NCBI GenBank assembly: GCA_010093815.1 | Contig: ML996570.1 | DNA from: Pseudovirgaria hyperparasitica | Taxonomy: Eukaryota | Strand: one strand, 5' to 3' | DNA length: 64,000 bases | Shown: positions 1-64,000 of the stretch, one piece after another | Numbering within the stretch: position 1 is the stretch's first letter | Layout of the letters: every line of letters begins with the position of its first letter | The notes under the pieces: model-generated | Database searches by the model: none | Told to the model about the DNA's origin: nothing | What the model saw: the letters and a program-made list of their open reading frames with translations, nothing else | Position numbers and translations under genes: made by a program

Positions 1-331
1 GCAGCGATCGTAGGGTGGTCGTACACGATGTGATTCGACCTGAGTATCAGAGCTAGTCTCACCGGGGCGCAGGTATAGTGTGAGTGATTTGGGAACGAGG
101 ACGTCGTAACCTGAATGGTGGACATCCGGTAGCAGTGGCGACATGTTCCAGAGAACGGGTAAGGGACGGGTCCTATTTCAGCCAGGCTCCATAAATACAG
201 CGCGTCTTGCCCTGCGTCTTGGCTGGAGATTTGGTCCGGCTGTACAATTCGTGCTTGAGTGGGAGAAGCATAAGCCGGATGTGACAGCGGAATCTTTGAA
301 AGTACTGAGTTCGACATAACGATTTGATGCT

Positions 332-382
332 CGAGAGAACTAGATTACATGACCACGAGAGAACTAGATTACATGACCACGA
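332..382. repeat. 24-bp perfect tandem duplication (CGAGAGAACTAGATTACATGACCA x2)
   Basis: Two identical 24-mers at 332-355 and 356-379 plus a CGA partial copy. Confidence 0.95.
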
Positions 383-856
383 TGTCGGACACGGAATTCC
401 TGATTGACCTGTATATCCATTGTGAGTGGCAAATATCATATGGCACCGTGGATCATGCAGTAACTTACGCAAATAGTAATCGTGTGCGAGGAATTCAGCA
501 CGCAGCAGCATTGAAATACTGGACCTGGAAAAGGTACGAGGCGCACATTTCAACAAGAATGAGGTATGACCGGTGGTGTTAGTTACGGTATTCTTTAGTC
601 GTGACGTTCATATACGGCTTCTGGTCGCAAATGAGCAGCTACGAGACATGCGAGAGGCCCCTGAATGAAGTCTAGACTTTAGATGGCAGGCCTTGAAAGT
701 CAGTCGAGGTAAGGTGTAAGGTAAGTTGTAGCAACATCGTAGCAAGCAGGTTTATAGACAGTGCTCATAGCGACGTCGAGATATTGTCATAGGCATAGCA
801 TGGTGGATCCACATGGGGATTCGAGCGTATGAATAGCTGTCGGAGATGACTCCAGG

Positions 857-886
857 GGAACACAAGCATGGAACACAAGCATGGAA
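857..886. repeat. 13-bp tandem duplication (GGAACACAAGCAT x2)
   Basis: Identical units at 857-869 and 870-882 plus GGAA. Confidence 0.9.
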
Positions 887-1730
887 GTAAGACAGCTATG
901 ACCTGCAATGAGGGGCATATGAGGGCACTTTGCATGAATTTTGCGGAATGGATCGCTTGGACACATGTAGAGACCCCAGCTATTCCTCGAGTTCTGTCTT
1001 GCAGGAGCGGAGACATGAAGGCTTGTTGACAGCCGTTGCAAGTCTTGCGCAAAAGTCGTAGTGGAGCAACATACCTGTCAAAGTTCACGAGCTTTCGCGT
1101 CGCAACACGACGGAAGGGGAACCCTCGCACGTCAATACTATATCACATACTCGATGCATGATTTCGAAAGTGCTGACTACGCATCATGATAGGAAGGAAT
1201 ACTTCCAACGATATAATTGAATGCACGGGAAGGTTGTTTGTATAGTTTGAGTTGGTAGACAAAATAGACAGAAGACTCGAAGATTGTAGAAATATGAGAT
1301 GTAGCATGAGTATAGTTGGCACTTCGAGTGGAGTGGGATGCACATGTATTTTGATACTCAATGGTGGAGATAGTGTGTAGTAGGATGAAAGAACAGGTAG
1401 ACTTACCACAGTAGCTGAGGCGACGGCCTGAATACATGAATGTGGTGTGGCTTTCGAAAGAGTCTAAGACAAGAAGATGGCATTATGTTGTGGGTGTCGA
1501 GACGTACATAGTGCTAACTGGAAGTGTGTATGCCCCCAGGGTTGGACGTATTAGACGGAGTGAGCGTGTAATAATGTTTTGTTTGCTGGAAGACGAAAAA
1601 GATCAGAGGAGTAGCGTTAGCGTGCACGTGCATTTCGCTTCACGTGCAAAAGCAACATACAGTGACGCTGCGGTAAGGTGCACGGATGGAGCTCACCAGA
1701 CACTAGACTGGAAGAGGAAAAGACTGTGTC

Positions 1731-1749
1731 TGACGTCACTTTGGCGTCA
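1731..1749. promoter_or_regulatory. CRE (ATF/CREB bZIP) site plus a variant upstream of catalase
   Basis: TGACGTCA at 1731-1738 and TGGCGTCA at 1742-1749, ~630 bp upstream of the catalase ATG. Function is inferred. Confidence 0.45.
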
Positions 1750-2373
1750 GCACTCTGGTACATGAAAGTGATGACTAACTACTCTAGTATGCATGTTTAG
1801 AGATAGTAACGAAGCGTACAGAATGCTTTGTCAAGTGTAGCCTACGTCATATAATGGGAGAAAGGACAGCATTGTGCCTTCATTGCCCAGTAGCCCGACA
1901 GAGCACAAAGTTGTTTCGTATATTGACATTGTTTGTTAACGACGTGGAGCAGAGCAGAAAACAGACACAAAGGAGCAGAAATCGAAAAGGCATCATCACG
2001 GTGCGAGAATGGATGGCATTTCGGCAGAATGCCCCGCCCGTACCATCGACTTTGCTCGGATGTTGCATGCTGCATATCCTGGCCGGGGGTCTATTACTGT
2101 TACTGTGTACTGTGTGAGTATAAACGACTAATTGCATCCCTTTGATTGGTTATCAAGTGCCTGCAGCGTCAACGCCCTTCTCACTTGTGTGGTTTTCATC
2201 TTCGATCTCTCCGTCATGACATGATTTATTCCTTCTCCCTGTCGCCACTACTGCTTTAGCTGCCTCTCCAGTATATGTACTGTCCTTTCTCCCGTCTCTC
2301 CTCATTCTACACCCCTCCACCATTCTTCAAGCTTCTCTCAATCACACATATTCCCCCCTCACATCCCGTCATT

Positions 2374-4098
2374 ATGGCCTATACTGCCGAAGGAAAGAAA
2401 AACGGCGACCTGTTCCGTGATTACGCCGATGACCGAAACGCCTCTTCGCAAGATACTGTGTATACTACCAGCAATGGTGTCCCTACCGCCCACCCCTATG
2501 AATCACAGCGAGCTGGAGAGAGTGGTCCTCTACTGCTACAAGACTACCATCTGATCGATCTCCTGTCGCACTTTGACCGTGAACGTATACCTGAGCGTGT
2601 CGTCCACGCAAAGGGCAGCGGTGCTCATGGTTTCTACAAGACCACGGACCCCCTCGACGATCTCTGCATTGCCGACATTTTCAAAGCCGGCAAGTCATGC
2701 CCGGTCACTGTCCGTTTCTCCACCGTCGGTGGTGAAAGTGGCTCACACGATTGCGCTCGCGACCCACGAGGTTTTTCTGTCAAGTTCCGCACCGAGGAAG
2801 GAAATTGGGACATGGTGGCCAACAACACCCCTGTCTTCTTCTTGCGAGACGCCGCCAAGTTCCCTCACTTTATCCATACTCAGAAGAGGGATCCATCTAC
2901 TCATCTTACCCATGCCGACGATTCCACTCATTTCTGGGAGTATGCGTCTCAGAACCCCGAATCTGTTCATCAGTTTATGATCTTGATGGGCGACCGTGGT
3001 ATTCCTGACGGATACCGCTTCATGCATGGCTATAGCGGACATACATTCAAGCTTGTCAACAAGAACGGCGACTGGGTCTACACTCAGATTCATTTCAAAT
3101 CAAAACAAGGCACCAAATTCATCACTCAAGAAGATTCTCACAGCAAGTCACCCGACTACTCCCAACAAGACCTGTATGAGGCTATTGAGAAAGGCGACTT
3201 TCCCGGATGGGATGTCTGCGTACAGACCGTCACCCCCAAGGAGGCTGAAGATATGTGGGAGAAGCAGAAGATCAACGTCTTCGACCTGACCCATGTCTGG
3301 CCACATAAGCAATTCCCCCTGCGTAAGGTCGGCGAGTTTTTCCTCAACGAGAACGCTCAAAACTACTTCGCCGAAATCGAGCAAGTTGCTTTCAGCCCAT
3401 CCCATCTCGTTCCCGGCATTGAGCCATCTGCCGACCCCGTCCTGCAGAGTCGTCTCTTCTCCTACCCCGACACCCACCGCCACCGCCTCGGTGCTAACTA
3501 CCAGCAACTCCCTGTGAACGCCCCTCGCGTGCCTTACCGATTCGCAAACTTCCAGCGTGACGGCCCCATGGCCTTTTACAATCAAGGTGCACGACCAAAC
3601 TACCTCTCCTCCATCGACCCCATCCAATTCCGTGAGCGCCAAGTCGACCTCGACAAGACTCACGGCCATTTCCAAGGCCGTGCCGTAACGTTTTTGTCCG
3701 AGATCCGCCCCGAGGACTTCAACGCTCCACGCGCTCTTTGGGAGAAGGTCTTCGACGAGCCCGCACGCGAGCGCTTCATCAGCAACATCTCAGGCCACAT
3801 GGCAAACTGCAAGAAGACCGAGGCTATCCAGCGCCAGATTGGCATCTTCCGTGAGGTGTCTGAGGATCTAGCGTCACGCCTCGAGAAGGCCACTGGCGTC
3901 AAGGGCTACCCTGGCATCGCCGGCCTGAGGTTTAATGGTACTCACAATGGCATGGCCAAGGACAAGTCGCTCAAGGCTGCAAATGGTGTGAAAGGCCTAA
4001 CGACGCAGAGCCAGCCTGATAATAATGGTGCGCCGTTGAAGGGCCAGCATGCGCCATTGGCTGCGTCGGGTGCAAATGGGGTCAATGGACATGCTTGA
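2374..4098 (+). CDS. cat: Monofunctional heme catalase (small-subunit type), intronless
   Basis: FDRERIPERVVHAKG active-site signature, VRFSTV, RDPRGF, and RLFSYPDTHRHRLG proximal Tyr ligand. The likely start is Met34 of the listed ORF (2374); the upstream part is CT-rich UTR-like sequence. Confidence 0.97.
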   Translation: MAYTAEGKKNGDLFRDYADDRNASSQDTVYTTSNGVPTAHPYESQRAGESGPLLLQDYHLIDLLSHFDRERIPERVVHAKGSGAHGFYKTTDPLDDLCIADIFKAGKSCPVTVRFSTVGGESGSHDCARDPRGFSVKFRTEEGNWDMVANNTPVFFLRDAAKFPHFIHTQKRDPSTHLTHADDSTHFWEYASQNPESVHQFMILMGDRGIPDGYRFMHGYSGHTFKLVNKNGDWVYTQIHFKSKQGTKFITQEDSHSKSPDYSQQDLYEAIEKGDFPGWDVCVQTVTPKEAEDMWEKQKINVFDLTHVWPHKQFPLRKVGEFFLNENAQNYFAEIEQVAFSPSHLVPGIEPSADPVLQSRLFSYPDTHRHRLGANYQQLPVNAPRVPYRFANFQRDGPMAFYNQGARPNYLSSIDPIQFRERQVDLDKTHGHFQGRAVTFLSEIRPEDFNAPRALWEKVFDEPARERFISNISGHMANCKKTEAIQRQIGIFREVSEDLASRLEKATGVKGYPGIAGLRFNGTHNGMAKDKSLKAANGVKGLTTQSQPDNNGAPLKGQHAPLAASGANGVNGHA

Positions 4099-4522
4099 CG
4101 TCGTTACTAGCGTTCTTTGGGTGTTGTTTTTACGACATGAATCATAATGTATCAATAAAAACTCTTTGGCAAAATATCTACTATCAAACTTATATCATGC
4201 TACTGTTGTACCGAACTGTGAAAATGTCTTCATTGGTGTGTCAGATGTTTGCACTCGCAATGTTATGAATTACACTCCTCTATTGATATCTCAGCAAGTA
4301 CAGCAAGCATTTCTTAGGTATCCGCTGTTCGACTTTCAAACCCTTCCTCTCACAAAATATACAGTCATGTCTACCCCTACGGGCCCCATATTTAACTCTC
4401 AGGCCTTTTCTTTGTATGCAACGCTGCTCGCCTCCTTAGTCCCACTCCTTCCCATCCCAGATTCCACCAAACTCCTGATTCCCGCGCCAAGAACCCAGAT
4501 CCATCCATGCAACCCCTGGGCC

Positions 4523-6831
4523 CTATCCAACCATCACCGTCCGCACATTCCATCCACAAAGCTCCAGTCGGGCGCGAATACTTTCATGACCATCGGTTGC
4601 ACTTCCACCACCCTCCCACGGAACATCCACCCTCGTCGTCCCCACGCGCCTATACACCCTATCCCCCTCACCACCATTCTCACTCGCACCATCAAGCAAC
4701 AACCCCATAACCGCAATCCTGCCGCGCCGTGAATCTCCAAACGCTGCTATTGCAAGCGCTACAAGGCTGTCTGGGTTTTCTTTCCACTTTAACGTCTGCG
4801 CGTCACAGGTGTCGAAATAACATAGTAGATCGGGGGTAGTGTTACTTGAAGTATTATTACTATCGTCCCGCACTACAGCTACTGTTGATGATGGTGCTGG
4901 TGACGGTGATGATGCGTGCAGGCGTATGCCGTTGTCACTATAGCCGGCGGGTAGAGCGGACGAGACAACGTCGTAGCGGGCGCAGGGGATACATGGCGCG
5001 GATATGCGCAGGGCAGCCAGATGCGTATGAGACGCGACATGGCGAGGCGACGTGAACGGCCAATATGCATCGCTACTACCACCACCCTTATCCCCCTCTC
5101 CATCGATGCCGACGCTACGATGAAACTCGGCAAGGCAGCCGTCGTGAGCAGGACGCATATGGCGAGGAAAAAGCACTGGCCCGTCAACAGATGCCCAGCT
5201 CCATGAGGGTGCACGGTTCGGGACGAGAGTCAGGGGGATGCTGAATTTGGGGCGCCAGAGGAGGTCTTTGTGCAGGTTGTCTTCCCATAGACCTGCGTAG
5301 TAGCCGTTTCGTGGGGAGCGTAGACGGCGCTGGAAGGCTTGGGCGGCGCCGACGAGGGCGGGGAGTTTGTCGGAGGGGAAGGTGAGGGAGCGTCTTGTGT
5401 AGTCACGGACGATTACGGCCCATTCGGCGTAGACAAGGAGATCAGGATGTTTTCTGGAGTGGTTGTTGGTTGAGCGCGAGGAGGCGAGCCGCATGAATGA
5501 TTTGCCGGCGGTGAGGTTGAGGGTGGTAAAGTTGCGAAAGGGGTTGCTGAGAGACTCGGAACGGCGGTGGGTGCGGCATTCCCAGAAGACTTGCTGGCGG
5601 CCGTAGTGCAGGGTGCGTTGGGCGAGGAGGTCTTCTTGGAGGATCCAGCCGCGGGTGTATATCGAGCTTTCTCTCTCTCCAAGGACGTACTTCCATGCCT
5701 TGAGGCCTTTGCGTATACGGATCCAGGTTTTTGTATTACCGTCGGGACTGTTCCATGGGAACGATAGAATGTCTTCCGTAACGCGAAGTCCCAGTAGTCC
5801 TGCATCACAGTTACTGGCGTTGTCTGCGGCCAATGTGAGATGCGCCTGCTCAAAGATGCTGCCCATCTTTGGGTATTCGGCAAGCCAGTCTTCGGGGTCG
5901 TCCTGTACGATACACTAGGTGAGCGAGATGAGTACTAATGGTAGTATGAAATGACTATACTACACTCACCAGACTGTCTATCCAAAGGTGTCGTAGTCCT
6001 AAACGTCGGGTAGTCGACACGGCGTCTTGGAACGTACGTGGGACGTCATCAAACAGGATTTCCTTTTGATGAGTATCGAGATTGAAAGACATAGTTTTGA
6101 TAGGAATACTATTTCCCCAGCGATGGCTCAGGGCTATCCAAGCGATTTCCTGTGATTCATCCCGGATATTTAGTACGAGTCGAGGATTTTCACTTCCATC
6201 CGCAGGACCGACATCAATAGTCCGTGAAGGAAGACATCGCTCGGCAAGTCGAGTTCGGCAGAGCTCATGTTTCTCGCTACATTCGGATACCCACGATTTG
6301 ATGAGATCTACATGCGCAATGGATGTCGGATCTTCGACTACTACTCTTCCAAAGATTGACCCAGATAACGACTTGTAAGCAACCGCTACAGACCTGTCAG
6401 CAGATAATCCAGCCAATGAAAGCTAGGTGTCTTTCACATCTATCTACAACGACCTCAAAAAACTCGTCCCATCCATGTTTGAATAGATCAAAGCTTTTCT
6501 TCCCGTAACGGCTCCTCACATCAACGCGCGCGAACAACGTCGAGCTACCGCTGTGATGGTTGGTCTGTGCCCCAGTCGTAAGGATCCCAATGTGCAATCT
6601 GAATAGAGAAGACTCTGGCAATATTTTTTCCCGATGCTTGTTGTTCTGCTCCTCATCGATCACATTGGCGATGTGTTGTAGTAGAAGCTGGCATAACTCA
6701 CAGCCAGAACTCACAGATTTTTGTAGTTGCGAGAAAGAGTCATGCAACAGACATCCATGCTGCTTCCCTGTGTCATAGATTTCCAGGCGCTCAGGGCGTG
6801 CCCATATCGTCCTGCAAGGCTCGCAGGTCAT
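4523..6831 (-). CDS. HET-domain (heterokaryon incompatibility-type) protein, ~733 aa, 3 exons
   Basis: Exons 6831-6438, 6385-5970, 5914-4523; introns 6437-6386 (weak GTGAAA donor) and 5969-5915 (GTGAGT..TAG). Motifs WIALSHRWG, PRTFQDAV, LWIDSLCIVQDD, MGSIF, TRGWILQE, DKLPAL, RAPSWSWAS. Confidence 0.92.
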
Positions 6832-7128
6832 CTAGTGATTCAACTGGTCCGGCCCTATTGTTGTAAACCTAGGATTGAACAGGGACAATTTAGTGGTTCA
6901 AGTGAACAGTGGAGAGCTTCCATCCGATATCTCATGTACTGAGAAATCCAGCATCCTGTCCAAAGTTGTGACAGTGACCAGCAGATGTAAGAGTCGAACT
7001 TTCCTCATTCAGTAAGTTGCATGGAGTCTGGCGTTCTTCCCGTGGAGTCCAGTGCAGAAAGCTGGAGGCGTTGCAGGTGATTACGTCATTTCTCCCCTCC
7101 CCACTACCTTAGGTACCCAGCACCTGAC

Positions 7129-7155
7129 CGCGCGACCGTTTTTCGCGTCTCGCGT
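7129..7155. promoter_or_regulatory. MCB/SCB-like CGCG cluster (G1/S MBF/SBF-type) upstream of RFA3
   Basis: CGCGCG at 7129-7134, TTTCGCG at 7141-7147 and TCGCGT at 7150-7155, ~80-100 bp before the RFA3 ATG. Confidence 0.55.
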
Positions 7156-7235
7156 TCGACCGATAAAACTAACCTTCGAGCTCGGCCATTCCTCAGGAAA
7201 CACTTGCAATTTCGAACAAGCCCAAGTCATTCAAT

Positions 7236-7672
7236 ATGAGCGAAGCAACTCCTCGCATAACCGCACCCTACCTCGAGAGCTTCTCAGGCAAAGTAGTTCG
7301 CATAACCGGCAAAGTAATCCAACTACGAGGCGAGAACGCGACAATCGATGCTGGCGGCCACATCTCGATCAGTGTACCCAAAGTGAATCCCATCGCACTC
7401 TCAGCTACTAAATCCATGCTAATGATCAATTGATAGGATGCCCATCTTGCGAAAGACCACGCCGTCGAGCTCGTAGGGAAGGTGTCGCCGGACTTGACTG
7501 TGAGAGTTCTCACAGCGACAGATCTGGGTATGGGGATCGGTGAGTAATGAGAATGCCATGAATATTGGGGTGCAATACTAATCGTACGCAAGATTTTGCA
7601 GCTGTCGATGCCGTTGTGGATGCGACACACCGGTATAAAGAGATCTTTTATGGCGAGGAGAGCGGCTATTGA
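7236..7672 (+). CDS. RFA3: Replication protein A small subunit (RPA3/Ssb3), 3 exons
   Basis: Exons 7236-7382, 7437-7539, 7593-7672 give MSEATPRITAPYLESFSGKVVRITGKV...HAVELVGKV...DFAAVDAVVDATHRYKEIFY, an OB-fold RPA14 pattern. Confidence 0.9.
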
Positions 7673-7900
7673 CAAAGGCGACCAATGCATACGAACTTGC
7701 ATAGGGAGTATATTCAAGATGGGGACCAAGCCTTGAGAGTTGCCTGATCATGATGCTTAACGATGCGTGAAGCCTAGCGGGACTTCGCATACGAGTCTAT
7801 GGGCGAGACTGAGTGATACGACGCCTCCTCCAACAACATGAAATGAACGCCAAAATTTCGTTTCTCTACACCCGGTGTGCGACGACCTTCCCAATGTGTT

Positions 7901-10517
7901 TCAAAGTCTACTCCGCACAGCTTCCAGCCTGAATTTGACATCTTTCAATGCCTTGCTTGTTGGCTTCCAGGCTTCAAACATGCTCAGCAACTCGTCCACT
8001 TCTTTTCCCAGTTCGCGTCTAACAAACTCTTCTTCTAGTAGTCCTCTCATCGCCCAAGGCAAAAAGTAAGGATTGGGGTTGATGCTACTCGTACTGCCTT
8101 GGAAGTCTTTGATAATAAGCGGTACGGTATGGGGTATATTAGTGGTTTCGAGGATGTGTGAAACCGCGAGAGAATACACAGAAGAATCCTCATGAATGCG
8201 GGAATGGCCTTCACCGGAATAGAGAGAACCTGCCAATGCTGGCGATAGCTCATGGATCAGACCATGGTCGGGAAGGCCCAAGTTCCTAAGCTTCAATACA
8301 AAGCCTACTAGGTGTGTCATACTTTCTACATTAGCCAAACTTCGTATTGTGTAGAGGATGTAGCACTTACAAGTCCGGAGCGTGCAATTTCCCGTTAACG
8401 AACACTGCGCGGTAGATATAGGGGTGCGAGATGTTAGCGAAGGTGGAGGATTCCAAAGAAACCAGCTGATCGTCCAGGCTACCGACGTACACCAACTTGA
8501 CGCCAAACTTAAGTACTTCTTGCATAGCGTTCATGTAATTGGCTGATTGAGTGCTCTTTGGGTTGGAGAATTCGAACAATTCTGCAGCGGTGCTGCCCAG
8601 ATACCTCGTCCTGTATTCGACAAAGGGACCAAGATTGATTCCCGCCATAGCGCATACACCTATCCTTGCCATTGGGCTTATACATCCGAATGATATCAGC
8701 TTCGCGATCAGCATGATCGCAACAGGCACGCCTTGAGAATGGCACGCTACCATGATGAGGTCGGCATTTCGGACGTGTTCAATCCAATTAAGCAGCAGCT
8801 TCCACAACGTATCTACTCGATCAGCTATGAACCCTTCACCTTCAAGGGCAACCTTCTCAATCTCGCAAGAATAGCCACCATGATGGTGCGTCCACTCTGA
8901 AATTGCATTGGCTGCACAGTTCGCGAACCGGATGGAGGTTCCTGTTGGTTGTCCAATCATGGATCGTATGAGTGACGTAGGAAAGTAGCCATGAATACCT
9001 ACAGCTAAAGCCTTCTTGACTCTAGGTGGTGATGGAAGCAGTTTTATATGGGGAGTCTCTTCCTGGTCACCCAACAAGTAACGACGTATTTGCTGCCAGA
9101 CTGAGGGCGACTGGGCAAATTGATATGTACTTCGGAAATCAGGCAGAACGAAATTTGTGCACTGCTCGACTTTGAGTGGCGGTTGAACTGCTGTATCGCT
9201 GTCTTCAATTGGTTTTGGCTTCATTCCCCGGTTCGTAATAGAGGGAGTGCTGCTGGTGGCGGATTTCTTCACGCTATCCTTTCCATGTGGCCTAGCCTTA
9301 GCTGGTGTATGCTCTTGAGACCGGGGTTCCTCTCTTTCATTGAATTGAGCAGCTTCCGGATGGTTCTGTGATGGTGTGTCGGCAACAGCTATCTCACCAA
9401 CCTCCCTGTGAACAGAGTCTGTGTCATCCTTCGCCTTGGGATTCTCTCTTGACCAGAACGCCCACCCGGTAGATTTCGTCGACGGACCTTTAGGCGTATC
9501 AGCCTGGACTTGCTTCGTCAGGGATTCTGGCTCAAGTGGCGTTTGTATGCTTTGCTGTTCTACCACTGCAGCCTGGGCAGAGCCGGTGATCTTGGAACCA
9601 TCCTTGGTAACGTCTTTAGACCGAACTATTTCTGGTTGAACCTCGCCATCATGGTGTATGCTCTGCGATCTACTCCAAAGCCAGAACCACGAGGACCGAT
9701 TTTGTTGTTGTTGCTGCTGCTGTTGAGATTTTTCGCTTGCAACCACATCTGAAGATGCTTGCCCCTCTGTGGCGACAGTTGCATGCTCGCTATCGGTAGG
9801 CTCTTGGGTTTTCAAGTCCTTATCTTCTGCTTCTGACTCACCCACCGGCGTGTTCCCTGGTAACGGTATCCTTTGTGCTTCAATTGACTCAACTGGTCTA
9901 GCTTTTACGGTCTCGTAACCGTCAGGTCTTGACCACCAGCTTGTGAGCATAGACATCCCAGTGGAATATCTATTTGTGTTCTCTGCGACTATCGTATCTT
10001 CCTTCTCCTCTGTGACTGTAGGGTCTGGTGGAAGTGGAGGTTCCTCCATAGTATCTTTTGAAGGGGCACCCGAGTTGGTGGATGACACTGGTATTCCGTC
10101 GTCATCTCCATTTGATGTAACATGTACTTTGGTCATCGAAGCAGCAATAGGGTTTCCCTTACTCGGTCGCCTTTTAGACAACAGTGTTGCGGGAGAACCT
10201 GAGGCAGATCTATTTGATTCTTTCGGAAGCTCTTGATTTGGCCCTCCCAAGGCCCCCACATTCTCTCTTGCGACTTGGGCTACGACTGGGGACGCCTTGG
10301 ATCTCCAGCTGCCACCATACCAGCTTTTCTGAGTACTAACCGACTCTTTTGTTGAGGTTGTACTGCTTCTTGGGAGGATTGATTCTAGGCTGGTCGAGGA
10401 ACAAGACGCTGGAGACGGCTTTGATGACGCAGACTGTGCTGGTTGCGCGTCTCTCGTTAACTGGGGCTCGGACGCAGGAGCCTTATCGTTGAGCTTCGAC
10501 TTCTTGCTTGGTCCCAT
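7901..10517 (-). CDS. Conserved fungal YML020W-like protein: disordered N-terminus plus alpha/beta-hydrolase-like C-terminus, 2 exons
   Basis: ATG at 10517 (MGPSKK); intron 8370-8322 (GTAAGT..GCTAAT..AAG). Motifs ALAVGIHGYFP, GQPTGTS, nucleophile-elbow CHSQG, and C-terminal WKPTSKALKDVKFRLEAVRSRL. Confidence 0.82.
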
Positions 10518-10879
10518 GGGTAGGTACTCGCCCAGCCTCTTCAAGTTCGATAGGCGTTGCTAGGGAATATATGAGCTAAGATACAGAGGACTGATATGCG
10601 TAGGTACCTTGACGCTGGGCGGTGGGGAGGCAGGAGTAGATACAGCGGCGCTGCTCGATTTCGTCATGTGCAAGGCGCGTGAAACTGGAGACCTGCGAGC
10701 TGGGCGGCTAGGTACTAGCGGGGCCTCAGCACCTTTTTGCGGGTCATCCCACGCGGGGAGTTCCCATGCCCGAAGAATTTCCATCGTCTTGCTACAGGAT
10801 CTGCGTCGTGCCAATTTTTTTATTTATCGTTCAAGTATTTGTTATACAACAGCCCGTAGCTCTCGCGCCACTGGCCAGA

Positions 10880-13529
10880 ATGGCAATCCAAAAGAAGGCA
10901 AGTACTGATTTATAGACTTCATGGCCTTTGTGGCTGACTTATTTAGCACGGCAAAGGTCGTCTCGATAAATGGTATCGTTTGGCAAAAGAGAAAGGCTAT
11001 CGTGCGCGCGCGGCGTTCAAATTGATACAACTGAATAAGAAGTACAATTTTCTGGAAAAGAGCAAAGTGCTAATAGATCTCTGCGCTGCTCCAGGAGTGA
11101 GTCGTGTTCACCGCACTAAACCCTAATACTAACAAGCACAGTCATGGTGTCAAGTTGCCGCAGAGGTCATGCCCAGTGGCAGCCTCATAGTCGGTGTGGA
11201 CTTGTCGCCCATCAAGCCCGTCCCAAGATGCATCACGTTCCAAAGCGATATCACAACCGACAAGTGCCGCGCAACGTTGCGGCAGCACCTTAAGACCTTC
11301 AAAGCAGACACTGTACTTCACGACGGAGCTCCGAATGTTGGTACGGCTTGGGTCCAGGACGCTTTTTCCCAGGCGGAGTTGGTCCTACAGTCCATGAAAC
11401 TAGCGACGGAATTCCTTTGCGAGGGTGGAACATTTGTGACCAAAGTCTTCAGATCAAAAGATTACAACCCTCTGCTTTGGGTTTTCAATCAGCTATTTAC
11501 CAAAGTCGAGGCAACAAAGCCTCCGTCATCTCGTAATGTCTCCGCCGAGATCTTCGTTGTATGCCGGGGCTACAAAGCACCCAAGCGGATAGATCCTAAA
11601 TTCCTCGACCCTCGATCTGTCTTTGCAGAACTCTCTGATCCTACACCGAATAACGAGGCAAAGGTTTATAATCCAGAAGTAAAAAAGAGGAGGAGAGAGG
11701 GTTATGAAGAGGGTGACTACATCCAATTCAAAGAGGTTCCTGCCAGCGAATTTATACACACTACGGACCCAATTGCTATGCTAGGATCACATAACAAACT
11801 TAGCTTCGATCAGAAGCCAAACGGTGACATTGCTCTTGCCACTCTCGATAAGCTTCCTGAAACAACGCAGGAGATTAGAGACTGCTGTGCGGACTTGAAG
11901 GTATTAGGAAGAGCAGACTTCAAGCGCCTCCTGAGGTGGCGATTAAAAGTGCGAGATATATTTGGCTTCTCAAAAAAACAAAAAGATGCACAGGCTGCAG
12001 AGCAAGATGAAGTTGCCGAGGTAGAGCCTATGGACGAGGAATTGAAAATGCAAGAAGAAATCCAACAGATGAAGGATAGAGACAACGCTGTGAAGAAACG
12101 AGAAAGAAGAAGAGCGAATGAAAAGAGAACGAAAGAGATCACTCGGATGCAAATGGGCATGACGACGCCTTTTGACATCGGCCTAGAACAAGAAGGCCTC
12201 CAAGGAGCCGACTCTGTCTTTGCTCTTAAGACTGTTGACAAGGCTGGTGGTGTGAATAAGATCGCCAGAGGAAAGATGCACACTATCTTGGATAGTGACG
12301 ATGATGAGCATTCCAAGTTGGAGGCTGAAGACGAAGATGAGGAGAGCGACGATGAGCAAGATGCTCTTGAGAGGGAGCTTGATGCTGATTACGAGGCGTA
12401 CCAAGAGCGACGAGCAATGGTCGATACAAAATACCGAGCCAAAAAAGCAAGGCGGACTTTCAAGGAAGACGATGAGGAGTTTGAAGGCTTCTCGGATCGG
12501 GAAACAGGTGATACCTCGGATAATGATCACATCATGCGTGATGAAGACAGCGGATCTGAGAGCGATACCGATGAAGATGGAGAGCAACATTTAATCACAG
12601 ACCTGGACGTGGAAGCCAAGGCTCCAAATTCTCTCAGCAAGCGCGCGCATATGTTTTTTGATCAATTTGAAGGTATAGACGGCCTGGATGATGAGGAAAT
12701 GGACAGCGGAATCGACGTAGACGAGGGCGACGCAGAATCATCGCATGCAATATCGGCTACACAATTGCCGTCTAGGCCAAAGAAGAAATCAGAACTAAGA
12801 TCGACAATCCAAGTAACGAAGTCCGAATTAGACCAGACAATCGAAGCGAGAAAATCACAGACAGAGGATGACGACTGGTCGTCTGATGATGATGACTCGA
12901 ATGGCTTCGAAACAGTCAAACGCAACGAGACAGAGTGGGAGGCAGGTGCGACTCCCATGAAGAATGGACGGCCAGATATCGACATCATCACAGCTGAAGC
13001 CATGACTCTCGCCCAGCAGCTTGCCACTGGCAAAAAGTCAAAATACGATATGCTCGATGATGGTTTCAACAAATATTCCCTTCGCGACGTTGACGGCTTG
13101 CCCGAATGGTTCCTCGACGACGAGAATCGCCACTCCAAACTCCAAAGGCCCATCACGGCGGCAGCAGCAGCAGTAATCAAAGAAAAGATGCGCGCCTTGA
13201 ATGCTCGACCAATCAAGAAGGTCCGGGAAGCCAAAGACCGAAAGAAGTTCAAGGCTGCGCAACGACTGGAGAAGCTGAAACAGAAATCTTCCATGCTGAT
13301 TGATGACGAGGGCATGACGGAGAAGGAGAAAGCTTCCAGCATCTCCAAGCTGATGGCCAAAGCAAAGAAGAAGAAGCCAAAGCAGCAAGTCAAAGTCGTT
13401 GTGGCAACTGGTAGGAATAGGGCGAATCCAGGGCGACCGAGTGGCACGAAGGGTAAATACAAGATGGTGGATGCGAGGTTAAAGAAGGATGTCAGGGCGG
13501 AGAAGAGATTGGCGAAGAAAAGGAAGTAG
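10880..13529 (+). CDS. SPB1: 27S pre-rRNA 2'-O-methyltransferase Spb1 (FtsJ family), 3 exons
   Basis: [32 protein letters not shown]...DLCAAPG|SW; introns 10898-10946 (GC-AG) and 11097-11141. Also [23 protein letters not shown] and the Spb1 C-terminal domain. Confidence 0.97.
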
Positions 13530-13970
13530 TTTACTGCGTTTAGTGGCACTGCTTTGGCTCGCGTGGTGAGGTGTTCAGCATTAAGTGAAAAAGTTTATAT
13601 ACTATAACTGTGGTTCTCGATGAATCCTAGGAATAATTCATGCTAACGAATGATTCGACTCTTCTTCGCGGAACTTTCTATTTGTATAGCATCTTTGACC
13701 TGGCGGTCGTTGAGACCTCTGAGTAGCTAAGGCAAAGCATGCCTTAAGTCACGATTCCCGCAATCTTCGATTGGTACGAGCATATGGACACGATTTGATT
13801 GAGCGCTAGACTGTGTACATGCGAGTAGATTACAATTACAATTGACAATTTTTTGAAGTACAATCCGGAAGAAAAGCAAGGCACTCTCAACGACTGACGC
13901 TTTTCGCTTTAGTGAGCGCAATCATGATGCACCAACGTCCTGCACAATGCCCTGTAAGCTACAGGCTCAT

Positions 13971-15420
13971 TCATGCCTTCATCGTCATTTTCTTTTGTCC
14001 CTTGCGCTGGCTCTTCTCCCGCTCCTTCTCCAAAAACTTCCTCTGATCCTCAGCGCTCAGATTTTTCAGCGAGGCATCACGCTTCTCCTTCTTTTCTTTA
14101 TCCGCCTTGAGTTTACGCTCTTCGGCTTTCTCCGAGTCGTCAATCTTACGAATCTTCTTCATTTCGTCTTCGCGTGTTTGCTTCACACGGCGTAGGGCTT
14201 CGGCGCGGAAGCGACCACCTGAGACTAGAGAATCCACTATGCGGATGGCAGATTGAAACAGTGGTAGGTGGGCGCTGTATTTATCATTGGAAGGAATTCG
14301 AAGGGACAGAGTAGTGCGCTTCTTGGGCACGAGCTCGTCGAGCCTACATTATGTCAGCGTGCACCAATGGTGCAAGGGGTTAATACATACTTCTTCGGTT
14401 GGTCTATTGGCATGTCTGTGATAATGATGGCTTCAAAATTCTCTTCGCCGGCCGTTTCAATGGCTTTAATCAAGTCCGCGGTCAATAGTGTGTCTGTGAT
14501 TTCCGCGCTCTCACTCATAACGGTTGCCCAAGTAGGTAGCTTCGCATTATCCTTAGTGGTTGTGAGGGAGAGGTCGTAGCGATCGTCGCGTAGACGCTTC
14601 ATCAGATTCTTGTGGACGACGGCGAAGACGAAGCCATCGTAGGTTGAATTACCGGATTTCTTCACACTCTCCGCGGAGGGTACTAAACTGGACTCGCGGC
14701 CGTCGAAATTGTATATCGAGACTTCCATGCGCTCTTCTGAAGCAGGCAAACTCTCAAAGAAGAAACCCAGAGCTATCTCTCCATATCGCAAGATAGGATT
14801 ATATCGCTTCACAAACGTAAGTTTGACGTCCATAAAAGCCACGTTCTGGCGACCAGTCGCGTATGTTATAAATTCGTTTGCAGCCTTCTCTTTGAGTAGC
14901 TGCTCTGGTACAACCATATCAAACGCCATGCCTGCCAGGCCCTGGGAGGCAGCTTCGTCAATGTTCGGGGTCTTACGTGTATCACCGAATCCGATCACTG
15001 CGAACTCTTGCTGCATTACAGGCGCATGCGCCGTTGCCCAGCTCTTTGCCTTCCGACGATTGACCCGTATTCCATAGAAGTGAAATAACAAAATAAGCAA
15101 GATGAATGGCGCAATCATCATCTCCAGATAGAAGTCGGACGCCTGCGTGCGTTCCCATACACGATACCATTTTGTGAAAGGTTTGGCGGTACCGGTAGCA
15201 AATGGGGCTGATGGTATCGATGGATCTGATGCTATGGATACCGGAGATGGATCAGGGGCTTCAGCAAAGTCGGCAAAGTCTGTAGAGGGATAATTGTCAG
15301 TCAATTGATGCTTCAGTGACTTATGAACAGTGGACTGGCGTAGAACACACCGGCATCGGTTGCTGGCGCGTGCGACGGAGTGCTCCCACTACCGAAGAAT
15401 TTATTGAACAAGTCAGCCAT
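13971..15420 (-). CDS. CCDC47: DUF1682 / CCDC47-like ER membrane protein (PAT complex subunit), 3 exons
   Basis: ATG 15420; introns 15350-15280 and 14390-14344. One TM segment, YATGRQN, RDDRYDLSLT, VMSESAEIT and a basic coiled-coil tail (LSAEDQRKFLEKEREK). Confidence 0.88.
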
Positions 15421-15926
15421 CTTGTAGACGTTGTTGTAGCTATAGCGTCACTGGATTGTGCCCAGGAACTGGTAAGTTGATGCAATTGTCGCCGGTGATG
15501 AACGCGCTGCGCCCGGGCAAAAAACGGGTGAGGTAATTACCTGCCCATGTATGTCGGTATCGAAACTAAGCAACAGTGGGGCTGAATTGAGGATCCTAGG
15601 CAGCACAGCATCGAATTTCAAGATGCCCAAACGTCTGTGACATGACTAATGTGTACTGTATATACTTCATTATCGTATAAATATTGTGTGAAGACTAACT
15701 TTGCCAAAGTATCAAGACAAGAGAAAGATCAAATACTGCTTAGGCAAACACGAACTCCATGGGTACGAAGGAGACAAGAAGTCAATACAACAAGTTCCAC
15801 TTAGTACACAAAAGGCATCATTGTAGTGCCTGGTTTACTCTATTGTAGCTATACATGGAGCTTTGTCATCGCATTACAAAGAGGAGTTGGTCCTTGATAG
15901 GTTGCTGTACTCGATCCGTTAGAACC

Positions 15927-16642
15927 CTAACCTTCGCCGAACCAAGTCTTGTGGCCCTGTTGTACTTGTTAGCTTTGTTTTGTTGTGACTATCCTTAAGT
16001 GGTATGCGGAAGCACTGGATCAGGGCGTGCTAAGGAGCTCCCATTTTGAGATCGCACACGTCCTCGAGAGGCGCAAAGCCTCCCTGATGATTCCACATTG
16101 AGATCTGATCTGATCTAGGAGTGATGAACCTACCAATACCATGCGGCACATGCAGTAAGTGGATGCTAATAACATTAGCACTTGCAATAACTGGCTTCAA
16201 AGGAACAGCGAGGTCGAAAGGCTTACCACCGAAGGAGCCCCACAACACTGCGTAGTATGGGTAAAGCATGTATTTACTACGGGGAGTCTGATGCAGTCCA
16301 AGTCAGCAGAGATTCCATGTCTTCCACTTTTCATCCATGTGTTGTCTTTGTGGCACGAGGTGGGTGGGACGCGTTTGCTTCAAGGTCGACGTAGACGCCA
16401 GCTGTGTAAGCGCGTATAGCATCTCTACGCACCTTGTTCCATTGTCTGACTCCGTCGTTTTTCTGGAATAGCCTCTGGTAGTGAGGGACGTTATTTTGGC
16501 GATAGATAAAGCTATGCAAACCGTCAGCGGGAAGTTGCGAGAAGAAGTAAGTCGAAGCATCTCAAAGTCGAAACCGACAATGAATCGACTCCTCGGTTCG
16601 ACGGAGAACGTACCCTGCAGCTCTACGAAGTGTTGGTTGCAT
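15927..16642 (-). CDS. COX7: Cytochrome c oxidase subunit VII-like protein, 76 aa, 5 exons (not visible as one ORF)
   Basis: Exons 16642-16614, 16511-16433, 16287-16227, 16165-16134, 15956-15927, all GT-AG with branch points, give MQPTLRRAAGFIYRQNNVPHYQRLFQKNDGVRQWNKTPRSKYMLYPYYAVLWGSFGASTYCMCRMVLGHKTWFGEG. Confidence 0.85.
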
Positions 16643-16888
16643 ATTGAGTGGAGATGGAAGTCGACGTCCGGTGTCAATTGAGGTTCGGCGTTGCAAAGAC
16701 TGAGAGGTCTCAGGGTGTGAAGTCAAATCGCGATACCGTAGGTTCCTGCCTCAGGCCTCTACGCTAGGTAGCAATTAGTGTCTGTTCCTCCGCATTTGGA
16801 TTTGTATAACTGGGTTTAACACTTTGTCATTCTGAGAGTTCTGTCTGACAGAGTCTGCCATTCTTGATCGTTCAACCATCTTGCGCCC

Positions 16889-19723
16889 ATGCCCACGGCG
16901 CTAGAGAGGCTTCTCGTCCGATCGACCACCTTGCGACTACTACGTACAATCCTTACCCGCGCGGAAATACTTTCTCTACATACGTTGAACCTACATCAAT
17001 GCTGTCGAGCACAACTATACAGCAATGCGGTGCGACCTGATACCAAAAACCAATTTCCAGTACTTCAGTCCTCGACCAAACAGCAGAGAACAGGACCTTC
17101 TGAAGATGGCGACATCGCTGTCAAAAACAAACAGCGGAAACGCCCGAACCAAAGAATACGGAAGACTGAGACGGACTCCTTACTGAGGATCCGAAAATTC
17201 GTTACTGTCTCGGACGTTCCTACCTTATCACACTCTGAATCTTTGCGAGCGACTGCCAACGTAGACCAACATATCGATAACGAATCGCTACCAAAGCAAA
17301 AATGCGGGCAGGACGAGAAACACAAAAGCCATCAGTTGGACGAGAAGCCGAGTACAGTTGCAACACCCATAATACCGCGACTATTGTCCGCCGTGCCCCT
17401 GCCAGTCCGGCGTATTAAACCTAAGATACGAAGTCCTTCCGTAAGGCATATTGTGCGAAGTCGTAGTGTACAAGATAATATGCAGAGTGTTCGCGTGCAA
17501 CATGACGTACGCAATCGTCGGGCAATGTACAGGGTGAGGAATAGTATCCGAATCCGCCGTATAACCGTTAAGGCGAGGCATGATGTGCGCGTTCGTGGCG
17601 TCAAACACCTGTTGCGTAGTAGACAAGTGAGAAAACACACCTGCCTATCGTCGGTTCAAACAGACATCCGGGACTTTGACGAGTCCCCTCTAGGTTCTAA
17701 GGCTTCGCTAGATGGTCAGGTAACACCTAGGCCCGATGATGGCATTATTTCTGGGGCGAAGACGATTCCGAGACGTTCACACCCTCTCAAAGCCCCTGTC
17801 GTTCAGGAGAACCGTAGAGAGAGCTCTCTACAAGTAGATCTGCTTCCCGATTATAAGACTTGGGCACAACTCCTGAAGAAAGGTCGAGGACGCATTGAAC
17901 AGGGGGCTCTCAGGGATATTTGGGACTCGATGCAGAAGCAGAACATCAGCCTCCCTGTAGGTGGCCGTACATCACAGATCATCTGGGACACTCTTATGAT
18001 GGATTCTACTTTGACGGAAGCGATTGTTCAGCATGCTTTGGACGTCCAAGAGAGGCGAGGTGAAACACACCCGTCGCTCTACGAACAGGCTATTAGGACC
18101 CATCTCGTCCAAAACCCTTCCAGAGCAAGGAAGCTGCATGAAATGATGCTCGGCCGTTTATCCGTGTCCGAAACCTTCCTTCGAACCATCGCTCCGTCAC
18201 TACCTGCTGATAGAGAAATCCTTGCCGTATTCCGAGACATATACGAAGATACAAACCAGAGCGATGTCTATGATGCGCTCATGCCAAGATTGCTCATGTC
18301 TGACGCTCAAGATCTCGCTATCGACTGGCACAGATATCTTGTCAATAACGATGACGTACCTTCGAACGCTGTTGCGGAACGCTTCGGTATTCAGGGTGGT
18401 CAAGTCCGACTCCCCCGTGCGCAAGCAAGAGAGACGTCTACTAGATGCATTTCTCAGCATCAAGATAGCGTTAGCTTCCAGCAGGCACCTGCCGATCACC
18501 ATCAGAGTTTACATTCGGATCCTCGCGCTCCCATTGTCCAATCGACTGGCACAGACAAAGGCGATACGATATGCGCAAAGCTATTCGCTACCAAGGTTAT
18601 ATCCGTAGATACAGCCATCCATGGCCTTGCTGCGTTTGGTGTTACAAATATTGGCTCTGTTGCATTTAGAGAATTAGCTCTCCGGCTTGAATCATCCCGC
18701 GAAATCCTTCATAGGATGGATGACCTCAAGAGCCATAGCGTCGCAGTCCAAAACAGCGTGTTCGTTAATGCCGTGACTACTTTCGCGCAAGCAGGTCGTG
18801 ACGACCTCCTCAAAAGTCTCTTGAGGAGCGACCAGCATCCAGATGTGCTTGAAGACACTGAGCTTCAATTCAACTTGTTGTCTCATTACTTGGTTCGGGG
18901 AGACTGGGAGCAGGTGGAGCGCACTCTTCAAGTACTTACACTCGGGCAAGAGAACCGACCTGTTACAGCGTGGAACATTTACCTCCAGGCCCGCATCCGT
19001 CATAGCAACATCACGGATCTGGAGCCTGTCGCAAAAGTAATTGAATGGATGTTTTTCTACCGTATACCCCTTAACAAAGAAAGCCATATCCAGCTGAGGA
19101 GCATTCTTCGAATGCGTAACACAGGCAGGAGACCAGAACCTCTGCCAAGCGGCTACAGAGGCATGGGTCCCGATGTATTACTAGTCACTAATGTCTATCG
19201 GAGGCTGGCTGAGTCCGGGGAATACGTCAGCCGGACCGCGTGGTTGGAGCTGTTGAAACGAATCGGCATGTGTGCTTCCTTAGCAGAGCTACAACGCATA
19301 TCCTTTTGGCTCCTGGATTTACACGACCGCCGCGAGTACTTCCGCGTCTTCCCCATACAAACCATTCGCGCATTTGTCACTTGGGCGATGCGCAAATCAT
19401 TAACATGGGAAAATCAAAACCCACGGAACTGGTCTGACGGTATAAGAACCCTTCGTAGACTCCGAAATCGCGGGTTACATATTCCCACGTCTGCAGTGAA
19501 AGCCGAGTTACGACATAAATTCACTAATCTGTTTGCCCGCTCCGTGCATTCAAGGAACGAGCACCCGAGGCGCAAGTGGGCGCATTACGCTAGAGCGCGG
19601 AATCCGTTCTCATTGAAGGAAATGATTCGCGAATCTGAACTGATATGGGGACGTCCCATGTTCCAGCCGTATGTGAAGAAAGGCAGAAATGACAGCCAAG
19701 AACATCCAGGTGCGAGGGGATGA
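16889..19723 (+). CDS. Probable mitochondrial pentatricopeptide-repeat-like protein, 944 aa
   Basis: Long uninterrupted ORF with an Arg/Leu-rich presequence-like N-terminus and a helical-repeat C-terminal half containing LLRSDQHPDVLED. The family call is from recognition only. Confidence 0.65.
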   Translation: MPTALERLLVRSTTLRLLRTILTRAEILSLHTLNLHQCCRAQLYSNAVRPDTKNQFPVLQSSTKQQRTGPSEDGDIAVKNKQRKRPNQRIRKTETDSLLRIRKFVTVSDVPTLSHSESLRATANVDQHIDNESLPKQKCGQDEKHKSHQLDEKPSTVATPIIPRLLSAVPLPVRRIKPKIRSPSVRHIVRSRSVQDNMQSVRVQHDVRNRRAMYRVRNSIRIRRITVKARHDVRVRGVKHLLRSRQVRKHTCLSSVQTDIRDFDESPLGSKASLDGQVTPRPDDGIISGAKTIPRRSHPLKAPVVQENRRESSLQVDLLPDYKTWAQLLKKGRGRIEQGALRDIWDSMQKQNISLPVGGRTSQIIWDTLMMDSTLTEAIVQHALDVQERRGETHPSLYEQAIRTHLVQNPSRARKLHEMMLGRLSVSETFLRTIAPSLPADREILAVFRDIYEDTNQSDVYDALMPRLLMSDAQDLAIDWHRYLVNNDDVPSNAVAERFGIQGGQVRLPRAQARETSTRCISQHQDSVSFQQAPADHHQSLHSDPRAPIVQSTGTDKGDTICAKLFATKVISVDTAIHGLAAFGVTNIGSVAFRELALRLESSREILHRMDDLKSHSVAVQNSVFVNAVTTFAQAGRDDLLKSLLRSDQHPDVLEDTELQFNLLSHYLVRGDWEQVERTLQVLTLGQENRPVTAWNIYLQARIRHSNITDLEPVAKVIEWMFFYRIPLNKESHIQLRSILRMRNTGRRPEPLPSGYRGMGPDVLLVTNVYRRLAESGEYVSRTAWLELLKRIGMCASLAELQRISFWLLDLHDRREYFRVFPIQTIRAFVTWAMRKSLTWENQNPRNWSDGIRTLRRLRNRGLHIPTSAVKAELRHKFTNLFARSVHSRNEHPRRKWAHYARARNPFSLKEMIRESELIWGRPMFQPYVKKGRNDSQEHPGARG

Positions 19724-22700
19724 AGTGTAATTAAGAGAATATTACACGGGTAACAATCGAGTAAGTTGTCTACAGTGGACTTAATCTCTCTATGATTCAT
19801 CTGTAGAGGCAAATGGAAGTGACGAGCTCTGGTGCATGGCTAGGGGTTAAATACTGCGGGAAAGCGACAAACAAATATAGCCACAATATACCACCATCAC
19901 ACGCACCATCCAGTTTCGTTCGCATAGCCCCTGAAGCGTACGGATAACATCAACGCACAGTCGTGCCGCATCACGCACAATATCGCCATACATAACAAGC
20001 CACGATAGAGCGAAACATAACTTTTGTACTGGAGTCTGCGGGTGTGAAGTATCCATACAGATGGAGTTCGTTCGCTCTGAACACTGCCGGTCCAGGCGGC
20101 AAGCCTTCAGATCTACTAGAACACAAACGAGGACATGCCACACATAGCTAGAGTGTGACCGTGTATGTATGTAGTGTGATCAAAGTCGCTCGTCCGCTCC
20201 GTGTGGAAGGTGAACCTGATGTATTATGGGGAAAACCTGAAGGCAGGTCAGCGCAAGTATAACCGTCGGTCAAGCTCACCATGCGCTAACGCTAGTGACT
20301 ATCATTGTCATGCAAAGGGACAGAAGACCGTACCGCTCGCCCTGAAGCCACCGCCAGGCCCAATTTCCCTGGTCGACGCACGATAATAGGACATAAAAGT
20401 TCAGACCCTGATATGGGAGATTAGGCTCCCAGGGCGGAGCTTGAAGACAGACATCAGCAGATTTCGCTGGTTGTCAGCGCAATGCTGTGACTGCTATACA
20501 GGAACAATGGAAGAAGAAAAACGGCAAGGGGATACTGGCTATGGACTTGAGTGGATCTATAGTCGAGACTGTCGGGTAGGCCTATGGCCTGTAATCAATG
20601 AAGTAGCCGCCTGTCTTTGACCAAGAGTCTGTCAATGACTAGTAAAGTTGTGAAACAGATCTGAAGTACCGCCTGATACACGCCACAGGCATTGTTACTC
20701 TCGGTCAGATCAATAAAGATGCCGTTCACACGAATGGTAGGCAACGAAGGGAGAGACTTTGGCTATGCTTACAATCAACGACTTGTTTGTCCGGTATTCT
20801 GAGCACTCTATCCCACAATGGTCGATTGTCCTCACCATCCGCTGACAAGTTGGGGGTTTTCTAGATCATGAACTCAGAGTCGGAGTGGAGTTGCGATATA
20901 AAAAGCTGATTGAAAAGAAATTGTGCATGAGGTCAGAGCTAAGTACTCTCGTCAAGGTGCTTTCCGGCGATCCGTTGTTCCGTCATATTCACTCTTGCAA
21001 ATGGGCTCTCACTCAGGGGTAGATTGTCTGGAAGAGGTAAACACAGGGCATCAGGGCGCCTTGAGAAGGTCAAGAGTCATCATGTCATATCTTTGTGTCA
21101 TCGAATACAGCTTATTCGATAGCTATGCCTGTAGCTAAATGCTTTGGTCTTCCTATCAACTCTGGTTGGCTTCTCTGTATAACAAAAGTTCACGCAAACC
21201 ACCACCCTCAAGCTGCGAGCTACTTGAAAGCTTGACAGATACATTGCAAGATATATGCTACCTAGCCAGCAGTCTATCTAGGGTTTCATACTCTGTTCGA
21301 TCACCTAGGGCATTCGGGATTCGCATCAGCACACTGACTACAACCACAGTGTCCGTTCAATGGACAACCACGCGATACTCGAGCATTAATGGCCTTGAAT
21401 AGTTAGATAAGCAACTTAAGATAAAGCTAGGAGACTTCCACTCTGTTGAAGTTTCCTCATATCAATGAAACCATCTCATCTTACTCCAAACAAAACAAAT
21501 CATGACAAGAGCGCAAAGAAGAGCGAAGAAGAACAAATGAGGAATACTTACAGGCGACGAGATAATAGACCAATGAAGAGATGCATGACCCATGAATGCT
21601 CTACAAAGTGTATAAGCCAGTCAAAGTGGAAGTCGCCTCCAACTCAGTATGAGTACCTCAAACTAAACAACGCTATCTCATTTGAAGGTATGTCAGGATT
21701 TTAGCGATCTCGAGACGCCCAATGATCGCGTTTCGATATCGTAGAAACACTGCATATCTTTCTACTTGAAATAAACGCCAGCTATGCAATACGTCGAGAA
21801 CCAGACGGCATCATCCGAAACCATTCTCGTGGAGCACTGCACTGCCTCTATACACGGAAAAAGCCTTCTTACGAAACGCAATCCAACGTGGCATAGCCAT
21901 CGCTTCACGAGAAATCAACGATACTCGGCAACAGACCTGGCGCCGAGAGTCTGCTATATATCTCTACATTACGAGGCTCACTTACGAGTCCACGGTGGAC
22001 TCGAAATATCGTATCGATGTAGCAAAAGTCGAACAATCCTGCAGAAGCTAGACTGATTCGATTATGATTCCGGACGACCTTCTCATCAAATATAATGCCA
22101 ACTGTAAAGCGTTTTGTGGCAAATTCGTTATCCTCCCTAGGACGATGAATGGGCAATTCCGACTAACATTCTACTGTATAGACTAATGTATAAGAATGGT
22201 AATAAACCATATAAGTCCAGCAAGGGCAAGAAAGAGACGGGAAAAAAATCAAGCGCCAATAGTAACACATTCCAGTTAAGTAACAGTTCAAAGCGATATT
22301 TCAGATATAGTGTTACACGTCTCGCACGACACATAAGAATGCGTTTGCTCAGACCTGACCTTTCCAAAGCTGACGTATCAAATAAATAAAACCATGCATC
22401 CATGAAGGAGGCATCAAGTAGGAAGTTTCAAGACCACTAACATAACTAACCTGGCGCAATAAGTGGACGAAAAGGACCCAACTCCACATCTGGCAGAGCC
22501 ATATATATATAGCATATATACAACCACGCCTTATCAATTCCATCTGTCTCACACCACACCAAAGATAAACACCCAGCAACAAATTCCCGAAGCAACCATC
22601 CCACACCCAACTGTATTCACATTCCTAGCGCACAGACCTCTCCTCCCCTCTCCCACCCTACGAAGAAAACCATAAAATTCAAACAGCATCGAATCAGATC

Positions 22701-23341
22701 AGCCATACCTTCCCTGCTTCTAGTAACCGCAAGCTCAGGCAAGAGATCTGAGACGAGCTATGTTTGTGCTGTATTTCTTCTGGGTGAATTGAATATAACA
22801 TATGAGCAGGAGATCAGATGTTCACAAGGCACCACTACCGCGAACAAGGTAATATCGAATAAGAAGAACCAAAAGAGTGTTATAAATTCCTCTAACCCAA
22901 TAACCCAGCCCACAAGTCGTGCCAGTGATACATACGTACAAAACATCCATGAAACCCTGCGGAACACATAGTCTGAATAGTTGTATGTACCACCACGACC
23001 ACTTCCACCACATTCTATCCGTCCGACCCCTCGCCTGCGCACCAAACACTAAAGTAGAAAAAAAGAACGTTCAGAAACAAAATTTATTCGCACCCAACGA
23101 TCGAAACCTCACATATCGCATATTTCCACCTCTTAACCCCTTTATCTCTCTTTCAAAAGAACGTATATATTTTACCTATAGATACCTTCCATACCGATCC
23201 TCCTCTTTCATAAAGATCCATATATGTCCATACCTATACCTAAACACACGTTCTGTCGCAGGAATATATATCCCAATATGGAATATATACCTCCTACCCC
23301 TCTTCACCTAATAGGTGTCCATCCATTTAAAACCCCGTCTT

Positions 23342-23806
23342 TTACATGACGACGCAGGAATTGTGATTACCACCTACAGGCCCGCCTCGGGGGCGGACAG
23401 CGGGGGCGGCAATGTCTTCGTTGACGTCTGCCTCGTTGACGGAACGAGTGACGGATTCGATGACTGTGAGGGGGTCTTCGGGGGTGCGTTCGTGAAGGCT
23501 GGTGGGTGGGTGTGTCAGTATGTCTACTTCGAAGGTGGGGACAAGGAAGCAAAGAGAGGAGGAAGGGAGTCCACGGTGGAATCTAGGTATCCGAGGTGCT
23601 TCATATTGGATAGTTTGATGATGTGATGATGTAGGCTATGCATATCCCTTGGATAGTAGGAGGATAATGATAGGAAAGAATACATACTCTGCAATAGGGA
23701 CATCAGCATCGACAAGGTCCCTGGTAGAGAACGGCAGAGCGTTATCGAGGGCGGCGGCCTCGACAGCACGAACGGCGTGCGAGGCTTGAACGGCGGGAAG
23801 ATACAT
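23342..23806 (-). CDS. Small CAAX-box protein (91 aa), candidate a-class lipopeptide pheromone precursor, 2 exons
   Basis: CACCATG start at 23806; exon 1 23806-23688; intron 23687-23499 (GTATGT..TACTGAC..CAG); exon 2 23498-23342. Ends ...PRGGPVGGNHNSCVVM-stop. Strong C-ending codon bias, CT-rich 5' leader, adjacent to PLD and cyanase. Confidence 0.8.
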
Positions 23807-23899
23807 GGTGAATAATTCTGTTCTTCTAGTCGTCGTGGTATTGATAATTGAAGCGGGGATGTTGAGATACAGAGTATGATATCTTTCCTCGAGAGCAAA

Positions 23900-23940
23900 G
23901 AGAGAGAGAGAAAGAGAGAAAGAGAGAGAGAGAGGGAGAG
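23900..23940. repeat. (GA/CT)n microsatellite in the 5' leader of the CAAX gene
   Basis: Imperfect GAGAGA run; a second (GA)n run lies at ~24073-24086. Confidence 0.85.
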
Positions 23941-24976
23941 TCGGAGAAATAGAGATAGAGGATGAGTAAGACAAGATCTCGAGATCTAGATATAGAAAAT
24001 TTGTCCGCGTGCTTGTTTGAGCCAGCCAGAACAAGGACCCGTCCTTTGCAGCAGTTTTAATACCTTTCTTTCAGAGAGAGAGAGAGTGGTTCTGTACCGT
24101 CTCGATCCAGATACGGAGCTGAGATCGTGAACGGATCAAGATTGGGATGGGTTTGGAAAGGAGATCCTGAGATCTGTCTGTAATCTGGGTTGAGGAATGG
24201 GAGCCAGGCCCAGGGGCTGCCGATTTTCGACCCATGCTCTATGCTCTACGACTCAATACCTGCGACCCTGGCGGCGTCAATACTATGGTGGCAATCTGCA
24301 AACATGCTTGTGGATCCGCAGAACAATACGAAGAGGTCCGCATGAGCCTGTTATTGTTGACTCGAAATTGACAGTGGCGAAAGGCAAAGTATGAGCCCGC
24401 TGTCGACACGGAATGAGTGAGGCAGCATATGCAAATGCGAGGCTAAAAGATAAGTAACGATCAGCCTTGTTGTTTGGGTGATACCACCAATAATGTCTGT
24501 TTCGTAGAAGAGTTGCCTTAATCAGGCGTATCAGGCTCCAGTACCGCAACTAACGCCATACATCCTAGTGTTGAGCTCATTAGTCGAGAATGAAGGTTGA
24601 AATCAGCGTGAGGAATGGAGGGTGGGATGGTCTGGTGATTTGACCAAGGCCTCATCGTCGTCATGGTTCCATCCTTTGGATGTTGTTGTCAAGCCCGTTG
24701 GCTCGAGCACCGTTCTTAGTATTGTTCCCCATGTCGCCAACACCACACTAGCCCCAATCCAGCAATCAGATGCTGGTATGCTCAGTCGCATAACATGCAG
24801 AGTCGAGGATGTGATCTATAACGTCGCATAGACTTCAAGGATTATGTGTGATTTGATGTGGGTATTTGTGTATCTGCTACTCGTAGACCATCAAGCCAAG
24901 GATGGCTGCTCCAGCCAGTCTCATCATGTGTCAACGTCGGCCTGCCCAACATGCAGCATGCTTTCCACCATTTGGC

Positions 24977-27900
24977 TCAAGTATAGACCTCTTCGGTGAA
25001 GGCATTCAAGCCGAGACCTTCCTTGGCAATGTCCTCTTCCTTGAGGAAAAGTAATGGCATCTCCACCAACGTGCCCTTGATCGTACTGAGAATCTCCTTG
25101 ACTTCCTTGACACCCTGTTCACCAGGGGGGAATTCCTCCGCCACAACATGTCCCCACTTGTACTTACTTGGTTTCTTCTCTTTGTTGTCACCGTCCTGTT
25201 CGTGGAAGAAGCGTTCGTAGTACTCATCATACTGCTTCCAATTTCGGACCGAGTCGCTAGGCACGGGGTGGAATACGCGGCCAAAGGCATCAGTATTGGC
25301 CCGGGCGCGCTGGTTCCAGAAATTCAAGAACTCGTCAGATAAGGGATCAGTCACCAAGATATCTTCGTACGAGCCCCAGTCGTAGATGTTTGGGACCCCA
25401 ATCGGTTCATAATTCTGATCCGGGTGATCCATGACTTGTGGCTTAAGTAGTCCAAGATGCTTTCGGAAGATCTGTCTTCGCAGACTTGAAGCAAAACGCG
25501 ACCCTCGCCACGGCCTGCCATCCATGAGTCCCTCCACTGGAGTTGGATCGTTGACAACGATTGCAATTTCAGAGTCATGATCACCCAGCTGAGAGCGATC
25601 GTTAAGATTTGCTGAGCCACAAATGACAATTCGGTCATCAGCGATGAGGAGCTTTTTACATGTCAGCTGGCCAAATCGCCTACAAAGCTGGTAGAGACAT
25701 ACCTTGGAATGGACGTAGAGTTCTTCGCTCACGAATGCGTCAATCTCATCCATTGCACCATGTTCCCATGGTACATTGCGAATATCTTCACCACCAAGCA
25801 TGTAGCACTCAGATACGCTGTCCCACCTGCCACCAGCCAAGCCCTTTCGATCAGAGATGCCCTGAGCCCCTTGTTGATACTGCTGGTATGCGTCCCCGCC
25901 CAACCCGCGCGAGCAATTTCCGTCCATTTCATGGACATTACCAGGAATACTAGCCGGAGCCTGTGACTGGTAACTTTTGTAATTACTCTCCTGAGAGTAT
26001 TGCGCCGGCCCAGTATGGTCAGATCCGTTTGCAGGCATTCCTGGTCGATAAGCTTGGTATGTTGTCTGGTTGTCTGATGCATAAACGCCTCCAAAGGCCG
26101 CGTCGTGCTCCTTGCGGGCGTCTTCATACCTGACACCGCTCTGTTTCTCAGCTTGCGCCATGACGCCGCTGACATTGATTCGATCATAGCTTCGAAGGTT
26201 GTAGAATCTGATGTATTCCATCGGGTTAAATCCCTGTTGGGCGATCCTCTCGTAGATACTGTTTCCCCCTCGATTGATCGAATCATACTGAAACTCCATA
26301 ATGGCCCTCGTGCTCAATGCATCGTCGGACTTGAGATCGCCTGCAAAGGCAGGGACTGCTGGAATGACAATGATCATTTTGTACTTTTCACCTTTCCTTG
26401 CTGCTCTGAGAATACGTTCGACCATGGCTTCACCAATCTTGTTTTTGATGGGCCTCTGTTTGTCGCCAGTCGCAGTGATGAAGAATTGGTTCTCAATATA
26501 CACAAAATGCTCGCTGTTACGAATTACCTCGCAATAAGCGTTCTGAATGGAGTGCTGCGACGTGTCAGTAAGTGTGACATGGCCTAGATAGTATACTTAC
26601 CTCGAGGCCACCGCCGTGGCTCCATTTGGCGCAACTTCTTGTGATCTGACAAGATGTCCCGCCTGGACCTTGAGAGCTTGTTGGCCGTGAAACGCCATAG
26701 TGACTTCCGATACGGTGCTCGACATGCTGGAAGCCCTGATTCAAGCGATCCTGAAGTTGCCCACGCAGGCCGCCTTGATCCTGACCATGACTCTGTGCGA
26801 GGCCGAAGATGCCACGTTCACCTTCACCGCCGAAACCGCGTTCTTCGCCTTCGACGTCTCTTTGCTGCCCTTGAGGTGTAGCGCTGACAGTTGTAGCTCT
26901 CTCCGGAAGGAGAGCATAACGAGGATCTTTGTGGGAGTACTTCTCTTTGAACAAAAAATTCCAACGCTGACTGAAGTGGCTTTTCAAATCTTCCACAGCG
27001 GGACCTGTCAAGCAAAGAGACACATCGGACCATCCCATACGCGAGCTTTTCGTACGATCCAATTTATTGTTCTCCCAATTCACAACGTCCTGGAAGTCCA
27101 TGATTCGGGCGTTGTTATAGTCCTGTCCAGGGAAGACGATATTGTCTAGATCCCCAGGGTGGGCATCCGATATTGGGTGCTGGTTAGTGTCCCAGCGACC
27201 GTAGCAGAGGTCAAGTCCACCCATGAAGGCAGTGCGGCCATCGATAAGGCAAAGTTTCTCATGATGCGCCCAATAGAGGACTGTGCCTTCGTGTACCCCA
27301 TATATTCCTTCTATGGTTTGTCCTGGTAGTTTTGCTATTGAGGCTGCTGAAAGAGAGAGGTTCTGCAGTGAGCTTAGAAAGGACGACGTGAGAACCTTTT
27401 GGTCCGGTAGATGGTCGGGGTGCCGGAACACAGCAATGTTGGGATGCAAATCTTCGAGTGCATGTTTGGTATGCGATGAGGACACTGTGAGAGGGGGAGC
27501 TATCAGCGGATTGTCCTTCTCCCATTGTTCCAAGGAATTGAATATGACATCCAAGCCCACCCGCGATATGAATTTAGTAATACGATCGGTGGTTTTAGGA
27601 AGTAGGGAGTGGAGGTAATCGGGCAGCGTGGGATTCAGCAACTTACGGGTGAGAGCTTGGGTGACCTTTTAAAATGATTAGCATACACAACTTGGCGGGC
27701 ACTCGTTGACTGACCTCTTTATAGACTATAATGTTGACTTTCACACCTCTTTCTGCGGCCGCTTTGAGCATGCGGTCTACCCGGTATTGCTGATTCTTTG
27801 CTGGAGGGCGTCTGAGATATAGCTCAGGTGAGAGCCACCCTGGAAATGTCAGCCATTGCATAAGTCCTATTGAAAGGTAACCGACAATCGAGAATCCAGA

Positions 27901-28153
27901 TTGATTCCCTAGCACGTTCCAGAGCCACCGAAACTGCCCACATGTAGCCACAGCCGTCAACATACCACTTTATATCATTTCCGCCAGTTCGCTCCGGTGC
28001 AAAACTGTTGAAGCGATTGCCCGTGGTCGAGTCGGTGCTGGGGTTAGCAGGTGCTCCGCTCGTTGGCCTTTGTTGATTATTAGACAGTCTCTCTTTCACT
28101 TCTGAGCCTAGACCATGGACAAGGCCGTGGGCTTTGTCAAATAACGAGGACAT
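24977..28153 (-). CDS. pld: Phospholipase D (two HKD motifs, no PX/PH domain), 6 exons
   Basis: ATG 28153; introns 27885-27840, 27714-27666, 27646-27485, 26600-26555, 25702-25652. Motifs WLSPELYLRRPP, WAHHEKLCLID, IYIENQFF, YVHSK|LLIADD, GSANLNDRS. Confidence 0.95.
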
Positions 28154-29163
28154 GCCTCCTGAAGGTTTCTCTGGGCCTGGCTGCTCGCCATATGCTAGGT
28201 GAGGTTGGTATTGCTGAGTGACACTCTACATAGCATCATCGTAAGCATTGGGTCATTGTTGACGTTCAAGAGCGGTTGCAGCATACTGTATCGCCCTGCT
28301 GAGGCTTCTTGCCTCCGCCGAAGAAGCGTCTTCCCACATCACCGATAAAGCCTCGTTCGCCGTCCGTTGACTGGGCATCTCCGTGGAATTCGCCATAGGC
28401 CAGATTATCATCATGATCGCTGTGTCGCGACATGATGAGAAAGTCTTGGCGTGTATAGATAAGGGCTTATTGAGCCATTGAGAGCAAAGCGCGGATAGAA
28501 AGTCGGGCACGCTTGAGGAGATCGGTGGTGGACTAGTTATCAAGGTTGCTGGTGATGGTATTGCGAAGATGAACTAATTACAGTAATCACCTAGTACCTC
28601 TAGACGCATGCCTGGAAGGACGGACAAGGTGCCAGCGAGTGCCACAAGCTGAACTGCCCCTCTCTGCCCCGCCATCAAGCAGCTATCAGGGTGCCCAAAG
28701 TCGTCGACATCAACACCATACTGGCTCCATCCACATAGACATACAAGAGATTGCAACATGCATCAATCACTGACGTTACCAAGTAGTTACATAGGTCAAT
28801 AGCTAACCAGTAGACGAATCCATCATTGTGACCGGATCTCATGGATCGTGATAGACAGCTACGTAGGCAGTCAGTCCCTCTTCTCGTCAGCCAAGCGGAG
28901 CCACGCCCAACTTCGCTTCGTTTTTGCCTATCATCGCCGTCATTAATACCGCTTTGCTACTTCATGGCTTGAGGGGAGATCGTTGAAGATAATTAGGTCG
29001 TAGTCACAATCACAGTCACAATCACCACTCATCTCATATCAATCGCGCCGTTCTCGACTAATCGAATCAATCGATTGACTTGCAACCTGTAGCACTTAAT
29101 TACTGTAATCAGTTATATCCCGGATAAGTCTTTCGTTCGACCCGCTCGGCCGCTTCTCGACTC

Positions 29164-29170
29164 TATAAAA
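29164..29170 (+). promoter_or_regulatory. TATA box of cyanase
   Basis: TATAAAA followed by a CT-rich stretch. Confidence 0.6.
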
Positions 29171-29197
29171 GTCCTCCACTCCTCCATTGTTACCACG

Positions 29198-29922
29198 ATG
29201 CCTCTCTTTACCCGCTTTGCATCTCATTCCTTGGCTTCGTCATCTACTTTATTCATCAAACAGGCTCCTCGTATCGTCGCATATCAACCCTTTCGCCGCA
29301 TAGTCACTCAGCCTTCTTCCAACATGGCCGACGCAACAGCAGCTCCTGCACTTGCTACCCTTGATGTGGCTTTGCCGATCCCAAGCTCAAGTGACCATGG
29401 AAGCTGACAATTCACATAGGCTTCTCTCATCCCTCGTCTCCCCGTATGGTGCCCAACTGTTTTCGAGGCCAAGAAGAAGCTGAATCTGTCGTTTGCCGAC
29501 ATTGCCAAGGAAGTCGGCCGTGACGAGGTTGCCATTGCTGCTCTTTTTTACGGTCAGGCCAATGCCTCGCCAAAGGATATCGAGGTGCTCGCAAAGGTCC
29601 TCCAGATCCCAGAAGCCATCCTCCAGGATCAAATGAGTGGTCTCCCAGATCGTGGCAGGGCTGTTGACATGCCTCCCAAGGACCCTCTCATCTACCGTCT
29701 GTACGAAATCGTTCAGAACTACGGTTACGCCTACAAGGCCGTGCTAAACGAGAAATTCGGTGACGGCATCATGAGCGCCATCTCGTTTTCAACAAAGGTA
29801 GAAAAGGAAACTGATGACAAGGGCGACTGGGTCAAGATTACCCTCAGAGGCAAATGGTGAGTCTGCTTAGCCTTCGAATGAACTTTACTGAGCAGCACAG
29901 GCTTCCATACACCAGATTTTAG
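29198..29922 (+). CDS. cyn1: Cyanate hydratase (cyanase), 3 exons; second in-frame ATG at 29324
   Basis: Introns 29366-29419 and 29857-29900. Motifs [50 protein letters not shown]. Confidence 0.96.
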
Positions 29923-30414
29923 TTAGATATGAGTTGTGAAGGTTGTTTAGAACAACTTTCGTCACATAAAAATGTAGAGCTATGACCACTTACCAGATTT
30001 TATACTGTGTTAGAACTAGTAAACGTCCCGGCTTTTATATTCTTTTATTCGTCTGATCCCCCTCTGTTTGTGTTCTTCACGTCGCCTTTTCATATATGTC
30101 TAGAAGTGTTATTCCAAGTTAGTCTAAGCGCTGTTTTCGTTTCTGGAAGCTCTTGAATGGAGCAGCAACAACTAACATCCTCTGTTGTTCACTTCACATA
30201 TCCAGTCGTATCACTCATCTCTCCATATACTTACCTATCCTAGTTGCCACGTTTTGAGGTAGCAGTATCTATACGCACGTCCCATGTCCCATTGAGACTG
30301 GCTGATAAGCTGTCGTTCATACAAAGATGGGTGTCCCTATTGATAGCATCCCTCTTACAACCTTTTCCCCTTGTCTACTATTGTGATATCTGTAACTGAG
30401 AATATCATTTACAA

Positions 30415-31015
30415 ATGGAGTTCAACGCATCCAGAGATGGCGAACCAGGCCTAAGCCGTCACAGGACCAATACTATGTCTACCGACGATACCTCGACCAC
30501 CCCTGGCTCTCCCTCGTATCTATTGTCGCCGTCTTCGTCCACAAGCTACTTCGACCTCCCTTCGTTCCCACCAACCAGACGAATCTCCCAGATCGGCTGG
30601 GGTGAACCTGACAGCCCCGACCGTAGCTTCGCGTCCCCACGCTTCGCCGGTGGTGAATGTGTTGCGACCATGGCTGAACGTAAGCGCGCAATACGCGAGA
30701 GACTACAAGCTGAATTCTACACCCGGCCAAACGAGTGTAAGTCGTGATCAAAGGACAACCATGAATGTGCACTTAACCAATTCTACAGCTCAAGCTTCGT
30801 CCCAAGAGTGTCTTACAAAGATTACCACGAGCGAAAGCCCCGAACAGCACCACGGTGAAGAAGTCACTGAGCAATCGCGTCGCCGCAAGCGCAAGGGCAG
30901 CTTTATTAAACTTGTGAAGAAACTCGTTACTGCTGGCACGTCGCCTAGACATTCTTCCATATCCATTCACTTACAATCAACAGCGGCCACAAGCACCCGC
31001 GAGCCACTCCTCTGA
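30415..31015 (+). CDS. Small Ser/Pro-rich hypothetical protein, 2 exons
   Basis: ORFs 30415 and 30602 join in frame via intron 30737-30788 (GTAAGT..CTTAAC..CAG). No recognisable domain. Confidence 0.65.
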
Positions 31016-31943
31016 AGTCACTCTTGCTGAGGGGATTATTGTGATGTAATCACACTGTCATCGTATCAAAGATGCGCTCTTCAAGAGATAAACTGACGGG
31101 AAGCAGATCTGTCGAGCCCCAAAATCCTTGCCATGTATGGCTTCTCCAGCCTCCATAACCACTTCTATATCGCATATTCCGCCGGAGTGTCGAGAATATC
31201 TCGCGTCACATCACATTACGTACAACCACGTCTTGCAACGCTATACTTACCCTATCTGTACTCTCTATTTGGGAAAAAATTACTCGTCTCATCGAGACGT
31301 GCTATATGAAAGCTTTATCTACCCTGTTTGGATCCATGGTTAGTAGTAAGGTAGTTGCTAACGTCAACCTGGACACAGGGCGGTAGCGCCCCTCTACATA
31401 CGTGTTGAACACTTTGGTATATGGAGCTCAGGGGAAAATCCACATTAGTTCTATTGCGTTCAACTTTCAAGGTGTTTCCCTTGGTCATTCTCGTTCCGTC
31501 TTATGCAACGTGCAACTAAATTTTTGACATTCGTACTCTTTGTTCACGTCCATAACCGTGAACATCTCAACTCAATTTCAAGTCTCGATAAGTAAATTTC
31601 GAACATACTCCGAGTTCCTTAGTCTTAAGGTTAACTTAAGTAAGGTTAGAGGATTCATGTAGACCGAGACAGCAATGCCTTCGTAGCATAAGATTGTCGC
31701 TGTTCTTTAGTAGATTACAAGGTGATAGGTACGCTATTGTGCATCGTTCTTTATAGCCTCAATTCACTCCTAACTGCTCGGTATCGATTCAAGTTGTGAC
31801 TCTGGAGCTTACATGGGCAACAACGAACGACACACTGATAACCCCGCACTTCGAACTACTATAGCCTCAAGTTTGTTCACTCTCAATCCAGGATCGAGTC
31901 AAACACTGCCTAGCTGAGCCCGTGCACGGTTCAAGTCTTTCAT

Positions 31944-33968
31944 ATGTTTTCCAGTCTTAACTCACACCAAGCCCTCCTACCTCGTTCATTTGACGCCTTA
32001 TCAACATATCAGCCCCCGCGAGACCAATCGGCTCCTCAAGTTACCATGAAGAATCCAGACAGGTGTGACGTCTGCTCATGTGTGTATGTCCATGTGGATA
32101 AAGGTCCACCTTGCAGCATCTGCGCCAATGGCTCTCACATTGCTCACCTCCACCTCCCGACGGATAAGCCTGACAAGTACACGAGATGGGAATGTCTTGT
32201 TGCCAACTGCACGGTAAAAGACGAGCTCAAGTTCTTCGAGAAGCACATGGAGAAAGATCACTTCTACTGTCGAAAGTGCCACGCTGCCTTCAAAGATTGG
32301 GAGACGCTTGTAAAGCATCGAATCAGTTCTCCCCTGCACTACGCGTGTAACTTCTGTGGTATCGAGTTCAAGAGCATTCATGGCATCAAGAGGCATGTCC
32401 AATTGGTAAGTCAAGATACCAATCCGTATCCAACATAAGATATTTCATACAGTGCCTCACTGATAATTGGCCATCAGGACCATCCTCCGAAGCAAAACCT
32501 CAAGTGTATCGGTTGTGGTGACATGTTTGACCGAGCTGCCTCCATGGTCAATCACCTTGAGCAAGGCCACTGCGCGGTTATAACCCCGCAAGAATTCGCT
32601 GGTCACATGCAGCAAAAGATGATTATTGATTCAGTCTTGAGAGACAAACCTAGTGTTCTTCCAGGGCCTAACCACATTCTAGCAGCTGTAGACTTGGACG
32701 AAGGAGGAGGTGTCTGCCTTCTACAGGGACACAATATTCTCGAAGCAGATGAAGCTTCTGGACATCCCAAAATTGCCTCGTTGCAACCAGAGAAGAAACC
32801 AACCTGCAATAGTACCCGATCGCAGTATCCCTCTCTTCAATCTTCGACTGGGACTTCTGGTCTAGACAGCTTTTCAGGCATGTCAATTTCGAGCAGCGCT
32901 GCCCTCTCAAGTAAAGCTGCTTCTTCCACAGTTTCTACCATCGATGACGACGATGGTTCTCAGAAGCCCTGGGGTAGCCAGACCGGTGCATCCAAAACGC
33001 TCTTTCCGGAATCAAGACCTACGCCAGTCGACCATGACTGGCTTGAAGGTAAACGACAGGCGGATATAGGCTACGCTCGCCAGAATGGATCCAATCTTTT
33101 CAAGGACCGTTATTGGGATCCGTCAAGCGAGCGGTTCAAAGCTGAAGCATTCTTTAATGCTGTGATGGAGTTTTATGAGTGCCCATTTAACCCATGCAAC
33201 CATAAGTCTTACTTGCCTAGCGATCTGGTCCATCACATCCAGACATCTCATCGAGCGATTGAATACCGATGTCCTTGTTGCTTCAAATGGTTCAAGACTG
33301 CTGCGGCTCTTATGGGCCACGCCGAAGCCGCCGGAACTAGATGCAGAATCTCGAAGACTGAGAACTATCGTGAAGCAGTTAACCAATTCTCCGCAGGTTT
33401 TATCCAAGCCAACGAGGGAAAGCACCCGGACATACCTGTTCAAAAGGTCGTGGGATATTCGCTAGACAAGGACGATGAGCTCGTGCCCACGTCGACCGAG
33501 AGCATCAGACACAACGTCTGGACCTACGAAAGCAGCAAACCTTCCGACTGGGAGTCTGGTCAAGAGCAAAGGAAGGTGGAATACGAGAGAAGCCAGCTCA
33601 CGGATCCATTCGGCTATAATCAGCGCTACGCTCACATCAACACCGCCACTCATTTTGAAGGTGGCCGGCCTAGTCTGCCTTCAATGATGCATCACGGTAG
33701 TCTGTTTCCTGAGCGGGATATTATGGGTGGATCTTCGAGCAAGTATTCCGACGGACTTCGTACACAGCAAGAAGCTCTTCAGGGGTACACGTTACTCGAC
33801 CCCCAGAAGTTGAAGCAGCAAAAGAAGCGTAATGCTTGGTCGAAATTTGCCGCCGGCATTGAGAGTGTGGACAAGTACAACGAGCTCATCAGTGGTTCTG
33901 ATGGAGGTAGTATCAAGGTCGATGGCTTCGACAGCGAGGATGAGGGCGAAGCGACGGAGACCGAGTAG
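31944..33968 (+). CDS. Multi-C2H2 zinc-finger protein, 2 exons (start may be the Met at 32046)
   Basis: Intron 32406-32477. Fingers include CRKC..H..H, CNFC..H..H, CIGC..H..C, CPFNPC..H..H and CPCC..H. Confidence 0.88.
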
Positions 33969-34248
33969 GTGTTTGACGACCTAACACCAATATCCAACCC
34001 CCTCCTTGGAAGTAAGCATACAACATTTGTGGAGATGCAGACGCAGCTGAAGTCATGGATCAATGACTACTTGGGCAATAAGGGGTCAAACACTGGAGGA
34101 CATCGCAAATTCCCTGGACGATCCATACATGCTCTTAGCTTGTCCATCAACCGTAGCCCCATTGCATTGTCGTCTTGAACCTTACTCGTTTGCCTCATAT
34201 TTTCCTCCAACACGTGATTAATACCGATCTAATTACCTTTATAATGCT

Positions 34249-35120
34249 CGTCATATCACCCTGACCACTCTATACCAAGCTTCATTCCAACCAGAACCGC
34301 ACCCAAACGTCTCTCTATTGCAACACCATCTGTTCTCATCATTCACAGACTTGGAGAGGAAAGAAGCATAGTTGCCTACTCTTTCGTTCTTCCTTCTCCA
34401 TTCTTCTTCTTCTTTTTCTCTCCCAACATTCTTGTCTCCTCCACAGGCTATAAAGCCCGCGACAAGGCACACTATATGCACAAAATGACGGGCTGACAAT
34501 GTGGGAGCAAGACGACCGAGAGAAGACCAAAGTAGAGAGAGGGGAGACAGAGGTAACTACGCAGGAGTAAAGAGCAATGTGTGGTTGGAGAATTGCAGAT
34601 CTTTAGTAGGAAGAGAAAAAGAGAGCCGTACATTATGCGTCCTCCCTTTTTTGCCCCTTGTCTCATTGACATGGACTACATATGACAAGAGTTCTATTAA
34701 CATTATCCAAGGGGGCTTTTTCCCGGGTATCAAATATGGACACGGGAAGTTATCGTCGTCGTCGTCGTCGTCGTCGCCGGCGAACACAACTATCGCCTTC
34801 CTTCCCCCCTTTTACCCCCGCCAACCCCTTGTCCCTCTCAAACCCTTCCCTACCTTCCTCTCATGTTCTGAAGAAAATCTTTTCCAGCCGTGATAAAACG
34901 CCCCTTGTCAAAAAGAAGACACCTGCGCCCTCGTCTTGTGGGCGCCAGCCAAGCGTTCCGCGTTCAGCCGTTACAGAAAGTCCGAGATTCCTCATAATAT
35001 GTATATGTATAATATACTCCTGAAATTAATTGAGAGCAACAAATTCAGACAGCGCCCTATGTTATTTATTGATTGCCGAAAACGAGAAAAGGCCCTGAAA
35101 AAGCCCTGTGATGATATACG
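34249..35120 (-). ncRNA. Candidate long structured non-coding RNA (unassigned family)
   Basis: No credible ORF; several nested long-range helices with G-U pairs valid only on the minus strand; TATA-like elements upstream at ~35240-35280. Confidence 0.4.
34753..34775. repeat. (TCG)n trinucleotide microsatellite
   Basis: tcgtcgtcgtcgtcgtcgtcgtc run. Confidence 0.85.
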
Positions 35121-35580
35121 AAGAATTTGGTGGTTGATGGATATGTCATCGCGTAGAATGGTAGGCAGGAGGGGTCTGAAGAAGAAAAGACGCTAATTCG
35201 CAGATAAAAAGTTCCGTTCTGGGGCGTGGTGGATCTGGTTATATGTCTGGTCGAAGAACCGGTTGCCGAGACTTGCTTTTATGGTTCGGGTCATGATATG
35301 TCATGTGATGTGATGTGATGTAGGCTGGCTGTATGTGGAGCGCTTTAATGCGAAAGACTCTGTCCGGAACAGACGACAAGCGCGGAAGAGACGCGCGCAT
35401 GCCAGGTTCGGCGCGGCCGATATTGTGTGGATGGGAGGCTCTGACTTAGACTCGCAGCTATTGAAGCCGATACTGTTCAGCCTGCGATCTTCCTTTCATC
35501 AGATCATCAGGGTCGTTGACCAGCGTCAGACACACCCGTATATACTTCCAAGATCCTTTTCGAAACGAGGGGTTGAGGGA

Positions 35581-37032
35581 TCAATACGTCTCTGGTGTCT
35601 CCCACGTTGCCTTCTCACAACCTGTTGCGCCTTCTTCTCTAAAGTCGAAGCCCATCTTCTTGATCTTCTTTATATCCCACCCAGATAAGAAATGCTCGCG
35701 CTTGTCCTCTACAGCATGCCCGTATTTAATACCCCATCCGAACCGACATCGTCGCATTGTGTATGACCATTGGAAGCAGTTGAAATCGTTTTCGCACGCA
35801 ACCCTGCATGCTACGGATGACGTGTGCCCGAGGCCGTTTGGAGAATCCGTGTCGGACAGGTTATCCCAGAAATCGCGGGTGCTTTCCTCGAAAAGCTTGC
35901 CCTGTCGGTGATAGAGTAGGGTGGAATGTAGAACAGGCTTCTATATGCAGTATTAGTTGGATGGCTGGGGCAAAAAAAGTAGCGGCGGGCATACCTGGTC
36001 ATCATATCTCGTTCTCTCCCAATGCCATGTGTCGTTCATCTGCTGACTCGACAAACGATGCATCGCCAGGAGCGGTACACACCAAGTGCGCCGATCAACT
36101 TGCACCTTGATGAACTCCTCTCCATTAAAGGTTGGCCATAATCTTTTCATGGTGACGCCTGTCCTGTCATATATCACGTTGGCCAATATAATGTCCCCGC
36201 AGCATTCTTCTCTGGCCCATTGCTCATATTGTTCGCTTGGTATCGATCGATCAAAAATGCTTGGACGCAAATACTTCTTCATGAGCCCTTTCGACATGAC
36301 GAAGCCGGCGCCGCCATAGGGGAAGTGGCCCGCCTTTGAGCCCGCGACTGGGGCCCCGATAAGATGCTGGTCGGTAGGATCATATTGCGACAGAAGTCGA
36401 AACATAGTATCCCAGAAGATGTAGCTGTCCGTCTCGATAAAGATGTACCACTCCGCGTTTGGCTTCAATGCATGTGCCTTCTCCACCATCGGCAGAAACT
36501 TGAATTTATCCAGCTTCCAGCCTTCCCCTGTGTATTGCATCTCTTCTCCGGCTTGTGCAGCAGCCTTCTGGAGGGCATATGCGTCAAAGTCAGGGTTGTC
36601 TACACGGTAGGACTGAGGGAGGTCAGCGAGGACATCGATAAAGTCGTGCTTCCCGCGCCGCTCTTCAAGATCAGACACGACAATAAGATTGTGGATACAG
36701 GAGGAGACAGTCGTAAGCTGAGATGCAATCCGTTCGTGCTCTCCAGAACCTGTCCGTAACACGATTTGGATGCGGTCGAGTAGGTGCGAAGGAAAGTTCG
36801 AACAGAAGTCAGCATTGCTATTCTCGACAGCGGTAGGGGATAGCGGTGGAAACAGAGCACGAGGCTGCCAGTCGTAGAATGGTATCCGGGGCGGTGGAGG
36901 GTCTCTACTCCAGAACAAGAAGAGAACGGTCGTGGAAAGTATGACGAAGACGACAAGAATGAATCGTGCAGGCCTTCGAGCCATGCGCGAAAGAGCGCCG
37001 GACAGGGCCGGCGTTGGTGTGAAGGTAGGCAT
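35581..37032 (-). CDS. Glycosyltransferase family 31 (Fringe-like), type II membrane protein, 2 exons
   Basis: N-terminal TM, GWKLDKFKFLPM, WYIFIETDSY (DxD variant), FPYGGAGFVMS, CCGD. Intron 35994-35941 leads to a Cys-containing last exon ending ...FLSGWDIKKI...TWETPETY. Confidence 0.9.
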
Positions 37033-37684
37033 AACGAGTGTCAAGGGTCAAACGACAGCATGGCAGAGAAGTATGGAAGAGGAGAAGGGCGAGTCCGTAC
37101 TGGTTGTAGTGTTTGGAAAGCTGAAGACGGACAGATTATTTTTCAATGCACCCGAGAGTCTAGAGAGATGTCAATCGCGTGGTCCTCCTGAACCTGGGTC
37201 AGGCCAACCCAAAGCAGCCTAGCCGTTTTCAGCCCTTCCTTTACCTGCGGGATGTCAGGGGGAATGGATTGTCAGCTCCGCAAACGGCGTCAGGCCCGCT
37301 CCTTAGTCCTTATGGCGTCTGCACTGTTTACTTGTCTAATGCCGATTTCTTGGCTAACACACTTCAGCTTCAGTCTTGGATGCCAAGCCGAAATGGCTGT
37401 TGAAGCTACCTAGATCAACAAAGTATCACCATCAGGTATGCGCTTTCTATGCGACACTTGCTATTTGATCAAAACCGAGAGTCAAGCCTCTCTCTCTGCT
37501 TGCACGCCTTGGGGCAACATAAGCACTTGGATGAGCAGATACACGCGATTGGTCGCCACTATGGCTTTACCTAGTGTCTTATTGGCGGCCTGCGATACGT
37601 CCATCTAAACCACAGTCTTAAAAGCTCCGCTCCGACTGTGGTCAGCACAGTAATGCGAATACTGTCCCATTCAGCTTCATCATC

Positions 37685-40600
37685 ATGGCAAGCAATGAGA
37701 GCCTCGTCCGAGCGGCGCCCTTGCCAGACATCCTTCCAACCATCGGCAGCTTCTTCAGGCAAGCTGTAGCATTGTATCCTGACCATGTCGCACTTTCTTG
37801 TCCTCACCAATCGTCGGATCTCTTTGGCATGTGCAGCATTCCTTTGGACGCCGACGAGTACCGCGAGAAGCCTTGGCTACGTTGGTCGTACACAGTCTTC
37901 AAACAATGCGTCGATAGATTTGCGTCTGGGCTCAGAGCCCACGGAATCTCCTGCGGAACCTCTATCGTAACCTTTCTTCCAAATGTCGCTGAATATATGA
38001 TTTGTTTCTGGGCTGCTGACGCGTTAGGGTGTTCTTTTGTACCAATCAACCCAAAAAACTTGACCAATGTGGCGGAGGTGAGTAGTGAAGAGCTCTATTT
38101 TCAGAGCACAAAATAATACTTATGGACCAAAGGTTGATCACATGTTACGAACAATGTTATCTGTAGGGCCTAGCTCTGAAGGGGCAGTCATAATTGCGGG
38201 GAGTGACACGATGGAAAAGGTCGACGTGCTCGCCATCCCTGAATCAACTTTGAAATGTGTAGTCGGAGTGTCAACATCGTCGGATTGGGTGCCATTCGAA
38301 CAACTGTGTCAACCCAAGTAAGTCGATCTCTAAGATGAATCAGTCACTCGTAACGTGACCAGTGCTGGACCGGGAGCTGGACTCAACAAACATGATGACG
38401 GCTTTGAATCTTCAAATCTGCACAGTCTTGTCATGTTCACCAGTGGAACTACATCCTTACCTAAAGGTCAGTTAGTGACGACGGTGTGAAGTATATAAAT
38501 GACACAATAATCCAGGCTGTTTGCTGGACCAAGATATTCTAAGAGCAACCTACATGCAATGGAAAATAGGTAACGAGGTAACCCATAGACCAGACACTAT
38601 AGTTTGTCATGCCTTGCCAAACAACCACATGGCTGCAATGCATTATATGCTTCATACCCTAAGCGAAGGTGGTATGATCATGCATCCTGGACCTAGTTTC
38701 GATCCCGATCTTCTTCTTAAGATGTCGACTATAGAGAGATGCACGCTCTTGTTACTGGTACCGGCAGCACTTCAAGGCGTTGTTGCGGCCGCTGCAGGAC
38801 TTCCAAAGGTACATTCCCTGGAATCTATCACATTGGGTGGTGCTGCTCCGACTATCAGAGATATAGAACTGGCCTATAACGGTCTGGGAACTCCAAACGT
38901 CGAACACGTTTTTGGGATGACCGAAGGCGTCGTCACATCCACGGGTCGCGTTTCGTCATCTGCCGACATAGTGAGAAATGGACTGACGACGTGTGGGAAA
39001 GCCAGACATGGCAGTTGTCTTAAGATATGCGCTCCTGGGGAGCGCCATCCAGTTCCCCGGGGCGTCCCTGGAGAATTGCACGCGAGTGGTCCTTACATCG
39101 TTCGTGGTTATATTGGCCTCAACAGCGACTCTTTCTACAAGGACTCTGATGGAAGATCTTGGTTCAACACTGGAGATCAAGCTTTCATTGATGATGAGGA
39201 CTTTTTATTCATCTCTGGCCGGTACAAAGAAATGCTTATTCGTGGCGCCGAGAACATTTCGCCCGCGGCAGTCGAAGCTGCTATTTCAACAGTACCTGAT
39301 CTTGCTTTACGTCAGATCCAGATAACTGGGGTACCGGATGAGGCTGCTGGGCAAGTGCTGGTGGCTATTTCAGCACAGGTACTAGATTCTGCGACCCAGA
39401 AACGTGTAAGGAATGTCATAATCGACCGCATGGGTACTATGTTTGTTCCCGAGACGTTTTACCACCTCGAAGAGCTTGGCTTGGCAACTTATCCGACGAC
39501 CAGTCTGGGAAAGATACAGAAAATACCGCTCGCTGCTATCATCGCCCAGCATCGTGGGCGTAAGCTCAGCAGTGACTACACATTCCCAACAGACAACAGA
39601 GAAATCATGGGTCCAACTATATCATTGGCTAAGCTCCAAGATACTTTACGGAAGACCTGGGCTCGAGCTGTCGGATTAGACGTCGTTGATGTACCACTGA
39701 ACCTTTTAGTAACAGAATTCGCGGACAGCGTAACTGCAATGCGTGTCCGTAGTATGATTCGGAAGCAAGTTGAACGTGACATCACACTTGTCGAATTGAC
39801 AACCACGACCATTGAGCAACAAGCGCAATTGCTCCACTCACGTCCTCCATTCAATGTCAGCAACGCCGTTATCGCCACGAAACAAAGGCCTGGTCCTCCG
39901 TTGGCCGATGATATGACACATTTAGCTGGACGTGAGGAGTCTCTTGAGGACACAAAGCAGCTCGTTGAACGAACTTTGACTCCTTTAGGGCTCAGCTGGG
40001 ACGATGTTGAGGATGTTATACCTGCTTATGACTTTAATCAAGTTATTTCAAAGGCGAGAATCGTCGATTCGCTTACATGGAACTTTGCTATACTACCAAA
40101 GAAGTTTCGGGCCGCCGATATTGGAGCAGTTATCGAGAAACTCTTGAAAGTACATCCTCTATTTCGTTCATTCTTTATACGGGATACAGACACTCTTAAT
40201 ATGGGACGGCTGGCTCTTCACATTATTATGCGTCCAAGACCATCACTCCTCAGTCGCATTATACTCCAGGCTGGTTCTGTTAAGACTGTGGCGGACCTCG
40301 CAGCTATCGTGCACAATTACCCTACACCCTCTCATGCCATAATTCCCGGCCCAATGGCCGTCTTCACCATCTACACTATCGAGGAAAGTGGTCTAGCAGG
40401 CTTCATTCTGCGTGGTAAGCAGCTTCCCTTCGCTATAACCTTGAAAACTGTTTTTCCTATCGGCGTACTCGTCACCCTTGACTAATAGCTATCAGCGAGC
40501 CATACCATGTTGGATGCTTCATATGGCCGTCTATTACTCGAAGACATTGAAAGAGTCTGTGGTGGTCTTTCACCCAATCCCCACGTCGATTACAAGCTAT

Positions 40601-41442
40601 GGGCCGACTGTTATTATTCATTTCGTGACTCGCCACAAGCCTTAGCCGCTACCAAGTATCATATACGACAACTTGCTGACCTTAGTGCTCATCGGAATGC
40701 ACTATGGCCCCCTCGTTCGTCTTGGATGTATTCCCGCGCTTCTCATGACGGCTACAGATACGCGTTCGATTGTCCCGGTATCATCACTCTCCGCAAACGG
40801 AATCCCGTGTTGACCCCATCCGCAATCTTCAAATCAGCGTTGGTACTGCTCAACGTATCCCAAACTGGCCACAGCCATGCATTGTTCTCAAATATGGAAT
40901 CCGCACGAACAGCTTTCCCGTTCCTTCCAGCCTCCATGGCACAGCTCCCCCAACTTGATCCCATAGAAGTAGCAGGACAATGCATGACCAGTGTCATCAA
41001 CCTAATATCTTTACGTGATCATGAAACACTTCTCGCCTTCCTAGCGCGAATTCAAGACGACCAAACCAATTCGATACGCTACGCTGAGGCGCCCTGGCAC
41101 GGAGTCATGGATGGGTTGAATGACGCTGGACATTTGCTCCCAGAAGTTCTATGTCACCAGATCTTTAATTGGGTGCCTGAGTTACTGACGTTGAACGATA
41201 CAGATACATTCGACAACTTTCGCGTCGTGGACACGTTCAACGGTCCGGTGATTGGCTTGGGTTTGACCGCAGCTTTTGGTGGGAAGACTGGGGTTGCGGC
41301 AGCAATACACCTGAGGGGCATAGGAACAAGTTTAGAGGAGAAGAAGAGACTGGCAACGAAGTTCGAAAGTTTGTTGATGTGGCTGGTGAATGAGGCAAAT
41401 TGGAGTAAAGGGATGGGAGAGGAGTGGAAAGAGTGCCTCTAA
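37685..41442 (+). CDS. Single-module NRPS-like protein (A-T-C), 5 exons
   Basis: Introns 38078-38132, 38318-38362, 38467-38515, 40415-40495. A-domain motifs MFTSGTTSLPKG, FGMTEG, GELHASG, WFNTGD, GRYKEMLIRGAEN, GKIQK; carrier motif FADSVTAMR; condensation-like SHTMLDA. Confidence 0.88.
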
Positions 41443-41789
41443 AGGTCGGCATCTAAAGTGATGTTCATGGCGGATCATGGACTACATATCTACTGTAGGA
41501 CTCAGGAAATTCTTGCAGTAAAGTCACAGTCGGCTGTCGCCACTGTGTTGACGAGTTTCAACTTGAACGGCTATCAGCCCTATGAACAGTTCCGTTTAGT
41601 TCAGTGGTCAGTGACATTCAAAATAGTCCATCTAATCCATTGATATCCCAGTAAAAAGATATCTGGATACTCAACAACACGCTACTAACCCTAATTTATT
41701 ATAGCCTAATCATTTTATCTCCTAACACGGGTTTCGTGTGGGGAAATGAACTGACCAGAATATTCTGCTACGTCTCACTGTACCCTCTT

Positions 41790-42540
41790 GATGGTTGACG
41801 CCAAGCTGTGTCAACACTCTTCATATATCTGCCTTCACTCGAGACTTTCTGCAAACTTCGAAATATTACTCCCCACTGTCAGTCCGAAAAATCTGGCGCG
41901 CCACTCGTCACGATCGGTAACCTCAACTTTCCGCCCTCCCTCATCCGCCTCTGCGAAGCTCCCTATTCTCGTTTCCACACCCATACATCTCCAGAATGCC
42001 TCTCACACCACCCAGATGCTTGGCGGACTCTACCCAATACTCCAACGCCCGCGGCTCAATCGTATTTGGGTTGTAGTACTCTTGCTTGACTAAATATCTC
42101 TCATAACTCACGCTCCTTACGTGCGATGAGCATCTCGGGCACATGCGGCACGGAAAAAGAGCCAAGGTGCCAGCATCACACGCCACGCTTCTCAATTTGC
42201 GCACTCACATTCTCCAGCGTCGAGAAACTGCTCTCCCAACACCCAAACCCGCTCAACAACATCTTCCAGAATCTCAGCCTCAGCACCCAGTCTCTTCATG
42301 TCACCGCCACAGCATGTGCGCAGTCTGCGCCGCGGTCTTCGCCATGAAGGTCGAGCCGTGACCGGCCCAGCGAAATCATCATTTCGGCCATGTCGGCGGC
42401 TTTGGCGTCACTGTCGTACCCGTCGGTGCTAGGGGGTTTGTACATCTGGTCGAAGCCGCGCAGATCCGACGCAAGGACGTTGAAGTGAGGTGTGAGTGGA
42501 GGGAGCACATAGTACTAGTAGAGCTTCTACGCGGTACTTC
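41790..42540 (-). pseudogene. Decayed alpha/beta-hydrolase (epoxide hydrolase/haloacetate dehalogenase-like)
   Basis: Residual motifs DLRGF, DGYDS, LHGEDRGA, WHL..VPHVPEMLI, GGVRGILE, EEC*HSLA; interrupted by in-frame stops (42515, 42296, 42176, 42101) and frameshifts; N-terminus missing. Confidence 0.85.
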
Positions 42541-43695
42541 TGCACAGTTTGTCGACGGAAAGTATCGCGTAGCTGCTCTCTTTATATGTGCAGTTCGCGG
42601 CCGAGTATGCTAGCACTGCGCGCTCATTTGTCGTGAATACGAGTTGGAATACGGTTGCGGCTCTCGCGCATGCAGGGATCGGGGCATTATTTGTGCCGTG
42701 TCGTAGACTTGTGTATTTGTAGAAAACTGCGGGGACTGAGAGCGAAACTCCAGGCGACGTTGTGGATGCAGCGCGTGTATGAGGCGAGGCAGCAATTTTG
42801 TAGCCACGGAATGATGATCAGTGGGCCCGGAGGAGGGCTTGAGGGTTTGCGAGTAACTTGAGGTGAGAAATGGTGAGGAAGGAGGTTTGGTTTTGGTTGG
42901 ACAAGGAGGTGAGCGAGGCGAAAAGATTTAAAGGGGTTGTGAGAATCGAAGGATCCATGTTCCTCGAAATCGAGACGATTGGGGTGAATATCAAGACCTA
43001 TTCACGAGAGCCGTATATGTTCAAGTTTGACCTCAAGTCAAGCTGTCAAACCTGATCCGAACCTCAGGCTAGATGAGAAAGAAATTGCATTGTTCAACAG
43101 TGTTCGCGGCTCAATACATTCAAGTACGCGCACGTGCCTTCTTCCACCGACTCACCTACCCACCACAACAACAAGTGCCAGAACGACAAAATATAGGTTG
43201 CTGAAAGTTTGGAACTTTCGGCGAGCTGTGATGGCGCAGTGGCATAGTGTCTGAGCTCGCAATCAAGAAGTACCCTCAAGGAACGCTAATCTCCTAGGGC
43301 GCGCGGGTTCAAGCCTGGGCGTGGTAGTAGTATTTCCTTTCTGTGTTTCCCTTTTGCTCTTGACTCCGATTTTTGGTCTCTTTCGCCGGGGAGCTGCGAT
43401 CGGAGCCCCTGAGCTTTTTGTTGGCTGTCTGAGCTTACGCTGCTTCGCTTTTTGATGCTTATTGTGAGTTTTTCGTGAGTTTGTCGCTTTGTGTATACAT
43501 GGAAGAGCGGCTCGGCGAGTTGAACGCGGCTCAGCGAGTCTGCCCAATGAGGGACCCGTGTCGACCATGAGTCTGAATGTGCAAAAGTAGCAACACAATA
43601 ACAGTAATCCTATAACTTACTTACTCCGGCCAATGCTGATGCTTATGCTTATGCTAAAATAGATTACCTCGCTGGTCCATAACAACAGACAAGTA

Positions 43696-44746
43696 TTATA
43701 AAACTGGCTTCTTCTCCTCAAGGCCAGACTCGCCGCGCAATCTCTGCACAACAGGTCCGAACACAAACTCCCCCTCCGCGTCCTTCTTTAGACACGGACT
43801 ATTACGAATGGGCAAGAACCAATCGACGTATGAATCTCCCAAGACCTGCTTACAATTTAGGAGCGGTCCAAGATCCCACACGTTCTCTCCCGGGGAAGTG
43901 TTCTTCGCTACCCGATCCGCGCCCGTTCCAATCGCCAGCCAATGCACAACATGGCTCTTGTTCAGAACTTCAATCGTGGTGCGATTCGCAAGGAGCATGG
44001 GGATATGCGTGGCCAACATTCCGAAACAGAAGAAGCCAAATACGGCAGGAAGCACAATCGCGACAACCCATTGACCTGGTATGCTGCCAGTGACTCGCTT
44101 CCTCTCCGCCACCAAAACCGCTGAAGTGATTAGGCAGAACAGGCAGTCTAGGAACGCATATGCTAAGAACTGTATGAAGAACTTGTATGTCGTTTCCCCA
44201 AGACACCCGCCGACCCAAGGACAGAAATGATCCATTTTGCGCACGCAACGTCCTAGCTCAGAACAATGGTGGGTGCGATCAGGTTTCCAGTTTTTGCATG
44301 TATAGCACCATATCGGCAGTTTTTCGTCCACCGAGACACAGATGTAAGCAGCTTTATTGTAGAATTCGTCCAGGCCGCCGCGGTACGAAAGAGGTGAGGC
44401 ATCATCGGGACCGAATGGTATCAGCCCAGGGTTGGTGCCGAGGGTCGAAAGGATACGGAAGTACGGGAGAAACCATGCAAAATAAAGGATAACAGTCACT
44501 ACGATGATAGCAATGGCAGGGCCGTCACGACCTTGTCGGAGGAGATAATTGGCTGTGTGGATATAAGTTAGTATAGGTGTCGCGGACAGACGGCTGTGCT
44601 GCAACCTTACCTGCGAATTGTCCGATGAGAAGATAGCTCTCGTAAGTAGCGATACCAATAACGAGAAATGGAACGACTAATGCAGTCCAGACCACAATGC
44701 GCGAAGCTACGCGCTCGCCTTGAGACATGATAGGGGGGGTTTCCAT
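43696..44746 (-). CDS. PFA5: DHHC palmitoyltransferase, Pfa5-like, 2 exons
   Basis: Intron 44610-44553; CYTCKNWKPDRTHHCSELGRCVRKMDHFCPWVGG (DHFC variant), TTIE, WDLG..N. Confidence 0.88.
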
Positions 44747-45273
44747 CCTTATAAGCAGGCGATATCGTTGTTCCGGCTTTCGGGACGGTACTAGGCGTTT
44801 CAGAGCTTGCACAGGCTCAGACAATTGCTATATCGACGTCCAGAATGCATGGAGATGATGATCAGAGCAGTTTGCCGAGCAACTGAATTGTCTCCGAAGT
44901 GGTGGAGTGGGATGATAGAAAACAACGTGAATTAGGGTTGCGCCAAAGCAGGTAATAATGCGCGTCACGAATCCGGCCGAGATCTAGATTCATTCAAGCT
45001 TACGCTTACCTTTTCTAGTTAGTGGGCTGAAAGGAGAGGCATCTTTGTCCACTCTAATATGCGCTCTATACCACTGTGCATATAACACTCAATTACTGAG
45101 AGATAGAGATGCGCGTTTTTGCCTACGCTAGTACACTCTTAGGAGATTCTTGTGTCGGTCGAAGAGACATAAATGTCAGCCTGGCTCCGCAGTACCACCA
45201 TTCACTCTTACATCTTATTATTCTAGCATTCACACAAGATCAGTCGGTTTGCTTCGGTACAGAATTATGAGAC

Positions 45274-47183
45274 CTAATCACCCTCCTTCTTTTTAGCTTT
45301 CTTTTTCTTCCTGCCTTCCGCACCACTACCAGCTCCAACTCCAATCTCGACCTCCCCCTTACTCACGCCCCCCACCGGCCGACTTGCACCCAAACTGATT
45401 CCTTTGAGCCCATAATTATCCTTCAGATGATCCGGTGTACCTCTTGACCCCGGCCGTGGGCTTGGTGTCGACTCTCGTGCTCGCTCCACGTCTGTTCCGC
45501 CTATCTCATCAGACGACCACCAGCCTGCTGTCTTTCCAGTCAAATGCGACGCAGCCGGCGACTGTGGTTCTTTCGCAGATGCGATCACCCGATCAGTTGT
45601 GGATGTGGGAGTGCTTGGGATTCGGGAGCTAATGCTAGGCAGGTTTTCCGAAAATTTACGGCTGGCGAGCGGAGAGGTAGGCGAGTCATACGCGTCCTCA
45701 TCGGTCGTATATGGTGCACTAAATGATGGTCTATTCATGAGTTGTGCCGGAGGTTGCAACCGTTGGTGGGTGCGGCGCTTCTCTGGGTCGGTGTATGTGT
45801 CGAGGGCCTGGAATACATGCGGGAAAACAAGTTTATCGACAGTTGATGCCCAGAGGAAGTCCAAATGCTCGTAGTGTGAAACCTCCTTTGCAGTGGTATG
45901 CGCCGGAAGCTGTTGCAACATGACATTGATGTCGACAAGCGAGTCAGACCCTCCGTAGACCAGAACAATTGGAGTCTTGATGTTGCGGGTGGGGAACTTG
46001 GCGACCTTGTAGTATTTGCCGCCCGTGCTGAAAGAGAGCGGTCCTTGGACTTCGTCATCGTACATCTGGAACTTTGCATTGCGCATGATCTGGAACCAAT
46101 GCACCACACTCTTGGTGGAGGTAAAGGAGTAGAGGTGTGGATATGCAGCAAGCTTCTGATGTGGCGAAATGTTTTGACCACGCCAGTTGAAAAGGAAAGT
46201 AAGAGACATGTCGATAAGACGAACAAATATGGGAGGATACAAGATAGCCTGCCACATTGTAGCGGAGCCCAATATAGCTCTTCGTCCAAATGCAAGGAAT
46301 AGAAGGTTAGGCGACGCTTTAACGAATGTGTCGACAACGGAACTGAAGACACCTTTCGGGCTCATGGCAGGTGCCAGGGCGATAAATACATCGATTTTAT
46401 CGTTGAGTGGCGGACTGACGGATAAAGCTGCAAATGCCTGAGCAGTCCCTTGGGAAAAGCCTATGTAGCTGAGAGACGATTGGTGTGTTGTTTCGAGAAT
46501 GTAGTTGACCGAATCAGGAATGTCGTGAAAAGCAAATTGATCCATGCTGAAATTCCAAAACTTGACATCCGCAGGGGAGCAATTAATACTCTTTTTCGAG
46601 TACTTGTTCCCTCGATTGTTGCCAAGCTACACAGATTAGCGATCCACCTTTCTCTACAGACAGCATCAGAACGTACCCAAACATCATAACCCTGCTCGAC
46701 CAACAAGAACGGGAGTACACGCTCTTTCTCAGTTATGCAAACCCAGACATCGCTGTTCATAAGCAGACCATGGTGCATATAGACGACCTTCTTCTTCAGA
46801 CTATCCGGTCCGCTATTAACCCTGACATGCTCTTCACCTTTCCTCCAGCCCAAGCGGTGCAGACCTAATAAATACCCGTCCCCAGTCTGCACTATATGTT
46901 CCTCTGCATAGTATCCATACAATGCACATAGCTCCACAAAGTCCTGAGCCTGAGCGATGGGCGAGGAAACGTTCTTTTTCTTATTGCGACTGCGTCGGCC
47001 TGCGGGAGATGAGAGGTGATTGAAGGCTCGACGGGAACCGCGATAGAAGAATCCGATGATTGGCGTGGGCAGTGCAAGGGTAATTATGCTTATGATGGAC
47101 TCGACGAATATAAGGACCATGGAGAGCACGAGGGTGACAAACTCGTAGGCATGTAGGCGACCGATGAAGGGAAGGGGTTGCAT
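45274..47183 (-). CDS. Acid-lipase family steryl-ester/triglyceride lipase (Tgl1/Yeh-like), 2 exons
   Basis: Intron 46676-46627; EEHIVQTGDGYLLGLHR, HHGLLMNS, GYDVW|LGNNRGN, GFSQG, YEHLDFLW. Confidence 0.92.
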
Positions 47184-47668
47184 GTCGGAGACGCCCGAAG
47201 GCACAAGCGACGGGCCTTCTACGTCGTGATTGTAGGACGTAAGGACACAAGAATCGTCTGCCCAGTGGCAGAGGCTTGGCTGCGTTGACAGTAGTGAGAG
47301 TCTTTTGAGAAGAGGAAGATTGCTATGCTCCGTCCAGACATAAGTTGTTGGTGTGGAGCATTGAGCTGTGGGCAGGGAAGGACCCTGAGCTAACGTGCTG
47401 AACCCGTTGGGAAATCGGCATGTGAAAGCGTTGGTTACTGCAGATGAGATGACGTCGCGTCGTCAATGCTGCCAAGACTGAGCACGTGCCAGCGGGTGTC
47501 ACGACCGTGCTCTGAGAAATATTGACAACTACAACAAAAGGTGATACGAGAAAGCAAACGCACCTCCAATACCTGACGATAGCCTCCGTCTCAACACTCG
47601 CACGTTTCGTCCAATGATTAGGTGACACGACGTCCACAAGTTTGACTTGAGAACCCCACATTGCCATC

Positions 47669-48192
47669 ATGCCGAGCTCATGCAAAGATATCCGTACGTC
47701 TTCCAAACGCACTCCGTCAAACATATCTGCAACCAGTCTCAGGCGGGCCTGTGTCAGTTGAAGACATTCACATCAACTCACTAATTATATTATCGCTCCA
47801 TAGGCACAGCCCTTGCGGCCTGCCTCCAAGAATCCGACTGCGTAATGGTGTCCCGCAACAGCGCCGCCGACTGTCTCCGCGAACCGCTCGTCAACACTCT
47901 GCCGCCCAAGTGCGTACAGCTTAAACACACATTCGGCGAGTGTAAGCGCGGCCTGATCGACATGCGCAAGCGCTTTCGAGGCAATATGCCCATTAGCGTG
48001 AGCAAAGAGCTGGAAGGAGGCGGCGCACAAGAGGGAAAGATGTTGTATGCAGGTCGGCCAGCATATTCATCGAATGAGGGTGGTGGTGGCCGGGAGAAGG
48101 GACCGATGAGTGAGAGTGATGCAGAGCTGATTGAACGCGAGCGACAGATCAATGCAGGGACGTTCAAGGGAGATTTGAGGGATAAGGAATAG
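47669..48192 (+). CDS. PET191: Cytochrome c oxidase assembly factor Pet191/Coa5 (twin CX9C), 2 exons
   Basis: MPSSCKDI|RTALAACLQESDCVM...CKRGLIDMRKRFRGN; intron 47694-47803. Confidence 0.93.
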
Positions 48193-49317
48193 GTGTCAGG
48201 GCAAAGGGGTGAATGGAGGCGGATGATTGGAGGTAGAATACACAAATGAAACAGTAGGATGTTTTGAGGACGTGTCTTGCGGAACACGTATGTACATATC
48301 GCTATAGTGCGTCCATTTCCATAGCGTTCGCAACGGGCCGGAATCCCAGCGTGTGCAGCCAGAATTTTGACAGGACACAAACATCAGAGCACGCAAATGT
48401 GCAAACTAAACTCCCAGCTTTTCTGCAACCCCTTTTTGCCCGTGGCTGTGCATAAGGCAGAAGCAGCCCGGTGGTGATACAGGTCATGTGACACCTGACA
48501 TGCCCCAACGGTGCAGCACTGCAAGCCTCACCCCTTCCACTGCTCAGGCAGATGTCAGACGTATCTGCATCACCAACAACAAAATCTAGTAACCGGCCAG
48601 GATTGTACAGGGCACAGACGGAGAGCCGCTCTGCGTCAAAGATCACAAGGGCGGATTACAATCTTCCAGAAGGTCTCACTGATGCAGCAGGGGGGCCTGA
48701 TGCCTGTTCAGGCAAACGACGGGGCGGAAACATATACTATCTAGGGCACGAAAAGGGCGAACGCAGGTGGACGCGATGGGGCTGATTGCAGAGTTGCGTA
48801 ACGAGAAATTCAGCGACAAAGGGGATCGCAGTGGAGGGAACTGAGGGTTAGTCGCACATGGGCGGAATTGGATTCACCCTTTGACACGCCCTAGATATCG
48901 AGACATTGAGTGACGTATGTAGAGTTTCTCAGTAATGAAGTAGCTTGAGTTGTATGCTTAGAAGAACATGTAGAAGACTGAACCTCGAAGGGAGATAAAA
49001 AACACAGAAGGCTTAAAGTTGCTAACGACTAAACAGAACAGGGAGACCGAGAAATGACAGAATGCTCTAGCACTATGAAAGTGTCTTTGCGTCAATGTCT
49101 AGATCTATGGTATTTGCGAGAATGCTGCAAGTGTATACATGAATATCGCGTTACATAGTGACATGATTTCGAAACCAAAATGCAGGAAAATGGCAGGGCG
49201 GAATAAAACGTGGCGTGGCAGTTCCCCAAGAAGGCCGAATCACTGGCAGGGCTTCGTTAGCGGCTGTAACTTAGAGTGATGAAGTGTTTGTGTGGGGTGT
49301 ACACACTCTCAAGCCCA

Positions 49318-49590
49318 TTATCTAGGTCCTACTGAGCCTTGACCTTGGTTGCGATGCCCCTGATGGTCCGGAGACTGAGCCTGTTGTGGCGAAGGTACCA
49401 CGACAACTTGTGACCAATGAGGACATTGATCACACCTTTGGTGACCACAATTGAAGGTCATGCAGGCCGGATGCCAGCCAACCCTTCCCCAAAATTGCAT
49501 GCAGAAATGGCATCTCCAGTAGTATTCCTCTACTATCTGTGGTGGCTGGACAACAATGGCTGAGCCAGGATTCTGTTGTTGCTGAGACAT
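49318..49590 (-). CDS. Small Cys-rich putative zinc-binding protein (90 aa)
   Basis: WRCHFC-x12-C-x4-CGHQRCDQC motif, Gln-rich flanks, pyrimidine-rich upstream leader. Confidence 0.7.
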   Translation of the reverse strand: MSQQQQNPGSAIVVQPPQIVEEYYWRCHFCMQFWGRVGWHPACMTFNCGHQRCDQCPHWSQVVVVPSPQQAQSPDHQGHRNQGQGSVGPR

Positions 49591-51225
49591 AGAGTCGGCG
49601 TTGTAGAGTCTTTACAGAACAGGAGTAGTCAATGACAGATTCCAACGGAGGCGATGAATTGTTGCGAAAGCAAGATGCAGAGATATTGTGGAGTGACAAT
49701 GCTACGCGTGTGGATATGTTACGCTGTGGAGAGATAAGGATAGACTATAAGGTGACTCCTCGAAAGGTTTGAAGTTTCTCAAAGATTGAGGTAAATATGT
49801 AGGTAGACACGAGTAAACTTGATCGAGTGAAGTGGTGTTTAGAAAGAATGAAGACGACGTGAACAGCAGCGACGATGCTAGATATAGACAGATTCTGAAG
49901 TGCGCTCATATTTAGATAGCTCAGATGTATAGTAACTTAGAAGGCATACACACCGCGGTGCTCGCAGCGACACCTTCGACACGTCACTGTACTGAGCAAT
50001 GGATAACAACACAGCCCGGGCAGATTCGGGCGACTTCTTCGACGCAATTCCGGGCTCGTTCAAGGCGTGCTCATCCCATCTTTTCGGTCCCTCCGTTCCA
50101 GTCAAATTGTCGTCAACGTAGAGTGGATCAGCCACCAACGTGCGTCCATGTAGGTCCACGAGAAGGGCAAGTTGTTCTGTGCACCATCTTCGGCTGTGCA
50201 GGGACTGCTGTCTTTCTGAAGACAATGGCACCGCATTTCAAGATCTAGGATCCTCCATGATGTCCGGGCGCGATACAAGCATTGGGCAACATCGCAGCCT
50301 CGGGCTCAGACCAGGAGTTCGCCGCCCCTAGGGCACTCTACTCGTCTCTTGGGAGCTTCTGGAATAAGGGCAGAGTAGCCGGTAGGAGTCATTGGGAACT
50401 GACGAGAATATAGCTGTGCCCCCGGTTTGGCTTGCCGCAGCTATGGCCATCCGGAGTAATTAATGTGAGGACTATTTGAGATGGTTAGTCAGAACATGAT
50501 GAGAGGTGGCTGGAAGTTCTTGAGCTAGTAGGCAGTGTTCCTTGGTTGTGGGTAATGACTTTGGGTCTCGGATTCGGGGTAGAACGCATGCAGGTTTGTG
50601 CAGTTTTCTCTGTTCAGGCAACGGGCTCGGAACCCAACGCAAGGTTACATTACACACTGGGCTTGTTGCCTTCATTGAGAATAGCATATGAGGTAAGACT
50701 TCGCATAAGAAGAGTGAAATAGGTCGTACTGCCTGAGCGAGCGATCTCCAGATGTTCGACTATTTGTTTGTTTTAGGATTTAGAAGTGAGAAACAAAGAT
50801 GTATATAGTGATGACCCTTTCCAAAAGGAATAGAAACTGTCCCTTGTACTAATATGCGACGATTTTATGGAGGCCAAAGTTCACATTCTATAGATAATCG
50901 AAGTTTGAAGGGGAAATGTATGATGCGACAACAAACTAGACTTGATCCAGATCTGACCGGCACAGTCAGCCGGAGATGACTTCCTAAGAATAAAGAAGAG
51001 ACCATAAATACAATGTGAACTGTGATTTGACAGAAAGGGAAAATGACTACAGAAATTGAACATGCAAAAAGTTGCTGGAAAAACTGGAATCTGCTAGGGG
51101 TATCTCATGCACGCATGGATGGAAGAAGCGGGTGACTCTATTCAATGATCAGCTACCAGCGCAGTATCACTTTGAGCAGCACCTACCAGTCGAGGTCTCA
51201 ATATCCGGAGCGCAGCAGCCCTTCA

Positions 51226-51633
51226 TCAGGTCTGATGATAGACAAAGGTACAGGCAGGGCAGCATGGTCGTGTACAAAGAATACAAGCCTTGTGCAAGAC
51301 ATAGTCGTGGGGACCATAGCCACAACCGCAACAGTACCAGTATGTGCGCGTCTCTCCGTCGGCAGCAAGAGCACCAGGGCCATACGCTGTCCCAAGCAGA
51401 TGGCATGGCTGGTCGTGGACAGGTACGTGCACACAAGGTGTTGGCCGGGAAATTTGTACCGAGTCATCTGCCCCAAGACTTCGGCTGCACACAATGCTTC
51501 GTGACCGTGGAAGGTCGATGGTAGTCTGTTGTTGCATGAGCTTACGGGAGCCTGACGGTATTGTGCAGTAGCAGGAACGAACTTCAGGGACGATCGATAT
51601 CGTCACTTGTCTGTCGGATGGCTGGTTGTCCAT
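51226..51633 (-). CDS. Small Cys-rich putative zinc-binding protein, paralogous motif to 49318-49590
   Basis: WYCCGC-x12-CILCTRPCCPAC; probable in-frame 57-nt intron 51582-51526 (GTTCGT..GCTCAT..CAG); TATA-like TATATA ~35 bp upstream. Confidence 0.68.
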   Translation of the reverse strand: MDNQPSDRQVTISIVPEVRSCYCTIPSGSRKLMQQQTTIDLPRSRSIVCSRSLGADDSVQISRPTPCVHVPVHDQPCHLLGTAYGPGALAADGETRTYWYCCGCGYGPHDYVLHKACILCTRPCCPACTFVYHQT

Positions 51634-54600
51634 GTTAAGAGAGTAAATGCAGATTCTAGGTAGAGGTATATAGTATATGCTCGTTGTATGAATTCCTTGG
51701 AACGAATTGCCGTCTCGCTCTGGGCAGAGAACTTAGACATCTTATATCTTCTTCTCATCAGTGTCCCACTACCAATGTGGCAGTGACTCTTGAGTAGCAT
51801 TCTTATCCTGGATGATTGTGAATATACTAGTCTAGTGCACACACGAGCGTGGCCAGCGTTGCCCTTGCCCTATTGCGAATGGAAAGGCGAGCGAACGACA
51901 GTGCGACGGTCTGTTTGAAGCCAAATGGTTATCCGGAAGGATCACTCCTCAGCCCTTTCTCCTGCTTTATGGGCCATGACACGAAACCTAAAAAGGAAAG
52001 AGTCTTGAACATAGCGCAACATATAGTAGGGCCATACACAGAGGCAGAGCCCAGACAGTTCGAAGATGTGTCTGAGGTTGACATAGGCGGATCGAAGTGC
52101 CAAGGTCCGAATTGCTTCAGCGGTGGAACTTTTCAAGGCTGGGGCTTCGCAATCTGGATTCGTTCGGCGGAGGTCCGCGGTGAGTGTTCCAATGCTTGCA
52201 ACGCTGTCCAAAGCACAGTAGAATTACCGGTCGCACTGTAGTGCGCGGTCGCCCTATGTGGGACTGGTCTCAATCCAAGGTTATATGGGAAAGCGTGGTG
52301 ACAAGTCATCTCGTGTTCCCAGACGGGCCCATTCTGTTATGACGTACCTGCAGCATAGCCCCCCCGTCCTTTCGGTCAGATACTAGTTTGATTACGCATA
52401 ACAGGCTTGGAAGAACGCTGACGAAGTTCATATTACTCCGCACAGAGGGCAATCTGATGTGAACAGCATCTGCGACAGCAGTTACTAGATGCAAAGGTCT
52501 ATAATCACGGAAGGGCATATACAGAATTGTAGCACTGCAATGAGAGCATTGCACAGTGCGGTTGTCAAAGTGTTCTCCTACACAGAATCGCGCTGCCCAT
52601 CTGATTTGCTGAGGTCTTAATTCTGATAGTAATGAAAAGATTTCATTGTCGTAGCGTCTGAGAAATGATTCCGAGGATGAAACTGTAATGTAAGCGAATG
52701 AATAGTGAGCACATCCAAAACCAGATACAGATGGACAATTTATGACCCTGTCACCGTTGATTAGAACGCCGGCTTCCCGCGCCTCCCACACGGGCGTGCC
52801 ATGATCCGGAGTTGTCATAAGATTGAACGGCGACAGAACCCAAAGGAGTAGCGCAGGACCAAATTGGAAGGACGTGCTCGTGAATTGATATCTAGGGATA
52901 GCAGTCAGCCTTGCACATTTTAGTCAATCGTCAGTAGCTACGCTCAGTAAAATTTAGGTTGCAACTCAAATGTAAGGTATGGAGACTAGACAGGCCGTGA
53001 GAATCTACATTGCCCTAAACAGTAATTACCAGATCCGGACCTTGTCGATGGCACTGAAGACCTCATGGGGCCACATTCGTTCTTTGGGCAAGGAAAGTAC
53101 ATAACGACCCAGTTGGTGAAGCTTCATTTTGCCTCGTTTGCAAGCCTCATCAGCACATTGGATGATGTAGCTTAAAACAAGAGTGGTAACGAATGTAGAA
53201 TTCGAACTTTTGGAGGTGTGCGCCTGGTTTAAGTAAGTCCTGCTGGAGGCTCAACTACGGCTGTACAGATTATGCCCGCAGATTCTACTTTGCATCAGCA
53301 GCATGGCTTCAAAGACCTCTTGAGAGGCAGGTTAAACGGCAGGCTTCACCACGGAGCTACTAGAGGCTAGTGATGAGCAACATCTCGCGTGAGCAGGAAG
53401 TTTCCGTCTGTGATAGGTCAGCCTAGCCCTCCTGTCAAGGATATAGAGAGGAATATTTGCCTTAAAGCTATGGCATAGGAAGTGACCAGTCCTGATCGAA
53501 CGAGTTATACTGGCTCGGTAAAGTTCATGCAGGCAAACGACAGCATGAGGTGAGATATGTAGAGTCTTGTGACGATCGATATTCCATATTTGCTTCACCG
53601 GCGATGCATGCAGCCATCTGAGGGCTACTGGGGCAACAAGAGGCCTGCAAGTAAGCTGTTGTGAAGAAGCACTGGCCAGTGAGGGAAGAGTGAGGTTGCG
53701 ACCAAGGAAACCCATCCATTCTGGTTGTGGTACGTTGGCAGGCAGCAGGCAACAAGTGACGCGGGTAACCATACCCGATTAAGTTGAGTGACGACGACCT
53801 GTGTTGCCTAATCCATGGATGCGACGCCGTCTTATGAATGCCGCGAAAGAAGACAGCTCGGAAATTTTCATGATGCTCAGTCTCATGATCTATTATTGTT
53901 GAAGACTGTAAAATCTCAGGCATATAGACAAAATCAGATACGAGAGGTGGTCCACGCAGTATCTTCAGTTCCGGTTGCAGTCGTCTCTAGCTATAACGAA
54001 CTAATTACTGCAATATTTACGGATGGAGGGATTAAGTATGTGACATTAATGAAAGAACAGGTTCAAATGGCATTCATCGATAGGCTTTCTGTGATTAGAG
54101 GCTTCGTGAAAGATTCAAACTGGAGTCGAGGCCTTGGAAATAGTGTATGTCACCGACCGACTGCAAACTTAGGTGGCGCGCTACTTCGATCAATCGTGCA
54201 GGGCTTCATGGTCCGTAAAACGTATTATAGTCAACACGCGACTCGAAGAGGCTGATACAGACACTGAGAAAGAACATTCGGAGCGTTCAGAGATGTACAT
54301 GCTCTGAGAAGAATAAGTCCTCGTATATGGTTATCACGTGTTTCACTATAATAGGACTAGTCTGAGCACAACCTTAAGCTGTCGTCAACGGTGATGAGCT
54401 ATCAATCAATTAGGCTGGCATCAGGTCAAAAAGGTATCAAAGTGGATTTGGACCTTGGAAGCCAACCAAAAACATGTCTTGGGGCGGCGGAACGTGTAGT
54501 GCACTTCGTCCAAAGACTAAATTTCTCCCAAACGGACGCAAAGTCCAAGGATAGATGTCAACTTAGCATGAACGGTCATGCCACCCGGGACCAGATGGAT

Positions 54601-57600
54601 CTAGCCAAGCAAAGTAACCTGCACAGTGTATGGCATTCCCTGCACGAGTAGCAGAATAAGATCTTTATCTGATTTATGCTTTACTTCTATAGCAAAGGAT
54701 GGCGGTCTAAGCGGTACAGCAGGTGAGCGTTTGTGGAAGGCTGCATACACGTTGTCGGAGGTACGCATGCGACGTTGAACGACGGCTTGACCTGTAAGCC
54801 CACGTTACGATGAGATAGGCAGTGCTATTCTCGTGGTGGCGTGGTGCAGCGCATAGCGCAGGGACAAAAGGGACAAGGGATACGCGTGTTTCGAGTTACT
54901 GTAGGAGTGGAAGTCGCTTAACGGTCGCTGAGCCTGGTACTACTTGAGTGACATTGAGTCGTTTCACGATCGGAGCAAATATTGTGATATAGCTGCAAGC
55001 GGTGATCTATTTAGGATCATGGACATGCAAACCCCGATTGTGGAGTTGAACGAACGCACGAGCATTCGACAACATGGGCCGTCCATAGGAGATCAGACCC
55101 GCGTTACGGAAGTCCTGTCCAAAAGGCTAGTATGTCGAGCTTGATTGATCATTGAGTGTATACCGCGACTACATTTAGAATGACTCGTATACAGACGTGT
55201 GAAACAGAGGCTTAAGCACCTCAGCATGAGCGGTATTGCGCATTGAGGTGCGACGAGCATTTTCTGAAAATGCCGATACAGATTGAGTAGAGCCTAGAGA
55301 GTTCGAGTAATATCGTTTAAGCTGGTAATAATGGCAGAGGAATATTTGACTGTAGCAGTTAAGGTATAAGATTTAGCGTGCTACACAAGCTGCCGTGAAA
55401 CCGCATGGCACTATGGAGGATGACGAGGAATGAATGAATGAATTGCGTCGTTCCAAAGCCTTTGCATACGTGCAGATAATTAGCCGATGAGACTGGTCAA
55501 GTGAGAGGGAAAGATTGGATAGACATAAGTGTAAGGTATGGGGAATCGAGAAGTTGTATAGATCCGCTCAAACCTCCAGAAGAGGAAGTTGCTCCTAGAC
55601 TCGGGTGTCAGATCCCAGTCGGGAGCGACAGCATCCTCGTGCCGAACCGAGACCCTGATGAAGGAAGTTATAGGTGGGATGGGATGTGGGATTGAAGGGT
55701 CGGGCTCCTATGATAATGCTGGGAGTGGAGGTGATGTGCCAAGGTGCGCAACAGTAGCAACGTATTTGGACGGGGACGGGCCCGTAGGAAAGGTGCACCT
55801 GGCTGGCTGCCCTGGCTCGTTTGGCGAGTCAGCAAGCCGAACGTGGCTGCGGATCAACACCATTTCGGATCGCCACGACTAACAAAAGCGTACCATAACC
55901 TTCAAGTGCCAAAGCGTACCAGAGCAGGTACCAGAACAAGTAATACTAGAGCAAGTACCAACTCGCTTTCGTACCTGTTTTCCGATCGCTGCCGAAGCTC
56001 GTACGAACACTTATGCAACATCGCTCGGGACGCATTAGGGGCTTGGGGCCACGAGAGGCTGCAATCGCGTCTTTTGTCGTCTAGGTAATACGGCTGGCTG
56101 TCGTGGTATGAGAAAAAGGACAAACAACAAAAGGAATGGATACGGATGGCTAGATGGGCCACGTCAGATGCACCTACCAATGCCCTGATGCCATTCGAGC
56201 ATGGCTTTAGTTCAGAGTATGGCGATGCAAGATCTTGTAAGATGACGCTGATCTAGTGTCTGTTGGCTTCACCCTTGTACATCCCCTCACTCTTTCCCCG
56301 CTGCAAACAATTTGGTTCGGTTTGGACGGCTGCAATGCAGGCATTTTCTGCAAGACTGGGTCGCTCGCTGATGTACCGAACGTGGGTCAAGACCTCTCGG
56401 ACCAACCCATGATTCATGAGCAAAACCACATGGCAGGGAATGTCCCATGGTTTTTATATCTTGCTAGGACCAGGGTAGCTGCCGGCAGGTATTGACGCCA
56501 GCGGCGAAGAACATGCCCGTGGCTCCGCAAACCACTGCTCGACAATGTCGGAAAATTCCCGTACCTTCGCAAGGCTGCATCATATCGCATTGGTATGTTG
56601 GTAAGACAATGATATATGCAAGAGAGGTGCATACGATGAATCACAATGTGAACCAATACCAATGGAGCTGCAGCAGCGTCAGATACAGCGTAATGTCTTC
56701 TTGGCGGCTTATGATATCGGCCTCGTAATCCTTGCCTGTTGCTACGCCACCGCCCACAAAGGCCAGGGGTAGGGCAGTTGTTTACCGAACAGAAGAGTAT
56801 CAGACTGTGGGACTGTAGAAAGGTGGAACTTTCATAGCAAGGATATCCTAGCATCACGCAGAAAGAAACACGGGTCCGTGTATGCTCGTGCCTTTTTTCC
56901 AAACTCTGAAAGCGCAGTTTGTTCCGACCATATCTTCTGCTCATGGTATGGAAACAAGTTCTGCACAGGCGGCCACCCATCGGAAGCTGTCATTAGGGCA
57001 GCTGGTATGTCGAGTTGTCTTTCGAGAAGTTTGTTGTACATATCCTCTCTATTTTGAAGACCAGGGCCGAGGCTGGCGTCGTGGCACCCTTGTGCAGCGC
57101 CAAAGATCTGCACTGGCATCCTGTTCTGTTGTCAGACTTTATCTTGTCGGCTCGCAATATGCCTCCCCATCAACCAGCATTCCTCCCTTGGTCATTCAAG
57201 ATCTACCCCTGCTCTTCCTGTGATTTTCCTTGGCAGAAAGCCGATAGCCGCGTTCATCCCACGCACCAGTCCTACCCCGGGGCCGTCCAACTGATTGGAG
57301 ACATTTATCGACCATGCACTGTTGTGTATAGAGGTGCAGACCCAAAAGCGGTTCAAATGACAGGGGCTGTGCATAAATCAGGTTGCTGTCAAACTGTCAG
57401 GCGTACCGAGCCAGCCCAACCGCAATTTCGACATGAAGCGGCGGACCGTGACCTCAAGCTTCTATCACGCTTCGAAGAACAACATGAAACTCACCATCAC
57501 ACGCTTAAATTCAAGGTCGCGTCCACACACTATTGACTCGCCAGGCTATTGCGTCTTCAGATATCATTCAAGTCTACAGCTAACCCATCTCTTGCCGTCA

Positions 57601-59031
57601 CCGGACTGGCCTGGAACGAGCCGCGGCCTACTCGAACATGGTGCAAGCCGTACAACAGTGCACAACACAATGCTGCAATAAATGTGTTTAGCAGCGTAGG
57701 ACCACCAATACCGTTCCCCAAATGACTTCACTACTCATCAATTCTTGGTGGCGGTCATCGCTCCGCAAATCGCCAGCTTTTGCTTGTGCCGATCGCTTGC
57801 CGCCGCACGTCCACATCCATTTCTAGGGCGTGCCATCTTTCTTCTTTGCCGCTCTAATGCTCATTCCATAGACCCTCCCACTATGCATCCGCCCCAAAAG
57901 GTTCGCAGGCCCATGCGCCGTCTTGGCCTGTTGTTTTCGTCCATATGGAAAATCGGTTCACGTCATTCGCGTTGGCAAGCTTCCTTTTGCGCAGTAATGA
58001 TCCTGCACGGCCTATCTCTCACATAAATCGTCCAATAAACGGTCCGGCTTCTGTTAACCTAATTCATAGTATGCTTTCGTTGCTTGTAGAAAGGGGTCTT
58101 GATGATTTAGCAGTGCGGCATAGCGAATCAACGGACCTGTCAACATGCTGTCCCTAGGCCGCCACATCTCATTCATCTCGCTGTCTGTATCTTGTACCAT
58201 GGTTCCCTTGTCCCGCTCATGGCTGTGATGATTTGACACGTGCATGCACGACCTGGACACTGCAGGGCTTAACGCTGCGTTCCATTTCTGACCTGGTTTA
58301 TATTTCAAAAGAAAAGGACCATGACGGTGTCACCCCTGATATTCCCAGCGCCACGGTGCCTTTCGGGTTCTCAGCCTGTGTAAGTGTTCACCTGCAAGGA
58401 GACTTGTAGGACCCATGCTGACGGGCGAGTGTAACCCATCTCGTACAAGCACAGCATGAAAGTGCATCTGGCAGCCGCGTGCCTGCAAGATCGAGCGAAC
58501 TTTTTCCAGACTTGCTGGGTGACATGAAGATGTCTCCTGCGCGGCGCAGCAAGATTACTTACACCCACAGGACATATTTATCATGGTTCTCGACACGCCT
58601 CGAGCGGATTCTGTAATGAAGAGGCTTTATGTTGCGTCGGGAATTCTAGGCCTGTTAGGTTAAGCACACCTATCGCGAGGCTGATTTAGTTCATAGTGGA
58701 AAAACATGTGGCTTCGGCTTCGGGTGTAATTACCCTCCAACTTTAGTACGCCATACATCATAGCCTGGCAATTCAATGAAGAATTGGATGCTCTCATGGT
58801 CTAATGATAGACAAACGGTAGAAGTTTTAGTAGACATAAACAGATATGGTGGAACAAGTATGGTGGTTGTATTGATGTAGGCGACATGCTTCCTCCCATC
58901 GAGGCTCAACAGACAAGCGTGCACAGAAAGAGCTCGTGCACTCTGCTGGAATGTGGACTGTGGACTATGGGCCAGCCTGTCGGAGAAAAGCTAAACTATA
59001 CCGTGAACGAACCTTATGTAGCACGCTTACC

Positions 59032-59347
59032 TGTCAACGCTCAGACAGCGCCATGACCACTATGCACATCTGATCGCCCTTTCGTCTGCGTTGCCAAGTC
59101 CATGGCTTAGTTGGTTGAAGGACGGGCCGTTGTGCTTTAGACTGGGGAGTGCTGTAAGCACTTCTCCCGCACCACCCAAAAAGAGCGATGCTCGTTCTGA
59201 CTATTATAGTCTGCCTGCCCTTCATAATCTGTCAATTACCTGCGGCTTTCTATGCTGCTGAACACTGTCACCATTCCGCCGAGCACCCTCCTTAACATTT
59301 CATACGTCAACAAGATACACCCCTTGACACTTGCACTGTCAGTGTCA
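59032..59347. promoter_or_regulatory. Cluster of six TGACA/TGTCA TALE-homeodomain sites upstream of the homeobox gene
   Basis: Sites start at 59032, 59230, 59266, 59325, 59337 and 59343. Confidence 0.5.
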
Positions 59348-59758
59348 GTGTCGGCACTCAAGATTCTTGTATCTTGTATTCATTCTCTGGGATTGACTAT
59401 CGTCTCCGTCTCCGCTTCCTATACCCCACACTACACTAGGGCAGCTCTTGGGGACCACGATCAAGACAAGGCTATCAAGTAAGTCACTCACAATGAGCGT
59501 TTTTTTCTTTTCTGTCTTTTAGCGATGGAGGCTCTACCATACTTTGTAAAGAAGATTTGGCTACATTAGGTAGCGTGTCCTGCTGCTTGAGTGATAACAC
59601 TTGAATCCTATGTGAATTCTTCGATTCGAATTCAACATCGACTGGACAGCAGAGTTCGAGACACTTCCCAAACACAGCTCGCCAACCGACTCTGAGCACA
59701 TATACTAATTTCAATTATCATCTTAGGACTGGTCTTGGGCAGATAACTGAGTTAATAT

Positions 59759-61123
59759 ATGGCTTCCATCGGTATCAAGCCTCGTTGTCAATCTTATTCT
59801 TTCCCTATGGCCCACGAGAGGGAGTCGCGAACGGCGCTCCCAGGGATTAGCACGGTAAAGACCTCTTCTCCTGTGTCACGGCACTCCCATCTTTATGCTC
59901 CTCCGTCTCCATCCTACACCGCCTCGGACGGCCAAGAGACTATGGCCTCTCCTCACGATCGAAATCGCTCACCGTCATCACCCTCGACCGACTTGAAGGA
60001 TCGAAAGTATAGCAACGATTCTGCCGTTGACTTTGACGATTACCATTACTCTACTCCCGAATCGACCCTACGACTGCCGAGCATTCAGAACGTACGACTT
60101 CCTCGATGGGGATGTTTAAGCTGAGTGACACACGCTGACTCTTTCAATGGTAGCTCCTTCGTGAGGTGGCTCCTGCTGCACCTCCAACGCCTGCTAGTAG
60201 CGCGCCTTCTGCTGTGCCATCACCAATCGATCCTCTCCGCAGTCAACACAGTCGATACGATGCAGAAGAGCCCATGTTCGACCGACGCCGGAGAATGGAC
60301 GACCGAAGCGCGGGATATGCCCGCCTAGAAAATCCTCACCAAGATCCTCGCCGATCAAGCGGCGTTTCTGACTACGACAAGAGACATACGACAGTGTACA
60401 ACTCCCCTCAAACTGTAGCGCCGCAGTCGCCGCCCGTTGGGCCACAGTCAATGGCTCCCACACAAGCACTAAGCTTCCCACCTGGTCAACTACCGATGCG
60501 ACCAACTCATCAGCCTATACCCACACTTCCGCCACTTCCCAACCAACACCCACTGCCACCGTTCGGTGCCAGGGTGGAAACGCATGGCCACACGCCAAGA
60601 TGGTATGCAGAAGCTCCAGTCATTTCCTCGCGCGAGTACGGATATTCGCGGGACCCCACAACTGGGCAGTATGACGCGCAATCACCGTGGGCGTCCGGTC
60701 CCGAGGCATCCGACAGATATCTCGCATATGGTCACCCACGTCCGTACGATGGACATTATGGGTCCGGTCAAATAACGTTTCAGCCTGTCGGACCACACGG
60801 AGATGGACAGATACCCAGGAAACGGAGAGGTAACCTACCAAAAGAAGCTACAGCAATCCTGAAGGCTTGGTACAATGAGCATATCGACTCGCCTTATCCT
60901 ACAGAGGACGACAAGTTGATGTTATGCAACCAGGCCCACCTCAGTATCAACCAGGTATGCACTTCCGTGAATGAGATTTATGTTATGCAAGACTGATTGA
61001 CTGACGAACGAGAAGGTTAGCAACTGGTTTATCAATGCCCGAAGGCGGGCTCCAGGGCGTGAGGGAAGAGGAAGTCAATCTTCTAAAGGCAGTCCTCCAG
61101 CAGTGGCAGGAAGGCCAGCCTAA
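59759..61123 (+). CDS. TALE-class (Homeobox_KN; Cup9/Tos8/TGIF-like) homeodomain transcription factor, 3 exons
   Basis: Introns 60092-60153 and 60955-61015; RKRRGNLPKEATAILKAWYNEHIDSPYPTEDDK...INQ|VSNWFINARRR. Confidence 0.94.
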
Positions 61124-63655
61124 AATCTATCGCTGGGTTGTTTCTTTTAATGCCTTACAAGCCGACTTCCCGACGAAGACGGATGGAATACACCAGATAT
61201 AATTCGCACACCTTTCGCACTCACACAAGGCACGATAACGACAGCTATAATAAAAGTAAAAGGGGGGAGGGAGGTGAGCCGATGATGGGACATGGGACAT
61301 TGTGGCACTAGGATGATATTTCAGGCTACTCTTTTGAGCTAAGCACAGTTTGAGAGCTTGGATCCAGGTAGCCGGAATGGTACGGCTGGAGCAGAGGTGG
61401 TACCTAGACTTGAACTGGGGGCATTGGATCTAGTGACAGAGCTTTGATGTGTGGAATTGGGATCGGTGACGTGAGAATGCGTCCTACACAGGGAGAAGGA
61501 CTATGGAGCTTTTTTTTGTTAAATTCTGCAATTGGTTATCGATACCCCCAGGTTTAGTTGCGAGATATAGGCATATTACATACAGCAGGTCCGGAGCTTG
61601 CGGAACAAGCTCAGAGTAGGATCAGATAATTAGCATTGTAATTACTAATAAGACATAAGTCTATTTGGTAGCATTTGCATTTTCACGTGAGAGAGATTTT
61701 GGACTCCAAAGAAGGTAACATTTACGATCTAAATCCTCAACGACTCAATCAGGCCCAACGGTAGTAGCGCCCGTCATGTTAGTCTAGTCTGCTGGACTGA
61801 CATCGGTCAGCACCACGGCAAGGGCTCGGCCCAGCATCAGGTTTACAGTAAGGCGATCTGATCTGGGGACGTGAGGGTGTGGGCGGTTCATTGCAAGGAG
61901 CTAGAGCAAGAAGTCAAAGCAAGAAAGGAGACGTCAAGCGAACGACAAGCCAGTCACGATGCTTGTTTTGGGACATCAGATGTGTTGACGTTCCCAGGAG
62001 AGTAAGCTGAAAATGGGGCTAATCCCAAACCGGGTAGACGGCAGCCGCAGCCGCAGGTTGATCTAAGGCCAGGACCGAGAGAGGCGAGCGGCGTGTTTCA
62101 TCTTTCATTTCCAATCCATTCTCTCATCTCGTTCCTCTCTCTCTCTCCACTATCTCTCTCCACACGTTTTCCCGCCTTGCCGTCATCGCTGCACAAACAC
62201 GTTTGTCTTTCTAGGTCTTGTGTCACTAATTTCTCCAGGGCTCTGCAGCGTCTCATTTGCTCATGGTGCGAACTTGGCCCCCCTGCACGGTTCGGCCTCT
62301 TGTCCGCATCTTACTTCTTCATGACTGACGGATGCTGTCACAAGTGCGAACCCCCATCACAACCCACTTTCCGAGCGTCGCATCACATTCCGCCATCCGA
62401 GCTTCGCATTACATTGACTGCACATGGAATGCTCTGTATGGACAGCAGGCGTCAAGTCGTTGTCTGCCCTGAGTCAGTCAGTGTAGAGTCTTGTCGACGG
62501 ATGTGCGATCCGCGGTAAACAGGCGGCCCTTCCCGCTCTCGAATGCTCGATTCAATGTATAGTATTAGTCTCTGTCTACAACAACCCACGTACATACTGG
62601 CTCTAGCAGCTGAGTGGAGGGCCTAGTCAGCAGTCGCTTGACTCAGGCACGGGTCTACAGCACAGAGCTCCAGATTCGCTGTCAGTTCGTTCTTTGGCGT
62701 TGGACAGGACGCCGAGATTGATCTATTACCGCTCTAGCTTACACATGTCGGTGGCCTCGACAGCACCACTAATACAGTCATGTAGGATTTGACAGCCTGC
62801 GACAGCTCACGTACGGCGTGGTGCCGTGTTGATAGACAGACACTTGGCCAACTGGACGCCCCGGACGCTATTCCCGAAGCCTAGGCGTTGTCCACCGCAC
62901 AGATGCATCATCCTGCGGCGGCTGTCACCTTTCCATGGCGGCATTGTGGATGGCATATCAAGGAGCCGGTGAGTGCCGGTGTCACGATTGGAACGTTCTC
63001 GGCATCTGCCATATACCGCACTGCTTTGTGGGCACGAGCCTCATTGACAAGATCGAAGAGAGTGATTCGGCGTGTTGGGAGTAGCACTTGACACTAGAGG
63101 ACATGATTCAACGCATGCTGGCAACGGGTCGAGTAGACTTTTCTAGAGCAGGAGCTAACGGATATCTAGAGTGATGGCATCGTGGTGTGGGCACATGGCC
63201 GATTGCGACGTCAATGGGCAGTAGGGCGATGCATGGGACGACACTGCATTGGCGTTGCAGGAAGCCAGTATGTATTCTGCAGTTTTGCCACGCGTCTGTC
63301 TCGAACAGGCAACGCAGGTCTAACAGAAAGGACGTTTTCTGCAGTTGCCAAGCGATGAGGATAGCAAAGCATGGACACGCCACTCTACCAGGCCTGATCA
63401 GTTGCCGGGCACGAGGGCACACACGATTGGCCGTTGTAGACCAGAAAGATGCAGTCGGATGGCGAAGCAAGATTTGCGTAGCGGAAGCTTTTACTACGGT
63501 GGTGGAAAGCGAAGCGGCACACCAATGTTCAGTGCTCACCTCACTGCTCGGTGGCCTCGGCCGAGGATGGAGAATGGGAAGGGACACGATAAGGTATTTG
63601 AAGATGGTAGGGGCGAGAATGTGCGGCGTAATGAGGTGTAGCAGACAGGTGAGAT

Positions 63656-63801
63656 GCCATGAAGCCGTGAAGCCATGAAGCCATGAAGCCATGAAGCCAT
63701 CCATGATGAAGCCATGAAGCCATGAAGCCATGAAGCCATGATAGCATGATATCATGATAGCATGATAGCATGATGCCATAAAGCCCTGATGCCATGATGA
63801 A
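63656..63801. repeat. Compound 8-bp minisatellite (GCCATGAA)n grading into (GCATGATA)n
   Basis: About 9 GCCATGAA-type units, then ~5 GCATGATA-type units, then degenerate copies. Confidence 0.92.
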
Positions 63802-64000
63802 CAATGGCAATCACAGCAGGCAAGCAGCAAGTGCACGCGAGAGTATCTAAGCAGAATAGCTGGGCTAGCTAGTCACAGTAGTGCATCATGGTAGGGCGTT
63901 GGCGTGCGTACGTGCATGAGGGACGATGCATCGAACCTTTTTGCAAAGACGAATCGGCCGCTAATTAAAGCGCCAGAAGCTGCAGGTGTGTTTTATGTAT

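Follow-up and report, generated by a model that had tools for sequence, protein, structure and literature searches.

A small intron-split gene ending in a CaaX box lies on the minus strand of the window analysed here, which is the whole 64-kb stretch of DNA from the Dothideomycete Pseudovirgaria hyperparasitica (Table 1). The upstream neighbour of this candidate gene, on the same strand, encodes a phospholipase D (PLD), and the candidate stop codon is 1635 nt from PLD. The next gene, a cyanate lyase gene, is 5.6 kb from the candidate, with PLD in between, and is followed by one or more C2H2 zinc-finger genes. An earlier note on this DNA had read the order as CAAX gene, PLD and cyn1, and Pfam confirms the identity of both the PLD and the cyanate lyase. 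Over the part encoded by 24977-25651, the PLD matches an NCBI protein of P. hyperparasitica with 100% identity. The nearest other PLD relative in the collections is about 80% identical, and none of the loci fetched for comparison is closer than 79%.

Table 1. The candidate gene, its transcript and its neighbourhood (positions in the 64-kb window).
Feature	Position	Strand	Remarks
3' untranslated region, about 450 nt, as far as the cDNA contig extends	22890..23341	-	From cDNA contig; codon scores negative in all frames
Exon 2, coding part	23342..23498	-	157 nt = 51 full codons + stop TAA (23344-23342); codon log-likelihood +0.208 bits per codon
CaaX box C-V-V-M	23345..23356	-	Sole cysteine of the product; sole C-[TCV]-[VI]-M-stop in the window, any frame
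Intron	23499..23687	-	189 nt, phase 2, GTATGT...ACTGAC...CAG; ACTGAC 17 nt ahead of the 3' CAG; skipped exactly in X1/X2 contigs; codon scores negative in all three frames
Exon 1, coding part	23688..23806	-	119 nt = 39 codons + 2 nt; codon log-likelihood +0.262 bits per codon
Start codon	23806-23804	-	ATG, context CACCATG
5' untranslated leader, minimum extent	23807..23890	-	Free of upstream ATG; cDNA contigs reach 23890 and continue into masked repeat
CT-rich tract (AG on + strand), adjoining the 5' limit of the mapped transcript upstream	23891..23999	-	Both cDNA contigs break inside
ACAATACGAAG box, opposite orientation	24323..24333	+	About 520 nt upstream of the candidate ATG
ACAATACTAAG box, candidate-gene orientation	24715..24725	-	252 nt below the PLD stop; in the loci, same 11-mer only in the spacer from PLD to the pheromone-type gene
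Phospholipase D gene (approximate extent), upstream neighbour	24977..28225	-	Pfam PLDc, PLDc_2; 51-nt intron 25652-25702 skipped in cDNA
Cyanate lyase gene, divergent from PLD	29420..29860	+	Pfam Cyanate_lyase, E = 5e-33
C2H2 zinc-finger gene or genes, at the outer edge of the conserved block	31914..33968	+	Pfam, weak; tblastn matches at the corresponding place in 32 loci

When the two exons (23806-23688 and 23498-23342) are joined in silico, they form a coding sequence of 276 nt for 91 residues, exactly reproducing the splice of the 189-nt intron (23687-23499) and the CVVM-ending product put forward in the earlier note. Left unspliced, the frame reaches a stop codon 17 codons into the intron. 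Several other features described there also hold: the start codon has a good context (CACCATG), and the gene is missing from the listing of open reading frames, in which only two pieces (23636-24070 and 23342-23635) appear. The predicted product is acidic and small (roughly 9.6 kDa, pI 4.5), with one Cys and 9 Ser and Thr among its 91 residues. A heuristic hydropathy scan, used in place of a signal-peptide predictor, detected no long hydrophobic stretch at the N-terminus (maximum Kyte-Doolittle value over 9 residues, 1.3), in agreement with the claim that a signal peptide is absent. The C-terminus consists of Arg-Pro-Arg, a Gly/Pro-rich stretch of 10 residues and CVVM, with Asn-His-Asn-Ser directly ahead of the Cys. 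Judged by its sequence, the box fits the farnesyltransferase type, in which X is M, S, A, Q or C. The product has a single CaaX box and no dibasic Lys-Arg. The product does not fit the Saccharomycotina Asn-X rule, which calls for an Asn 5-20 residues ahead of the Cys: processing at its nearest Asn residues would give peptides of 4 or 22 residues. At 91 residues, the product is near the 100-residue ceiling that Srikant et al. and Wilson et al. set for a-factor-type precursors.

A CaaX box alone means little, because frames ending in C-x-x-x-stop are common (165 in the 64-kb window). What carries weight is the junction in the cDNA, the codon usage and where the gene lies with respect to PLD. Two other models were set aside. 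A 51-residue alternative with an internal ATG and a 212-nt intron receives no support from the cDNA junction. A 19-codon reading frame ending in CLLL (30309-30386, plus strand) lies downstream of the cyanate lyase gene, at the Sordariomycete-type place; its X = L suggests geranylgeranylation, it lacks the family motif described below, and such frames are common.

The candidate gene is transcribed and spliced. Transcript data were the assembled contigs of two public runs, X1 and X2, of one sample from one study, with the kind of run unrecorded. The candidate contigs (857 and 837 nt, respectively) span 22890/22904-23498 and 23688-23890, and their joint skips exactly the 189 nt that had been set beforehand as the test of the gene. 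The skipped intron ends in CT..AC on the plus strand, corresponding to GT..AG on the minus strand. A PLD contig in both runs likewise skips 25652-25702 (51 nt, CT..AC). Because both of these junctions are spliced out, the contigs are cDNA, and apart from the skipped introns they have no letter differences from the window. The candidate reading frame is the longest in its cDNA contig and opens with the contig's first AUG. Upstream, the PLD contig reaches 24178 in X1 and 24000 in X2, and the candidate and PLD contigs both break in the CT repeat, so that a read-through 3' extension of PLD is conceivable. The depths of the contigs are about 20-fold apart (12.6 versus 256.6 and 30.8 versus 601.2), contig depth being a poor measure. 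The CT-rich tract itself is likely a core-promoter pyrimidine box.

Codon usage in the candidate is strongly coding-like and biased to C in the third position. Codon scoring was trained in frame on 3562 codons from ten Pfam-supported reference segments. The candidate reading frame scored +0.243 bits per codon, compared with -0.234 and -0.582 for the two remaining frames. None of 4000 intergenic windows of 273 nt equalled this score, which also exceeded those of all 51 windows from two held-out long reading frames. C occupies the third position in 47 of the 91 codons (52%), as opposed to 30% in the reference segments, which bears out the earlier remark on C-ending codons.

Lipopeptide pheromone genes are missed by homology searches and gene callers because they are short, fast-evolving and often intron-split. 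Searches with the candidate gave the following results. Exon 2 had no matches in a word-based search among proteins of 53-170 residues, and none at E ≤ 0.001 in a phmmer search of 1.84 billion representatives. In an Atlas look-alike search, the top score was 0.81, under the lead threshold. When both exon peptides were compared with the 80 loci described below by tblastn, the best match (E = 1.3) was on the wrong strand or in the wrong place. Each exon translation, run separately against Pfam at E ≤ 0.01, matched no family, GGL/G-gamma included, and Rfam returned nothing on 19800-25000.

The neighbouring PLD gene was used to fetch 80 metagenomic loci, 60 of which contain at least 1200 nt downstream of PLD. 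The divergent pairing of PLD and cyanate lyase occurs in 34 of the 46 loci that extend 5 kb or more upstream. An intron-split small gene on the PLD strand is present in 24 of the 80 loci, in line with the expectation that CaaX-ending spliced reading frames would be found in the PLD-cyn1 flanks of other fungi. The products of these genes have 23-42 residues, or 75 in a five-copy form. In 20 loci the stop codon is 1075-1926 nt below the PLD match, and in the other four the distance is 6243-7397 nt. Members of this family start with MSPS, MQP or MEP, have an N-terminus rich in Ser, Thr and Ala, and end in G-[YFG]-[GS]-C-x-[VIL]-M. A basic residue stands directly ahead of the Gly/Pro-rich segment that carries the Cys, followed by C-x-[VI]-M. 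In each of the 23 family models, the intron is in phase 1 and lies six residues ahead of the Cys. A scan of every frame on both strands over 975 kb of loci gave 23 occurrences of the pattern C-[TCV]-[VI]-M-stop, every time at a PLD-linked gene; the single occurrence in the window is at the candidate, and about 1.04 Mb was examined overall.

With locus class taken from the best named PLD match and a quick tree, the PLD-linked gene was found in 19 of 19 assessable Lecanoromycete-like loci, four of four Eurotiales-like loci and one of 26 Dothideomycete-like loci (L034). The gene in L034 is built of five NGYGC-x-x-M units, each followed by Lys. Members in the Eurotiales-like loci (L051-53 and L060) have 23-24 residues and end in SPGGGCTVM or SPGGGCVVM, the CVVM ending of the candidate, which the earlier note ascribes to Neurospora Mfa-1 as well, thus being present in L060 too. 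In four loci (L041 and L056-58), a zinc-finger gene and a dihydroorotate dehydrogenase gene lie between PLD and the family gene; because two genes intervene there, the family gene in these relatives is independent of PLD transcription. The PLD-linked family is probably the ppgB family.

The candidate occupies a conserved slot downstream of PLD, in a block composed of zinc-finger gene, cyanate lyase, PLD and pheromone gene. It resembles the PLD-linked family in slot, strand, distance (1635 versus 1075-1926 nt), the zinc-finger/cyanate lyase/PLD block and the possession of one intron, as well as in its basic residue, Gly/Pro-rich segment and C-[TCV]-[VI]-M ending. However, the product is unusually long, as the earlier note had remarked (91 residues versus 23-42 in single-copy members), and its Cys-bearing segment exceeds that of family members by 4 residues. 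It also lacks the MSPS/MQP/MEP start, the S/T/A-rich stretch, the G-[YFG]-[GS] before the Cys and an aromatic residue at that place. The candidate intron is in phase 2 and lies 52 codons ahead of the stop, whereas the family intron is in phase 1 and six residues before the Cys. Retention of the gene in the window would be an exception, because 25 of the 26 assessable Dothideomycete-like loci have no gene at this place.

The spacer between PLD and the pheromone-type gene contains a further common element, an 11-nt box (ACAATACKAAG). This box has 29 matches in 19 of the loci, all on the plus strand and all between PLD and the pheromone-type gene. In the window it has three matches, two of them inside the 1171-nt spacer between PLD and the candidate, versus none in 100 whole-window shuffles. 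In relatives, the distance from a copy to the ATG downstream of it is 482-570 nt, and in L034 it is 305 nt. The box is present in the Lecanoromycete-like loci and L034 and absent from the Eurotiales-like loci. It is possibly a site for an HMG-box mating-type factor. The MAT1-1-1 core ATTGA (PMC8022922) differs from the box, which reads ATTGT on its complement. Among known promoter motifs, the Ste12 pheromone response element TGAAACA, [AT]CAAAG, the MAT1-1-1 motif CTATTGAG and TATA are all absent from the 1170-nt spacer.

Taken together, these observations make it probable, in our judgement, that the candidate is a real small gene, translated independently, and the Dothideomycete counterpart of the a-factor-type precursor genes known as mfa-1 or ppg2 in Sordariomycetes and ppgB in Aspergillus. 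The function we infer for it is that of a pheromone. The a-factor pathway of Saccharomyces cerevisiae is the established model behind the steps proposed here. By analogy with it, the cytosolic precursor would receive a farnesyl group on its only Cys and lose VVM, its last three residues, and the new C-terminus would be methyl-esterified. The long acidic N-terminal part would then be cut away, and the short Gly/Pro-rich farnesyl-peptide would be exported by a Ste6-type ABC transporter and sensed by a Ste3-type receptor of the partner. A cut after Arg-Pro-Arg would leave 11 residues and would fit the basic residue found ahead of the Cys segment in relatives.

The product might instead be a small farnesylated protein with a role other than that of a pheromone, staying uncut on an intracellular membrane and either recruited from an ancestral pheromone gene or unrelated to one. 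Such a role would suit a product 2-4 times the length of the family's single-copy precursors, the missing N-terminal and G-Y hallmarks and intron position of the family, and expression in the single sample at hand, the mating state of which is unrecorded. It would also suit codon usage that is coding-like throughout the N-terminal part (exon 1 +0.262, exon 2 +0.208), meaning that the long part is not junk. However, precursor pro-regions vary in length and are also translated, and codon bias therefore cannot separate the two readings. Slot, strand, distance and CaaX type match the pheromone family, the spacer box is common to both, and neither exon translation contains a Pfam domain, G-gamma included; we accordingly regard a non-pheromone role as unlikely. 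Somewhat less probable still is a decaying relic of a pheromone gene in a lineage in which sex is absent or rare, the ancestral short gene having lost its intron and N-terminus and left a long reading frame that is transcribed but non-functional. The 25 Dothideomycete-like loci with no gene at this place indicate that loss is common in the class, and the candidate differs from the family in length, in its N-terminus and in where and in which phase its intron lies. Moreover, an AG|GC that would fit the phase-1 acceptor of the family lies exactly at the Arg/Gly boundary and is unused in the cDNA. Against decay, the reading frame is intact from the first AUG, the CaaX box is intact, and the C3 bias (52% versus 30%), with a codon score above all 51 held-out windows, argues for current selection on translation.

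Least credible among the alternatives, and in our view very improbable, is that the transcript is non-coding, being either a long 3' extension of PLD mRNA or a separate non-coding RNA, with a reading frame and CaaX box that arose by chance. The reach of the PLD contig to 24178 and 24000, the break of both contigs in the CT repeat, the abundance of C-x-x-x-stop frames and the lack of a homologue in the protein searches would all be compatible with this. Yet no intergenic window among 4000 reached the codon score of the candidate, and the family-specific CaaX pattern is confined to these genes in about 1.04 Mb. In addition, two genes separate the family gene from PLD in L041 and L056-58, and the contig depths are about 20-fold apart, poor measure though depth is.

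If the candidate is a pheromone gene as preferred above, its significance extends beyond this locus. According to the available text of a 2023 study, filamentous ascomycetes other than Sordariomycetes had no known a-factor-type gene at that time, save a putative Leotiomycete gene (PMC10569646). Our literature search retrieved no report of such a gene for Dothideomycetes or lichen-forming fungi, and the Dothideomycetes include many crop pathogens with studied mating biology. We consider the chances evenly balanced that the candidate is the first a-factor-type gene of a Dothideomycete, in a long-precursor form with a 91-residue acidic pro-protein and a relocated intron. On this broader account, the candidate and the 24 loci would together define one chromosomal address beside PLD and cyanate lyase, with its own upstream ACAATAC-type box, kept across Eurotiomycetes, Lecanoromycetes, Dothideomycetes and, via cyanate lyase, Sordariomycetes. 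This would provide a positional recipe for genes that are otherwise 'unfindable': about 1-2 kb below a PLD that is head-to-head with cyanate lyase, one intron allowed. Such a rule would make the question directly testable in many genomes, and the window contributes a concrete case, an expressed candidate for which peptide masses are predicted.

Among known systems, the closest parallel in gene order comes from the Sordariomycetes, in which a-factor-type precursor genes are linked to the cyanate lyase gene (Schmoll et al., 2010; PMC3068285), as the earlier note had stated. The precursors quoted in that source have about 20-26 residues, an MPST or MSPS start and an aromatic residue directly before the Cys. 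Like Neurospora crassa mfa-1, Magnaporthe grisea MF1-1 and Fusarium graminearum ppg2, the candidate encodes a small product that has a C-terminal CaaX box and no evident signal peptide, and it is linked to cyanate lyase. It differs from them in its length of 91 residues, its acidic N-terminal part, the lack of an aromatic residue close to the Cys and the location of PLD between the gene and cyanate lyase. The MSPS start of the PLD-linked family is that of the M. grisea precursor quoted in PMC3068285. The h-type pheromone HPP1 of Trichoderma reesei has a GC(T/S)VM-type ending (Schmoll et al., 2010). HPP1 contains three motif copies and Kex2 sites, in contrast to the one CaaX box and the absence of a dibasic site in the candidate; it is the gene in L034, not the candidate, that resembles HPP1.

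The putative a-factors of Leotiomycetes (the BCIN_13g03330 family) range from 45 to 64 residues and carry a G-Y motif and an N-terminus rich in Ser and Thr (Wilson et al., 2023; PMC10569646). Their CaaX box is mostly CTVM, with CVVM also found; they are usually unannotated, and their expression is independent of mating type (PMC10569646). The candidate is similar in having fewer than 100 residues, a CVVM-type CaaX box and no annotation. The available text of that paper makes no mention of linkage to cyanate lyase, which the candidate has. In Aspergillus fumigatus, PpgB is described by title as an a-factor-like pheromone (Krappmann et al., 2025, Curr Biol, doi 10.1016/j.cub.2025.03.080; cited in PMC11787670 and PMC13712828). 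The members in L051-53 and L060 may be its orthologues, and the PLD/cyanate lyase synteny may already be described in the 2025 study.

Stop-anchored searches miss pheromone genes that contain introns, and the M-factor genes mfm1-3 of Schizosaccharomyces pombe contain introns (bioRxiv 10.1101/2021.09.28.462209, available text). The candidate, which departs from the yeast Asn-X rule, would belong by its predicted product to the same CaaX lipopeptide precursor type as S. cerevisiae MFA1/2 and S. pombe mfm1-3, and like the S. pombe genes it is interrupted by an intron.

The candidate gene lies on the minus strand and has two coding exons separated by one intron (table). Joining the exons yields a 276-nt coding sequence for 91 residues with the C-terminus C-V-V-M, exactly the spliced product proposed in the earlier note; the unspliced frame reaches a stop 17 codons inside the intron. 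As that note also held, no ORF listing shows the gene, only its two halves. The branch-type site stands 17 nt from the acceptor, and GC content is 0.60 in each exon versus 0.46 in the intron. The product is acidic (pI 4.5; 14 D+E against 6 K+R), contains a single Cys and lacks a long hydrophobic stretch.

Coordinates of the candidate gene, the phospholipase D (PLD) intron and the upstream box in the window
Feature	Position	Strand	Remarks
Exon 1 coding part	from ATG at 23806	-	39 codons + 2 bases; CACCATG context
Intron	23687-23499	-	189 nt; GTATGT donor, ACTGAC branch-type site, CAG acceptor
Stop codon TAA	23344-23342	-	closes the candidate frame in exon 2
PLD intron	25652-25702	-	51 nt, in-frame, interrupts second HKD motif; removed in cDNA contigs
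Box copy	24715-24725	-	candidate's orientation, 252 nt below PLD stop
Box copy	24323-24333	+	opposite orientation, ~520 nt upstream of candidate ATG
Box copy	8340-8350	-	junction of ORF pieces 8367-10559 and 7901-8530 (-) of an unrelated gene

Expression data came from two runs (X1 and X2) of one sample in one study, their kind unrecorded, and were compared with the window over 22800-26000, where their contigs show zero base differences. The candidate contigs (857 nt in X1, 837 nt in X2) cover 22890 and 22904, respectively, to 23498, and then 23688-23890. The joint in both omits exactly 189 nt (CT..AC on the plus strand), and the 23687/23499 junction, for which an RNA check had been proposed, is thus present in both runs. 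The PLD contigs likewise omit a 51-nt segment bounded by CT..AC, through which the stop-to-stop PLD ORF reads uninterrupted. Because two canonical introns are removed, the contigs of both runs represent cDNA. The candidate mRNA comprises a leader of at least 84 nt, the coding sequence and a 3' UTR of about 450 nt; its 91-codon ORF is the longest in the contig and begins at the contig's first ATG.

Codon usage was scored with a model trained on ten in-frame Pfam-supported segments (3562 codons). The candidate frame gains +0.243 bits per codon (exon 1, +0.262; exon 2, +0.208) versus -0.234 and -0.582 in its other two frames, and the intron and 3' UTR are negative in all frames. None of 4000 random intergenic 273-nt windows equalled this score, and the 51 windows taken from two held-out long ORFs all fall below it. 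The preference for C-ending codons remarked on earlier is borne out, with C at 52% of third positions versus 30% in the reference genes.

Homologues of the candidate were found neither by a word-based search across 5.8 billion clusters, restricted to 53-170 residues, nor by phmmer with exon 2 against 1.84 billion representatives (E <= 0.001), and Pfam, Atlas (best score 0.81) and Rfam gave no match. Since the candidate's own product is missing from the cluster search, the gene seems unannotated in the searched collections. The protein segment encoded at 24977-25651 matches an NCBI phospholipase D/nuclease of Pseudovirgaria hyperparasitica at 100% identity, and the next-best matches, about 80% identical, belong to Zopfia, Delitschia, Lindgomyces and other Dothideomycetes. 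To judge from these sequences, the window comes from P. hyperparasitica or a species very near to it, a Dothideomycete without a close sequenced relative. Its other genes (within 2260-5914, 38503-40485 and 60154-60996) encode a catalase, a HET-domain protein, an NRPS-like protein (AMP-binding plus carrier protein), a DHHC palmitoyltransferase and a KN-homeobox protein; none of the genes in the 64-kb window was recognised as a MAT gene.

With the C-terminal 224 residues of PLD as query, 80 metagenomic loci were retrieved at 57-79% identity. Of the 46 loci with upstream flanks of 5 kb or more, 34 have cyanate lyase upstream of PLD on the other strand; in 32 loci a C2H2 zinc-finger gene follows farther out. 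The same head-to-head pair and outer zinc-finger gene, at 24977-33968 in the window, is common to Dothideomycete-, Lecanoromycete- and Eurotiales-like loci, and this conservation indicates that the arrangement is old. One NCBI PLD homologue (P0109, from a Chaenotheca MAG) carries the name 'Cyanate hydratase', which probably reflects a gene-model fusion. Directly 3' of the window's cyanate lyase, the Sordariomycete-type place, a 19-codon ORF ending in CLLL (30309-30386, +) is probably due to chance.

Within 3 kb below PLD, CaaX-stop frames number 33 strict matches on the PLD strand against 14 on the opposite strand, and the surplus is one gene. The search of PLD-cyn1 flanks suggested in the earlier note recovered this gene as a CaaX-ending spliced ORF in 24 loci out of 80; downstream sequence of at least 1200 nt is available for 60 of the 80. 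Models were built for 23 of the 24; L028, left out, has GTG (at about 12180-12190) in place of the ATG of near-identical relatives. They give ten distinct products of 23-42 residues (75 in L034), which begin with MSPS, MQP or MEP, continue with an S/T/A-rich stretch and end in the general form G-[YFG]-[GS]-C-x-[VIL]-M. Terminal exons end in PGYGCTVM, PGYSCCVM, PGFGCCIM, SPGGGCTVM or SPGGGCVVM, except in L034, and a single phase-1 intron immediately follows a basic residue, six residues ahead of the Cys. The L024 intron has the donor GCAAGT, not GTAAGT (about 12250-12260); for this and the L028 GTG, natural variants, or a GC-AG intron, are possible explanations. On sequence grounds, such features are hallmarks of a-factor-type precursors, and the family looks like an a-factor-type pheromone gene of the Lecanoromycete- and Eurotiales-like groups.

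Classes were assigned from the best named PLD match together with a quick ML tree built on the PLD fragment (SH-aLRT support only). By this assignment, the family gene occurs in 19/19 assessable Lecanoromycete-like, 4/4 Eurotiales-like, 1/26 Dothideomycete-like (L034) and 0/7 divergent loci (below 66% identity). In the quick tree, L060 is sister to a Penicillium reference (support 96), and the L051 PLD shares 82-83% identity with proteins of A. fumigatus and Rasamsonia.

In the window, 1635 nt separate the PLD stop from the candidate's CaaX stop, which is downstream on the same strand. Family stops lie 1075-1926 nt below the PLD match in 20 loci and 6.2-7.4 kb below it in four, the latter because the pheromone-type gene is separated from PLD by inserted C2H2 zinc-finger and dihydroorotate dehydrogenase genes (L041:11004-14874 and L056-L058). 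The pattern C-[TCV]-[VI]-M-stop, derived from the loci alone and not from the candidate, has 23 matches in 975 kb of loci (both strands, all frames), each at a family gene, and one match in the 64-kb window, the candidate.

Comparison of k-mers upstream of family genes revealed an 11-mer, ACAATAC[T/G]AAG, with 29 copies in 19 loci, all 29 on the plus strand, that of PLD, and confined to the interval from PLD to the pheromone-type gene. The copies fall into two sets: the first is found 90-340 nt below PLD and the second 482-570 nt ahead of the ATG (305 nt in L034); the second set has been relocated together with the gene in L041 and L056-58. The box is absent from Dothideomycete-like loci without the family gene and from Eurotiales-like loci. 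Three copies occur in the window, versus none in 100 shuffles, and two of the three are inside the 1171-nt PLD-candidate spacer. The complement of the box includes ATTGT, which we take to be an HMG-box type core, reminiscent of the M-box in S. pombe M-factor genes. A MAT1-1-1 site was rejected, as the core of that site is ATTGA (PMC8022922).

The candidate probably belongs to the a-factor-type pheromone family, as a divergent member with a long precursor. The reading as non-coding or read-through RNA would find support in the PLD contig, which extends to 24178 (X1) or 24000 (X2), about 800-980 nt beyond the PLD stop, so that 24000-24976 (-) is either an extremely long 3' UTR of PLD or an overlap with an upstream candidate start. 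Both contigs end within a CT/AG repeat (23891-23999) ahead of the candidate; owing to these breaks the contigs give a minimum leader, and PLD read-through may formally account for the RNA. However, the splice junction, codon usage, CaaX type, slot and shared box together make chance or mere non-coding RNA unlikely, and this explanation is very improbable. A prenylated protein with a different role is an unlikely reading that nevertheless outranks the other two alternatives, and a decaying relic is somewhat less likely still. The slot below PLD is mostly empty in Dothideomycete-like loci (L001 has a DUF7730-like ORF there), which lowers the prior for retention in the window and agrees with the absence of the gene from published work on the class. 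As a pheromone precursor, by analogy with the yeast pathway, the product would be farnesylated, lose its terminal -VVM, be methylated and be trimmed N-terminally; the peptide would be exported via an ABC transporter and received by a Ste3-type receptor.

An a-factor-type precursor is an already known kind of gene; what may be new is the member in a Dothideomycete, together with the positional rule and the box. A literature search returned no report of such a gene for Dothideomycetes or lichen-forming fungi, and a 2025 paper on A. fumigatus ppgB may already cover the Eurotiales members and synteny. The candidate's C-terminus is laid out as in the family, a basic residue preceding a Gly/Pro-rich segment and the CaaX box, here Cys-Val-Val-Met. 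In contrast, its Gly/Pro-rich segment is four residues longer, it has 91 residues against 23-42 (75 in L034), its N-terminus differs, no aromatic residue precedes the Cys, and its intron is in phase 2, 52 codons ahead of the stop, rather than phase 1; it has no alignment-level similarity to the 80 loci. The Dothideomycete-like contig of L034 (2448-2739, +) has, in the same PLD-linked slot, an h-type (HPP1-like) multi-copy layout, its terminal exon carrying five tandem NGYGC-x-x-M units with Lys after each; T. reesei HPP1 has a repeated (L/I)GC(T/S)VM motif. Leotiomycete candidates are S/T-rich, contain G-Y and usually end in CTVM (PMC10569646). The M. grisea precursor, downstream of cyanate lyase, starts with MSPS and ends in YCVIM (PMC3068285), and the MSPS start is shared with the family.
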